A DNA stretch of 64,000 nucleotides, from assembly GCA_002245135.1 (NCBI GenBank), contig NGBS01000300.1, positions 124,001-188,000 on the forward strand, written 5' to 3'. Of the stretch, positions 1 to 64,000 are shown one piece after another. Numbering within the stretch: position 1 is the stretch's first letter; each line of letters opens with the position of its first letter. Origin of the DNA: Proteromonas lacertae (Eukaryota). The position numbers were made by a program, and so were the translations under genes. The notes under the pieces were generated by a model. The model saw only the letters and a list, made by a program, of their open reading frames with translations. It had not been told where the DNA came from and searched no databases.

Positions 1-353
1 GTATTCTGGTAGTTTAACTCTGTAGTAATTGTTATATTCATAGATGAAGGTCCAATTATCTTCAATTGATACTTGCCTTTATTTTTTAAGTAGAATCTTG
101 TCAATTTCTGAGTGTTCTTTGAAGTCATTACGATAGTCTGGATTTCTTTAGCTGGAGAATTAAAAGTTGTCTTTATCTTTATCCCAGCACCACTACTTGG
201 AAGAACAGCTGTTTTTACTTGAACTATACTACCTTCACCAAAGTTTTTGTCAATATCATAACTTTGATTCACAATCTCACCATAAGGATCGTCAGGAATT
301 TCAGCACATGTGCATACAAGAAAACACATCAACATTGACAATATCACTCTCAT
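1..353 (-). CDS. Secreted protein of unknown function, 5' part (runs off the window edge)
   Basis: ATG at 353 opens MRVILSMLMCFLVCTCAEIPDDPYG..., a hydrophobic signal-peptide-like start, and the frame stays open to position 1. Possible 5'UTR GT-AG intron at 426-358. Confidence 0.6.
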   Translation of the reverse strand, partial: MRVILSMLMCFLVCTCAEIPDDPYGEIVNQSYDIDKNFGEGSIVQVKTAVLPSSGAGIKIKTTFNSPAKEIQTIVMTSKNTQKLTRFYLKNKGKYQLKIIGPSSMNITITTELNYQN

Positions 354-600
354 TTTGCTATAAAAAATAAATAATAATAAAAGCAAAATAAATTGATGGA
401 ATTATAAGAGATGAAATAATTTATACCTTCAGTAAATAGCAAAACAAATATCAGTGAAAATGGTCAACCAAAAGTAAATTATGTTGAGTTGTGGTGTATG
501 AAAATATAAATTGGGTTTTGATAATTTTGGATAACCACATATTTAAAAGTATTTTTATATCTCTTGTAGTGAGTTGGTAACAAAATTAATATTTCTGTAA

Positions 601-2621
601 ATGTCAGTAAGCAATTATACATCTGAAATTAACTTAAAACTCAATCTTCCTCCAGATTTTGGTCTTCACAGGTTTGAAGATAATAAGAAATATATGGATT
701 CTCTTATGAATAACGATGATCCTTATTTATATGTACAAATCAAATTAAATAAAGGAAAAGTGAAAGCTGAGTCAATTCGAAGTATTTATTGGATGGTTGC
801 TTTAGATTGTGTTGAAATAAAAGAAGAATATCCTGTTAAATCCTTTATACAATCACTTCGTTCAGCAAGGCAAAGATACGAAAATCTCAAGATTTCCTAT
901 GGTTTGAACTCAAAACTCACAAATACAACAGCAAATGTAGAATCAGACAATAATATAGAAGAATTACAAGAAGAAATAGTAAAGGATATAGATAGATTAT
1001 TTCCAACAGGATGTGAAGATTTTTTCGAGCAAAAGTCAGTTCGTCAAACCATCACTCAAATCTTAACTGTATGGTGTTTAGAACATCCAGTACTACGATA
1101 TAGACAAGGAATGCACGAAATATTAGCTCCAATTTATTACATTGTAGAAAGAGACAAACTATTCAATTACAAAACAAATAACAATGAAAATGATGAAATA
1201 TATGAAATATTCAATCCAAACTATGTAGAACATGATAGTTTTATAATATTTGACAGTTTAATGAAACATTTAAGCGTATTATATGATAATAATGAAATGT
1301 TTGATCATGAAATAAGTGATGATAATTTGCCTTTGATATTAAGAATGTGTAATAAAATAAGTGAATCAATAGAATATTACTCACCTGATTTAATGATACG
1401 ATTTAAAAAAGAGAATTTTGATTTAAGAATGTTTATATTAAGATGGGCAAGGTTGATGTTTGCTAGAGAGTTTAATATCGATGTTGTGTTGAGATTATGG
1501 GATTATACATTTGGTGATATTGCAAAGAAGAAATATTTATTGAGTGAATTAATAGAAGCAGAATGTACTGCATTTGTATAATTATATATTATATATTATT
1601 GTTTTATTATCTTTGTAGATATTAATACAACAACCAAATCTGTTGATGAGTAATTTATGTCATATTATTCAAACATTGAATGAATATCAATTAGATATTC
1701 CAATAGATTTTATCTATCAGCAATCTAAATTAGTATTGAAGAAGAAACCATTGGAGTTTTTAGCTAAAGTAATTATACCTAAATCAATTGCTGAGGAACA
1801 ACAACAAAATAATAATAAACCAAAAATCAATACTGAACAATCATCAATTCAACCACAATCTATTCAATCACAGCAACAGAATTCTCCAAGAGAGAGTAGT
1901 TTTTCCTTTTTCTCATTTTTTTCTACCTTAACAGGTTCAAATGTAAATACTCCAAAATCAGTTGAAAATACTCCAAAGAAAGTGAATAATTCAAAACCAC
2001 CACTTTATAAACAATCGCCACTACTACTACAACAGAAGAAAACATTAACAACAACATTCTCAACTTCACAACAACAGATACAATCAGCAAATGTAATTAG
2101 GAAAATACCATCATTACCAAAACTCAGTCATAGAGATTATACATATAATAAAAGAGTATAAATTTATTTTTATTATTATATAGATGGCAATTCGATTAGA
2201 TTTTGTTTGTAACTTGATTACTGATGAATGGGCTAAGATATTGGAGTATATTCCTGAAAATACAAATATTGATGCTGTTCCAATGTCCAAAGCAATTAAA
2301 ACATTAACAAAAGTGCAATATGTAATGAATAATAGAATAAGTGAAGAAGATGCATTTGAAGAAGAAGAAGAAATAAAAGATGATAAACAAATACCACCAA
2401 CTGCTGATGTAATTGTTAAAGAAGAAAAGGATAATTCTAATATAAAAGATTTATCATTTCAATCATCTTCAAGTGATAATAGTGAAAAAGGTGAAAAAGA
2501 AGAAGAGAATAAACCATGCAATGAAAAGAGAAGTAGATTTATAAGTGAAGAGTTGAGAGAAGCTTTGTTTGATACTCCATCAAGTGGTTTATTTGATGAT
2601 AGTGTTGATAGTAATGAATAA
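601..2621 (+). CDS. TBC-domain Rab GTPase-activating protein (TBC1D5-like)
   Basis: IVKDIDRLFP (Arg finger) and YRQGMHEILAP (Gln finger) motifs. Three ORFs join in frame via GT-AG introns 1576-1618 and 2156-2183. Confidence 0.9.
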
Positions 2622-2684
2622 TTAAAATATAGGTTTTTTTCTCTTTTCTTATTGAAGATTAAAAAAACATACACAACACTTTTA

Positions 2685-3942
2685 CTAATTATTTACAGTA
2701 AAATCTAAATTTCTCATCATCACAACAGGAAAACGATATATTATTCGATTGCTTTTCTTATGCTATTAATAATTATGAATATTTATTATATAAAATACAT
2801 TCTTTAAACTATCTTTTATTCTTCTTATATCTACATTCATCTCACTTGGCATTTCTAATACTATCTCACTTATTATTGTATTCTTTATCTTCTTTCCGAT
2901 ATTTGATAATTCGAAATTATCAGTTTCTCCTATTGTGTTGTTTTCTTTCATAAATTTTTCATAACTATTCATTATTTTGTTTATTACTTCAAATCTATAA
3001 ATACAAATATAAATTAGAAATAATACATTTCTGTTCTTATTGATTTGACTATCTTAAATGTCATTGGAATCTCAGATGAAGCAACCATTTCTATTATTTT
3101 TTATTTCAATACAATCAAATATTATACTTTGATTTTCATATTCTTTTTTCATCTTTTGTATTAATTCTTTTATCTCATTCTCTTTCATCATATCTATCTC
3201 TTTCATTTTATTCTTTGTTCCAATTTCTTTCAATTTGTTATTTATTTCTTTCTTATTCACTTTAAATATTGAACATAATCTGTCAATGTAGATTTTTGGT
3301 CTTTTTTCATTATAATTCTTTAATACTAATATATCTATTGTATTTATTCTTTCATCTATTATTTCATTCTTTAAATCAATGTGAAAATAATTGATATATT
3401 GCTCTAAACTATTTAATTCATTTTCTATTTCTGATTTTAATATATTTATTGAATTTCTTTCATCATTTTCATTTTCATTTTCATCATCAGATTTTTCTTC
3501 TTCTTCTTTTCTTTTATCTTCTTCTGATTTCTTTGATAGTTCTCTAGATTTTGAATCATTGGTATTTGTTTTATTCACTCTATCAACATAGAATATATCT
3601 CCAAGATTCTCTAATTCTTTTTCATGATTCAGGTTCTCTTGTAACTCACTATCATCTAAAAATGGATCGTTCATGTTATAACCATTACCATTACTTGCAT
3701 TTTCATTTTTATGATTCTTTATAATTCTTTCGATAAAACTACTTATGTTGAAATGAGCATCCTATCATTGAAATTATATAATTAAAATATTATACAGAAT
3801 CATTATCTTCATTTTCTTCTTTCTTTTCCTCTTCTACTGTTTTTACCTCATTTGAGTTTTTTAAACGCTTATAGTCAAATATATATTCATTTTCACTTAT
3901 TTCGATATATGTTCGTTTATTTGGTTCAATTATTTCTTCCAT
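2685..3942 (-). CDS. HUN-domain (HPC2/ubinuclein-like) protein
   Basis: SFIERII...GNGYNMNDPFLDDSE...IFYVD resembles the HUN histone-binding motif. Several GT-AG introns and one apparent frameshift near 3100. 3' end approximate. Confidence 0.55.
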
Positions 3943-4071
3943 TATTATTCTCTATCAATCAAAAATTCAAAAAGAAAAATTAATCAAACTATTTTCAAGC
4001 CAAAATTAAAAAACGATTCAAAATGGGTTTGTGAAACACTTGGGGCGAAAATTTCATATCTTTTTTTAAAG

Positions 4072-7000
4072 ATGAAATTCGTTATTATTTTAGAATTGTT
4101 GCTAGTGGTAGTATATTCAGTATGTCCCAACAATTGCAGTGGTCATGGAACATGCGGTAGTAATGGTGTTTGTAGTTGTTTTAGAAAATCTGATGGTTTT
4201 GACAATGACTACGTAGGTGCTGACTGTTCGAAACGTATGAATATTTTATATTTAAAATAACTAGGTGGTTGTGGAAGTGGTAAGAGTTTCAGTGCTTTAA
4301 ATACCAACAACAAGTATGTTACTCGAAATGTGGATGATGGTAACTTCATTTATTACCGAGAATTAGGTGAAAATCGAGAATTGGAAGTTACTGAAGTGAA
4401 TTTAGCTGAAATTGTTACAAGGGAAGATACAAAAGCCAAAGATGTGTATTTGGTAAGTACTGACAGTGCAATATTATATTATGATAAAAGTGAAGGTGCT
4501 GGTAAAATTAACTGTTATAATTCAGAGAATGTGTTTGTAGGTGCTGGTGAGATTATAAAGGTAAAAGAATCTTTAAAGTATTACATCAAAGGTGAAAGTA
4601 AAGTAATAGAGAAAGGTAACAAATGCTTATTAGTAATGAAATATAATGATTTATCATTAATCAATCCAACAGAAGTTCAAGAAAATATAGTTACTTGGTC
4701 TAGTATGGCTAGTATATTCCCTGAAATAAAAACTACTACAAAAACACCAACTGATCTAAGTATGGGTTGTGTAGATAAACTTGGTGGAAAAATAACTGCT
4801 GATAATACCTATAGTGTTTCTAGTATAGCTAATACTGATGGTAATATCGTATTTACACTAACTGCAAATGCTCGTAGCTCACCTACTGGCACATGTGTTT
4901 TATTAGCTAAATCTGATGGCAATTCTATTACTGTAGATGAAAGTGATTATTCTAAATATTATACAACTGTTACTGAACCTGTCAAATCAAATATGTATGG
5001 TGTTAAAAATAATAATATTTATACAATTCCTGTTAAAAGTGTAGAAAAAGAATACACTGGTTCATTTGGTGTATTAAACTGTCAAATACCTGGAAATAGA
5101 ACAATCCAAACTGCATATTTATTTGCTGCAAAGACTGATTCAGCTACTCCAGCTGTTGATAATTATTATATTTTATATGATTTTAAATTAGTTGATGTTG
5201 ATGGTAAAGATAGTGTAAAACCAATTCCAATGTTATATTATTGTGAATTAAGTCAATATGATGATTTCTCATTATATTTTCCTGTTAAATTACCAACAAA
5301 AGATGATTGTTCTACTGCTGATAAATGTTCAATAACTTGGAATGGAATGTGTGATGCTTTTAGTACCTATTTAGCTGGTAGTGGTGATAAAATGCCAATT
5401 CAATTTGCATGTAGAAATGATAAAAATGAAGTTGAATTATATGAATATCAAATACCATTAGCTTCTGATTGTACAAATAAAGACATTGTATTTCCTGTTA
5501 ATGATGATGCAAAGAAGTTACCTAAAGATAGAATATGTAATTTAATAGCTGGTAAAGATTCTACTACTAATAAAGCAAAATCAATAGATATAAGTGATAG
5601 TGCTTATTATAAGAATCATTTGACAGTTAAAAGTTCAAGAAAGGAAGATAAGTATTATACATCATTACCAACAACAAAGAAAACACCAAATGATCAATCA
5701 AAAATATACAAAGTGAATGGATTAAATGTAATGTCATTACCAACAGGTGGAATAATGAGATGTTATAATAATGGAGATGGTAGAATTGTCCCAATTGATG
5801 ATGTGAATATATTGTATAAGAATGGAATGGATTATTATGTTCATTCAACTGAAGCTGATATCAAATTTAATGATTGTGAATTATTATATTCACATAAAGA
5901 CATGACATTATATCCAAACACGATTGATAATACTAATAAGATAATTACATTTGAGAAAATGAGTTATTATTTCCAATTATTAGGATTTTATGAATCTTAT
6001 AAAGTTGATAAAAAATATACTATGTTATGTGGTACCAGTCCAACAGATGAAAATCCAGTTCCTCAATCATTTAAAGAACATGAGTTTACATTAACTAAAC
6101 CAACTCTTCCATATTATGAATCTACCAGTGATAAAGTTGAATTTACCTTAGAATCAACATCTTCAACTATTGATTCAGGTAGTAAAGATTGTTATTTATT
6201 ATCATCATTTGATGGAAGTAAAATAGAAGCTGATAAAAGTGATTTAACTAATAAATATGATGTGAAGAAAGTAGTAGATGGATGGACATTATCATTGAAA
6301 AAACCAACACCTTCATCAGAACCAACACCAAAAATTGGAGCTGAAATACCTACTAGTAGTGGTATTTATAAAGTAACAGGTGTTACATATACAGGAATAG
6401 GTAAAGCTGGTGGATTATTAGAATGTAGAAATAAAAAGAATAATAAACCATTAGGTTTAGCAAAGATTTATTCATTTTTTAAAGATAATGATGTTAATAC
6501 TTATGCCATTAAATATTACTTTGTAACAGGTGTTCCAACTCCTGAATATTATAGTTGTGATGTATTAGAAAGTTATAATGATTTAACACTATATTATGAT
6601 AAACAAACATATGTTGCTGGTACTGGAATGACATGGAGTAATATGAAAGATATATTCCCACATATTTGTGATGGTTATACTAGTGGGAAAGCTGTTCAAA
6701 TGTTATGTGAAGATACAGGAGATGTATATAAATTATATGATGCAACTGCTAAAGATGCAACTGACACTAATAGTATTATATTTACATTAGATCCTGCTCC
6801 TGCTGATTCATCTACTCCACCAAATGGTAAGAAGTGTATCTTAATGGCCAATACTGATGGTACTTCTATTACTTCACTCGATGCTATTAAGAATAGTGAT
6901 TTAGGTAAGAAATATGATATATCAGGAAATAGTAATGATGGATTTACATTGAAATTAAAATCAACAATTCCGACAGCAATAGAACAAGAGGTATCTTCAG

Positions 7001-9042
7001 TTAAGACAGGAATATATGAAGTATCAAATGCAAAATATGATATTGGTAGTGAATTATCATGTTTAACATATGATGATAATGAAATATCAACTGGTTTAGT
7101 ATTAAAGAGTGAAGGTAGTAAATTATTAATGTCATTTGAAAAAGATAAAGATTTGAGTTTATTAAAATGTATGATGATTAATAAATATAATGATTTATCA
7201 AATTATGTGAAATGCGAAGTTAAAAAAGATGGTTCTTCTAATAGTTGTGCAACTAAAATAACTAATAATGCATTATATAATTTAGGATTTACTAATACTG
7301 GTTATTCATTCCAATGTGGTGAAAATGATAAAGTTAGTCAATCTTATACATTTACATTAAGTGGTATAGGAACTGATCCTACAACACCAACAGCAGTTAC
7401 AATTACACTCTCATCATCACCTCCAGATGCTGGTTCTGTTTGTCACTTACTTTATTCATTTACAGCTAAACCTATTCAGTTAGATACAAGTGATGTAAAA
7501 TCAACAAATTTCCTTTCTTTTTCAACAGGTGGGGTTTATACTTATTATGAAACAAAACCAAATACAAAACCACAACCAGTAGAAGATGATAAAATTGATA
7601 TAATAGGAGATGTTGGAGAAATTGGTGCAAATTTACAATGTAGAGATAAAGTGAGTAGTAAATTCTTAGGATTAGCCAATTTATTAGGAAAAGATGAAGA
7701 TGGCAAATATATAATGAAATATCTATTTGATATTCCTAAAGATGTTGATTCATTTGTCTGTGAAGTAAATGAAGTGATTAATGATTTATCATTAATAAAA
7801 AGTGAAATAATTACTACTGATGATTGTTCAGACAAATTATCATGTATGATAATAATAAGTGGAATATTGAATATATTAAAATCAAGTATATTTAAAAATA
7901 ATGAAGGAGTTAGAATGTTATTAGAAGATAATGAATATGAAGCAAGTTGTGTTGATCCTAAGAATAATAAAGTAACAGTGTATATAGTAAAGCCTGAAGT
8001 ATATATGAGTATAGAAGATGCAGTATTTTCATTATCTGAAAGTGATGAGAATGAAAAATCTCCAGTTGGAATGGAATGTCGATTATTAATATCTGCTGAT
8101 GGTAATAAACTTCCCTTAGAAGAAAGTCAATTTGGTAAAACATTATATTATGATGAAAAAGAAGGTGGTTTTTCAACCACACCATGTAATCCTAAAGATG
8201 GTAGTGAATTGTGTAATAACGAGGATGATGAAAGTACAGTAGTGATAACTGGTAATTTAATTGATGAAATTCTAGGTGAACAAAAGAAAACAGGAAGATT
8301 CTTTATTCCAATCAATACAGAAAATCGAACAATAATTGAAAATTATTTACAACCAGGAAAATGGATAAAAGTAGCCGAAACTTTAGCACAAATAATTAGT
8401 ATTGATTATAATTTAGTAGATGCACCAACACCATCAACTGATCCAAGAAGGCAATTGAGACAATTATCTGGTGATGTTAAAGGTTATTATGCTATACTAG
8501 ATAAAACAATTCAACTAAGTGGTAGTACTATTACAATTCAACTTAATGCAGCTGGTAGTAATAATTATGATCCTCATATTGCATTAGAATGTAGTGGACA
8601 AGGTGTATGTAATAGAGAAAGTGGATTATGTGAATGTTATGATGGTTATAGTGGAGATTCTTGTCAAAGATTAGATTGTCCAAATAACTGTAATGGAAAT
8701 GGTAGATGTGTTTCATTGAGTGAATTATTATCAAATGGTGATATAATAGGATATGGAGGATTTGGAAATAAACATGAAATAAAAGTTGGTAGTAGTACAA
8801 TAGTATCAGATGATGAAGTCTATGGTTGTTTATGTGATAAAAGACATCGTGGATATGATTGTAGTTTAATTGAATGTCCATCTGGTGAAGATCCAGAAGA
8901 AGCAACAAATAATAAGAATGATGATAAAAGTGAGTATAGAGATTGTAGTGGAAGAGGTATTTGTAATTACAATACAGGTGTTTGTGAATGTTTTGATGGA
9001 TTTAGTGGAGAAGGATGTCAAACTCAAGTTGCAATGATGTAA
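4072..9042 (+). CDS. Large secreted EGF-repeat protein, Sig1/Ocm1 mastigoneme- or tenascin-like, with a ~1400 aa repeat insert
   Basis: Signal peptide, then CPNNCSGHGTC..GADCSKR. GT-AG intron 4235-4264 joins in frame to the 1570 aa ORF. C-terminal ECSGQGVCNRESGLCEC, CPNNCNGNGRC, CPSGEDP and DCSGRGICNYNTGVCEC modules. Confidence 0.85.
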
Positions 9043-9217
9043 TATTCTATTATTACACACATTTCAATCTCTTTATTATTGAAATTATCATAATTGATTA
9101 ACTTTTATACCATGTTAATCAATATAAAAGTTGTGTGTTTATATGAAATAAAAATCATAATCAATACCATAAAATATAAATAAACTTTTTAAAACTGAAA
9201 ATTTAATCATTTACTAA

Positions 9218-10537
9218 TTAATGGTGAGAATGGTGGTGATGGTGTGAGTGATGATGATGATTACTTCTTTTGCTACTTCTACTTCTACTCCTGCTATTAC
9301 TTCTATTCGAATTATTATTTACCCTTTCTTTTATTGGATAATTATTCTTAAATTCTAAGATATATTTAGGATTATGTAACAATTGTAATTCATTTTTATT
9401 ATAAACCTCTCTAACATCAAAATCTTCTAATTCTACTTCATATTTACATTCATTATTTAATCCATAATCAGAATTTTTCATTTTTATTACTTTTGTTATT
9501 TTACCACAATATCCTTTATATTTACCAACTTTTATTCCTACCAATGAGTCTTGTTCATATTTCAACAATAATCTCTTATCTATTTCTTCACCCATTTTAT
9601 AAGTCATTTTACCTAATCGTAAATCAGGAGCTGGTTTTGCACCTAATCCTAAACCTTGAACTCTTACTTTTGTCTATTATAAATAAATAAATAATAAAAA
9701 TAATATATATATATTAATACTTCTTGTATTTTGGCTGGTTCTTTACAGTTCAATCCAACTGCCATTCCTTCTTTCCAACCCATTCCACGAAGTAAAGCAG
9801 CACCTATTAAATCAATTGGAACATTATTATAAGCTTCACTCTATATTATATAAATAAATATATTTAATATATTAGCATACTTGTGGATCAAGTTCATCAG
9901 GTAATAATTCGATATGTTTCTTATATTTCTCATCTTCATCAGCTGTATTCGACAATCCAGGTATTCGATTACGTTGTAATAATGGAACATTCGATTTATC
10001 TTTTATTTCGGTTAGTGGAATTGCAGAGATTTTTTCTATTTTATTATTATTATTATTATATTTCATTATATTTATACGTTTTCTTGTTTCATCTATTCCA
10101 TGCTCTAATTCATATCTAGCTCGTTCTTCGATTGTCTATCAAATATTATATTATTTTTATAATTCATACCATAGGTTTTGATTCATCTATTTTTGTTACA
10201 TTTAAATCTGTTGTATTGTTTTGATTGTTGTTATCAAATACTAATTCTGGGTGTAAGTAATGATAATTCACTTCAAGAGTATTATCAACTAAAGGAATAA
10301 CCAGTTCCTCTTTTGGCTTTTCATGTAACTATAATAAATTTAAATAGATATAATTAATACATCATCTATTGATTTAATGAGTTCCTTCACTGGTTTTTTG
10401 GAATCATCTTCAAACAACTTTGATTTATCTTCCAATATCTATACATGAGACTATATAATTCATACCACCTTCTTTTTTGGCTTAACTTTGGGCATAGAAA
10501 AACAGAGTGAAGAACCACTGGATGAAGAAGTATTCAT
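9218..10537 (-). CDS. G-patch and KOW domain splicing factor (GPKOW/Spp2/MOS2-like)
   Basis: VPIDLIGAALLRGMGWKEG G-patch, GLGAKP, KOW-like GKYKGYCGKI and an RS/His tail. Multiple short GT-AG introns. Confidence 0.8.
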
Positions 10538-10758
10538 TTGGTATATATTGTATAAAGGATGTAAAATATATTATAAAGAAAATAGAAAATTAAATATGTG
10601 ATGAGAAATTCCTTTCAAAAAATTGAAAAAAAAGTATGCTTGAGTGAAACTTGAAGAAATTTTGTGGTTTGATAGTAGTTTATGATAAAGTGATAAAAAA
10701 GCAATAGGAGATAATACTTACAACAATTAAATGATTTTATTTACATAATTCGCATTAT

Positions 10759-11241
10759 TTAGGTTTGAGAACTCTTCTTTCTTAATTCTTCTCTTTTCTT
10801 TTCAGCTATTTCAGCAGCTGTTTGAACTACACTACTTAAAACCTCATTCTACAAGTAATTAAATCATGTTTATACTGTCTTTTCTGGTAATAATGGAATT
10901 TCTGTTTCATCTTCTGTCAGAGTTGGTGCAGGCGGAGGATGTTGTGGTTGAATTACTGCAGTACTACAAAAAAATATAAATCTACAATGAAATACTAAGA
11001 TGATTGGGGTGTATTTGCTAAATATTGTTGTTGATATGTATTCTATTCAAAAGAATATTATATTTAATAATTATACATAGTAATTAGAGTAATATGAATA
11101 ATAAATTTGTTGGAATTCTTCAGCCCACTTACTTTGGTTTAATTTCATATTATAATAATAAATTTTACCTTCTGGAGTATAATGTGCTGTCCATAAACCA
11201 TTTCCTGGAGTAGGATCAGGATAGAACATCTGCATCTGCAT
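10759..11241 (-). CDS. Small WW-domain protein
   Basis: Manual translation gives GLWTAHYTPEGKIYYYNMKLNQSKW (WW consensus) and a Pro-rich segment. Three short introns. Not in the ORF track. Confidence 0.7.
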
Positions 11242-11303
11242 TTCAAGAGAATCAAACCTTCAAGCTTTCAATCTCTTCTTTTTTTGTTTTTTCTTCGAAA
11301 ATC

Positions 11304-12067
11304 ATGACTTCTAGAATTGTATTCGGTTTGAGATTAAATGGAACAATTATAAATCAGTTTGCAAGTATTAAATCTATTGCCAACACTTTACCACGTCAGC
11401 TCTGTACATTTCAAACAATTAGAAGTTTTTCTGGTATAGAAATTAACACATTATATACTTATTAGAACATCCTAAAATCACTAATATGAAAAATAAAGCA
11501 AAGAAACACAAAGAACATTTAAAGTCAATGAAAAATTCAGGCAAAGCAAAATATGAAAATTTCAAAGAAAAACAATACGAAAAATATGAAGAAATAAAAG
11601 AGGAAAGTGTAGAATTTATAAAAGAACACAAACCAGGATTTAAAGCCTTTTGTAGGAAATATGGAGTAACAGCAATAGGAGTCTATGGTTCACTATTCAT
11701 TGTAACATTTTCATCAATTTATTTACTATTTCATACAGGCATAGTGAATATACACACAGTTGTATCATATTTATCACAAATCGAATTTTTGAAAGAAACA
11801 AAATTATTGGAAACTATTATAGCTAATCCAACTGCATCACAATTAACTTTATCTTATTTATTATGTAAAATGACTGAGCCAGTGAGATTGGGTTTATTGT
11901 TTGTTATTACACCTCCATTAGCAAAACATATTGAAAAACTGAGAAATATGAAAATTAATAATAATAATATTAAGAATAAAGATGGAGATATAGATAATAA
12001 GTATGAAGTTAAGAATGATAATAAATGTGTAAAGAAAGAAGAAAAAAGTGATGAAAAGAAAAAATGA
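11304..12067 (+). CDS. DUF1279/FAM210-like mitochondrial membrane protein
   Basis: Presequence-like N-terminus ending IRSFS, one GT-AG intron, then KYGVTAIGVY and SYLLCKMTEPVRLGLLFVITP motifs. Confidence 0.75.
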
Positions 12068-12176
12068 AGAATTAATGTTTTTTATTAGAGTCTTTACACA
12101 ACAAATGTAGAATTACATACATATATAAATATTGTAAATGAATTTATTAATTATTTTGTTATTCTATTCTTGATTT

Positions 12177-12514
12177 TTATTTGTATGATAGAATTATCTT
12201 TTTTGACAGTTTACACTCATATTTTGTCTTTTCATTTTCTGAATCAACTTCAAATAAAGCACAATCACCATCTAAACTCTTCATTTTACCTTCAAACAGA
12301 GAATTGTCTATTTGAACTTCAATACTGTTATTTTCAAATTTCTAACGAATAAATAGAATTAAATATACCTGAATATTCATCTTTTCAAACTTTTCTAAAA
12401 GATCACTATCACCAAATCCCTCTAAATCCATCAATATATATTTCTCTTCACTATTGTAATTTATTCATTAACAGAATATAAATACTATTCATCTTCATCA
12501 TCTTTCACTTCCAT
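12177..12514 (-). CDS. Putative TFIIIC subunit 6 (GTF3C6/Tfc7 N-domain-like)
   Basis: Spliced translation EEKYILMDLEG...IEVQIDNSLFEGKMKSLDGDCALFEVD...KKIIL resembles the TFIIIC_sub6 pattern. Two GT-AG introns. Confidence 0.45.
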
Positions 12515-12666
12515 TTTATTTTGAAATAATAAGTTTGGCTTGATTCTTTTCATTTTAATATAAAACACGATAGAATAATTATTTACTCAATTAAAACATC
12601 ATAAAATTAAGTATAATAAAAATGTAATAGTTAATTAGTAATAATTTTAATTGTATATAGAATTCA

Positions 12667-15600
12667 TTATATATTCAACTTCTTTGAACAATCACTACCT
12701 CCATATCCTCCAAAACATTTACATGTGCCTACACTATAATCACATATACCTCTACCACTACAATCTCGTTTCTCTTCACTACCACCATCTGGATCTTTCC
12801 CAGTTGGACATTCAACTAAACTACAATCAAATCCACGATATCCACTGGAACATTTACATCCATACACATAATCAGAAAATCCAAATGCATTATAAACAGC
12901 ATTATTTTCATCTATTATTTTCTTTACTAATACACATTCACCATTTCCATTACAATTATTTGGACAACTCATTTTAGCACAATTATTTCCACTATATCCA
13001 TCATAACATTCACATTCACCTGTCTTTCTATTACAATTACCTTGACCACTACATTCTACAAGAGGATGATAGTTATCATAAGATGAGGAAATTGGACCAG
13101 GTGAAAGATTTCCTATTTGTTTATCTGTTGTTATTGTATATTCTTCACTGTCTTGAAGAATTCTCTTATTCTCTGATAATAATCTTTGATTAGTTTTTGT
13201 ATTTTTAACTTCTATTATTTTAACTGAATTACCATCTCCATCTATTAATGATAATCCTTCTCTGAAATATTTGTTAAATACATCTTTAGCTTCTTCATAT
13301 ACTGTCAGATTGAATGAATTTCCATTTGCATTGTTTATGTAAAAAACCATTTTACCATCTTTTACAGTCATTATATTTTCTTTTACTTCTTCTCCATTTA
13401 TTAATACACAAATATTATCACTATTACATCTCACAATTTCAAATAATTCACTATTTTGAATTGATAATTTACTTCCATCAGTTTTCATTAATAAATATGG
13501 AGTTATTTTTTCTGAATTGTCTATTTTAGTATTTGTTGTAATGATTAATTTTAAATTCTCTCCAGCTAACATTCTTGATGAATTATCATTTAATAATCTT
13601 GCTCCTGCAGATTCTATTGTGTATGAAAATGTTCCTGTATATATTGTATTATCCTTATCATCAGGAGTTAGTATTTTTCTAAATGCAATATTTCCATTCT
13701 GTAATGGTTGTTTTACTCCCATATCAGTAAATAACTTTCCTAAACCTGCAATTGTAATAGCAGTACATGTATAAGGAGATTGACTTCCTGTACAAGTAAT
13801 GGATGATAATTGAACATTCTTTAATAACAATGATAAATCATTTTCTGTGGAAGTAACTTCACAAGATGATAATGATATTTCATTTTCAGTAATATCTTTT
13901 TTATCATATTCAATGAAATAACTTTTATCTGATTCCTGGTATGAATATATATTTCCATTGAATTTCTTTCCATTTACATCACTACATAATAATTTACCTC
14001 CATTTATTCCTATTCCTTCATACACAACATCGCTAACTTTAAAAATGTTTACATTTGTTATGCCTGTAAATTGTTCTGCTTTTGTTAATTTTAAAATACC
14101 ATTTCCTAAATCATTAACATAATAACCAATTTCACTATTTTGTATTGATAATTTATCTCCTTTAGAATTCATTAACAAATATGGAGTTATTGTAACTGAA
14201 TTTTCTATTTTTGTATTTGTTGTAATGATTAATTTTAAATTCTCTCCAGCTAACATTCTTGATGAATTATCATTTAATAATCTTGCTCCTGCAGATTCTA
14301 TTGTGTATGAAAATGTTCCTGTATATATTGTATTATCCTTATCATCAGGAGTTAGTATTTTTCTAAATGCAATATTTCCATTCTGTAATGGTTGTTTTAC
14401 TCCCATATCAGTAAATAACTTTCCTAAACCTGCAATTGTAATAGCAGTACATGTATAAGGAGATTGACTTCCTGTACAAGTAATGGATGATAATTGAACA
14501 TTCTTTAATAACAATGATAAATCATTTTCTGTGGAAGTAACTTCACAAGATGATAATGATATTTCATTTTCAGTAATATCTTTTTTATCATATTCAATGA
14601 AATAAACACCTGATTTATATGAATATATATTTCCATTGAATTTCTTTCCATTTACATCACTACATAATAATTTACCTCCATTTATTCCTATTCCTTCATA
14701 CACAACATCGCTAACTTTATACAAATTAACTTTTTCAGCATCACCAGTTGTAGTTACTTTCACTGCTTTTGTTAATTTAAAAGCACCATCAACATTATTT
14801 ACATAATTTCCAATTTCACTATTTTGTATTGATAATTTATCTCCTTTTGAATTTATTAATAAATATGGAGTTATTGTAACTGAATTTTCTATTTTTGTAT
14901 TTGTTGTAATTGTTAATTTCAAATCTCCAGCAGCTAATATTCTGGATGAATTATCATTTAATAATCTTGCTCCTGCAGATTCTATTGTGTATGTAAATGT
15001 TCCTGTATATATTGTATTATCTGTTGATGTTTTAAATGCAATATTTCCCTCAGTAGGTAATGGTTGTTTTATTCCCATATCAGTAAATAATGTTCCTAAA
15101 CCTGCAATTGTAGCAGTACATGTATAGGGAGATTTACTATCAACGTTACTACAACTAGTCAAACTAACTATAACATTTTTCAATAACAATGATAAATCAT
15201 TTCTCTTTGATATGACAATACAATCATATCCTTGCTCCAAACCTTTTTCCACATAAAAAGTATTAGCTGTTGTTGTATTACCATATACTATCAATTGAAG
15301 TACTTCTTTATTCTCTTTTTACATCTAATAACTCCACCAGATTTATCAAATCCTAAATCACCATCAAATGTTACTTTATTCAAAGTATATCCTCCTATTT
15401 CAACTGTTGTAGGTGTTTCTTTAACTTTTATTCCTGTTATTGCTAACATTCTCTTTTTTGGAACTTTTAATTCCATTATTAAATCAGTTGATTGATTTTC
15501 TTCTACTTCTAACTGTCGAGGTAATGGAGAACTACCTTCTGTTGTTGAAATCGAAAATGATTCACCAAGTGGACATTTTCCTATTTCACATTATTATACA

Positions 15601-15753
15601 TGTGTATCTTATACTCACTGAACAATCAGGACCTGTGTAACCATTACAACAAACACAAACTCCGTCTTTTGGAGTCCCATTTATACAGTTTAATCCATAG
15701 ACACAAACAATACAACTGCTTAATAATAATACAATAATCAGATTTTTAATCAT
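12667..15753 (-). CDS. Second secreted EGF-repeat Sig1/mastigoneme-like paralog with internal tandem repeats
   Basis: ATG 15753 gives a signal peptide, then CVCCNGYTGPDCS, an intron and CPLGESFS. Frameshift in an A-run near 15320. C-terminal EGF block is colinear with that of 4072-9042. Confidence 0.85.
13520..15210 (-). repeat. Intragenic tandem repeat, ~680 nt (~226 aa) period, about 2.5 copies
   Basis: 13521-14040 and 14205-14718 are near-identical (offsets 678-684 nt). A third, more diverged partial copy lies at ~14890-15210. Confidence 0.9.
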
Positions 15754-15876
15754 CACCTATTCAGAAAATCAAAAAAAATTATGATAGGCTTGACAAGAAT
15801 CCAAGCTATTTTATTTAAATTCAAATGAACAAATAATCAATCAAAATAGAATAATATTATCATTTAAACACGTATA

Positions 15877-17281
15877 TTAATCTTTTGATAAATCAGTTCT
15901 ACTCCTCATTTCCATCTATTATGCAATATAATATAAATATAGTAAAATACTTTGGCAGTTTCATTCAAATACTTCACAAATAACATCAATTCAACTGATT
16001 TACTATTGTGAATATAATAGGAATAAGTTTGTAATGGTAATTTTCTTAATGTCCTTCCACTTAATCCTTTCGTATTTTCTATCACTTCCAATAATAATTT
16101 CATTGTCTCATCATTCAATTTCATTATATTATTATTATTATTCATAATATCTTTATAATGAGGAAATATTTCATTATTATTATTACTATTAATTATTACA
16201 TTCTTCATCATTAATTCAATCAAACAAGTTCGAATTATTTCATATCGACATTCATCATTGGGTAATCCAATATATTGTTTTATATCAATTCGATCAATAA
16301 ATGCATCATCAATTGAACTACTGAGATTGGAAGTACTTAAGATTATTACATTCATATGTAATTTCAACTTATCAATTTGAGTTAATAATGCATTTACTAC
16401 TCGAATTGCATCAGATGGTTCATTTCCTAATATTGATGACTTTCTAGCTGAAGTAAGTGATTCAATTTCATCGATTAATACAAATATCAAAGATTCTTCA
16501 TTTTCTATTAATTCATTTATATAATTGAATAGTTTTAACACCAATTTACCACTTTCACTAAACCAACGACTGAATAAACTATGAGCATTGATTTCGATTA
16601 AATTACTTTGATTATAACTATTATATAAATATAAACTTTTAAATATTCAATTTATACATATGATTTAGTCGAATTGATAGTTTTTGAGCTATTCCTTTAC
16701 ATAGAGAGGTTTTACCTGTTCCTGGAGGTCCATGGAGTAGTATAATTCGATTCATTGAGATTATATCACTGTTGATGTTTAACTTGGAGAAATATATAGT
16801 GGTTTCGATATAGTTTAGTAAGTTTTGTTTTATATCTTCATCATAGATTAGTCTATATAATATTTTTCATATTTTGATATATTATACGAATCCCATAAAT
16901 CTTTGTATTCTATTGCTGGTAATATCCATTGATTGCAAGCTGGAACTCCTGATTCATTGTCTAATTCTTCTTCAAAATCACCATCACTACAGTATGAGAA
17001 GATGTGTATTACAAAATCTACTTGCCAGAATGGTAAATTGTTTAGGTTATTATCTATCTCTATCTTCAATGATAACAATATTTCATTTAAAGCAGAATTT
17101 GTTGAAAAGTCCATGTAACCTGATGAAATGACATTAAAAGTAGAGAGATATTGTAGAACATAATTGCGAATCTCTTCTAAAGCCATTGAACGTTCCTCTT
17201 TCATACATGCCTCAACTATGGTAATATAAGAAAATAAACTTAAATACCATGAACTTGAGTTTTTTCTATCAAATTTTGCAT
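15877..17281 (-). CDS. PCH2: Pachytene checkpoint 2 / TRIP13 AAA+ ATPase
   Basis: VHVEAC N-terminus, Walker A GPPGTGKTS, EINAHSLFSRWFSESGKLV, LIDEIESL and EPSDAIRVVNALLTQID. Confidence 0.92.
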
Positions 17282-17427
17282 TTGGAGCGAAAATATATTT
17301 TCAAATTAAATACATTTATAATACACTGTATTTATATGTATTTCACTTTATCTCAACAAATAACACAGTATTTATATATATAATAACAAATATATAGAGT
17401 ATATATATGTTATTTTTAATTATATTA

Positions 17428-18616
17428 CTAAACTTCATCACTAATATCTTTCAATGTCTGTAATATGAGTAAATTACCACAGAGAGGGCATGTAAAATAC
17501 ATAACTCCATTATCTGGAATATTAATCTTCTCATTACACTTTGAACATTTCACCAACTTTGGTCTCTTCCATGTTGCCTTAGTTTCTTCAATTCTTCTAT
17601 CTTCTTCCATCCTTTGTTGTATTTGTGATTTATATTTATAATTTGGAATCTCTAGAATTGAATGGAACGCTGTTCTTCCCCAATCTATTCCTTTGAGATG
17701 TAAAAATTCTAATATGTTGTTGATTTTTCCTTTATCAAATGGATTTTCATATCTACCATTTAGATTTCTATTATATATATATATGTTTTTATATACTGTA
17801 AATAAACTAATCTTGTCATATTATTTAACTCATGAAATGTCAAATTCAATAAAACACATGAAAATTCATCTTTTAAACAACCAAGAAGTGATAAACTATT
17901 CAAAGACTATTAATTAAAATAATAAATATTATATATATATATATATACAGAAACAATACATAATAATAATGTTTGACCAACTGTTGATTGAAATCTAGTC
18001 ATAAAAAACAATTTAAGAAATGAAGAAAGTGAGAAATAAAGGTAAAGTAATGATAAACACAATATTAATGTGAAATAACTTCTATGATTATTCCAACCAA
18101 TACATTTATTCATTAATAAACTATGTTTGTGAAAACAATTGACACAAGAGTCATCTTGAGGTCTAAAATTATAAATGTATATCAAAAATAAATAATACAA
18201 TGCACAATGACGTGATCTTACTCTGATAATTGCATCACAAAATTCACAAGTTCCAGTTCTATCCTCTCCTTCTCTACGATCGTTAATTATTCCAGGATTG
18301 CTGATAAAGCATATTATTGCTGATATTATTGCTATTACAACTAATGTGTATATGAATGAATTGAAAGATGAAAGACCTTTAGAATTATTAACGAATGCAA
18401 CAGAGAAACTACAACCTAATAGAAAGATATTTAAATATAATACAAAACCATAACATGAGTATTTGTGGAATTAATAAACTACCAACAAATCTACTTAAGA
18501 AAGAAGGAAGATTATAATGCATAAATGTTGAATATCTTCTCACAGTCAACTTCTATTACATTATAATACAAAATTCATCATACACATCCTTCTATTTGTC
18601 CTTCTAACATTCCCAT
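17428..18616 (-). CDS. DHHC palmitoyltransferase-like membrane protein with a degenerate active-site motif and a C-terminal Zn ribbon
   Basis: CEFC..RSRHC..CVNCFHKHS..NKCIGWNNHRSYF, TM segments, ENPFDKG and CSKC/CPLC. Confidence 0.7.
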
Positions 18617-18719
18617 ATTTCAAAAAATATTTCTTTGATTTTTCGCACACCACAAGTTATCAAATCAAGCCGCTTACTTTACACTTTAAAATCTCAATTA
18701 ATAAAAAGCAATAGTAATA

Positions 18720-19910
18720 ATGGCTATAGTAGGTGTAGATGCTACTAGAACTCAAGTAGGAGTTGGTCATAATTTTGATTTAAAAGACATAACAATAAAA
18801 GCAACTATCGGTGACGATTGTAGAACAAAATTAATGTACTACTTAAGCTGTTTTAGCTGTATATCAAAATTTTGTGAAGTGCATCCTCAATGGAGTAAGT
18901 ATACAGAATATAAAACTTGTAACAGTTGGACATTAGAAGAAGAAGAAGAGTTGTATCATATTTGTAGAGATGTAGTTACAGTGTCTAAAGCAAAAGAAAT
19001 AGGATTCATAGATGTTCCAGATGGTATCATAGGCACTTCTAATAAATTTTATGAAGTTACTAGTACAAATGTAGTTGTATTAAATCAAGTTCATGTTCAA
19101 ATATCTGCAAATTCTGTTTATGCTTCTAACCGGTTTATTGGAGCAAAAAGTGAAGTAAAATTTGAGATTATGTTCTATCAAAGATGTTGGATAAACAATA
19201 ATTATTATAATCCATTAAGAGATTTGTCCTATATGATAGATAGACATAAAAGAGAAAAAAGAGAAGCAGAAGAGAGAAGACTGAGAGAAATTAGAGAAGC
19301 TGAAGAAAGACGAGAAAGAGAAAGAAGAGCTGAAGAGGAAAGAAAAAGAAGGGAAGAAGAAGAAAGAAAAGAAAGAGATAGAAGAAGATTGCATAATGAA
19401 AGAGTATTAAGGAAGAACAGATATTGTTGTTGTTTATTATCAAAAAGAGATGATTCTAAACATCCAAATCTAGTTAAATTTGTGTTGATATTATATTTTA
19501 TTCATACAGTTGGTTTATCTTACTTATATTTACATGCAAATAAGGATTTGTATGATGAAAATCCATGGCTAAAATGGGTTCACTTAGCTGGTTTCATTGT
19601 ATCGATTAGTAATATAGTTTTGGGAATAATCTCAATGGTTTTTGTGTGTATTTCATGCTGTGTTGATAAATGGATTGTTTATGTTAGAATTATATTAGGA
19701 TTTATGATGTGTTTATCATTGGCATCTATACCACTTTCATATTTCATGTTTTTATACTTTGCTATAAGTGTTATACAGATGTTAATCTCATTAACAATGC
19801 TTTGTTTTAGTTGTGTGATTTACAAAGAAACTAAAGTAAAGCCAGCCTGTTTGTGTTTATGTTGTGGTGCAAGAAGGATAAAACATGATAAACTATATTA
19901 TGATCTATAA
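18720..19910 (+). CDS. Intronless hypothetical membrane protein (E/R-rich helix plus ~4 TM, Cys-rich)
   Basis: 396 aa ORF with a charged ER/K segment and a hydrophobic C-terminal third. Confidence 0.65.
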   Translation: MAIVGVDATRTQVGVGHNFDLKDITIKATIGDDCRTKLMYYLSCFSCISKFCEVHPQWSKYTEYKTCNSWTLEEEEELYHICRDVVTVSKAKEIGFIDVPDGIIGTSNKFYEVTSTNVVVLNQVHVQISANSVYASNRFIGAKSEVKFEIMFYQRCWINNNYYNPLRDLSYMIDRHKREKREAEERRLREIREAEERRERERRAEEERKRREEEERKERDRRRLHNERVLRKNRYCCCLLSKRDDSKHPNLVKFVLILYFIHTVGLSYLYLHANKDLYDENPWLKWVHLAGFIVSISNIVLGIISMVFVCISCCVDKWIVYVRIILGFMMCLSLASIPLSYFMFLYFAISVIQMLISLTMLCFSCVIYKETKVKPACLCLCCGARRIKHDKLYYDL

Positions 19911-20579
19911 TTTAAAAGAAATAAATATACATACACATATATAATATATTATTCATTTAAATATATATATATAATAAGTTGTTTATAGGGTATATATTCT
20001 TACCATATCCTCTTATAGGAGGTATAAGGGTTTTTCTAAGATATGCTGCTTGTGAATTGATATTTCAAATAATAGCAGGTGCATTAACAACTAATATCAT
20101 CAGCATAGCAATAGTGCTTTTGATGATGTGTATAATGTGTGGATTATACTCACAAATAAATCGTAAGACTGAATGTGTATGTTGTAATGTTTAACTTTCT
20201 TCACATTAATATTTCTATAAAATTTAAATATATATATCTATCCAATTGTTTGTAATATAATAATAATTGACAAAATTCTTTGAAATTACCTACATAGGAA
20301 GATATAATCCTTCCATTTCTTTTTTATTGTATTATACATTCCATTAAACCTATCTATATAATAAAAGCAATCCGTTAACACTCTATTTCAACATGTAGGC
20401 TCGAATATCAGTTTGAAAATCATTTTTCATTTTAAAAATTACAAACAATATATATAATATAATTATTATTATGTCGTTATATGTATATAGAATATTGATC
20501 ATTTTACAGAAGAAGAAGGATTAAAAAATAATAATATCCTCATTTTCTCTCTCCTTCTTATTCTTTACTAAGTAGTAGT

Positions 20580-21989
20580 CTATTTATATCCACTTTTCTT
20601 CTCAGATTTAGGAGAACGCATAGCAACCAAATGATCACCTTGACTTCTTCCTTTATCATCAACAGCAGTATGTTGAGAAATATAATTACGATTTAATGGA
20701 GTTCTATACATTGTCTCTTTCCTTTCATCATTATTATTGATATTATTATTATTATTGGTGGAAATAGTCAAATGATCCATACCAGATGATAATAATTTAG
20801 TATTTGCAACTGGATCTCCTACAAATCCACCTTCTTTCCACATTTGATCTTGTATACTACACAAATACTGCTGTTGTGGACCAATAATACTGCCAGGTCT
20901 GCATACACGTATATATCCAATGATTTCTGCAGCTGTAAAACCATAATGTTTCATTAAATAAGCACCAATACAAGTACCTGTTCTTCCTAATCCAGCTTTA
21001 CAATGAACTGCTATTGCATTTGGTTCTTTTTCACATGTATCAATAAATAGTTTCAATAAGTGATCTATATATAATAAATAAATAATAATAATAATAATAT
21101 ATAAATATATACTTGGTGGAATACTTCCATCTAAATAATATATAATTTGATGATTAATTCCATGTTTAACAAATCGATTTGGATCATAATTTTTTTTATT
21201 CAATTGAATCACTAATTTTATATTATGTGCTTTAAAGTATGATATGTAATCTTCTGGAGTTAATGTTATATACCCTTCTGGACTGTCATTATTGGTATTA
21301 TGAGGTCCAGCAAATGCTAAAAATTTTCCATTCACTATCCAATTAAAATCACCATTTTCAACCTATTTTATATATTAAAAAAAAAGAGATACTTTATCAT
21401 AATATTCGTATTCTTCGACATTGAAAGTAGTAAAATCAAAAAATTTATTTTTGTAGGCTTTATACAACCCTTTTATAACATCATACACTGTTAAATCATA
21501 AGTACAAATTCCTGGACTAGCATCATGGAATGGTTGTAACCTTGGCATTATTCCTTGGAAAGGACGATAAGCTTCTTCTGGAGTTTTGTTTAAATATAAA
21601 ACACCATAAGCTGATAAAAGATAAATAGCATTTGCTCTTTTATGTGGATGACTACCTGAGTAGTAATAAATCTTTTTTCGCCTTAGCGCTGGTGATGATA
21701 ATTTACTATATATGTATATTATTAACTGGTTATAACAAATAGAAATGAAAAACTGAATATACCTGTTAAGAAGCTGACAAAATCTATATAAATGCCCTAA
21801 GTTCAATGGACCAAAATCTAGATAAAAATTCCAATAAATAAATTGATCATCTATTGAAAAAAAGTGTTCTGTTGGACTTTGTCGTGGTTCTGAATGTAGA
21901 GCAACATAAAACAATCGACCAGGGATATATCTACAATATAATCGTCAGCAATCATACTCTATAGCATTTCTCATATCTAATCCCGACAT
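20580..21989 (-). CDS. CDC14: Cdc14 dual-specificity phosphatase
   Basis: FYLDFGPLNLG, VENGDFNWI, HCKAGLGRTG and RPGSIIGPQQ motifs. Short GT-AG introns. Confidence 0.95.
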
Positions 21990-22164
21990 TTTGGTTATTT
22001 ATTTACAAAAAAACTATATATGGTTAAATGATCGATAACTGTGCAATTTCTAGATTGTCAGAATTTTAGATAACCTCTAACAGAAGATAGTTTAAAAATA
22101 AAACTGACAGTTTGATTATGATCCGAGCCTGATGTTTGATAATTGAAATTGAATTTTTTCTAAA

Positions 22165-22921
22165 ATGAACATATTAATGAAAAGATGTGTAGTATGTTTT
22201 TTCGTTTATCAGTTTATTGATTGCTATAGATTGATCAATTGGGTATGGTAAATAAAAAGGGAACAAGAGGATGGGGTTGGTTTCATCAGGAATTAAAAAA
22301 TAGAACAATACCTACTCCAAAACCCAAACCAATCCCTAAACCTCCTGAAAATTTTAAAAGGAATATTGTATTTTTGGATTTAGAATCAGGTAAAAATGTA
22401 AAAGGTAGAGTAGAAATTGAATTATTTGTATATTATAATATTGAAATATGTATTAATAGAATGATATTGTTCCAAATACTTGTCAAAACTTCATAAATCT
22501 CTGCACTAAAGAACCAGGATACAAATCATCCAAATTCCATTATGTGAAAAGACAATTTGCAATATGTGCAGGAGATTATATTGATGGAAGTGGAAAGAAT
22601 AGTAAAAGTTCGTTTGAAAATAAGGATTTATTTGAAGATGAGAATTTTAAAATTCATTTTAATGAACCTTATTTGCTAGGGATGTTGAATAATGGAGTGG
22701 ATGAAAATGGATCACAATTCTTTATAAGTCTTGTTCCATTACCTCATTTAAGTATATATTTATAATTTATTTAAATTAATATATTTCATTTAGATGGAAG
22801 AAATGTTGGTTTTGGAATAGTAAAGAAAGGTAAAAAAGTTGTTGATGAAATAGGAAATATTTATACAAGTCATATGAAACCAATAGAAGATATTATAATA
22901 AAAGATTGTGGATTATTGTAG
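22165..22921 (+). CDS. Cyclophilin-type peptidyl-prolyl isomerase (divergent)
   Basis: GRVEIELF-NDIVPNTCQNFINLC, FEDENF, NGSQFFISL and LDGRNVGFG across three introns. Confidence 0.85.
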
Positions 22922-23052
22922 TTTTGTTAAAAGAATAAGATGAGTGTTATTTTGTTTTATTTATTATTTATATATTTTTTATAATGATAGAAAAATAAAT
23001 AATTCAAATAACAATAATATTCACATTTCTTTTAAATGTTATAAAAACAATA

Positions 23053-24736
23053 TTACAACGACTTATTTTCATTTTTTAAATTATCATAACCAGGACTTGC
23101 CAATCTTCTCATTCTAGGAACTTCTACTTTCACTATATCATCTAATTCATTTGTATTTCGTGGTAATTTTATCTTTGAACTTTGACAAAGTAATAAACCA
23201 GCATCTCTTATTTGAGGAATCATTTTTTCAAATAAACTTAAAGAAAATTCATTTCTTTCAGCCAATTCAGAAAAAAATGCTTTTTCAAACAACTCTCGAA
23301 GACTTACATCACTTAATAAATAATTTATACTTTTCTTAGAGTAATAATGTCTTTGAATAGCTAAAAGAAGAGGTAAAATAACTGAACAAGATCCTAAACC
23401 AATTGTAATTGTAGTTCCAGCTTTTATTAAACTATATAATATAAAAATAAATATAAAATAAATAAAAATATATAAATAAATACAATGACAATAAAGTCAA
23501 AGAACCAAGCGCAGTTAATACGATAAAAGGTGGGAAATATGTATCAAAATTAATCTTTCTTTTCTTCAACTTCAATTCATGTAATACTTTTATATGAATC
23601 TTCAATTTCTGACTATAATATAATAATCTGGTAATCAAATTGTCATCTCTACATTTTGGTGCATTTAGACATACATTCTTCACATCTTCACGACTTCTAT
23701 CTAAATCTTCAACCAATGAACTCAATAATGGTTTATTGATTTTAGGATCACTTTCAGGAACATACATTGTATAAATCCTTGGTAAATCTTTACGTGGAAT
23801 TACTTTAGATAAATTCCAACATAATGCACCATAAGCTCGACCATAATCATGAATCTTCGAGAATTGATCTGCTTTGTTTAATATGATATGTAATTTATGT
23901 TCATATCCAGGTAATGCTTTGGTTAAAACTTCTAAAGTTTCACCTGTTGTTCCTGGTTTATCAGGGTCAAAGAAGAATAATATTACATCAGCTCGTTCAG
24001 CAAACCATTTTGTTACACCAATAAAATCATATCCACGATCTCTACCTTCATTTGAGAATAATATATCGTTTAGATTGTAGGATGAATTGCTATTCATTTC
24101 TTTACTCTTTACTTCGTCATTACCATTTAGTATATAGTTATTATTATTAGAATTAGGATTATCTATCATTCCTGGACTATCTACAAACCAAATATTCTTT
24201 ACACTTAATCCTTTTCTCTCTTTTAACATCACATGATTGACTAACATTTGACCATACTGTTGTAAACCACTAAATCCTAGATCTGGATGTCCTACTAAGG
24301 AGGGACCATCATGATCTTGATTATCATTACTTGGAGCAATGATTGTAAAACCATCATCGGTTGGTGCTACTCCACTTTTTTGAATTTTTTGTTGAAGTAA
24401 ATAATTGATGAATGTACTCTTACCACTACTATGATTACCCATCACGAAAACCATTGGATAAGGAATAATTGATCCTTCAGCTCTATAGAAGTTAAAATCA
24501 AATCGAAGAAAGTATACTTTTCTATTGGACCTAATACTTTTGCATTTAATGGCAGTAAAACCTATTTAAAGTTATTTCAGATTAAAGGATCATACATCTG
24601 CGAATATTTGTTCAACTTGCTCTTTAATTGATTTTGATTCTACTTCTTTTACTGTATTGTAAAATGTTCTTCTGAATATAAGTGATTTAGTTATTTGACG
24701 TAACGGAAGTTTTACTATTCTATGAAATTTAATCAT
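23053..24736 (-). CDS. EHD/sarcalumenin-like dynamin-superfamily NTPase with presequence and TM hairpin
   Basis: GNHSSGKS P-loop, PTDDGF, DSPG, NKAD and YGALCWNLSKV. N-terminus MIKFHRIVKLPLRQITKSLIFRRTF. Two hydrophobic segments near the C-terminus and no EH domain. Confidence 0.8.
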
Positions 24737-25065
24737 TTTTTAAAAATTTATCAAGCCAGAAATCAAGCTATTTCAATTAATCATCAATATTGTTAGAGTG
24801 AAACATTTTTAATCGTTTCTTCTTTTGCTTTGATCATAAATATATCAAAAATGATCAGTATTTAATATTTATATGTCAAATAGTCATAGAATCCATTTTT
24901 CTTTTTGCTATTAAAACATTAAAAATACTTTAGTTTGTGTATTTAAAATGTTTACTAAAATAAACAACTATTTTTCTCTTCTCTATCCTTTTTTATACTT
25001 CATTTACATTTAACAAATGTAAATTGTCAATTAAAATCTATTTAGAAAATTGAATATTTTGGATT

Positions 25066-27011
25066 ATGGATGGTGTTAAGAATAGTATGCCACATTATAA
25101 TTATAAAATAGTAAAAGCAGAAAATCTAAAAATCAGTTTAAATGAAACACCAAGGGATAATAGCAGTCCAAATTCAAAAGTTGTATGAACTGCTTGTCTA
25201 ATCTACTTTTAGCCACTCAGTATAGAAGATTTTGCAGTTGGACCATTGTTAGGAGAGGGGGCATATGCTCAAGTGAGAATCTGTCAGAAAAAGAAATCAG
25301 AAGAACAATATGCTGTGAAAATAATGGATAAAAACTTTTTGAGAAAAGTATTATATTAATTATTGAGTTATATTTAGGAAAAGAAGATACATTATGCAAA
25401 AACAGAAAGAGAAGTTCTTAGCAGGGTAAATCATCCATTTATACTTCATCTACATTATAGTTTTCAGGATGAGAAGTATTTATATATGGTTATTGATTTA
25501 TGTACAAGAGGAAGTTTAATTGATGTTATTGAGTATATAGATATATTGCGTTATATAATATCATAGACATTATAAACAATTAAATGAGAAAACAAATCCA
25601 AGTCATGCTCTTCCAATCGATATTCTAAAATGGTACATTAGCGAGATAATCAACGTTTTAGAATATCTACACTGCGATATGGATATAATACATAGAGATA
25701 TAAAGCCAGAAAACATATTAATAGGAGAAGATGGTCATATTAAATTATGTGATTTTGCTACTTGTCTATTACAACAACGTACTAATTCATATAGAGATAG
25801 ACAATATTCATTCTGTGGTACTGCCAATTATGCTTCACCAGAAATGCTAAATGATGAGCCATTAGGTTCTGGAGTGGATATATGGAGTATAGGATGTTTA
25901 TTATATCAGATGTATACTGGTAAATTCCCATTTGATGGAGAAAATGAGTTTTTATTATTTGAAACAATTTTGGAATTTGCTAAAAATCCAACATTACAAT
26001 TTCCAGAAGATACTCCAAAAGAATTATTAGTATATTATTATTATTATTATAGGATTTAATATATTCATTATTACTTCCAAATCCACATGAAAGATTAGGT
26101 AGTAAATATGGAGGAATTGCTGATGATTTTAAAGAACTAAAAGTATGATAATAATATAAATATTATATATATATATAGTCTCATGATTTTTTTAAAGGTG
26201 TTAATTTCAATTTAACCTATTTAATAGATCAGAAACCATTATATTTACCACCACTTCATGAATTTCCACTTACACCTGAAAATTTGGCTAATTTTAATGA
26301 ATTATTCAATGATCATGTAGATAAAGTATAAATATATAAATATATATAAATTATTAATATAGTTTGTGTTGGATGAAATAGAAAGTACACGATCTAGTAA
26401 ATTAGAAGACAATATTCGTCATAATAGCAGTAGTCGATCTAACTCATCACTACCACAACTACCAATAGGTGTTGTTACAACTCCTAATCGTTATTCATCA
26501 CCAAATCAATCAAAGTACCAAAACAAATCCCCAGTTTCTGTTGGTACACCATTATCTGAACCGTCTAATAATAATAATAATTCATCACTTCAAATAGATA
26601 CACCTAAAAATCAAAGTAACACTTCTAATAAGAGTAGAAGTGACTAGTGTTAGTTTGGATTATGTGTTTGAATCACTTTTGATGAAGAATGAAAATATGA
26701 TATTGAGTGGAACTGTACAAACAAAAGTTCTTTTTATTGACAAAGTCCAGACAGTTGATTTTGACTAATTATAGATTGATTATTCTTGATCCATTAGATA
26801 TAAAAGTTGAATCACAAATTGATTTGAATAAAAAGGATAAAAAATTGAAAATTATAAAGAAGAGTGATAATTCTTTTGAAGTTGTTGATGTATAATTTAT
26901 ATTGTTATATATTTTCAATAGTTTTTAAAGTCTTATCTCTTCAAAAATTGCAATGATCCTACTGCTGATGACTGGATAACAGATATTAATAGTGTTATTC
27001 AAAGTGTTTAA
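25066..27011 (+). CDS. PDK1: 3-phosphoinositide-dependent protein kinase 1-like (kinase + PH domain)
   Basis: [31 protein letters not shown] and a C-terminal PH-like KSRQLILT. Many short introns and one apparent frameshift near 26720. Confidence 0.8.
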
Positions 27012-27135
27012 TAGGCATATAATGTTGTATATATATATAAACCCTTCTCATAATAATATACGTTTTTTAAACATGATTTTGTTGATATTAGTAAAATAAC
27101 ATATTAATACACAGTAGAAAAAAAAGTATAATTAA

Positions 27136-27977
27136 TTAATAACCTATTGAAGCAGCTGATAAAGCTTTAAAGTCTCTAGAGGTAGTATCTGTTGTATCTT
27201 CTTCATCGTCTTCTGGATATATTCCATTTTCACTCTCCTTTATTATTCCACTATTTGCTATTCTGTGTTCAATCTCTCTTGTCTTTACTTCATATCCTTT
27301 ATCAAAATCTTCAAAACCAACTATTCTATCTATACTTATACCGTCTCTAAATATCACTACTGTTGGTAATGTTCTTACTGCTAGTTTTTGTACGAAAAAT
27401 GGACTTTTTTCTGCATTTAAATGTAAAAATTTGCATTCCATGTGATGTGGTGCAATTTTCTTCATGTGCATATCTAATATTTTACAACTCTCAAAATCAT
27501 CTTTATAAAATACAACCAAACAAACCTCACATTTTGTTACTTCGTTTAAAAATTCTGTTTCAAGTATTTCCCTGTATTCACCATAACCAGCTCGATGTAA
27601 CTCGTTTTGTTTTTTCAAGTCTCTAAGTCTAGCTTCTCGTAGTCTTTGAAATTCTGCATCATCATCGTCACTTAAGAAATCATCATCACTATCTTCATCC
27701 TCTATTATTAAGTATATTCATATAGCAATACCATTCTTTTTTGGTTCTTTATTTTCTATAGATATAGTAGGTAGAGGTGTAACTTCTTTTTTCGGTTTAT
27801 TCTTTGCTTTTTCTGATGGTTTTGGATCATTTTTGTGATTTTAATTAAGAAAATATGATAATAGTATTAATTTATAAAGGATATATGTTTTTCTACCAAA
27901 TCAGCCATCCCCTGCTGAATTCGCTCTTGTACAATTGCAGCTGTTTCTGCACCAAAGGTTCCTGATGAAAGAGGCAT
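27136..27977 (-). CDS. Phosducin-like / TXNDC9-like thioredoxin-fold protein
   Basis: GYGEYREI, CKILDMHM, NAEKSPFFVQKLAVRTLPT and DRIVGFE. Exon 1 (27977-27885) is 31 codons and is followed by an AT-AC intron. Confidence 0.9.
27835..27884 (-). other. U12-type (minor) AT-AC intron, canonical 5' site
   Basis: ATATCCTTT...TTTTCTTAAT-TAAAATCAC, 50 nt, phase 0. Removal gives ...VEKH|KNDPK in frame. Confidence 0.9.
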
Positions 27978-28194
27978 TTTAAAAATGAAAAATTCGTTTC
28001 AAAATTTGAAAATTTAAAAACCACTTTTTAAAAACCGTTTTTATAGATGAATGAATGAAGAACTTTATTATAAAATAGTATGTTCTACCAAAACATAAAA
28101 AACTAATAACAATAGGGTATAAAATGATAATTGGGTATAAATTAATGAATATTATGTATCAGGAGGTTTGCAATATTTTGTTAGTAATTGTTTA

Positions 28195-28690
28195 TTATAT
28201 TGTTGATGATTTTTGATTAGTTTTTTTTATCTATATTCACATTTTCGCATGATTTGTTTACATTTTGAGTTGATGGAATTATAATTACTTGTGGTTGATA
28301 TACTCTAGCAGATATAATAGACTTTGGAAAGATTAAAAAAGAAATATGATAATTACAAAATCACAGTAAATTTGGGAAATAAGAAGATTAAAACAATCAT
28401 GTAAATTGTTATATCTAATCATTTTTGTTAAATGTTATTAATAATTATTTGTGGGATTGATATTTTTAAAAAATAATAACCAAAGATTAGCATGTATCTA
28501 TTAATGATGAGTACTCTGACCAGTTATAATATTATAACCTCTATCACCAAATCCTCTATAATATTGTTGATTAAATTGTGGTTGATTTTTGATTAGTTTT
28601 TTCTTATCTATATTCGAATTGTCATATGTTTTATCTTATTTTTTGAGTTGATGGAGTTACAGTTCTTTGTGGTTGATATACTGTGAACAG
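28195..28690. repeat. Diverged ~110 nt direct repeat in a decayed low-complexity ORF region
   Basis: GATTTTTGATTAGTTTTTT..TATCTATATTC..TGAGTTGATGGA..TGTGGTTGATATACT occurs at ~28208-28304 and ~28584-28682. Confidence 0.6.
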
Positions 28691-28735
28691 GTGGTTTAGG
28701 TGAATGTCTAGCAATAAATTCATGTTTAGTATTCT

Positions 28736-29243
28736 TCAATAGTAGGTGATGCTCTGTTTGGTGGAGGATTGTTGTTGTTGATGTTGTGATGGTGGTTTTA
28801 TTGCAGCATGCTTACCATCATTATAAATACAAGGTTGAGGTTGAACATTATTTCTACCATTGTGTTGAAATTGTTGTTGATGTCCTGAATTATTATATCC
28901 ATCACTAACATCTTTACTTCCATAATGACTACTACGATGAATGATGATTTTCATGTGGATTACTCCCACCTTTCTGTTTAGCTCATATCACATTGTTGTT
29001 GTTGTACGAAATTTTCTCATTCCTTGCCTTTCCCATTTTAATTGTATTATCAACTATATCTTCCTGTATATAGTAATGATCACTACTTGAACTTATTTTA
29101 TCTGGATTCTTAGTATTAACTTCTTTCAATGCTTCTTTTATCTGAGGAATGGAATAATTGTTTGGGTTTTCTATCATTGGATTATATATTTTACTTAAAT
29201 TTCCAATCATTTTATCTTCTTTTCTATTAATCGCTCTCTTCAT
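28736..29243 (-). pseudogene. Fragmented Q/N-rich hypothetical gene
   Basis: Two short ORFs (28983-29243, 28736-28969) with stops or frameshifts and no recognisable domain. Confidence 0.3.
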
Positions 29244-29628
29244 TCTTTTACTATATTTTCTCTAAGTTCATACTGATTCATTTCTCATTTGTCTTTTAAG
29301 TATTTCATTTTCTTTTTGCTAATTCATTTACTCGTATTTTCAAAGTCTTTATTTTCGTCTTGTAGTTTAGATATATTATTTAAATCAAAAGTCTTGCCGT
29401 TATATTTAACTTAACACTTCTAATCAAACATATAACAATAAAATGTAATACATCATCTATGATACACAAGTATCAAATGTTGAACACATTCAATGCATAT
29501 CCATTACAATAAATACTATTAGCTATCATAACTGTAAACTAAAAATTTGTATATATAGATTCAAAACCACTATATTTTCATTAATAGTTCCAAAAAAGAA
29601 AAACACAATTATAATAACTTAAATAATA

Positions 29629-31151
29629 TTAAAAATTCTCAATTATTGTCACATACGTACTCCATACCCCACCTACTACTCCAAACACTATCAATATATA
29701 ACTCCATACATAATATGAATGATTTACTCTATTTCTATTACTATTATGATTATAAAAATAAATCATATAAGCTGATGGAATAACAAAATTAATAACAGCA
29801 CTTGTAGTACCTCCAAGCAACTGGAACAGTAAATTCAATTGTTCAACATTCAAGGCTATCAATAATACACTTATTAATATAATCATTGAATAAACATAAT
29901 AAATAGTTTTTGATCTTTTACTTTTCATATCTTCTTCTAAAGAATCATTAGCAACTTTAATACCATGCATCATTGATATTAAACTAAATCTATTTACATA
30001 TAAACATAACATTAATAATAATATTTTATACCTTAAAGGAAGTGTATTAAATGTAAAACACATCGTTATAGAAAATGCCATTGAAAAATATAATAAACAA
30101 ATCAATAACGAATATATAATTGAATCATTCCAATCAATAATCAATTTATTAAATAAATTACCTGGTGTCTTATAAGGCATAGCCATATAACCAAAAGTAC
30201 CAATCAAACCAAAGGCAAATAATGAAAATGTCATAGCTCTTCGATTAACTTTCTGCATTCTACCTTCTGTTGGTTTACGCAAAGATGCGAAGTTTTGAAA
30301 TATATTTACTTGACATGTAAATGCAAACATCATTATTGGAAGACTTTGGATCATTGGAAAATCGAATTTAGCCCAATAAATATATTGCAGATTCTCTTTA
30401 AGTGGGAATACAAACAACTATATATATATAATATATATTTATATAATTATACTGATAAAACAATACAAGTGATGATTAGATATATTATTGATAGTACTCC
30501 GATAAAGGAATATATTTTCAAATTATTCACAGTTCTTCTCAGTGATAATGGAACTACAATAATAATCCAATATGTCACTAAGCCAAATGTTCGATTGATA
30601 AATGGAAATACTTTTTGTAGTTGGATTATTAATGGAGTTAAAAGGTCTGATACAGCTACTAAATAGGAGACTGATGTTCCATAACAATTGATAATAATAC
30701 AGAGTTCAACAAATGATCTGTATTTTGCACCAAACAACTTATTCTATTGATATATATAATAAATAATAGTAAATTATACTGTAATTTCTTCATAACTCTC
30801 TAAATTCAATATTTCACGACTTTTTATCAACATATTAATTGATATAACTGTAGCTATAAAGTCTAAAACTAATAAAAATAAGCCTAATTACCATAATTCA
30901 TAATTTCAATACCCAGTAGTATTCCTGACTTTGCAAATGCATAAGGTAAAGATAAAGTCTCAGCTCCAAGTGTTGCTGATATTAAATTAAATACATTACC
31001 TGTTATTGAACCATCATTCCAAATTCTCTTCCAAAAACTCTCCTTCTTCTTCTTTTCTTGTTCTTGAGGTTTGCAAATCATTATATCTAAATCACTATTA
31101 TTTCTTTTCTATCAGAATCAAATTATTACTTTATACTTTACTTCTATTCAT
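29629..31151 (-). CDS. Amino acid transporter (SLC38/AVT, Aa_trans family)
   Basis: VFNLISATLGAETLSLPYAFAKSG, MMFAFTCQVNI, multiple TM segments, GT-AG introns. Confidence 0.9.
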
Positions 31152-31606
31152 ATTACAACAACTATCTATTGTTTCAGAGCAATTTTTCTTCAGTCTAACC
31201 AATTTTAATCCAAAAAGTTATAAACTGAAGGAAAATCAATGAAATTAAAAAAAGAAATTTGAGGTTGGATCAGATCTGTGGGTGGAATTAGTTATTTTTT
31301 GTTTTTAGGCTCAAACTCTTCAAATAAATAGATTATGATCTGAAAATATAAATATGCTGCTTTATTTGCGTTAGCCCAATAAATAATATTCTTTATTTTG
31401 TTGATTATAAAGAATATACAAATAACATTTGTTTTAAAACTCAAGCTTTTCTTCAAACATAATTTTTTGAATTTCAAAGAGGTTTTTCAAACTCTATTCA
31501 ATTATTTATTCTACAAAAGTTATTTAGTACATTTAAGAAAACTTCACTTTGCTTATATTTTTAAATTCGAGAGTATTTTCTAACTATTTATAAAATAGAC
31601 TTATAA

Positions 31607-34600
31607 ATGAATTCGTCTGGTTTAGCTTCATCAGATGATGATGATCAACCACAAAGTGATCATGAAGATGCAGTAAAGGCTGTGTCAAAAGCAAGAGAAC
31701 AAGTATATTTCGTAAATCTATTACAAGGCTGCTAAATTAATGTCCAATGTTGAAGAAGCAACAACACTTAGTTCTAAAACAAATATCTTATTTTAATATA
31801 TCATATATTATTTGTTACTTTAACACTATTTACCTCAAGAACAGCTTAAGCTATTCCCTCAATTGGTGAGTAGAATTGGAGATTTAGAAGAACAAATCAA
31901 AATAAATGAAACACAAGGAATATCATTTTTTTAATATGAAATGAACAAGAATTTCTTTAATTAATATAAGATGACTTAAAAAGAACACGAACAGTCTTAT
32001 CAGAGGTAATTACATATGTTCCACTATTTGCAACTTTAGAAAATTATGCTAAGTTATTTTCAATATCATTTTTCATTTTGTTTATATTATTCTCTACTAT
32101 TTCTTTAATTCTATTGTTTTGTGTGTAAGTAGTATCATCTGTATTACCTAATTACATCCCCTGTGAATATGTAATACTCTATATATTTGAAAGGGATAAA
32201 ATCTGGACTGAATTTAGAGAAAATAGTGAAGATGATCAAGCAATTAGAAAAGAGTATCCCACTTCCAATCCACACGTTTCAGAGGTAATAATTGATAGAC
32301 AAGAAATAATGATATCTAATATAGAAGAAGAAGAACAATATCACTTAGAAGATGATATAGAATACCACTCTTTATTATCAAGAGCAATATGTAACGAATA
32401 TCTTTTTTGAAACAATTTTAATAAATGAAAAATATGTTTAGTTTTGTTTTAATGATGTTTAATGATAATCGTGCATTGGGTATGATAGAATGTATTAATC
32501 ACAATGATGAGCAGGAGTTTACAGCGGAAGATAGTTATACATTAAATCAATTCTCTACTTTGATAGCTGTAGCTATTGAAATGATTGATAAGAGTTTGAG
32601 AGTAAATGATGAAATAGAAATATCATTTTATATATATATATATATAATTTCATTATTTAATGTTTTCTTTAATATATATTTACGATTATAAGATAAGTGT
32701 AGAAAGAGAAAGATTATATAATTCATTCTATCCAAAGATTAGACCACTTGATCCAGTCAAACAATTGAATGAAATAGTCAATATATTAAACAACACAATC
32801 ACTTCCATTATTCAAGCCAAGTCAAGCCAATTATATATGTATACTGATAATGGTGAGAAACAAGGATTATTGACATTTGATTCAAATGAAATTATTCCAT
32901 TAACTGATGATCAATAAGTCTATTATATCATTTATATATTTATATATTTTAATTTTTATTAGAATATTCTTTAATTCTATATTTAAGCACTTAAATCCAA
33001 TGCTATTTCAATCAATAATAAGATTAACACCAAAGCAATCAAGAATATATTATGCGTACCAATAACAGTAGGTGATAAGAAAGATGAAGCATTTGGAGTG
33101 ATAGAAATATGTAATAAAAAGAACAATGAATTTAGTGATAAAGATGCTTTATTAATTCAACCAATTATATGTTTATTCTCACTCATATTAACATATTATG
33201 GTGAATATAATAACAATATTGATCATATTAATGAAATTACAATGGAATTATCAAGAGCTGAAGAAGCAAATAATGATTTACAACAACAACATATATCTTT
33301 TTTTTAAAACCTATTATTATTATTATCATTTATATTTTCTTTAATTTTTATTCTTTACTTTATGGTAGCTAATCTGATTGCAACATTACAAAAGTGTACA
33401 ATATATTCCAATGAAGAATCAATGTTGAATGAAATAATAAGATCACTTAATACTTATGTTAAATGTAAAGAAATTTCACTTTACATATACAACTCTGAAA
33501 CTGAACAATTATGTGGTTTATATCCAAATAAAGAAGAATTTCCATTAAGATATCTTTTTATTAAACATTTTATTATTATATTATTATCTTTAATATTAAT
33601 ATACTACTGGTATTATAGGCCAAGCATTTGAAACTCAAGAAGTACAATGCATTCAAGATCCAACTAAGAATCCAAATTACAATGAAGATATAGACTTAGA
33701 AATCAAACTCAATCAATTAAATATAACCTGTATTCCATTAATTAATAAACCAAATGAATCAATACCTCAGAATTGTTATGGTGTTTTAACCTTTCACAAT
33801 TGTACTCCATTATTAGCCAGTAATGAAATCACCAATATTCAATTAATATGCCAAATATTAACACCTTATTGGATATTACAACAAAGAATATTAGAGTTGA
33901 GATCTAAATATAAGATTAATGATGAAATTACAAGTCTTGCTGATGTTATTAAAGAAATGAATAATATTATCTTAAAAGAAAGAGATATTGAACGAAGTTT
34001 AACTGATATTGATATTACTGAAAACCCATCACTTTTACCTGATAGATTATCTGCAATTATTAAACCATATTTAGAGTGTGATTCTATGATTGTATTATCA
34101 TTAAGTGAACATGAAAATAACTTTACTATTATGTCAATGAGTATATAAATATATTCATATTCTTTGTTTATTATTAATAAATAGAACCACCTAAAACAAT
34201 GAGTTATTCTGAAGTTCCATCTGTTCCTATGATCTACAACAATAATAAAGATAACAATGAAATTGAAGTAATAAAACATAGTGAGAATCCATATGAAGAT
34301 ATTAACAATATTATACCATTAGCATTACAATCAAAATGGACTGTAATAATACCTTTGATTATGTCAACATTTATATACTTTGTAATATATACAAAACCAT
34401 TATCAGAAGAAGAAATTAGAATAAAGATGGAGAAAATCAATAGAATTAAACCATTCTTAGAGCAAAAGATAATGGATGTATATAAGACATTTGAATATGA
34501 AAATAGAGGTAGATTATTAGTTGATTATATTCATACAATGTTGACTTGTACAACTTATGAAGATATTAGTTCATTTACATTCGTATATATTATTATGGTA

Positions 34601-37600
34601 TTATTATTTTATGTATAGAATTATTTGAATAATATATATGTTCTTCCATTTTGTAATGTTTGGGTTGTTAGTAATGAAAATACTTCGATTACCTTTGTAT
34701 ATCTCTCATTATAAACATTATTTATATAGAATTCAACATTAACTCAACCAGCTGCAATCTCATTGGATAATGAACCATATTCATTATTACAACATCAAAG
34801 TGGCAATTATTATTATTTTGATGATATAAATCGTCATTATAATGTGGTAAAATCAGATGAAACAGGTGAATTAATTGGATTTATAGAATATGATATTAAT
34901 CAAGTAGCATTAGAAGATATTCAAGCAGAGTTTGAGAGACATATATCACCAATATTAATATATACAACTCAAATAGTAAGAAGCAATATGGCACTCTTAG
35001 AAAAGAAGGATGAGATAGATGAAAGAGAGAAAAGAATAGAAGAAATTAATGAAGAAAATGAAGAAAAAACAAAGGAATTACATGAATTAATCAACAATCA
35101 AAAGAATTCTTTAGATACAATAACAATGAATTATAACAATGTAATGGACGAAATAGAACAAAAGAATAAACAAATTGAAAACTTGGTGAATGATGTGAAT
35201 AAGCTGAATGAAGAATATAATGCATTGAATAATGAATATAATGAGTTAGTTCCTATTTCAATATTACCTGTTATATTTAACTTAACTCCTGAACAAGTGA
35301 ATGATCAGAATATACAAAATTCTTTACAGATTGTATCAAATGAATTGACTGGATTTGATAGTGTTCAATATTTTAGATATAATGAAGATGATAAATATTT
35401 GTATATTATTATTATTATTATTATTATTATAAATAGATATTTACCAAATAATGTATCATTACAAATACCTGTACAATCCAGAACAAAGCTATTCTCTGTA
35501 TTAAACAGTAAAGATTATTCAGTATTTAATGATATTACATATAATCGTAATTATCCATTACCAGTGAATTTATCAATATTGAGAGAACAGGCAAAATGTG
35601 TTATTGTTTCACCAATGTATTTATAATTATAGAATATATTATGAATAGTTATTATTCAGATTATATTCATGGTTTGTTGGTTATAGAATCTAGAAATAAC
35701 TTAACACAAACTCAATTAACAATATTCAAATGTTTGGTTCAACTATTAACCCAAGTAATAACAATGGAAATAGTAATGAGAGAAAACAATGAATATTACA
35801 ATAGAGATTTAACCAATAATAAATTAGAATATACTCATTTAACAAGTGCTATTAATTACTTAATTCAAAGTATTCTACCACCTTGTAATGTCAGTACATT
35901 GCTAATGAAAGAGAATAAGTATTTAGTGCAATATGAATGTGATGAAACAGGTAATGTTGAAGAAACATCGTATATATTATTTTTATTTTTAATATTAACC
36001 TTATAGATATGATTTAAACTCCATTATTCCATTAAAATATCAAACTATCTACGATAGAGTATTCTCTATACCAAATCCTATTGAATTTCCTATTAATAAC
36101 AATCAAGATAATGACTATAATAACAATGATGATGAAAATAGTATAGTTGGTTTATGCAGAGATCAGAATAGGAATATAATGGGAGTTATTATTATTGATT
36201 GTGTTGGATTACAAGGAAAGAAATATGGTATATTATATATATATATATATATAATTAAATAGAATATATCCAATCATTAGTCGATAAAACCTTAGATGAA
36301 ATAGGAGATAATATCAAAACAATGTACAAGAACAATAACAATTCAATTGCCTGTATATTCCAACTACAACAATTCTTCTCAACCTTAAAGAGAAGAACAG
36401 CTAATAATATTCTTACTGAAGAATTAAATCAATATATTAGTGAAGGTATAAGACATCGTGTAGATGTGGAGGATGAAGAGATTACAGTGAATAATGAGAA
36501 GATGACTAGAAGAGCATCAATAGTAAGAGGATTATTCGGTAGTCCAAAGAAAATACTTCCTAACAACAATAATGGTAGTAATACAATGAGTAGTGATTCT
36601 AATAATGAAATATCAATGGGTGGTTCAATACATAGTAATCCAGTCACAAATAATAATAATAATAGAAATGTAAATGAAATGAAGAAGAATAAATATTTGA
36701 ACTTTGATAAAAGATTTCAAATCAATAAATCCAAGAGGAATAGTAACCTTAGTAAATCTACAAATGGTACAGTTGGTAGTCCTTCAGATAGTAATTCAAT
36801 TGGAAATGATAGTTCATTACCAAGTTATCCAACTTTTACTACTACAGATACAGGTGACAATGAAGAAGATAATAATAATAATAATAATAATGGTCAAGGA
36901 ATGAATAAAGGATTGAATCTAAGAAAATATGATGAAATTAATAACAAAATGGAATCTTTAAAACATCAAATAAAAGAAAATGAAAAAGAAGTTCAATTAT
37001 GGAAGAAATATTATAATTTATGTGAAAGATTAATACAAATCAACTCATTAGATGATTTATTGAATAAAATATGTGGTATATTGATGGATACTTTTATCAC
37101 TGACTATTGTATGATATATAACATTAACACTACCACCAGAATCAATGATGACTATATCAATTCACTCTATTTACAATTCAAAAGAACACATGAAATTATC
37201 TATAAAGAAACAATCTCTCATAAATATAGAACAATGTCAATATTCCCAATTACTTTAAATAACAATAGAGAAGATGAATATGTTATTATAATGGGATGGT
37301 GTAATAATCCTATATTACATAATATTAATATTATTTATGATTATTTATCACAGTATGTTAATCATTTATCAATGTTGAAAGATATGAATATGTTATTAGA
37401 AGATCACAATATTGTATATATATTTTATATTTATATATATATATAATGTATTGGGTATAGAAAATTAAAGACATTGTTAGTGAATCAGAACAATTAAATA
37501 TGAATATGAAAGAAATGAAGAATAAATATAATGATCTCAATAATTATATCATCTCATTATTACAGAATGTCACTAATTTCAATGATTTATGCTATCAAAT

Positions 37601-40600
37601 ACATACAGAACTACCTGAATTGGTAGATATGAAGTTTGTTACTGTTTTTGTATTTAGTAATAATCAATTTGTTACATCAGTATATTATTATAATATTATA
37701 TATTTATAGTTGAATTCAAAAATATGGTCATTCTCTACTAATGAAGGATTAGTAGGCCAATGTCTCATTACATAAATCACATTTAAATATTCCCAATATC
37801 TTATATAGTTCATACTATAATCCAAATATTGATAATATTATGAATATTCCAATACAATCTATCTATATTACACCATTGTATATTAATTATTATTATGTCA
37901 ATAGAACTAATTATAATGGTGATATTATTGGATTATTAGAATGTGGAAATAACAAAGAAATCTCACAAAATGAAGAGAAGGTAATTAATGAATATATTCC
38001 AATATTATCATCAATATTTGAGATTTATAAGAATTATAAAGAATCCAATGATAAAACTACAAAAATAGAAAAATCAATGGAAGATATATCATTTTTTTAT
38101 TTTATATAATATATTTATTATATTTTTCTTAATTTAATGCTTACTTGAAAAGTGATGTTACTAACGGCTTATTAAGATGTTATGAAATGATCAGTCAATG
38201 TTATGATTATAATGAATTATTAATCAAAGTCAATTCAAAAGCATCATTATTATTAGGTTTAGAAAGTGTTACTTTATACTGTTTATTACCCGAAAAGCAG
38301 ATGTTATTAACACGTTATAAAGATACTGCAATACCATTAAATATCAATAAATTGAAAGGTATTATACAAATAGTATATAATAATGGTCAATCAATAATTA
38401 TACCAGAGTTGAAGAATGATATTAGGTTTGATAATCAGTTTGATATTATCTCAAACAGTTTGAATGTTCATAGTGTTATGTATTTACCATTATTTAAAGT
38501 AACAGGACAAATGGTTGGTATTATTATATTTGCCCATTCAAATCCATCATACTTTGATGGTAATATAGAGATATATAACAATCTATCAAATCATATTGCT
38601 TATTGTTTAGACAAATCTATTCAATTACATTATAATATTAAACATCTTAAAGAAAATGGAAGTGAAATAGAAAAGAAGAAAGAAGAGTTAATGAAATTGG
38701 AGAAAGAAATGAATGAATTGAAAATAAAGAAGAGTAATTCAAATACTCCTATAGATTTAAAGATGTTATCTAAATTACAATCAAATATATTATTATTAAA
38801 CAGTACAAGTAGTTTAATGAACTTAATATCAACCAAATTATTCATTGTATTAAAATGTGAAAAGAGTGAACTATACTTATGTGATAAAAACACAAAGTCA
38901 TTATGGACTATAAATAAAAGAAATGATAAAGTAATGAAGAGTTATGAAAGAGGATCATTTAAGTATATGATTTCAACTGGAAAATTAGAATTGTTTGATA
39001 ACTGTAGTGAAGATATTAGATGTGATAGAGATTATGATAATTGTAAGAATTTAATATGTTGTCCAATTAAAAGTGAAAATGGAAATATATTAGGGATAAT
39101 TCGTATAGAAAATAAAGAAAGTAACTTTGGTGAAAATGATATAAATATATTAATTTAGTGAGTAGTGAAATATCTATTGTTTTACAAAGGATTAGAAATT
39201 CTAAAGGCAGTCTAAGTATGGATAAAGGAAGTCATTTACAAGATATTGAAATACAGAAATTAGAAATCGAAAATAACAATAAATACTTGAAAGAATTGAA
39301 TGATTTTTATATCAATTTATTACCCATTCATTCCTTAAGTGATTTCTTTATTATTTGTGAAGATGAAATCAGTAAATTATTGAAATGTGAAAGTTGTAAT
39401 ATATTCTTATTGGAGAATAATGGAAGCGTTTTAAATGGTAAAAATGGATATATAACGATTGGTAATAGATTAATTCCAGAGTTAATAACATATAATAGAT
39501 TTATCATGAAAAATGACCATGAAGAATGTTTAGAATATTTATCAGATTTGAAATTATACTTCAATAATGTAGAAATGTACAGAAATTTCTTAATAGTTCC
39601 ATTATGTGATATGTATAATAAGATTAGTGTAATAATCTTTACAGTGAATAAAATAAAGAATAATTTCAGTGAAGATGATATGAAGGTAATTGGTGATATT
39701 AGTGAGAAATTATTATTGTTATTAGATAGAATTCAAATGTCAAATTTACATATTAATAGATATCTTTTTGCTAAACATTAATGATTATCATTTATATTTT
39801 TCTTAATATATATTTAAGCATATTGAATTAGAACTAAACGATGGAGAACAGAAGCAAAGAATGATGCAGCAGATTCTATCCCAAAAGAATGAAAATGAAA
39901 TAGAATTAAACCAACAACTAAAAATATTAGAAACTAAATATAAGAACTTAGAAAAACGACATGAAAAAGCAGTTACTTCAATGAAAAATGATTTAGATAG
40001 GCAGAGAAGTGATAAAAATGCAATTAAAGAGCTGAATATGGAGAGTCAAAGGATGATTGAACATAGCAAAAATGAAATTCAAAAACTGAAAGAGGAAGTA
40101 AAGAAAGAAGAACAAATGAAAGAACTGTTGATAGAAAAGAATGAAAGAGAAAAGAAAAGATTAGAAAATGACTATTTATTTAAAATTAATGAACTGAATA
40201 GAAATAAAGAGAGTTTATTGAAAGAGAAAATGAAATTAGAAAAAGAGAAAAAAGAATTGGAGATAGTTGTTGATGAAAATAATGAAAGATATAAAAGTTA
40301 TAATAAAAACTTGAAAGATGAAAATGAATATTTAAGAAATGAGTTGAATAGTAATGTTAATAAAAAGAATGATATTAGAAAGGAGAATGAAATGTATAAA
40401 GCAAAATTAGAGGAAGTAGAAAATGAGTTAAAAGATACAAAATTTAAATTGAACAACTTAGAAAGTGAATATACCGAAATGAAGAATAAACACGAAATAC
40501 AATTAGAGAATTTAATAGTATATATATAATATAATTATATTATAGAGTAAAAACGAAAAGAATTTGTTAAACTATAAAAATAGGTTAAATAGTTGCTATA

Positions 40601-40737
40601 ATAAACTGAAAAATGATTATAATATAATATGGAATGAAAAAAATAAAATGAAGATAGAGAGAGATGAAAATGAAGATGAGAAGAATCATTTAAAAACAAT
40701 TTTACACAAAATTAAAGAAGTAAATAGTAACAAATAA
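31607..40737 (+). CDS. Giant multi-GAF-domain, coiled-coil protein (~22 introns, 10 of them U12-type)
   Basis: After splicing it shows repeated GAF motifs (FPLSTGIIGQAFETQEVQCIQDP; HSLLSRAICNDDNRALGMIECIN; KNILCVPI..FGVIEICNK; KGIIQIVYNNGQSIIIPELKNDIRFD; NLICCPIKSENGNILGIIRIENK) and a C-terminal coiled coil. Three single-base frameshifts at ~32912, ~37773 and ~39155. Confidence 0.8.
31783..31833 (+). other. U12-type AT-AC intron
   Basis: ATATCTTA...TTACTTTAAC(31815-24)...TTAC, 51 nt, phase 1, contains an in-frame TAA. Confidence 0.85.
31920..31969 (+). other. U12-type intron, AT-AA (alternative AC end at 31975)
   Basis: ATATCATT...TTTCTTTAAT(31952-61)...ATAA|GAT, phase 0. An AG end would put the next exon out of frame. 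Confidence 0.75.
32063..32128 (+). other. U12-type AT-AA intron
   Basis: ATATCATT...TTTCTTTAAT(32100-09)...GTAA|GTA, phase 0. Joins AKLFS|VVSSVLPNYIPCE. Confidence 0.75.
32398..32462 (+). other. U12-type AT-AA intron
   Basis: ATATCTTT...TTTGTTTTAAT...TTTAA|T, phase 2. Restores the GAF motif RAICND|DNRALGMIECIN. The nearby GT-AG pair (32391/32441) is out of phase. Shorter AA ends (32429/32432) are also in frame. Confidence 0.7.
32620..32683 (+). other. U12-type AT-AC intron
   Basis: ATATCATT...TTTCTTTAAT(32664-73)...TTAC, phase 0. Joins ORFs 32425-32691 and 32660-32917. Confidence 0.88.
32925..32986 (+). other. U12-type intron, probably AT-AA
   Basis: ATATCATT...TTCTTTAAT(32967-75)...TTAA|GCA. 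Phase 0 only if one extra base near 32912 is an assembly error. Confidence 0.65.
33293..33358 (+). other. U12-type AT-AC intron
   Basis: ATATCTTT...TTTCTTTAAT(33336-45)...TTAC, phase 0. Joins QQQH|FMVANL. Confidence 0.88.
33550..33604 (+). other. U12-type AT-AC intron
   Basis: ATATCTTT...TATCTTTAAT(33585-94)...ATAC, phase 2. Restores the GAF motif FPLS|TGIIG. Confidence 0.92.
38086..38144 (+). other. U12-type AT-AC intron
   Basis: ATATCATT...TTTTCTTAAT(38124-33)...TTAC, phase 0. Joins ORFs 37840-38109 and 38145-39158. Confidence 0.88.
39760..39817 (+). other. U12-type AT-AA intron
   Basis: ATATCTTT...TTTTCTTAAT(39798-807)...TTAA|G, phase 2. Joins HINR|HIELE, in frame with ORF 39861. Confidence 0.8.
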
Positions 40738-41031
40738 ATATCTTATAATATACACTTTTTAAAAGAAATTGTTAGACATATTTTTCAACTAATATCCCAT
40801 AATAAAAATAAATCTACGGAAAGAATTATTGAATGCTACAATAATCATTACAATATTGCATATTGCATATTACTTAAATTCAAAAAAACAAACACAAATT
40901 CAAATTAAAACACATGAACTTATTATTATGAAGGAAAAACTAATTATTTGATTATACTAAATATATAAAATAAAAATCAGGAAATGACGATTGAAGAATG
41001 GAATATTTATACATGAAATGAGAGAAATGAA

Positions 41032-43812
41032 TCACTTTCTAGTGTGTTTACTATTAAGTTGAGGAGGTAGTGAGGAAGGTGGAGGTTGAGGATGTTGTTG
41101 TTTTTGTATTTGTGCAATATTATGATGAGAATGATGATGATGATGTTGATGATTATCTTTTGAATGTAATAAAGATAAATCAATTCCACTAACTGCATTA
41201 TTCTTATTCTTATTATCACTAATACTATTTCTAGTAGTATTTAACTTACTATTATTATTTAAATATGATAATGTCTTTGATTGAGGTTTGGATATTCTCT
41301 TTGTAGTTGAATGAATGGAAGATGTCTTCTCAATATGATCTGCTATCATAAAACTACCTAATTCAAATAACAATGAAGTTAATATCTTTTCTTCATTCTC
41401 AAATTGATTGATTTGTTCATTCATTAATGCTATCTCCATTGGTTCTAATGTTGCGTCATTATTATTCATAACTTCATCATCATCATTGTTTGATGAAATT
41501 GTATGAGTTGATTTTATTGATGTTTCATTTATATTATTATTATTATTATCTAATTGTTGTTTCTCTTCTTTACTGTTGTTGGATATATCATTATTATTTT
41601 CTGTATTAATTATATCTTTATTATTATTATTATTATTTAAATTAATATCACCTAATGTTTCCATCTGTAATTGAATAGTATCGATCCATTTCTGTAAATA
41701 ATTATTATTTTCTATCAACTTCTTATTCTCTAACAATACATTCTCATATTTCTCATTCAATTCATTGAATTCATTATGTAGTTCAATAAACTCATTATCT
41801 TTCAAGTTATTTTCATCACATATTTTCTCTATTTCTTTATTTAATTTATCGATTGTTTCTTTATCAATATTATTGATATTTATTAATTCTGTATTACTCT
41901 CTTTTAATTGGTTTACTTCTTCTTCTTTTATTACATTCAATTCTTCTAATTTATTCATCAACTCCAAGTTCTCTTCTTTTATTATATTCATCTCTTTTTC
42001 GTGCTTTATTCGAATATTATTCTCATTTTCTAGTAGTCTCTTGTTATTTTCGTCTTTTATTTGCTTTATTTCATCTTCATATTTGTTTTTTAACTCTGTT
42101 TCTAATATTTTAATCTCATTTTCTTTCATCTCTTTTGTCATTGTTGGTATATTCTTAATATATTGTTTTATTGATATGTCTGCTGGTTTTACTGTGTTTA
42201 TCATATCTTGTATTGATTTTAACTATAAATAAAAGTGATTATTTATATATATACTTCTTTAATTTCTTCTTTCATATTCTTATACTCTATTATAATACTG
42301 TCATATTCATTTTTAGTCTTTAATAATTCTTTATTTTCATTTATTAATTTATTATTTTCATTCTTTATTGTTTCATTCTCATTCTTATATTTCATCTTTT
42401 CTTCTTCTTCTTTTAATTCATCTATTAAAGGTGCTAGTATTGTAGCATCATCATCAAATGTAGAACGTCTCATTGGATCATTTAATTCATTTAATAAATC
42501 CTCATAATCTATATATATATATATATATATATAATAATAATTATTATTATATATACGTGACTTTAGATCACTATAATCACTGTGTAATTGATTATTCTCT
42601 ATTTTGTATTTCTCATTTTCATCTTTTAGTTTCTTATGCTCTATTGTCTGTAGATTATTATCTTCTAGTAATTTATTATATTTCACTTCTAATTCACTGT
42701 ACCGCGATTTAATCTCTTCATATTCTTTATTTTCTAATACATAATCATCAATCTATAAGAATATATATATATATAAATAAATATTTATACTGTTGACTGT
42801 AGATTCTTATTCTTCAACTCCAACTCTAACGTTTTATCTTTATATTTATTAATCATTTCATTCAATTCTTTATTCTCTTTCACTATATCTTTATCTCCTA
42901 ATTCACTTGATAATAACTTATTCTCATTCTCTAATTCTTCTATTTTCTTCCTCATTTCAGATGTTTTGATATTAAACTCATTTTCCTGCTCTTTTGATTC
43001 TTCATCTGCTTTATTCAATACATCTTCATAGTATTTCACTTTCTTTTCATAGTTCTCTATTCGTCTTATATATTCTTGATTTAATTCTTTGGCTTGATTA
43101 AGCTCGTTCTTAATTCCTTCTTTTTCAATTTCTGCATTTTCTATTAGCTGTTCTCTTTCTTCTTCATATTGCCGTATTAGCGCTTGTCGATCTAATAATT
43201 TTTCGCTTGCGTCTGATGAGTTTGATAAATGACTTCTATTCAGCGAATGATTTAAACTCGATGAATTTTCATCATCTTCTTCTTTGGGTAATTTGTCAAT
43301 ACACTTTTGTAGAAATGACTGTATTTGAACTTGAACATTGTTTTCACAATCTTGTAGGTTATTTATAAAATTTTCTGATTTATCTGAACAAGTTAGAAGA
43401 AGTGATAGTATCCACTCTATTAGTTTGTGTAATTCTGCTTCATTTCGACTATTAGATTTTATAATAAATATAAACAATACTCTCTGGCTATTAAGGAGGA
43501 ATTAAAAACAGGCATGTCTATAACGCCATTTTGTTGGCATAAACTGATAATGGCGTTTGTAATTTTCTCAATATTAGCTACATGTACTTTCCAGTCCGAT
43601 GAATTCTGAATTAACTCATTAGGGTCTAAAAGGGTTTCAAATCTATTACATAAATAATTAAAAAATACCCTGATAGCAGCAGTTTATATAGAACCACTCC
43701 ATCGTATAAATCATCCAACGAATTAATTGTAGATTCCTGAATATAGCCAATCTATTTGAATAGTACATAGCCTAGTATATACATATGAGATTAGACTCTC
43801 ATTTAATGACAT
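41032..43812 (-). CDS. HOOK-family microtubule/dynein adaptor-like coiled-coil protein
   Basis: N-terminal SLDDLYDGVVLYKLL..DWKVHVANIEKI..ELHKLIEWILSLLLTC (Hook domain-like), a long coiled coil, and EEKILTSLLFELG near the C-terminus. Confidence 0.7.
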
Positions 43813-43894
43813 TTAATGTGTAAATTTTGAAGTAGACTTCAAACTGAAAAAAAGAAATAAATGATGATTTAAAAAAACGGGTATAAATTTTGAA

Positions 43895-44544
43895 ATGAGA
43901 TCATCATTTAGACCAAGATACGGCGACAGGGGCAATAATCCAGGAATTCCAATACCACCACCGTTATATCCAGATATAGATCTACCTCTTAAACCAAAAG
44001 ATGATGTGTTACAACATCCAGCACAGAAGTAATTTCTATATAAGTTTTATATATATAGAAAATTGCTAGAAAAATATTCATCGTTAATTTTAGCAATTCA
44101 AAGATCACCTTATTACTTGAGACAACCTCGAGATAAAAGAGAGGTTGATAGGTACTCTGATATGAGAAATGGACAGTATAAACATACATCATTATTGCAC
44201 TGGTTGCCACATGAAATAGCATCAAAGTATTTCCCAATTGGTATATAATTTATTTTTAATATTTTACATTCCCGATAGAACTAATTGGAAAAGAAAGTGC
44301 AATAAAGAGTGATACAACTAAACCAGAAATAGATGATTTAGATGCAGATTTATTGAATATTGGAGAAGAAAAACAAAATGAAGAAGGTGAAACAAAAAAT
44401 AATGAAGAAGAGAATAAATCAGAGAGTGAATTATCTGAGATATTAAGTACAGACGAGAGTACTGATGAAGATCTTGATTATCAAAAGAATTATGACTTAT
44501 CTGACAGTGATATTGATAAAGATGATGATGGACCTACTATTTAA
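43895..44544 (+). CDS. RNA polymerase III subunit C31/RPC7-like
   Basis: PPPLYP, SPYY, VDRYSD and YFPIEL motifs plus an acidic tail. Two GT-AG introns. Confidence 0.75.
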
Positions 44545-44686
44545 ATAATGTATCTTTTATAATTTACTTGTGTTTAGTTGTTTGTGTATGTTTTTATTGA
44601 AATAGAATCAATGGATTACGAATTATTGATAGTTAAGAAAACTTTACCCTTTATGTTCCAAAATTCAAAACAAAAAATTATACTAA

Positions 44687-44759
44687 TCCCATGTAGTCTA
44701 GGTGGTTAGGACGGCTGGCTTTCACCCAGCCGACCCGGGTTCGAGTCCCGGCATGGGAA
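44687..44759 (+). tRNA. tRNA-Glu (anticodon TTC)
   Basis: Acceptor stem TCCCATG/CATGGGA, anticodon arm GCTGG-CTTTCAC-CCAGC, T-loop GGTTCGAGTCC and a downstream T-run terminator. Confidence 0.97.
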
Positions 44760-44876
44760 GTTGATTTTTTAATTTTCTTTTTTTTTCTTTTTAATTCTTA
44801 TCTATTAATTCTTTAACATAAAACACCATTTTTTAAACATTCTCTCACTTCACAAATAATAACACAAACAAATTAT

Positions 44877-45324
44877 TTACTTTAAATTATTATCAAAATT
44901 TCTTGCTTTTCTATTCTCTCTTTTTGGCAATGGTTTCCAATCATAATTAGCATTTTCATTTGAATTTATTAGCTTTATTTCATCAAACCAAATTGTATAC
45001 GAATTGAGTGATTCCTTTTCAGAATGTTTGTTTTCGCTTTTCATTGCGTTTATAGGACTATTTGATGATAAATGATCATCTATTTTAACTTTCTTTAAAA
45101 TTTGAGACAATTCAACAATATGCGAACCTAAATATATATACAATTGTTATACGTTTTTGAGGTTTATCATATTTTTGATTATGTTCATCTATTGATTCAA
45201 TATCTTGTGATTGATTATCTAATTTGACTCTTTTAGCAATCGAATAGTTTACTAATTCATTATTTATGCATTTTCTTTTAACTGAAGAAAGATCAATAGT
45301 ATTGTTCTTTTCTTTCTGATTCAT
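44877..45324 (-). CDS. Hypothetical protein (two overlapping ORFs, junction unresolved)
   Basis: ORFs 45112-45324 and 44877-45143 meet at a TA-repeat. No recognisable domain. Confidence 0.35.
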
Positions 45325-45419
45325 TTGACATTATTTGAAAGAGTATATAAATTATGTTAAAGTAAAACAAAAGTCAAAAAAACTAAATATGGTTTATCAT
45401 AATTTTATGGATTATATTA

Positions 45420-47145
45420 TTGTTTTTAAGATCAATTTTGAATCTAAAATATTTGTAGAATCCTTCTAAACCATCATGTATAGAGCTAATAAAGCATGGA
45501 GGATTATGTATTTTATGAATAGACAAATGAACCTGTAAATGATTGTTTTGTTCTATAATACATAATATTAGCTTAGAAGTTTATACTACTAAATAACACA
45601 TTTCTAATATCTATTGTTTGAATATATTTACATAAATAACTTTAAATTTATCATTTATTAACTTTCTATCATTCTTCTTCACTTTCTTACTAGAAGATCC
45701 AATTATTATACCAGCATTCTAAAAATATAAATATTTATAATAATATATATATATATATATACAATTGCTTGTTAATAGATATACAATTAGATATGATTCA
45801 ATCACATTTGTTAACTTCTTATACACTATAAACATTTTTTTATCATTGAATAAAATATATATTTCTGAACCAATTCCACTTAATGGATTTACCCATTTTC
45901 CTGTTGTTATATCAATAATTGTACCTACTAAATCATCTTCTGATCTATAACTGTATAACCTAATTAAAACATTTCTTGATGCATTTATATATGACATATT
46001 GTTTGTTAGTGAAGATAAATATCCAAATTCTAAATACATTGTTCCAGCTTCAGCAACTGAAATTATATCACTTTTATCAACTTGCAATGTTAATAGATTT
46101 ATTTTACCATGTGGAATCATTGTTGAAGTATTAAAAGCAAACATCATTCCATCAGCTAAGTCAATTGCTTTATTCAAAAGACAATTGTTGTATTTTACAA
46201 AACTTGTTGAATTTAAAATTAATAACGTATGAGCAGAAAGTAGACCACCTATTATTCTGATGGTAGTTTCAAATATTGACACATTTCTATCTGATATTAA
46301 CTTATCACTATTAGTAATATAAATCAAATACATAAATATTATAATAATATAAGACAATATTAGCTAATTTGTAAAATTCCTCATATTCTCCAATAACTGC
46401 AAATGTATCTAACATATCAATTAATGAAGTGATTTTGAATGGAGTTAATAGAAAATCATGTGGTTTACAGTTAATTCGATGTATTTCATTATGAGGAAAA
46501 CCATATTTCATATAGGAATTATATGATTTCATAAACATCCTTTTTATCTCAGTTTTTATTATTTCTCTTTCCAACAATGTTATATCAGTAATATTTTCTA
46601 ATAATGGTGTATTGTTATTGTTAGTTAGATTATCTTTAATGGAATAGTTCGAGTAACAAAACTTTACTACATATTCACTTACATTTATTCTTATAACGTC
46701 CAATATATAATTGCTTTGATGAATTTTTATTATTTATATAATACTTACAGCGCATATATTGCACCTATATAATAAATAAAAAAATAGAAATACAATAACA
46801 GAATGAAATCTTCCAGTATATCTTTCTGTCTCCAAATACTTATTATTTGTGTAAAAAGTTTCAGTTAGTGATGCATAATCTGTACATATGTTATCTACAT
46901 ATGGCTCATAGAGTGACACAAATGTAATTGAAATGTGCAACCGAAAGGATATCTACTGACATATTGTGTAATAATACGTTTGTTTCGTTAAATACATAAT
47001 GATATATTGGTAAACCTCCAACATTAATACTTTCATTTTTATGATACTTTATATCTTCAGTAGTTTGATGATAATTATAGTAATTTAATCCTCCATTTGA
47101 AAATATTTCTCCAAATAACAACAACAACACTATAATTTCCAACAT
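45420..47145 (-). CDS. GH47 alpha-1,2-mannosidase/EDEM-like protein, apparently truncated or degenerate
   Basis: Signal peptide, MFMKSYNSYMKYGFPHNE, LIDMLDT, VSIFETTIRIIGGLLSAH and AEAGTMYLEFGYLS. 3' end uncertain. Confidence 0.7.
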
Positions 47146-47527
47146 AAAACAATTATGTTGTTTTTTTCGATGAACCAATATACTTTTGTTAATAAAATAC
47201 AACAGATATATTTAATAGTGTTGCATTCTAGTGTATCTAGTTTCCTTAAAGCTTGTACTTATGAATTAGTATATTTTTCAATTCAAAATAAAACTAAACC
47301 AGATTAAATAGAAAAAATAATACACAACACAATATTTTGAAAAGTATTTTTAGAAGTAAATCATGGCTGTTCTTTTAACTCTACTAATGTATAATTTCTA
47401 AAAAACTAGATATTTCTTTCATTTAGCAAAGCCTGATATTTTAAACGATATTATAAAACTGTTAGATAATTAATTAGCTTTCTAATCAATCATTTAAGAA
47501 TTGAATATCAAGTTTTGGCTCGAGTAT

Positions 47528-48394
47528 ATGTATGTGATTTTATTATGCTTGACTGTTGCAATTACATCGTTGTATATGGTATTGTCAATGGAAGATCCAT
47601 CCTTTCCTAAAGGACCAATTAGAACGCCAAGACCAATACCTTCTTATTCTCATATTCTTCTTGTGTATATGACATGTGGTGAACCGTATTATCCTCCACC
47701 AGAATTGCAAATTCCAAGTATTGAAATAAAGTGTGACAGACAATTCAACTTTTATCAATGCCATGAAACCGGGCCATACCTAAAATTTATCATAGATCAT
47801 TATGAAAATCCAATTGCTGATATTTATATATTTATACATGGACATGAGACATCTTGGCATTATCCATCACCTGTTACTGAAGCTATAGATACATTAGTTC
47901 GTTCTAAATATGTAGAAGAAAATACATTTGGAGGATTTGAATGTTTTTGGAACTATGTACCAGCGATTATCCAAACAAATCCAATTGTGAATGAATTATA
48001 TAATTATTTTTTCTCTGGTACATCAATAAATGTAAATCCACAAGCTTATTGGTCTTATCCTTGTTGTGGTACATTTTTTGTGCATTCAAAAAGTTTAAAA
48101 CTAAGAAAAATCGATGAATATAAATCATGGTTTTCAAGAATTCAGACTTGGAGTAGAAAATTTGGTAATACTCATCCAGATAAAGATCCAGCTGTGTATT
48201 GTGGAAGAATTTTTGAAGGTTTATGGAATGTTATATTAGCCAATGTTACTTATGTGAAAGTTCCTCCATTCTGCAATGAATTACAAACAAATCCTCCGCT
48301 AATTGAATCTAATGATACAGATGTACAGCAGCAGAATTATTTTGATGGAAATGATGGTGATGTTGCTGATTTCAACGAAAACAATGCCAATTAG
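47528..48394 (+). CDS. DUF3431-like type II membrane protein (intronless)
   Basis: N-terminal TM, HETGPYLKFIIDHYEN..IFIHGHETSWH, PCCGTFFV and GRIFEGLWNVI. Confidence 0.7.
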   Translation: MYVILLCLTVAITSLYMVLSMEDPSFPKGPIRTPRPIPSYSHILLVYMTCGEPYYPPPELQIPSIEIKCDRQFNFYQCHETGPYLKFIIDHYENPIADIYIFIHGHETSWHYPSPVTEAIDTLVRSKYVEENTFGGFECFWNYVPAIIQTNPIVNELYNYFFSGTSINVNPQAYWSYPCCGTFFVHSKSLKLRKIDEYKSWFSRIQTWSRKFGNTHPDKDPAVYCGRIFEGLWNVILANVTYVKVPPFCNELQTNPPLIESNDTDVQQQNYFDGNDGDVADFNENNAN

Positions 48395-48595
48395 TTTAAA
48401 ACTTTACTATTTATTTATATTATGTGTTGAATCTGTTGAATATATATTAGTTATGTATTTTGATGATCAATTAATAATTTAAAAAAGAAATAAAAATAAT
48501 ATAAAACGAATATATTTTTGGAAAATACATATTCAAAGTGAGCTAATTATCACTAAATATTTCATAACTATCGATATATCGCATTTATCTTTAAC

Positions 48596-48904
48596 ATCAG
48601 TAATTAAATATGTTACTACACTTGATTTATTCTTCAAAGCTGTCGAAAAGAATCCGCAGTATATCAATGGCAATGTGTTAAAAGAAGCATTAACAGTTTG
48701 GATGTAAAAGAATGGTTTAAGATTAAAAGCATTGCTCAGAACATCATTAACTTTTGTGAACATAAGATTAAGTATAATCGATACAGCATCAGTCCCAGTT
48801 TATTATCATTATCATCAGTAATCAGATATGTTACTACTCTTGATTTATTCTTCAAAGCTGCCGAAAAGAATCCACAGTATTTCAATGGCAATGTGTTAAA
48901 AGAA
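48596..48904. repeat. ~90 nt direct repeat, two copies ~218 nt apart, in a coding-like relic
   Basis: ATCAGTAAT..ATATGTTACTAC.CTTGATTTATTCTTCAAAGCTG.CGAAAAGAATCC.CAGTAT.TCAATGGCAATGTGTTAAAAGAA at ~48596 and ~48814. Confidence 0.85.
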
Positions 48905-49579
48905 ATTGATGAAGCATAATTAATCAGTCCTTATTCAGCTGGTGAGAATCTTAATAGTAAACTGGGAATAATGATAGTTATCAAAATAACAATATTTAAT
49001 AATTTTCTATCACTTATTTTTTGTGAATAGTTAAATATTACAGGATTAACCTTATTTAATATAGTATAATTATCAGCTTTAAAAAGGTTTCATTAAAAAC
49101 TAATATGACAGTAGAGGGTTTGGTAGTGAGTTATATTCAAATATAATCTTATATAGGCAAATAAGCTATTTTTTATAAAGTTTCCGCCTTATATATATGA
49201 AAAACATTTTGCTTCATTCAATATTTTTTTTGTTTCAATCGTTACTGCAGACAAAAATGCATCAGCTGAGATAAATAAGATGTGAAAAAATTGATGTTAA
49301 GGTAATTAAAAATGAAAAAATAAAAATTGAGTTAAAGCCTCTTTCAAGCATACTTTTTCAATTTCAATATAAGTATAGAGAAATTAAAATTATTATGTTC
49401 TATTCATTTTAAAACCTTAATTTCGTTTTCTACTATTGCCATTGACGTTTAATTTATAGTATAAACAAACAATTTTAGATATATAACTGATTAACCAGAA
49501 CAATACAGCCAACGTAACTTATTTGAAAAACTAAGTGTATATTTGTAATATTTAGGGGCTCATAGTTACGTTTATAGCT

Positions 49580-49816
49580 TCAACGTAATCTAGGACCCAT
49601 TAATCTCTCAACGGCATACAACAACAATCCTTTCTTGATATCTTTGATAAAATAGTCAATATTAAAGAATTCAATGTTCTGCATCTTTTCAATATCCAAG
49701 AAGTTGATTCTCGCAGCTAAGACAAGCAACACATAATAACCACAGCTATTGTCCTTACCCTGAATCAGCTTTGATTCATGATACTTCACTTTAAGATCAT
49801 ATTCTTCACTACTCAT
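49580..49816 (-). pseudogene. Fragment resembling the C-terminus of a Ulp1/adenain-type (clan CE) cysteine protease
   Basis: IQGKDNSCGYYVL has the Q-x5-CG spacing of clan CE proteases. The upstream frame is interrupted. Confidence 0.35.
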
Positions 49817-50341
49817 TGCAAAAATTGATGAGATTGTATAAAAGATTTTACTTCTTTCTTTAGAATTATTTCTAAACTAACTTTGAACATCATGAATATC
49901 ATATTAGTTTTGATTGAATCATTCTGCAATATAAACTCCCACATACGGGGATTTCTGCCATACGGAAAAGAACAAATGTAATTAATTGGTTATATTTAAA
50001 TATCATCCTAATATAAACCAATTCACTATATAAGTCTACTTAGAAAGTTTTTTTTTCTAATTCTGTAAATACTTGTATATCTTTGAGGGTTTTATATACT
50101 TTTTAATGATTTAATTCTGTGTATGATAATTAGCTCATATAAAAATCATTAAAAATTCAATCAACCAATAAATTTCCCAACACATTACATTTTTCTGTTT
50201 TTCTTTAGCATAATCAAGTTATTGAATAAATAAAACAATTATTGTATATTTATAAAACATACTACCTAAAATTGTGTATATTATTCCCAATTAAACAAAA
50301 CATAATTAAACAATTATATTAATTACATTTATAGTTTATAA

Positions 50342-52121
50342 TTAAAACAAATCACCATCATTTCCCTCTATTGTGTTACTAAATAATCCATTGGATGAAG
50401 TAATCTGCAATTCCTCTTTTCTAACTATCTCTTTATACTTTTTTATGTTACACAGATATTCATCTTCAGTTATATTACTTACTTTACTCACATCCAAACT
50501 TTGAATGAAACCAATAGCAGATTTTAAATTAGCCAATGAATAACCTTCTCTAAATAAATATAAATATAAGATATATATATATACCCACCACTTAAAGCAA
50601 ATGGATTTCTATATTTCTCAATATAAGAGATTGTACTAGTAATATAAGGTAATTGACTGTGTATAATGGTATATAAAAACAAAGGATAAAAATCATCAGC
50701 ACCAACATCTGATTTAGTTTTCTGTATTGATTCTATACACATATTCATTGTATTGGATATTACTTTAGCTTTACATTTTGGTGTAAGATAATGGTTTACT
50801 TTTTTAATGAATTCAATTGCATCACTAATCTGTTCTAAATCTGTTTTCTTTGTATCTATATCAAAATGTTTATATTCTAAAAACTGATGTACTTTCATCT
50901 TTATTAAAAGATCATTATCTTGGTTTCTATCTTCTATTTCTGAACCAAAACACAATCTACCAATTACATTCATAATAATCTCTTCTAATGCTTCAAGAAA
51001 GTGAGGAATTGAGTCACTGTTCCTATCTAAAATAGAAGAAGATATAAAATGTTTAGAAGACAAAAATGATTGGTAGGATGATTCCATAAACTCTCTCAGT
51101 TTTTGTGGATTAAGAGAATTGTCTGTTGGTTGACCTAAACTAATAGGTAATAAGATATCTATAAGTTGTTGTTTGAAATCACAATACCATGATTTATTCC
51201 TTTTATCTAATATTATATTTAAACAATCAATGGTAGGTTGAGCATAATAAAGTGGCACTATTCAAATTATATATATATATATATATTATATACTATTATT
51301 CTGTATATTTTGTAAATATTGAGTTGATCTATCATATATTCCACCATCTACTGTGTTCAAACCATCAATTTTAATATCATCAATCATTCTATCAATAATT
51401 AAATCAATAGAATTTGATAATAATTGTGGTAAAATATCACATTTCTTTGGTAAGGTTGGTAATTGAGGTAAATTATAAAAAGCATCTCTTAATAACCACA
51501 TTGGTAAACCTAATCGTTGATATTCTACAGTAAAACTCTGATAAGTAACCATTACTGGCGGTAATAATTGTAAATCTTTGGAGTGTTTATTTGATATAAT
51601 TTCTACCTCTTTCTTTGCAACATCAAAATATTGTGTTTTCTTTAAATATGTAAAACAGACTTGTAGCTGTTCTTGCAATATATTGATTTTATCGTTTTTT
51701 TCTTTTAATGTTTCTGTCAGTCTTGTAATATGGGTTTTAAGTGATTCTTTTTCTTGTTTAATTTCAGATGCTAATGATAAACCTTCCTAAATTTAACATA
51801 AATCATATAAAACATACATTTTCATCTAGTTCATTTGATTTCCATGCAGATAGTCTCTTTGTTTTGGTGATTAGTATATCTTTGTTGGTTGGAGCAGATA
51901 ATGTATCAACTTTTCTCAACAATTCTTGTATTTCTTGTATTTCTTTTTCTTCCAGTATTTGTGCTTGAGATATCTCTGTCTTAAATTCAGAAATCCTTTC
52001 AGAATAATTTGAATCCCGAGATGAATCTGTGAATTCACTTGATAATGATGAAAGCGATTTATTATCTTCTATTTTTTTCTAATAGGTATAGTAGAACGAT
52101 AAAAAATACTTTGCCTTCCAT
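50342..52121 (-). CDS. VPS9-domain Rab5 guanine nucleotide exchange factor
   Basis: TPKCKAKVI, VGADDFYPLFLYTII and EGYSLANLKSAIGFI, with an N-terminal coiled coil and four GT-AG introns. Confidence 0.88.
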
Positions 52122-52162
52122 TTCTGCTTGAATAACGGCTTGATTTCAGTTTTTTTAAATCA
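52122..52162. promoter_or_regulatory. 41 nt divergent (bidirectional) intergenic region containing TCAAGCC (minus strand, 52137-52143)
   Basis: The start codons of the VPS9 gene (52121, -) and the small Tim gene (52163, +) face away from each other. The motif recurs upstream of other genes. Confidence 0.55.
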
Positions 52163-52460
52163 ATGAATTTAGACAATGTAGTGAAGAGTGATAGGGAAGA
52201 ATACAAAAAAGCGTTGGATCGAATCAACAGAGAAGAAACTATCAGGTATTAATCAATCTATTATTAATTTTTTATTTAGAATGCTTACTTATGGAGCTTA
52301 TTATTGTGCTAGAAAGTGTATGAAGAAGTTTGATAGTAATGAATTGTCTGATTATGAAAAATCATGCGGTGAGAATTGCTTTGATAAATACCTTGCTACA
52401 GTAAAGAGAACTTCAAGAAAATTTTCCTTATTATTAGATGAAGATAAAAAATCAGAATAG
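52163..52460 (+). CDS. Small Tim chaperone (Tim9/Tim10 family)
   Basis: Twin CX3C motif (CARKC...EKSCGENCFDKY) and one GT-AG intron. Confidence 0.88.
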
Positions 52461-52588
52461 TCTATAATTAACATTATATGTGAGTATTATTTATAATTTT
52501 GTGTATTCTTCATAACTTACTGATAACTATATAAATATAAATGTATGAAAAGATTTAAAAAAACATACTCTATCTGATTTATTCCTAT

Positions 52589-53297
52589 TTATAATTTCGT
52601 ATATTCATCGTAAGTAACAGTAAGCTATAGAAAAATATACATTATATTAAATATTAATAAATATACTCTAGCTGATTGATATTTCTCTGTTTCAATAGAA
52701 TCTAACAAATCTCTATAAGATTATATTTGAATTATCCAATTATACTTTGTTATATCTCTGTTATATCCAGCTTTACGAATTAATGCTTTTACAGTCTGTT
52801 CTTTAGTCCATTTTTGTTCTTCTGCTACTTCTGGTAAGAATGTAGCACTATAATGTCTTCCTTCTTTAAAATTAATAGAAATTCCATGGGTTCCTATTTC
52901 CCAATCATACACATTCGCTGCTTTTTCATATGTATGAAGTATAGAAACTGTACATTGCAACTTAGGAACTTCTGATTCAGAAATTCCACTAAATCTTGGA
53001 TCTTCAAATGCACTAATCTATATTTCGTATATAATATACGCTAGTTTTGCATATCGTTCCATCTGACCAAGTTTTAAAGATGATAAACAACCAATACATC
53101 CTCTTAAATCATAACCTAACATCTTTTTAATTTCCCAAGTTACAAACATTCCTCCACTGATATTAAATAATAAAAATATTGGTATACCATTCAAGATTTG
53201 GATCAAATGGAGGTGTTGGAGGATTAATTCTCTTTAATTTGTTGATAATCACATCAAAACAGTATTTGCACATCTGAGGAGTAACTTTACTCGCCAT
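52589..53297 (-). CDS. AMMECR1-family protein
   Basis: MFVTW, DLRGCIG, DPRFSGI, ATFLPEVAEEQKW and LIRKAGY. Four GT-AG introns. Confidence 0.92.
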
Positions 53298-53408
53298 TAT
53301 GAAAAGATATTTGAAAAAATAGAAAAGTGGTAAAATAGTAAAGTATTTTACATAATTTTGGTAATTCAAAAAAATGAATGATTAGAAACAACGACAAAAA
53401 TAAACAAA

Positions 53409-55260
53409 TTAATAACCAAATGCACTTCTACCACAGCAACCAAATGCAGCACCTTCTGGTCTATCACCAGCTCCACCTCTCAATATTGGTAAATCTTTCA
53501 ACATTCTATAAGTGTGAATACCTCCTGACAGTAAATATGTATCATATCCTTTGTTCTTCAACAACATACACACATTATAAGCTCTAGCTCCTTCTCTACA
53601 CAACACATATATCTTCTCATTCTTAGGAATTTCATTTATTCTACTAAGAATATCACATTGTGGAATAACATGAGCATTGGGTATAAATCCTTCCATCTTT
53701 TCACCTGGATTTCTAACATCTAAAACATAATTCTCTTCAACTTTAGACTATAACAAAATAAAAATAAACATATTAATATATATACCCAATCAGCTAGTTT
53801 AACATCACCATTAATAACATTCGTAGCAATCATTCCTAACACATTCACTACATCTTTAGCACCACCATATTGAGGAGCATAGCACAACTCACTCTCCATT
53901 AAATCTTCCACTGTTCCTTTCATCTGCATTGTTGTTGATATTACATCTATTCTTCTTTCTATTCCTTCATCACCAATTCCACTACAACCCAATATCTTAC
54001 CATCATTTTGGAATAATAATTTCATATGACAAGGTTTACAGCCTGGATAGATATTCAACATGTTGTCCATTATGAATGTATATACAATTATATGGAATAT
54101 TCATCTTCTTACACATCTTTTCAGTTAATCCAGTATTAGCTACTGTCTTTTCAAATAAACCACAAACAGACGTTCCTTGTACTCCTCTAAATGGTCGATT
54201 TCTTCCCATTATATTATCAGCAATTACTCTAGCTTGTCTGTTAGCAGGTCCAGCTAATGGCAATATTGTATTTTTACCTGTAATTACATTCTTAACTTCA
54301 ACAGCATCACCACATGCATATATATTTGGATCAGATGTTCTCATAAATTCATCGACTTTAATTCCTTTATTTTCACCGATTTCTAAACCAGCTTCTACGG
54401 CTAATTGTATTCTAGGTTTTACACCTAATGCTAATATCACCAAATCACTTTTTATCTCTTTTCCACTCTTTGTTATAACGGATAAATTCTCTTTTGCAGT
54501 TGGATCATTTTTGTTATTTTGAACAATTTTAGATAAGCCATCACCTAATACTAAATTAACACCATTACTTCTTAAGGAATGCTGTAAGATTGAAGCCATT
54601 TCTATATCTATATTTGGCATAACTTGATCTAGCATTTCTACAATTGTTACATCTAAACCTCTTTTCTTTAAATTTTCTGCAACTTCTAAACCGATAAATC
54701 CACCACCAACTATTGTTGCTTTTTTGATATAATTGTTCCAAATCCATCCTCTTATCATTCTAGCATCTGGAATTGAACCACAACCAAATACTCCTGGTAG
54801 ATTGATTCCTTCAACTGGTGGTCTTACTGGTTCAGCTCCTGGTGATAATACTAATGCATCATACTTAGCTTTTTCAGTTGTGCCTTTTTTTAAGTCTTTA
54901 TATTCGATTTCTTTTTCTTTTCTGAAGATCTTTGTTACTTCACAACAAGATTTTATACCGATTTGGAATTTATGATCAAATGTTGTTGGATTAACTACTA
55001 ATAACTTCTTTTCATCTATTAAATTGTGAATTACAATGAATACTATTAATAACATTACCAATATAATAGGGTAAACCACAATTGGCAAATGCTACATAAG
55101 GCCCTTTTTCAAATATCGTTATTTCAGCATCTAGAAAAAATAACTGTGTATTATGAATACCACTGTTTAATCTTCTCAATCTAGCTGCTGTAGAGGCTCC
55201 ACCAGCGACTCCACCAACAACTAACACTCTCTTTGGTATATTTGATAAGTTCTTTAACAT
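53409..55260 (-). CDS. CoA-disulfide/persulfide reductase with C-terminal rhodanese domain (CoADR-RHD/Npsr-like)
   Basis: VVGGVAGGAS, AFANCGLPY (redox Cys), GGGFIGLE, IYACGD, YAPQY and rhodanese CREGARAY. Three short introns and one extra base near 54050. Confidence 0.9.
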
Positions 55261-55488
55261 ATGTTAGATTCTTTGGTTTTCGGGTCAAAAGAATTTTTGA
55301 AATTTCTAATTGTTTTTTCTTCTTTTATTCATATTAGACTTAGAAATCATTCATTTTTATAGAAGAGCATAGAGTTATTTTAGTGATATCGAAGGAATCA
55401 GTTGAGAAATATTACCGTTTTAAGAAACAGAAATAGTCAAGCCCAACTTGAATTATTCAAAAATAATCGTTTTAATAATTTAATTTGA

Positions 55489-56979
55489 ATGCAGAGTATT
55501 ATCTAAATTGTTTTTTATCATAGAATATCGTTTAATTAAAAAGAAAGGTGAAGGTACCTTTTCAGAAGTTATTAAAGCACAAGTATGATGTTTATTTCTA
55601 TTTGTAGTGTATAAAGAATGGAAAATACTGTGCCATTAAGTGCATGAAGAATGTATTTAAGTCTGTCGAACAAGTTAATAATTTGAGGGAAATACAAGCT
55701 TTAAGAAGATTATCACCTCATCCAAATATAATTTCACTCTACGATGTGCTTTAGTATATATAACATATGATTATATATGTTATTTTATAGCGACCAACCA
55801 ACAGGAAAGCTTGCGTTAGGTGTTTGAATTGATGGAGCATAATCTATACGAATGTATCAGAGGAAAAAAACACCATTTTCCTGAAGAAACAATAAAATTG
55901 TGGATGTATCAAGCAATGAAGGCGTTAGAGCATATGCATAGAAATGGCATATTCCATAGAGATATAAAACCTGAAAATATTCTTATAAAAGATGGAATGG
56001 TGAAATTAGCTGATTTTGGCTCATGCAGAGGAATATTTAGCAAAAAGGTATATTACTATAGAAATTATATTGTTTATATAGCCATATACTGAATATATTT
56101 CTACCAGATGGTACAGAGCACCAGAATGTTTATTAACTGATGGTTATTATAATGAAGAAATGGATATATGGGGAATGGGATGTGTAATATTTGAATTATT
56201 AACATTTGAGCCGTTATTTCCTGGTGCAAATGAAATGGACCAAATAAAACGAATACATTCAGTTTTAGGAACACCACCAACGGCTATATTAGATAAATTC
56301 AAACCTTATTCACACAATGTCAATTTCAACTTCCCTCAACAGAAAGGATGTGGTATAAGAAAGTATTTATCAAGAGTTAGTGAAGAAGCGATTGATTTAA
56401 TAGAAAGAATGTTAACCTATGATCCAGATCAGAGAATAACTGCAAAACAAGTGTTACAACATCCATGGTTTGGTTATTTATATGAGCAAGATATCAGACA
56501 GCAGAATAAGAATGAATATGAGTTGAAAAGATCATCTGAAATTGTAGCATCATCATCAACATCATCATGTACATCATCTCCAAGTCATCATCATAACCAT
56601 AATCATAACACTCATCATCCTAGTAAATGTAATAGTCCAACTAAATTACCAACTATTAGAAATTCAAATCCAACCATTTCAATAGGAGCAAAATCCACTG
56701 TTACTTCATTACCTTCTATTAATTTATCTATGAATAAAACTAATAATACTTCTAGTATGCCATCCATATCTTCTTCAGTTTTCCCTACTATTGCTTCAGT
56801 TGTATAATATCTTATATATATATATATATCTTGTATAGAAACTACAAGCTGCGAATGATTTAAAGTATGATTTAAAGCCAATAACAAAAGAACCTCAGCA
56901 TATGAAAAAGTATTTAAAACCTAAATATTTAAGTCCATATTCACAAAAATTCCTTCAACAACAGAGAATCAAACAATAA
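55489..56979 (+). CDS. MOK: MOK/RAGE (LF4-like) MAP-related kinase
   Basis: [35 protein letters not shown] and [23 protein letters not shown]. Confidence 0.88.
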
Positions 56980-57136
56980 ACAATCTACTTTTTTCTTCAT
57001 GTTTATCTTCTTGTCGTTTAGTTGTAGGCAATTTATTAAATAAGTATTTCATTTAATATTATATATTTCTATTTGCATTTTTATTTACAATTACGGTGAT
57101 TTTGAAATTTTTAAAAATTGATTCGTTACAGATTTT

Positions 57137-60100
57137 ATGTTATTTGTTTTGTGTATTTTTTTCATCATTTGCGCAGGAGATAGCGCAATTGAAGGGTTTG
57201 GATTTAATGCCCTAACTGTTATTAAGGATGTTGAAATACATACAACCAAACCACGTTTTAATAGTGACGTTATTGTGTTAAACTGTAACTCAACCAGCAT
57301 ATTCCCTACAGGATTAATTTTTAATACTAATAAATGTTCAATTGAAGGTGTACCGAAGGAAATCGTATTAAATCAAGAGGTTACAATTACATTTATAACC
57401 ACTGAGAAAATCTTTAACGAGACTATCAGTATTACAGTAATGAAAGAACAGCTTCAGCCAAAAATCTTGTATAAGACATATCATGCAAATCAAGAGTGTG
57501 GAAATAATATATTCAAAGATATGAGTATTGATTCATATCCAGATGCAGTTATAAAAACTGGATATGTAGATGAGTTATTCTTCGAGAAAGATTCTCCAGA
57601 ATGGTCAGATTTTGGTGTAGATACAGTGATTCAATTCTCAGGCTATATTCATTTAATAAGACCAGGTAAATACATATTCTATATAGACACAAATAATGAA
57701 TATAAGTTCATTTTAGACAATGTAAACGAAATTGAATCAACCAAATGTGAAAATTCCTATTATAACGTTAGTGTTAATGTAACTAGTAGTGCCTATGTTC
57801 CATTTGTTTTCTTTTATCATTACACATCTTCTTCTTTGCTGCCTAATTATTTGAAGGTAATATTTTCCAGTAACATTTATCCAAGAATGATCCCAACAGA
57901 TAGATTCTTTAATATTCCACAGTTTCCAAGATATTTATATTATCCAACTTTAAAGTTGAATTTGCTATTAAATAGACCAGTGAAATATGAACCGTATATA
58001 GAAAATACCATACCACCAGCAGAATATTCAATTGATAATCTATTACCAGAAGGATTATCATTATCTTTAGAAAGTGGAATAATATCGGGAACTCCAACTT
58101 CAAATAGTGATGTAAAACAATATACAATCAAAGCTACGAATAGATATGGTTCTACTAGTTATAGTTTTACATTACAAATAATGGATAATTTACCAAGTGG
58201 TTTATTGACAAAGTATTATGAAATACCAAGTTTAGAATGTGGAAATATCCCAAACATTGAAGATATTACCATTAATCCATCGATTATATTAGTTGAAGAT
58301 AATATTGACCATATTAATAATGATAATTTATATGAAAGATGGAATAATATTGCTTTATATGATAATTATTTGACTGTTTGGGAAGGTAGATTGACGTTTA
58401 CTACAGAAGGGAAATGGTTGATATTAATCAAAGCAGATGATGAAGCAGATGTATATATAAATAATGAATTAATTATCAGTAAAAGAGGGTGTGGCTCTTA
58501 TAACGAAGAATATTTATCATATGAATTGAATGTTGATAAATTGATGCTAGTTGTAGATATTAAAGTAGTATATATGCAATTAAATGGAGCACATGGTATT
58601 CAATTGTATTGGAGAAATAATGATTATGTTTTGACTGTTATTCCACCTTCTGCATTCTTATATTATCCTACTTATTCATTTGATTATCAATTTGAAAAAA
58701 TGATTTATAGATTTAATGAAACTATTCCAGATAATGTTCCTGTATTATTTGGTATAAAGAAAATATTTGAATTTCGCATTTCTCCTGATTTACCAAGAGG
58801 TCTAGAGATTGATAAAAAGAGTGGAGTTATAAGTGGTAAAACTACTGAAATTATTGATGCAAGACATTATACAATTGAGTGTGTTACTTCAACAATTACT
58901 ATATCTACTTCCATTATTATAACTATATTAGAAAATGAATTATCCTATTTCGCATTCCAAAATGATGAAGATGCAGTTATTACTGAATACAATACAACAG
59001 TTGGATTAGTAATACATCCAATAACAATAATTAAATACAATTCCATCAATTATTTTGACAGTCCAAATCTATTAACAGGATTATCTATTAATTCAATTAC
59101 TGGTACAATCAATGGAACAATTTTAGATTTAAAATATAATGAATATGACTTAACAGTATGTGCTCACAGTATAACTGGTGATAATTGTATGGAATTGCAT
59201 TTAAATATTGAAACATGTTCAAAGAATGGTTTTGTTTTCAGATTGAATAAGAATGAATTAGTTCCTAACAATACAATGTTATTAATCATTACTGGACCAG
59301 ATGGTTCAGAATTATTCCGTAAGAGTGAAGTTAATACTATTTATGATAATAATTACTTAATCTGTACAACAGCAAATGGTTTACACACTTTAGATATATC
59401 TAATCCAAAGAAAGGTAATTATGAATATAGTTTTGAATATTTGTCTGGTGAAATAATAGACAGTGGTGAAATTGAGGAAATATCCAACACTATATCATTT
59501 ACTATAGGTAAATCAGTATTATCTATTAGCTATTCAAAAGGTGAGATTGTATCTATGATTTATGAGTTTATTACAACAGAACCTGTAATATATGGACATT
59601 ATACTTCTATATCTATTGATAAAAGCTTGCCATTTGGTTTGACATTCCATTCAAATGGAACAATAAGTGGTATTCCTACTGTTGGTCAGCCTAGATTAGC
59701 TTATATTATCTCTATTTGTAACCAGTTAACTTGCGCTGTTACAAGAGTAACATTTACTATAAAAGGATGTGATAAAAGTACTGATAGTTTCTATTTCACT
59801 TATAATCAAATATCTGGACCAAAAGAGACTATTAAACTAGAACAATTAAGTAATAATGCTGTTTTATTCAATATATTAGATTCTACTAATTCATTTACTA
59901 AATCATTTTGTGCTGTAAGAGGTAATTATCAATTATCATTTTATACAACATCTATTTCAACTCCATCCTTATTTGCTATAAAAGATGATAAAGGTAATAT
60001 ACTGATGAATTATAAACATGAAAAAAGAAGTAATTCTCAATTACAATTCAGTACAATGTTTTTAATTGAAGCTAATTCTCATTGGAATTATATGTATATA

Positions 60101-63100
60101 TCAAATGATAATAGTAATGATGAGAATCTTCTTAGGAATTGGATGATTCAAGATTATGATGATTATTCATGGAATATTGGTAGAAGTACTGTTTATCCAG
60201 AAATATCAGCGAATGAAAAGAGTCAATATTATAGAAGAACCTTTGATAATAATAATAATAATCAAAATGGATTAGTGAGTATTGGTATTAAAATGAATTC
60301 CTGTTTTGTCGCATATATAAATGGATATAAAATACATAAATTGAATATTGATGATAGTGATTTGGAATTATGATACAGAATGTGATACAGATTCATATAA
60401 TTCAAATACTGATTATATAATCTTCTCAATTCCTTCATCGTATTTAATGAAAGGTAAAAATACAATAGCAGTTGAAATTCATCAATCACCAAATCCAATA
60501 AATTCTGTCAATATATTTGATTTACATATGTCTTTATTAATAGGAGATAATATATTAAGATCAAGCATTTTTACAATTGATTCATCAGTTGCTCAATCAA
60601 ATGATAAAGATGATCCTTCTATTTTAATTAATGATGAATTTAGCAGTGTTTATTATACAACAGAAGCAGAACCAAAGTTTTGTCTGTATAGACCAGATAA
60701 ACAGTATGAGACAATTAATCAATATGTCATTTATACAGGAACTGGATATCCAGATTCAGTACCAACAGCATGGAAGTTGTATGGTACAAATAAAGATACA
60801 GCCGATTGTGTAATAACATGGAATGAAGATGATTGGATATTATTAGATGAAAAGAATAGTGAGACATTAGCTGAATCAAAGGAATATAAATATGAAATTA
60901 GTAATATTAAACCATATTTAAAATATGCATTTGTATTTACAACTACAAGTGGAAGTGTGGATGGTGTTAGTCTTTCTTATATTCAATTATATACAAAATA
61001 TAGAGATATTAGTGATGAATATTGTATTGAAAATGGATGGGGTCTATGTCATAGAAATGAATATTGTCAAGGTAAATGTCCTGTTAGTTATGATGGTTAT
61101 ACATTAAGAAAATGTGAAGTTGATTTAACATCTGTATCTTTAACAGGAAGTGATTTAACAAAGTGTATTCCACCTGGTCCAATTACCTTCAAATACAGTA
61201 AAAGTGAATATACATTTGCCATTGATGATGAAATTGAACCAATTATACCTGAATATAATGTAATTGAGAAAGGAATATTCACAATAACACCTGATATTAC
61301 TCAAATTGGATTAGCATTTGATGAAAATACTGGAAGAATAACAGGAAAATCAAATACTCCATCAATTGATACATATACAATCATTTATAGTAATGTAGGT
61401 GGTAGTTTAGTGAATTATATCACTATTATTATTGATGAAACTACTAAGTGTAATCCTCCAAGTAATGATTTATCTTGGGGTTATGCTAAACCTAATACTT
61501 ATGCTTTTATTCCATGTTCTGAAGGTTATTCTGGTAATTTGACAAGGTATTGTGATGATTCTAATCCTCCTAAATATGGAGAGATTGTTTCTAATTGTAT
61601 TACAGATAAACCACAATCATTCTCCTATATTAAATCAAGTTTTGTATTATTTAAAGGAGTTTATACAGATTCTATTGTTCCGCAGTATGTAGGAGCAAAT
61701 ATAAAGTTTGAAAAAGTTACTGCATTACCTCAAGGTTTGTCAATTAATGAAAAAACTGGAATTATATCAGGAACACCAAAAGATTTATCTACTTCTAAGA
61801 CATATAGAATAAAAATGTCTAACTGATGGTGGATTTTTAGAAACAGATATTAGTATAGAAATTAAAGATAAACCAAAGTTTAAATATGAGAAGAAAGATT
61901 TCTTCCTTAAAATAAATACAGCTGGAACATATACAGTAACAAAAGAAAGTCAATTTGATTCAACATTCGATATTAGTGATGATTTGCCTCATGGAATTGA
62001 ATTTGATAAAGCAAATGGACAATTTACTATTTCTGCTCAATCAAAATCATTGTATTTCGGTACAACTGTTTCATCAAGTGTATATGGATATACAGCAACC
62101 TTTTATATAGCATTTCATAGTATAATTTATAATAATTTATTAATATTTATTATAAAATAGTTGTTGATACTTTAGATGAAAATGATTATGATGTAGATGA
62201 GATTGTTTTTGTAGCTAATTCACAGTATAATTTAGATTATCCATTGAAATATCCATTCTATGTAAGTGAATGTCAAGTTACTCCATCATTACCATATGGA
62301 TTTACATTAAGTGATGAATGTACAATAGGTGGAAATCCAAGTGTAATACAAGGAACAACAGTATATACAGTTATTATGAATAATCCATTTGAAATAAAGA
62401 CAGTCAAAATCAAATTAAGTGTAGTAGAAGATATAAAGAATTATAAATGTATTTTTTTATTGTAGTTTATATATATCTATAGCAAAAGTTGGAACATTCA
62501 GATATAGAGTATTTAACAATCCCAATTTAGGATGTAATTTTGCAATTAAAGATTATAATCATGGTCCATTTAGTTCTCAACAATTTCCATCAGTAATTAA
62601 CCATGCAAAATCATTAGGTGGAGCTGCAAGCAATTATTATGAGTATATTGAATTTCTACTAACAGTTGATACTTCTTATGATTTATGGTCATTTTATATA
62701 GAAGGTGATAATAGTGTTGGAATAAAAATAGATGAAGATGATTTCAAAACAGAGAGTGTATGTCAAGAAGAAGTAGAATTGGAAGTTCAAAAAAGACTGT
62801 TCAAAGGAACTCATCATATTTATGTACATCATTATCGTAATTCTTATTCTGGAACTAAGTTATTATCTTTATATTATTCAAATAGTAAAACAAAGAAGAC
62901 TTTATTAAAAGGTGATTTCATCTATCCACAGATTACAGCATATGATATTAAATATACTAAAGATTCATTCTCATCTTATGTAGAAACAAAATTCAATTTC
63001 AATTCATTGAATTACTTTGTAGATCCAACGTATACTATTTCACCAGTCTTACCAGATGGTATAACGATGTCAAGTAGTACAGGAACAATGACAGGTGTTC

Positions 63101-64000
63101 CGACAGTATTTACAGATGCTATTGATTATACAATTCGAGTACAGAGTTATTTCTTGATAAGTAAAAAGATAGTTACAATTGAAATTCTTAGACATTTACC
63201 ATTTGTTATGAGAAAACAATTCTTTTTGATTAAAGACCCAAATAAACAGTTTGTTTATGATCCTGTAGAATATCCTAAACCAATTGCTCAAGATTTCTCC
63301 TATGATTATAATTTCTCATTCCCTTATGCTGAGCAAGGTGCAGATGGTTATCCAGTTGAAATGAATCAAGCTTTAGGAGTCCATATTTCATCTGTTATTC
63401 ATATTAATAAAGGAGGAGTTCGATGGAGTTTTGAATTTTGGGTATTTATATTTATATTTATATTTTTGTTTTATGTTTAGACTACTGGAGGTTTTAATGT
63501 GTATGTATTAGGTGCAAACTATTTTCGTGGACAATTAGGAAATCCAGCAGTTCAACATATCACAGGATTCTTTTTCACAATCCAGAATAATAGAGAAGAT
63601 TGTATCATTATTGTATTTATTCTGTAATAGTGTATTTTGATTATACATTTGATATAACTATGCCAGCTGGTTATAAGTACTTTAAATATACAATATCACT
63701 AGTTACTACCAGTAATATTTTTATTAGTGCAGTAACTGACAGAGTCTATGGTGATATTGGAGGAGAAATGACTTATAGAAGAAATCCAGCTACTTATCCA
63801 ATGAATACTTTAATCAAACGAAATACACTTGTTTATAAGAAAACTCCTCCATATAATTGTAGTTTAACACCTGATTCACCACATTTACCTACTGGTTTAA
63901 CAATATCTCCAATTAATGGCGATTTATATGGTACTCCTACAGAAACAAAAGCAGAAGATGATTATACAGTTTTGTGTTATTCAAAAACTGGTCCTGTAGA
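57137..64000 (+). CDS. Giant secreted PA14 + He_PIG (putative Ig) repeat surface protein, 3' incomplete
   Basis: Signal peptide, repeated LP.GL.....G.ISGTP motifs, PA14-like segments (WEGRLTFTTEGKWLILIKADDEADVYIN) and a discoidin-like PTAWKLYG. Frameshifts near 60360 and 61824, introns after 62119. Confidence 0.8.

Follow-up and report, generated by a model that had tools for sequence, protein, structure and literature searches.

The analysed stretch of Proteromonas lacertae DNA, a window of 64 kb from the AT-rich genome (25% GC) of a single-celled eukaryote, contained a multi-GAF/coiled-coil gene of 23 exons and 9.1 kb (31607–40737, +). The gene model encoded 2707 aa with no internal stops and with three X residues standing at frameshifts; the last exon (40546–40737) was placed by frame alone. 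Twenty-two introns were modelled, namely, ten minor-type and twelve GT-AG introns. Seven GAF repeats, five whole and two split, were recognised in the product by a profile that had been derived from other proteins. Four exon pieces matched the Pfam GAF families (PF01590, PF13185), above the cut-off in one of them, and ESM Atlas features also fitted GAF-domain membership. The homology search found no homologs longer than the largest exon. The product is predicted from its sequence to be a sensor-type protein: it shares tandem GAF repeats with helical linkers between them with GAF-domain sensor proteins, but combines seven repeats and coiled coils without a named ortholog and without a catalytic domain, none having been found in the protein.

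The preliminary description of the locus held that removal of the ten unusual segments restores GAF motifs across the junctions. Taking out the introns did not by itself restore the frame: three 1-nt frameshifts had been overlooked, at about 32912 (32910–32914, +), 37765 (37756–37772, +) and 39150 (39140–39158, +). The first was absent in three relatives and the third in all 15 relatives spanning the site, while the second lay outside the relatives' coverage. Two further genes in the window, one of them encoding a CoA-disulfide-reductase-like enzyme, contained three more frameshifts without introns. This indicates assembly error, and the three frameshifts of the window copy are probably such errors.

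The intron series opened with a GT-AG intron of 25 nt in phase 0 (31703–31727, +), after which introns 2–9 of the gene were consecutively minor-type (I1–I8). A block of ten GT-AG introns of 27–47 nt with GTAT donors (34141–37904, +) followed, in the order originally proposed, and then two more minor-type introns (I9 and I10) and the last GT-AG intron of 28 nt (40518–40545, +). Each of the ten proposed starts read ATATC(A/T)T at the position at which it had been reported. The minor-type introns were indeed longer than the GT-AG introns, at 51–66 nt versus 25–47 nt for the twelve (Mann–Whitney p = 9 × 10−5). That no in-phase GT-AG pair had been found at these sites was borne out at six of the ten; at the other four (31783, 31920, 32620 and 33550), a formal pair was present but had no GTAT donor, its use would give a product differing by −33 to +69 nt, and these alternatives were rejected. 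The 31-nt GT-AG alternative at I5 was contradicted by the frame variation among relatives.

U12-type introns have AT-AC or GT-AG termini and, in rare cases, AT-AA or other ones. Five of the minor-type introns were modelled with AT-AC termini, four had predicted AT-AA termini and one was ambiguous. Comparative cover from the relatives was available at I4, I5, I6, I7, I9 and I10, with I1, I2, I3 and I8 lying outside it; for I2, I3 and I6, the 3′ end was assigned from the frame. I1 (31783–31833, +; AT-AC, 51 nt, phase 1) carried the branch motif TACTTTAAC 11 nt before its end and had alternative in-frame ends at AG (57 nt) and AC (60 nt). I2 (31920–31975, +; phase 0) was the ambiguous case, with candidate ends at AC (31975, 56 nt), AA (31969, 50 nt) and AT (31972). 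The end of I3 (32063–32128, +; predicted AT-AA, 66 nt, phase 0), which lay 21 nt beyond the branch motif, was the shortest in-phase stop-free choice and had the top GAF score. I4 (32398–32462, +; predicted AT-AA, 65 nt, phase 2) had a variant branch motif, and its end gave the top GAF score among 20 in-phase ends; four relatives had AC at the same position and a branch motif of the canonical type. In I5 (32620–32683, +; AT-AC, 64 nt, phase 0), the 5′ motif and branch motif were kept in 16/16 relatives, with an AC end at 56–59 nt in 13/16. In I6 (32925–32986, +; predicted AT-AA, 62 nt, phase 0), the 5′ motif was kept in 3/3 relatives, which also fixed phase 0, and the branch motif in 2/3. I7 (33293–33358, +; AT-AC, 66 nt, phase 0) kept the 5′ motif in 8/8 relatives, with an AC end at 49–55 nt in 5/8. 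The end of I8 (33550–33604, +; AT-AC, 55 nt, phase 2, junction FPLS/TGIIG) had the top GAF score among AC, AA, AG and AT ends. I9 (38086–38144, +; AT-AC, 59 nt, phase 0) kept the 5′ motif in 3/3 relatives, with an AC end at 55 nt in one of them and at 64 nt in another. I10 (39760–39817, +; predicted AT-AA, 58 nt, phase 2) kept the 5′ motif and the phase in 15/15 relatives; in 13 of them a stop codon stood 9 nt past the branch motif, in keeping with an end at AA or AG and not at AC. The four predicted AA ends were absent from the preliminary description. Among the non-canonical minor ends of animals and plants, which together make up about 4%, AT-AA is the most frequent. An origin of the AA ends from three separately lost G bases is formally possible at I3, I6 and I10; it was judged unlikely, since the whole 64 kb showed about six indels.

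The donors corresponded to the U12 consensus [AG]TATCCTT as ATATC-x-T in all ten introns, deviating at +6, where T stood in five, A in five and the canonical C in none. A branch motif of the TTCCTT[AG]AC type was found as T(A)CTT(T)AA(T/C) in 9/10, the tenth intron (32398) having G for C. The C-to-T changes in this motif would amount to G-U wobbles against canonical U12. Counted from the second branch A, the distance to the 3′ end was 11, 16, 21, 11, 12, 13, 15, 12, 13 and 12 nt in the order of the introns, a range of 11–21 nt; seven of the ten fell within 11–13 nt, the published optimum (PMC3584512, available part), and nine within 11–16 nt, with one at 21 nt. The joint donor and branch pattern matched nine of the ten introns on the + strand of 31.5–40.5 kb and had no match on the − strand of the same interval, compared with a mean of 0.105 and a maximum of 1 in 200 block shuffles. 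Minor introns are typically rare and ancient, with one per gene as a rule and a bias against phase 0; here, ten of the 22 introns of a single gene were minor-type, and phase 0 occurred in 6/10, versus 22% of old minor introns according to the available text of PMC10639083.

The exons of the relatives were 90–97% identical to those of the window gene, and their ORFs were unspliced. Every relative covering a junction retained the segment; since a GT-AG intron was also kept in them, the relatives look genomic. Their intron boundaries were decoded from translations rather than from DNA. At six of the ten introns the minor motifs were kept while the length differed freely, and the length changes spanned all three frames (I5, 56–59 vs. 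64 nt; I7, 49–55 vs. 66 nt; I9, 55/64 vs. 59 nt). Because the motifs are kept while length varies in this way, the segments appear to be introns under selection; the conserved ones are likely real introns, predicted to be removed by splicing. Thus, the U12-type identity of the ten segments, put forward in the preliminary description, is well supported by the motif statistics together with the conservation of both motifs in relatives. A metagenome scan with a window exon found no relative, and two loci from the metagenome scan with P0042 had no tblastn match to the model and were dropped as chance.

The minor share was 10/22 in this gene and 1 of about 60 elsewhere in the window (Fisher p = 2.8 × 10−6), and the run of eight consecutive minor introns had p = 0.002. 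The sole minor intron found in the window outside the focal gene was an AT-AC intron in a TXNDC9/phosducin-like gene (27835–27884, −), with a canonical ATATCCTT donor and TTCTTAAT branch motif, which points to a minor system in the genome. In the 64 kb, Rfam detected only a tRNA and none of the minor snRNAs (U11, U12, U4atac and U6atac), a result that bears on this stretch alone. Other motif matches (-51158, -7043, -6920, -1399 and -40375) failed the frame-aware test or were antisense to a gene. In a one-gene TXNDC9 tree without a labelled Blastocystis sequence, the window protein stood on a long unresolved branch.

Clustering was thus confirmed, and local gain, also proposed earlier, is favoured but inferred. 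Spread through duplication of GAF repeats was rejected: the four minor introns lying within repeats occupied alignment columns 22, 139, 95 and 88, so that no position was shared, and the repeats were 11–22% identical (the profile of this map included the repeats themselves, and only columns and identities were taken from it). An introner or transposon origin was likewise rejected, there being no target-site duplications, terminal inverted repeats or mutual similarity. Direct repeats measured 0–1 nt and inverted repeats 2–4 nt, and the interiors were no more alike than chance (similarity 17.1 vs. 16.3 in shuffles, sd 0.6). The interiors of orthologous introns had already diverged, and old transposon marks could have been erased. 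Since GAF-repeat positions are not shared and transposon marks are missing, the cluster is best read as the putative result of serial local gain.

Overall, we consider it probable that these are real introns, that the minor (U11/U12) spliceosome removes them, and that they were gained repeatedly, in a lineage-specific manner, in one gene. From established U12 biology, U11/U12 would recognise donor (ATATC(A/T)T) and branch site (TTCT(T)TAAT) jointly, and the 3′ end would be chosen mainly through its distance from the branch A. As this distance sets the 3′ end, AA could replace AC, I4 having AA here and AC in relatives. Cluster growth, the least certain step, would be a self-reinforcing local process. 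We favour intron transposition as the route: after its excision, a minor intron would re-enter its own mRNA elsewhere and be fixed through cDNA; both rare motifs would be copied together, confined to the gene and without target-site duplication. Reverse splicing into new sites was undemonstrated according to the available part of a 2012 review (PMC3443670). Interiors alike among the introns are absent, which leaves no direct trace of transposition. Because each full-length mRNA would need ten minor-spliceosome events, output of the gene would be expected to depend to an unusual degree on how active the minor spliceosome is. A broader, tentative proposal, which we hold to be possible though doubtful, is a gene-local engine in which U12-type introns, once excised, would be inserted anew into the transcript they came from, giving single genes with at least ten minor introns, and in which a relaxed minor spliceosome would use +6A donors and AT-AA ends routinely.

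It is rather unlikely that the introns, though real and U12-type, were each gained de novo out of inserted AT-rich DNA, such as that at repaired breaks. At 25% GC, relaxed motifs rich in AT arise readily, the major donor GTAT resembles the minor donor, the motifs are an AT-shifted consensus around low-complexity, unrelated interiors, and transposon marks are absent; moreover, sites beside an existing minor intron splice better, so that de novo gains would cluster without copying. However, the joint motif is rare by chance (0.105 per 9-kb strand), and neighbouring genes of equal base content carry 1 minor intron in about 60.

Retention of old minor introns, lost or converted in other genes and kept here by selection for throttling a sensor protein, is less probable still. 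AT-AC introns convert poorly, and the introns predate the split of the 90–97% identical relatives. Minor introns also cluster non-randomly in 21/21 genomes tested, as reported in the available text of PMC7367187, where the cause of such clustering in genes is given as unexplained. However, beyond a lineage 58–60% identical no ortholog was found, the next matches being 23% identical, and the homology searches yielded no outgroup ortholog of known intron positions by which gain could be told from loss. One GT intron of the 58–60% lineage is missing in the window gene, which indicates that introns turn over in this gene, and the excess of phase 0 also argues against retention. In human and mouse, minor introns likewise cluster in genes above chance, but the maximum is three in one gene (two occur in 50 genes and three in 3), 72% have GT-AG termini and the positions are ancient (PMC6717393, PMC7367187).

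We regard it as very unlikely that the segments are real introns which an organism lacking minor snRNAs removes through an altered major spliceosome or some other non-canonical pathway. Donors off consensus at +6 and four predicted AA ends would fit it, and a U2-spliced AT-AC subclass exists (a title cited in the available part of PMC3584512). However, relatives keep both the +5 C and, at U12 distance, the extended branch motif, which are absent, as a class, from the GT-AG introns of the gene. Stable pairing joins both ends of euglenid-type structure-defined introns. In the 11 introns folded here, no common fold joined the ends (one was better than shuffles, z = −3.1, and the others ranged from −1.3 to +1.0), and structure-defined introns were therefore rejected. 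The least probable explanation, a decaying pseudogene or assembly artefact with unspliced breaks, would fit three 1-nt frameshifts within 9 kb and the lack of any RNA seen, but relatives read through 2/3 of these breaks with intact, highly conserved exons, the frameshifts in two other genes suggest assembly error, and intact relatives conserve the set of introns even if the window copy is dead.

The preferred reading, repeated gain of minor introns in one gene, has partial counterparts, given here as they stand in the available parts of the sources. The earlier background, which named large expansions only in exceptional lineages such as Physarum, omitted Blastocystis sp. ST1, which has hundreds of minor introns, mostly AT-AC (PMC5608401, PMC10639083). 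By analogy, ST1 is the closest published pattern to the focal gene: its minor introns are short, mostly AT-starting (77% AT-AC) and set amid short major introns, they are rich in phase 0 (49%; here 6/10), and recent gain has been proposed for them (PMC10639083). However, the 346 minor introns of ST1 are spread over 319 genes, which leaves at most 27 beyond one per gene, whereas ten lie in one gene here, four of them with predicted AT-AA ends. In Physarum polycephalum, minor introns have likewise been gained in young genes, with +6T donors and many non-canonical ends, AT-AA making up 27% of the latter (bioRxiv 10.1101/2020.10.12.336362). The Physarum expansion is, however, genome-wide (20,899 of 175,198 classified introns), while the excess here is limited to one gene in the window. 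Most Physarum minor introns are GT-AG, their branch motif is TTTGA, and they bear transposon marks in the form of inverted repeats, whereas here 10/10 start with AT, the branch motif comes close to the canonical one and repeats were not found. A survey of more than 3000 genomes saw very little sign of de novo minor-intron creation outside Physarum (PMC10639083), and in the literature, supplementary intron tables aside, no gene with as many minor introns was found outside the Physarum expansion.

If the gene-local engine is real, no denser cluster of minor introns would be known apart from Physarum, and the locus would be the first documented natural case of their multiplication inside one gene. 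The ten minor introns sit at unrelated positions in a young gene, beside neighbours with nearly none, which makes gain, clustering and throttling testable at a single locus represented by many natural strains; if gained one after another, as is likely, these introns would offer a direct route to how minor introns arise. Gene callers limited to GT-AG would shatter such genes. The locus also supplies natural AT-AC/AT-AA pairs at a single site.

The motif ATATC(A/T)T was read at each of the ten intron starts proposed for the multi-GAF/coiled-coil gene (31607–40737, + strand), namely, 31783, 31920, 32063, 32398, 32620, 32925, 33293, 33550, 38086 and 39760 (I1–I10, respectively). The window has a GC content of 23–30%, uses the standard code and contains short major introns of the form GTAT...TAG. 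A joint donor and branch motif pattern was matched nine times on the + strand between 31.5 and 40.5 kb and not once on the − strand of this interval, while 200 block shuffles gave a mean of 0.105 matches and a maximum of 1. The preliminary description had assigned a U12-like branch site to every break; nine of the ten introns had the joint pattern, and the one at 32398 carried a variant branch motif. Its statement that no in-phase GT-AG pair was available held at six sites, and alternatives, all lacking a GTAT donor, existed at the other four. The distance from the second branch A to the modelled end was 11, 16, 21, 11, 12, 13, 15, 12, 13 and 12 nt in I1–I10, respectively, the optimum branch-to-3' end distance being reported as 11–13 nt (PMC3584512). 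The canonical C at +6 was absent from the donors of all ten introns and present in that of the minor intron in the neighbouring TXNDC9-like gene.

With the ten AT-starting introns and the twelve GT-AG ones excised, 31607–40737 encodes a product of 2707 aa with zero internal stops, provided that X is inserted at three 1-nt frameshifts. A search with a GAF profile made from 29 repeats of other proteins revealed five whole and two split repeats in this model, the first of which continued ungapped across the junctions of both I3 and I4. The 65-nt AA end of I4 had the top GAF score among 20 in-phase ends. For I8, the 55-nt AC end scored 48.5 bits; an alternative 49-nt end scored higher (50.9 bits), but had a TA terminus 6 nt past the branch A. 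In total, five introns were modelled as AT-AC, four were predicted to be AT-AA (I3, I4, I6 and I10) and I2 was ambiguous. The terminus of I4 was AC in four relatives versus AA in the window. The phase of I10 was set by 15 relatives, in 13 of which a stop codon lay 9 nt past the branch motif, so that an AA or AG end fits and an AC end does not. AT-AA is reported as the commonest non-canonical minor-intron end in animals and plants, where all such ends combined make up about 4% (PMC10639083).

The relatives were unspliced ORFs from Logan contigs, recovered by searches with exon references, and their exons were 90–97% identical to those of the window. These ORFs entered or crossed all of the minor introns except I1, I2, I3 and I8, so that the boundaries of the six could be decoded from the translations. 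The 5' motif was conserved in all proteins reaching the site (I5, 16/16; I6, 3/3; I7, 8/8; I9, 3/3; I10, 15/15), many of these being strain variants, so that the counts are not of independent lineages. The branch motif was seen in each of the three frames. I5 measured 56 (six proteins), 57 (three), 58 (three) or 59 nt (one) versus 64 nt in the window, three proteins not being decodable; I7 measured 49–55 nt in five of eight relatives (66 nt in the window), and I9 measured 55 and 64 nt (59 nt in the window). Fixed ends enclosing an interior that varies in length across all frames are the pattern expected of spliced introns under selection. No spliced junctions were seen among the relatives, which also carry an unremoved GT-AG intron; thus, their sequences appear to be genomic. 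An in-frame, stop-free 27-nt GT-AG intron at 37878–37904 (+ strand) also differed in length among relatives, a sign that it is an intron translated straight through by ORF callers. The ten segments are very likely real introns, and their removal by the minor spliceosome is likely.

The frame of the window copy breaks by 1 nt at ~32912, ~37765 and ~39150. This copy may be a dead allele in this strain, and three frameshifts in 9 kb is a higher density than elsewhere in the window. Assembly error is the likely source: three relatives read through at ~32912 and 15 at ~39150, and a coarse scan of 22 junctions between adjacent long ORFs found three further intron-less 1-nt frameshifts in two other genes, the CoA-disulfide-reductase-like gene and the He_PIG gene (~54060, − strand; ~60360 and ~61822, + strand). 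Single-base indels seem to be scattered across the assembly.

A strict census of the 64-kb window found 59 major-type introns outside the focal gene; applied to the gene itself, this filter recovered nine of the 12 GT-AG introns precisely and a further one with an incorrect donor. A relaxed frame-aware scan detected a single minor intron outside the gene. The TXNDC9/phosducin-like gene (27977–27136, − strand) contains a 50-nt AT-AC intron at 27884–27835 with canonical minor motifs. The proposed local clustering was thus upheld (10/22 versus 1/60, p = 2.8 × 10−6), for a comparison spanning 64 kb and a gene chosen for standing out, as was the run of eight consecutive minor introns (permutation, p = 0.002). 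The share of 10/22 had p = 6 × 10−15 under a 1% background and 1 × 10−4 under 12%.

The window is similar to Blastocystis in its GC content, in the style of its introns and in having minor introns that begin with AT and are rich in phase 0; in a one-gene tree without labelled Blastocystis sequences, the window protein sat on a long branch of unsettled position, and an assignment to Blastocystis would be a guess. In Blastocystis ST1, 346 minor introns in 319 genes and all four minor snRNAs are reported (PMC5608401). Ciliates are reported to lack minor snRNAs (PMC13685798). The maximum per gene in human and mouse is given as three (PMC6717393). For Physarum, the reported total of 20,899 minor introns (bioRxiv 10.1101/2020.10.12.336362) implies that some genes probably equal or surpass ten. 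The literature searches listed no paper describing a comparable gene. The cluster is a real and striking new form of an established class of introns, and its splicing is predicted.

The four minor introns within GAF repeats occupied different alignment columns, and the repeats were 11–22% identical, which rules out spread by domain duplication. The ten introns showed no target-site or terminal repeats, no common fold and no excess similarity between their interiors; their phases (six zero, one one and three two) differed from those of old minor introns, and no orthologs were found past a lineage 58–60% identical. Taken together, these features favour serial gain within the focal gene, and local gain is probable. 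Within it, we lean towards copying over independent de novo gain: an excised minor intron would transpose into its own mRNA, a route that has been described with this step called unproven (PMC3443670) and that, we infer, best explains the recurrence of two rare motifs in one gene, without direct trace here. In the 58–60% identical cluster (P0042), the ORF terminates in an apparent GT intron within an exon unbroken in the window (38145–39759), which reads as intron turnover within the same gene.

A bacterial-type CoA-disulfide reductase/NADH oxidase-like gene (53409–55091, − strand; best PDB match E = 1 × 10−76) contains spliceosomal introns and was possibly transferred from bacteria. Large surface-type proteins are encoded at 57122–63480 (+), 4261–9042 (+) and 12667–15318 (−), one with He_PIG repeats and PA14 and two EGF/teneurin-like; an internal duplication of ~680 nt was observed near 13878 and 14562. 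The sole Rfam match in the window was a tRNA gene (44687–44759, + strand). Two weakly matching contigs, L001 and L002, were AT-rich, intron-poor and unrelated to the focal gene, and their ORFs, judged by eye, suggest a large DNA virus.

Follow-up and report, generated by a model that had tools for sequence, protein, structure and literature searches.

Likely U12-type introns ending in AA as well as AC in a single multi-GAF gene

In the 64-kb stretch of DNA analyzed here (the window), one gene on the plus strand is interrupted ten times by what are likely U12-type (minor) introns, four or five of which likely end in AA. Taken as a whole, an account in which these introns are U12-type and their AA ends are reached by cutting at the first AC or AA that lies some nine bases or further beyond the branch A appears quite probable to us on the DNA reading. 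The first-pass annotation had described half of the gene's minor-type introns as AT-AA; the class itself stands, while the count becomes four or five of ten in the gene and of eleven in the window, as the choice between 31969 and 31975 may go either way. The exact 95% interval for the AA share is 11-69% (4/11) or 17-77% (5/11), a DNA-level estimate that rests on eleven introns, ten of them from one gene, a concentration that the first pass did not remark on. The features are as follows.

31607..40737, plus strand: multi-GAF host gene, spliced model yielding a 2,706-aa protein
31783..31833, plus strand: minor-type AT-AC intron in phase 1, ending 10 nt past the branch A; lies upstream of where the originally annotated interval starts (31920)
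31920..31969, plus strand: minor-type intron, phase 0, AT-AA end 9 nt past the branch A or alternative AT-AC end at 31975 (15 nt), both in frame
32063..32128, plus strand: minor-type intron, probable AT-AA, phase 0, branch distance 20 nt (unusually long); from GAF-repeat score
32398..32462, plus strand: minor-type intron, probable AT-AA, phase 2, 10 nt, followed by T; from GAF-repeat score
32620..32683, plus strand: minor-type intron, AT-AC, phase 0, 11 nt
32925..32986, plus strand: minor-type intron, probable AT-AA, phase 0, 12 nt; from the relatives' phase and one relative contig
33293..33358, plus strand: minor-type intron, AT-AC, phase 0, 14 nt
33550..33607, plus strand: minor-type intron, phase 2, AT-AC with two in-frame ACs in tandem, 11 nt (33604) and 14 nt (33607) past the branch A
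38086..38144, plus strand: minor-type intron, AT-AC, phase 0, 12 nt; in relative P0160 the read-through shows an identical donor, with a codon for Tyr where the intron ends
39760..39817, plus strand: minor-type intron, probable AT-AA, phase 2, 11 nt; in-frame AC/AG absent before 39859
27835..27884, minus strand: 50-nt minor-type intron of a thioredoxin-fold (phosducin-like) gene, AT-AC, phase 0; sole other clear case in the window
31703-31727, plus strand: GT-AG intron needed by the open model
34141-34184, plus strand: GT-AG intron needed by the open model
34583-34618, plus strand: GT-AG intron needed by the open model
34697-34729, plus strand: GT-AG intron needed by the open model
35401-35436, plus strand: GT-AG intron needed by the open model
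35617-35648, plus strand: GT-AG intron needed by the open model
35970-36006, plus strand: GT-AG intron needed by the open model
36228-36262, plus strand: GT-AG intron needed by the open model
37414-37460, plus strand: GT-AG intron needed by the open model
37680-37709, plus strand: GT-AG intron needed by the open model
37878-37904, plus strand: GT-AG intron needed by the open model
40518-40545, plus strand: GT-AG intron needed by the open model
32912..32918, plus strand: frame break, one extra base that creates a spurious in-frame stop and is likely an assembly error; relatives P0178, P0179, P0180 and P0182 stay in frame there
37765..37771, plus strand: frame break, apparent extra base, seen in the host-gene reading frame only
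39150..39154, plus strand: frame break, one base missing (likely assembly error); all 15 members retrieved from the P0001 cluster are in frame across the site

When the ten minor-type introns are excised together with the 12 GT-AG introns (22 in all), the product, 2,706 aa long, contains ten or more GAF-like repeats plus coiled coils, and Pfam GAF matches were obtained in four of the ten exon stretches scanned. The spliced model is open throughout except for the three 1-nt breaks (rendered X); with three such breaks in approximately 8 kb of coding sequence, the window sequence is not error-free. Relatives show 93-94% identity across approximately 540 aa, and a protein identity of 58% is also represented among them. 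A protein-collection search with six read-through ORFs from the window returned no match, nor did word-based protein searches with the exon starting at 38145 (591-2000 aa) or the exon 3′ of 39817, and a JGI metagenome scan gave 82 pattern matches and zero relatives.

The probable assignment to the minor class draws on donor, branch site and spacing. The ten host-gene introns begin with ATATC[A/T]T, each with a U12-like branch site. Compared with the U12 consensus RTATCCTT, the donors of the window's eleven introns all have ATATC and T at +7, while C at +6 is kept in only one (5 A, 5 T), making them near-consensus but inexact. The conserved branch sequence (CCTT[A/G]AC type) is represented in 11/11 by a TTT[C/T]TTAAT-like motif, which was recovered in 10/10 leave-one-out scans and whose final base is T, the C being lost, in 10/11. 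A strict donor-plus-branch pattern had four matches against 0.03 expected, a number reached in 0/100 shuffles. Among 401 RTATC sites, the ten introns all fell within the first 12 ranks; leave-one-out scoring gave them 14.5-25.0, from a matrix trained on the same ten. The distance from branch to 3′ end is constrained, at 9-14 nt in ten introns and 20 nt in one, and the AA ends (9, 10, 11, 12 and 20 nt) overlap with the AC ends (10-14 nt). For U12 introns, the optimum has been put at 11-13 nt, with distance-based 3′ choice and working non-canonical ends, in the portion of PMC3584512 cited here, and an AT-AN class of minor introns is described in part of PMC8280824. The spacers (8-19 nt) are A/T-rich and two are T-rich, although the window's low GC (26.5%) blurs this reading with respect to a polypyrimidine tract.

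TAA termini at 31969, 32128, 32462, 32986 and 39817 had been proposed from the first pass, with TAC at the other five host-gene minor-type introns, and both are seen in the sequence. We regard the AA ends at 32128, 32462, 32986 and 39817 as well supported on the sequence evidence. In a comparison with the gene's other GAF repeats, which is coarse (when run on six canonical introns as controls, it put the modelled end first in only two, and one was uninformative), 32128 ranked first of 14 in-frame ends with 26.8 bits against 17.6 bits for AC at 32155, and 32462 ranked first of 18, also with 26.8 bits, against 24.1 bits for AA at 32468. Rejected on the same scores were an AT-AG end at 32441 (18.4 bits) and, for the intron at 32063, a GT-AG model at 32125-32193 (12.7 bits), which would be 69 nt long. 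For the intron at 32398, the donor read-through is retained in relative P0181. These in-frame rivals, together with an AT at 39823, go beyond those considered originally, and all but 39823 scored below the AA end.

The same GAF comparison could not separate 32986 (AA, 41.7) from 32987 (AG, 40.8). However, four proteins of short-read relatives place the intron at 32925 in phase 0, which means that a surplus base is present in the window near 32912-32918 and that AA is the in-frame end; the AG at 32987 was rejected on this phase, and the earlier caveat about a nearby indel is thereby settled. Reading across the 3′ end of this intron in one contig (P0179), inferred back from the protein, a Lys codon forces AA. 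Within 40 nt of 39817 neither AC nor AG occurs in frame, the AT at 39823 being a rival outside the scored set; the donor read-through is retained in 15/15 relatives, and the spacer from branch to end equals that of the AT-AC intron at 32620 except for its last base. In each of the four introns with an AG one base beyond the AA, use of that AG would shift the frame, as originally claimed. A shared donor two bases earlier, which would rescue these AG ends, was rejected by eye, as GA occurs there only at 31920. A rule that takes as the end the first A[C/A] lying a minimum of 7-9 nt beyond the branch A kept the frame in 11/11 window introns, compared with 6-7/11 under AC/AG-only rules and 0/11 under YAG, the rule having been picked post hoc among 45 rule/distance settings.

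Looseness of the last base is already known, given that AT-AA is a recognized subtype and that 37% of ends tallied in Blastocystis ST1 are non-AC; it is visible in the published Blastocystis and Physarum data as excerpted here (PMC5608401; bioRxiv 10.1101/2020.10.12.336362). In contrast, we did not find in print, within the parts of these sources cited, an AA share of 4-5/11 or ten minor introns in one gene. AT-AA had been called known but very rare; the former holds and the latter is overstated, as it is the commonest non-canonical minor type. In the sections used of PMC10639083, it makes up 1.1% of conserved minor introns among animals and 3.0% among plants, or 4.5% and 10.4% within the A type, so that the termini are as here and the share far lower; AT-AC/AT-AA switches between orthologs, e.g., MSH3, are also on record (PMC10639083; Sheth et al., 2006, PMC1557818). 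For ST1 (Gentekaki et al., 2017, PMC5608401), our hand tally of 150 of the 339 ATATC rows in supplementary file 32 gave 94 AC, 46 AG, 7 AA and 3 AT. In its loose last base, A-type dominance, short major and longer minor introns and several minor introns per gene, ST1 resembles the window in the material seen (PMC5608401; Larue and Roy, 2023, PMC10639083), and phase 0 is common in both (49% and 7/11). The non-AC fraction is also similar (56/150 ST1 rows vs. 4-5/11; Fisher p 0.75-1.0). However, in these rows non-AC ends are mostly AG (46/56), whereas the window has 0/11 AG and its four firm non-AC ends are all AA (Fisher p 0.0007). In the same source, ST1 donors are ATATCC where ours have A or T at +6, branch motifs lie visibly nearer the end, and 346 minor introns are spread over 319 genes, with up to three per gene in the rows tallied, compared with ten in one gene here; ST1 is GC-rich. 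Only intron sizes, A-type minor introns and the window's GC content underlie the likeness to Blastocystis as a host lineage. Physarum polycephalum, in the preprint sections cited (bioRxiv 10.1101/2020.10.12.336362), shares a relaxed donor ([G/A]TATC[C/T]TTT) together with numerous non-canonical ends; of its 1,014 non-canonical U12-type introns, 27% are AT-AA. Its expansion is genome-wide, mostly GT-AG, with 1,830 AT-AC introns and a TTTGA branch motif, while the excess here is local, entirely A-type and with TTAAT.

A reading in which the AA ends are assembly artefacts, a true AG|G or AC having lost or changed a base, seems to us highly improbable. Two of the three 1-nt breaks are shown to be wrong by relatives, and G follows four of the five AA ends, as was noted early on. 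This explanation would nevertheless require independent errors at three or four junctions, while T follows 32462, a relative built from other reads retains AA at 32986, and an AG|G junction is undamaged at 31727. Somewhat easier to entertain, although still improbable, is removal of the ATATC introns by a single modified major spliceosome: the gene's major donors (GTAT[A/T]T) resemble ATATC, the donor +6 C is mostly lost, and Rfam found a tRNA as its sole match, with no minor snRNA seen, in a scan that covered only the 64-kb window. However, the lengths of the two classes do not overlap (25-47 nt for GT-AG vs. 50-66 nt for ATATC), and the ATATC class has its conserved branch motif.

That the introns are real but some end elsewhere in frame, chiefly at AC 31975 and possibly at AT 39823, or with mixed use, leaving AA in 2-4/10, is a possibility we hold to be unlikely but by no means slight. 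In-frame alternatives are present, 31969 lies just 9 nt past the branch A, heptad register (0.98 for 31969 vs. 0.82 for 31975) does not settle the choice, and U12 3′ choice is called error-prone in the part of PMC3584512 cited. On the other hand, 31975 is preceded by G where every other end has T or C at -3, the alternatives at 32155 and 32441 score 8-9 bits below 32128 and 32462, and such changes would alter the count and leave the class intact. More plausible, if still short of probable, is a quirk of one gene in which minor introns multiplied or drifted together, the genome at large resembling plants or ST1 (5-10% AT-AA). Ten of the eleven introns come from this gene, the sole intron outside it is AT-AC and has the canonical C at +6, and outside the gene approximately 90 rough GT-AG candidates (false matches included) accompany that one minor intron. 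Yet, if introns are taken as independent, 4/11 AA differs from both 10.4% in plants (p 0.02) and 7/150 in ST1 (p 0.003), and no significant sequence similarity links the introns outside their motifs (the best 14-nt match was equalled in 13% of 300 shuffles), which makes them unlike recent copies; introner-like (transposon-derived) copying was rejected on the same result.

Under our preferred reading, cleavage by the minor spliceosome would fall just after whichever AC or AA comes first beyond the required branch distance, with either C or A tolerated as the last base because the 5′ A may pair only loosely with it; an AG one base downstream is predicted to be passed over since the AA is encountered first. 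The ends in the sequence fit branch distance plus an A[C/A] end, in line with the original proposal, of which the terminal A-A/A-C interaction is a hypothetical part. Mutation toward A/T, also proposed at the outset, may then have converted many C positions (last base, donor +6, branch-motif end) to A or T, and the losses at the latter two positions and the AA/AG contrast with ST1 are consistent with it. Extending this to a lineage-wide A[C/A] acceptor, with AT-AA co-dominant with AT-AC, adjacent AGs ignored and minor introns still gained in bursts, is tentative and, to us, less likely than not. If it is true, the lineage would offer a natural system for studying the origin of new minor introns and last-base choice. 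A gene with ten minor introns is also relevant to whether gain of such introns continues, for which very little evidence is reported in the sections cited of Larue and Roy (PMC10639083). If the AA share were genome-wide, the last base of A-type minor introns would track base composition (G in GC-rich ST1, A here), which would be natural evidence that branch distance and not the terminal pair sets the site. Telling against the preferred reading is a contrast in the base after the end, which is G in 4/5 AA ends and 1/6 AC ends. Gene finders that allow only GT-AG, GC-AG and AT-AC boundaries would fragment genes of this kind, and in AT-rich protists they would count too few minor introns.

With 22 introns removed and three 1-nt frame breaks (32912-32918, 37765-37771 and 39150-39154) read as X, the gene at 31607-40737 (+) opens into a protein of 2,706 aa that consists of GAF-like repeats and coiled coils. 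The surrounding 64-kb window is eukaryotic, with a GC content of 26.5% and short GT-AG introns. Twelve introns of this gene are GT-AG (25-47 nt); the other ten are minor-type, 50-66 nt long, starting ATATC[A/T]T and carrying a TTT[C/T]TTAAT-like branch motif. All AA ends, as read from the DNA, are in this one gene, and the window holds one further clear minor-type case:

27835-27884 (-), minor-type intron, AT-AC, in a thioredoxin-fold gene

A strict donor-plus-branch pattern had four matches versus 0.03 expected, and four or more were found in 0 of 100 shuffles. When the 401 RTATC sites in the window were scanned with a matrix, the host-gene minor introns accounted for all but two of the 12 best-ranked sites, and those two are antisense inside the same gene. 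The matrix was built from these same ten introns, and leave-one-out was used as a check: scores were 14.5-25.0 and the branch motif was recovered identically each round. Further high-scoring RTATC sites, antisense to genes or within GT-AG introns or exons, were set aside by eye.

The first-pass annotation had reported introns ending in TAA at 31969, 32128, 32462, 32986 and 39817, four of them followed by G. This was borne out at the DNA level when all in-frame alternative ends were enumerated for each intron and tested as rivals: the last four ends are well supported, while the first intron may end either at 31969, an in-frame AA 9 nt from the branch A, or at an in-frame AC 15 nt from it (heptad test, 0.98 vs 0.82). 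By a GAF profile made from eight other repeats of the same protein, 32128 ranks first of 14 in-frame ends with 26.8 bits; an AC at 32155 (17.6 bits) and a GT-AG model (12.7 bits) were rejected, and upstream in-frame alternatives retain a stop codon. Likewise, 32462 ranks first of 18, with close rivals in an AA at 32468 (24.1 bits) and a TT end one codon earlier (25.8 bits); an AG at 32441 scored lower (18.4 bits) and was rejected. On six canonical control introns the modelled end came first in two, the peak lay 1-3 codons upstream in three and one was uninformative, so the test can reject rivals 7-9 codons off, not neighbours. At 32986 the profile values (41.7 for AA, 40.8 for AG) are too close to separate. 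The first-pass annotation had noted that the frame of the intron starting at 32925 depends on a nearby indel. In four relative proteins from short-read contigs (P0178, 7 contigs; P0179, 1; P0180, 4; P0182, 1) the exon continues into this donor in phase 0, which implies a single surplus base nearby in the window and puts AA at 32986 in frame. P0179 (1 contig) also extends through the 3′ end, sharing the window's shifted frame, and a Lys codon there forces AA. For 39817, the first in-frame AC or AG is only at 39859 and the in-frame rival is an AT at 39823; its branch-to-end spacer is identical to that of the AT-AC intron at 32620 bar the last base. A stop codon lies ~10 nt beyond the inferred branch A of this intron (start 39760) in 13 of the 15 relatives retrieved; this rules out TAC there and is compatible with AA or AG, or with AC slightly farther on. 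A word-based protein search with the exon downstream of 39817 gave no match. G follows four of five AA ends (31970, 32129, 32987, 39818) vs one of six AC ends; the G background in exons is 20% for first codon positions and 11% for third ones.

An improbable alternative is that the AA ends are assembly errors. In relatives the reading frame stays open across two of the three 1-nt breaks, and the assembly likely carries indel errors in this gene. However, this explanation needs an independent lost base at every junction of AA with G, and fails at 32462, where T comes next.

The first and last bases of an intron may interact via a non-Watson-Crick pair. A rule taking the nearest AC or AA that lies 7-9 nt or more beyond the branch A, chosen post hoc from 45 settings, kept the frame in all 11 minor-type introns, vs 6-7 of 11 for AC/AG-only rules and none for YAG. 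It agrees with described U12 behavior, in which distance governs the choice of 3′ site, 11-13 nt being optimal, and non-canonical ends function at lower efficiency (PMC3584512); AT-AN is a recognized intron class (PMC8280824). C is lost at donor +6 in 10 of 11 introns, and 10 of 11 also lack it as the last base of the branch motif. The donor +6 position, normally a conserved C, is A in five, T in five and C in one; this loss predicts altered or loose U11/U6atac pairing. A/T mutation pressure may have acted on such tolerated positions. The earlier proposal that branch distance and AT pressure account for the AA ends is partly supported, by the distance rule and the C losses; its premise of rarity is weakened, as AT-AA is already the commonest non-canonical minor type (PMC10639083). 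The window introns are probably A-type minor introns whose loose last base has shifted to A, massed in one gene.

Counts of AT-AA introns are 823 for animals and 690 for plants (PMC10639083), by our computation 4.5% and 10.4% of A-type introns in those data. In Physarum, AT-AA makes up 27% of 1,014 non-canonical U12-type introns, beside 1,830 AT-AC (bioRxiv 10.1101/2020.10.12.336362). We tallied by hand ATATC rows 1-120 and 310-339 (150 of 339) of the intron table of Blastocystis sp. ST1, whose boundaries were RNA-Seq-corrected (PMC5608401, supplementary file 32), and found 94 AC, 46 AG, 7 AA and 3 AT ends. The Introns section there says only "typically AT-AC", whereas AG ends are frequent in these rows; AT-AG has been termed disfavored (PMC3584512). 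With the ten same-gene introns counted as independent, the window resembles ST1 in its non-AC share (p 0.75-1.0) but differs in AA (4/11 vs 7/150, p 0.003) and AG (0/11 vs 46/150, p 0.035). Phase 0 is common in both (7 of 11 in the window), and for ST1 recent gain was suggested. ST1 has 346 minor introns across 319 genes (PMC5608401), and at most three per gene within the rows tallied, far fewer than the ten here. In the passages of PMC12129017 covered here, longer introns are described for AT-rich Blastocystis and U12 is not mentioned. In the open literature on Blastocystis, Proteromonas and AT-AA/AT-AG U12 introns, subscription papers and bioRxiv supplements being outside reach, we found no report of an AT-AA-rich organism.

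The clustering is perhaps even more unusual than the AA ends: 10 of 22 host-gene introns are minor-type, eight within the first 2 kb, vs one clear case among ~90 rough GT-AG candidates in the other 55 kb. Comparison of the window introns revealed no significant shared sequence beyond the motifs, so recent copying is not supported. Proteins P0002 and P0165-P0168, from a 58% identical relative, seem to enter an intron after a CMCAP motif (window ~39070); the window and closer relatives lack an intron there. The gene thus seems to undergo intron turnover.

At 53412-55263 (-) lies a pyridine nucleotide-disulphide oxidoreductase gene with, by eye, a rhodanese-like tail; its product presumably resembles bacterial CoA-disulphide reductases, and the gene was possibly transferred. 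Other features are:

4261-9039 (+), 12670-15318 (-) and 57122-63998 (+), large surface-type proteins with teneurin-like EGF, Ig-like and PA14 domains
44687-44759 (+), tRNA gene, the sole Rfam match in the window

The gene at 12670-15318 (-) contains internal repeats spaced ~680 nt.
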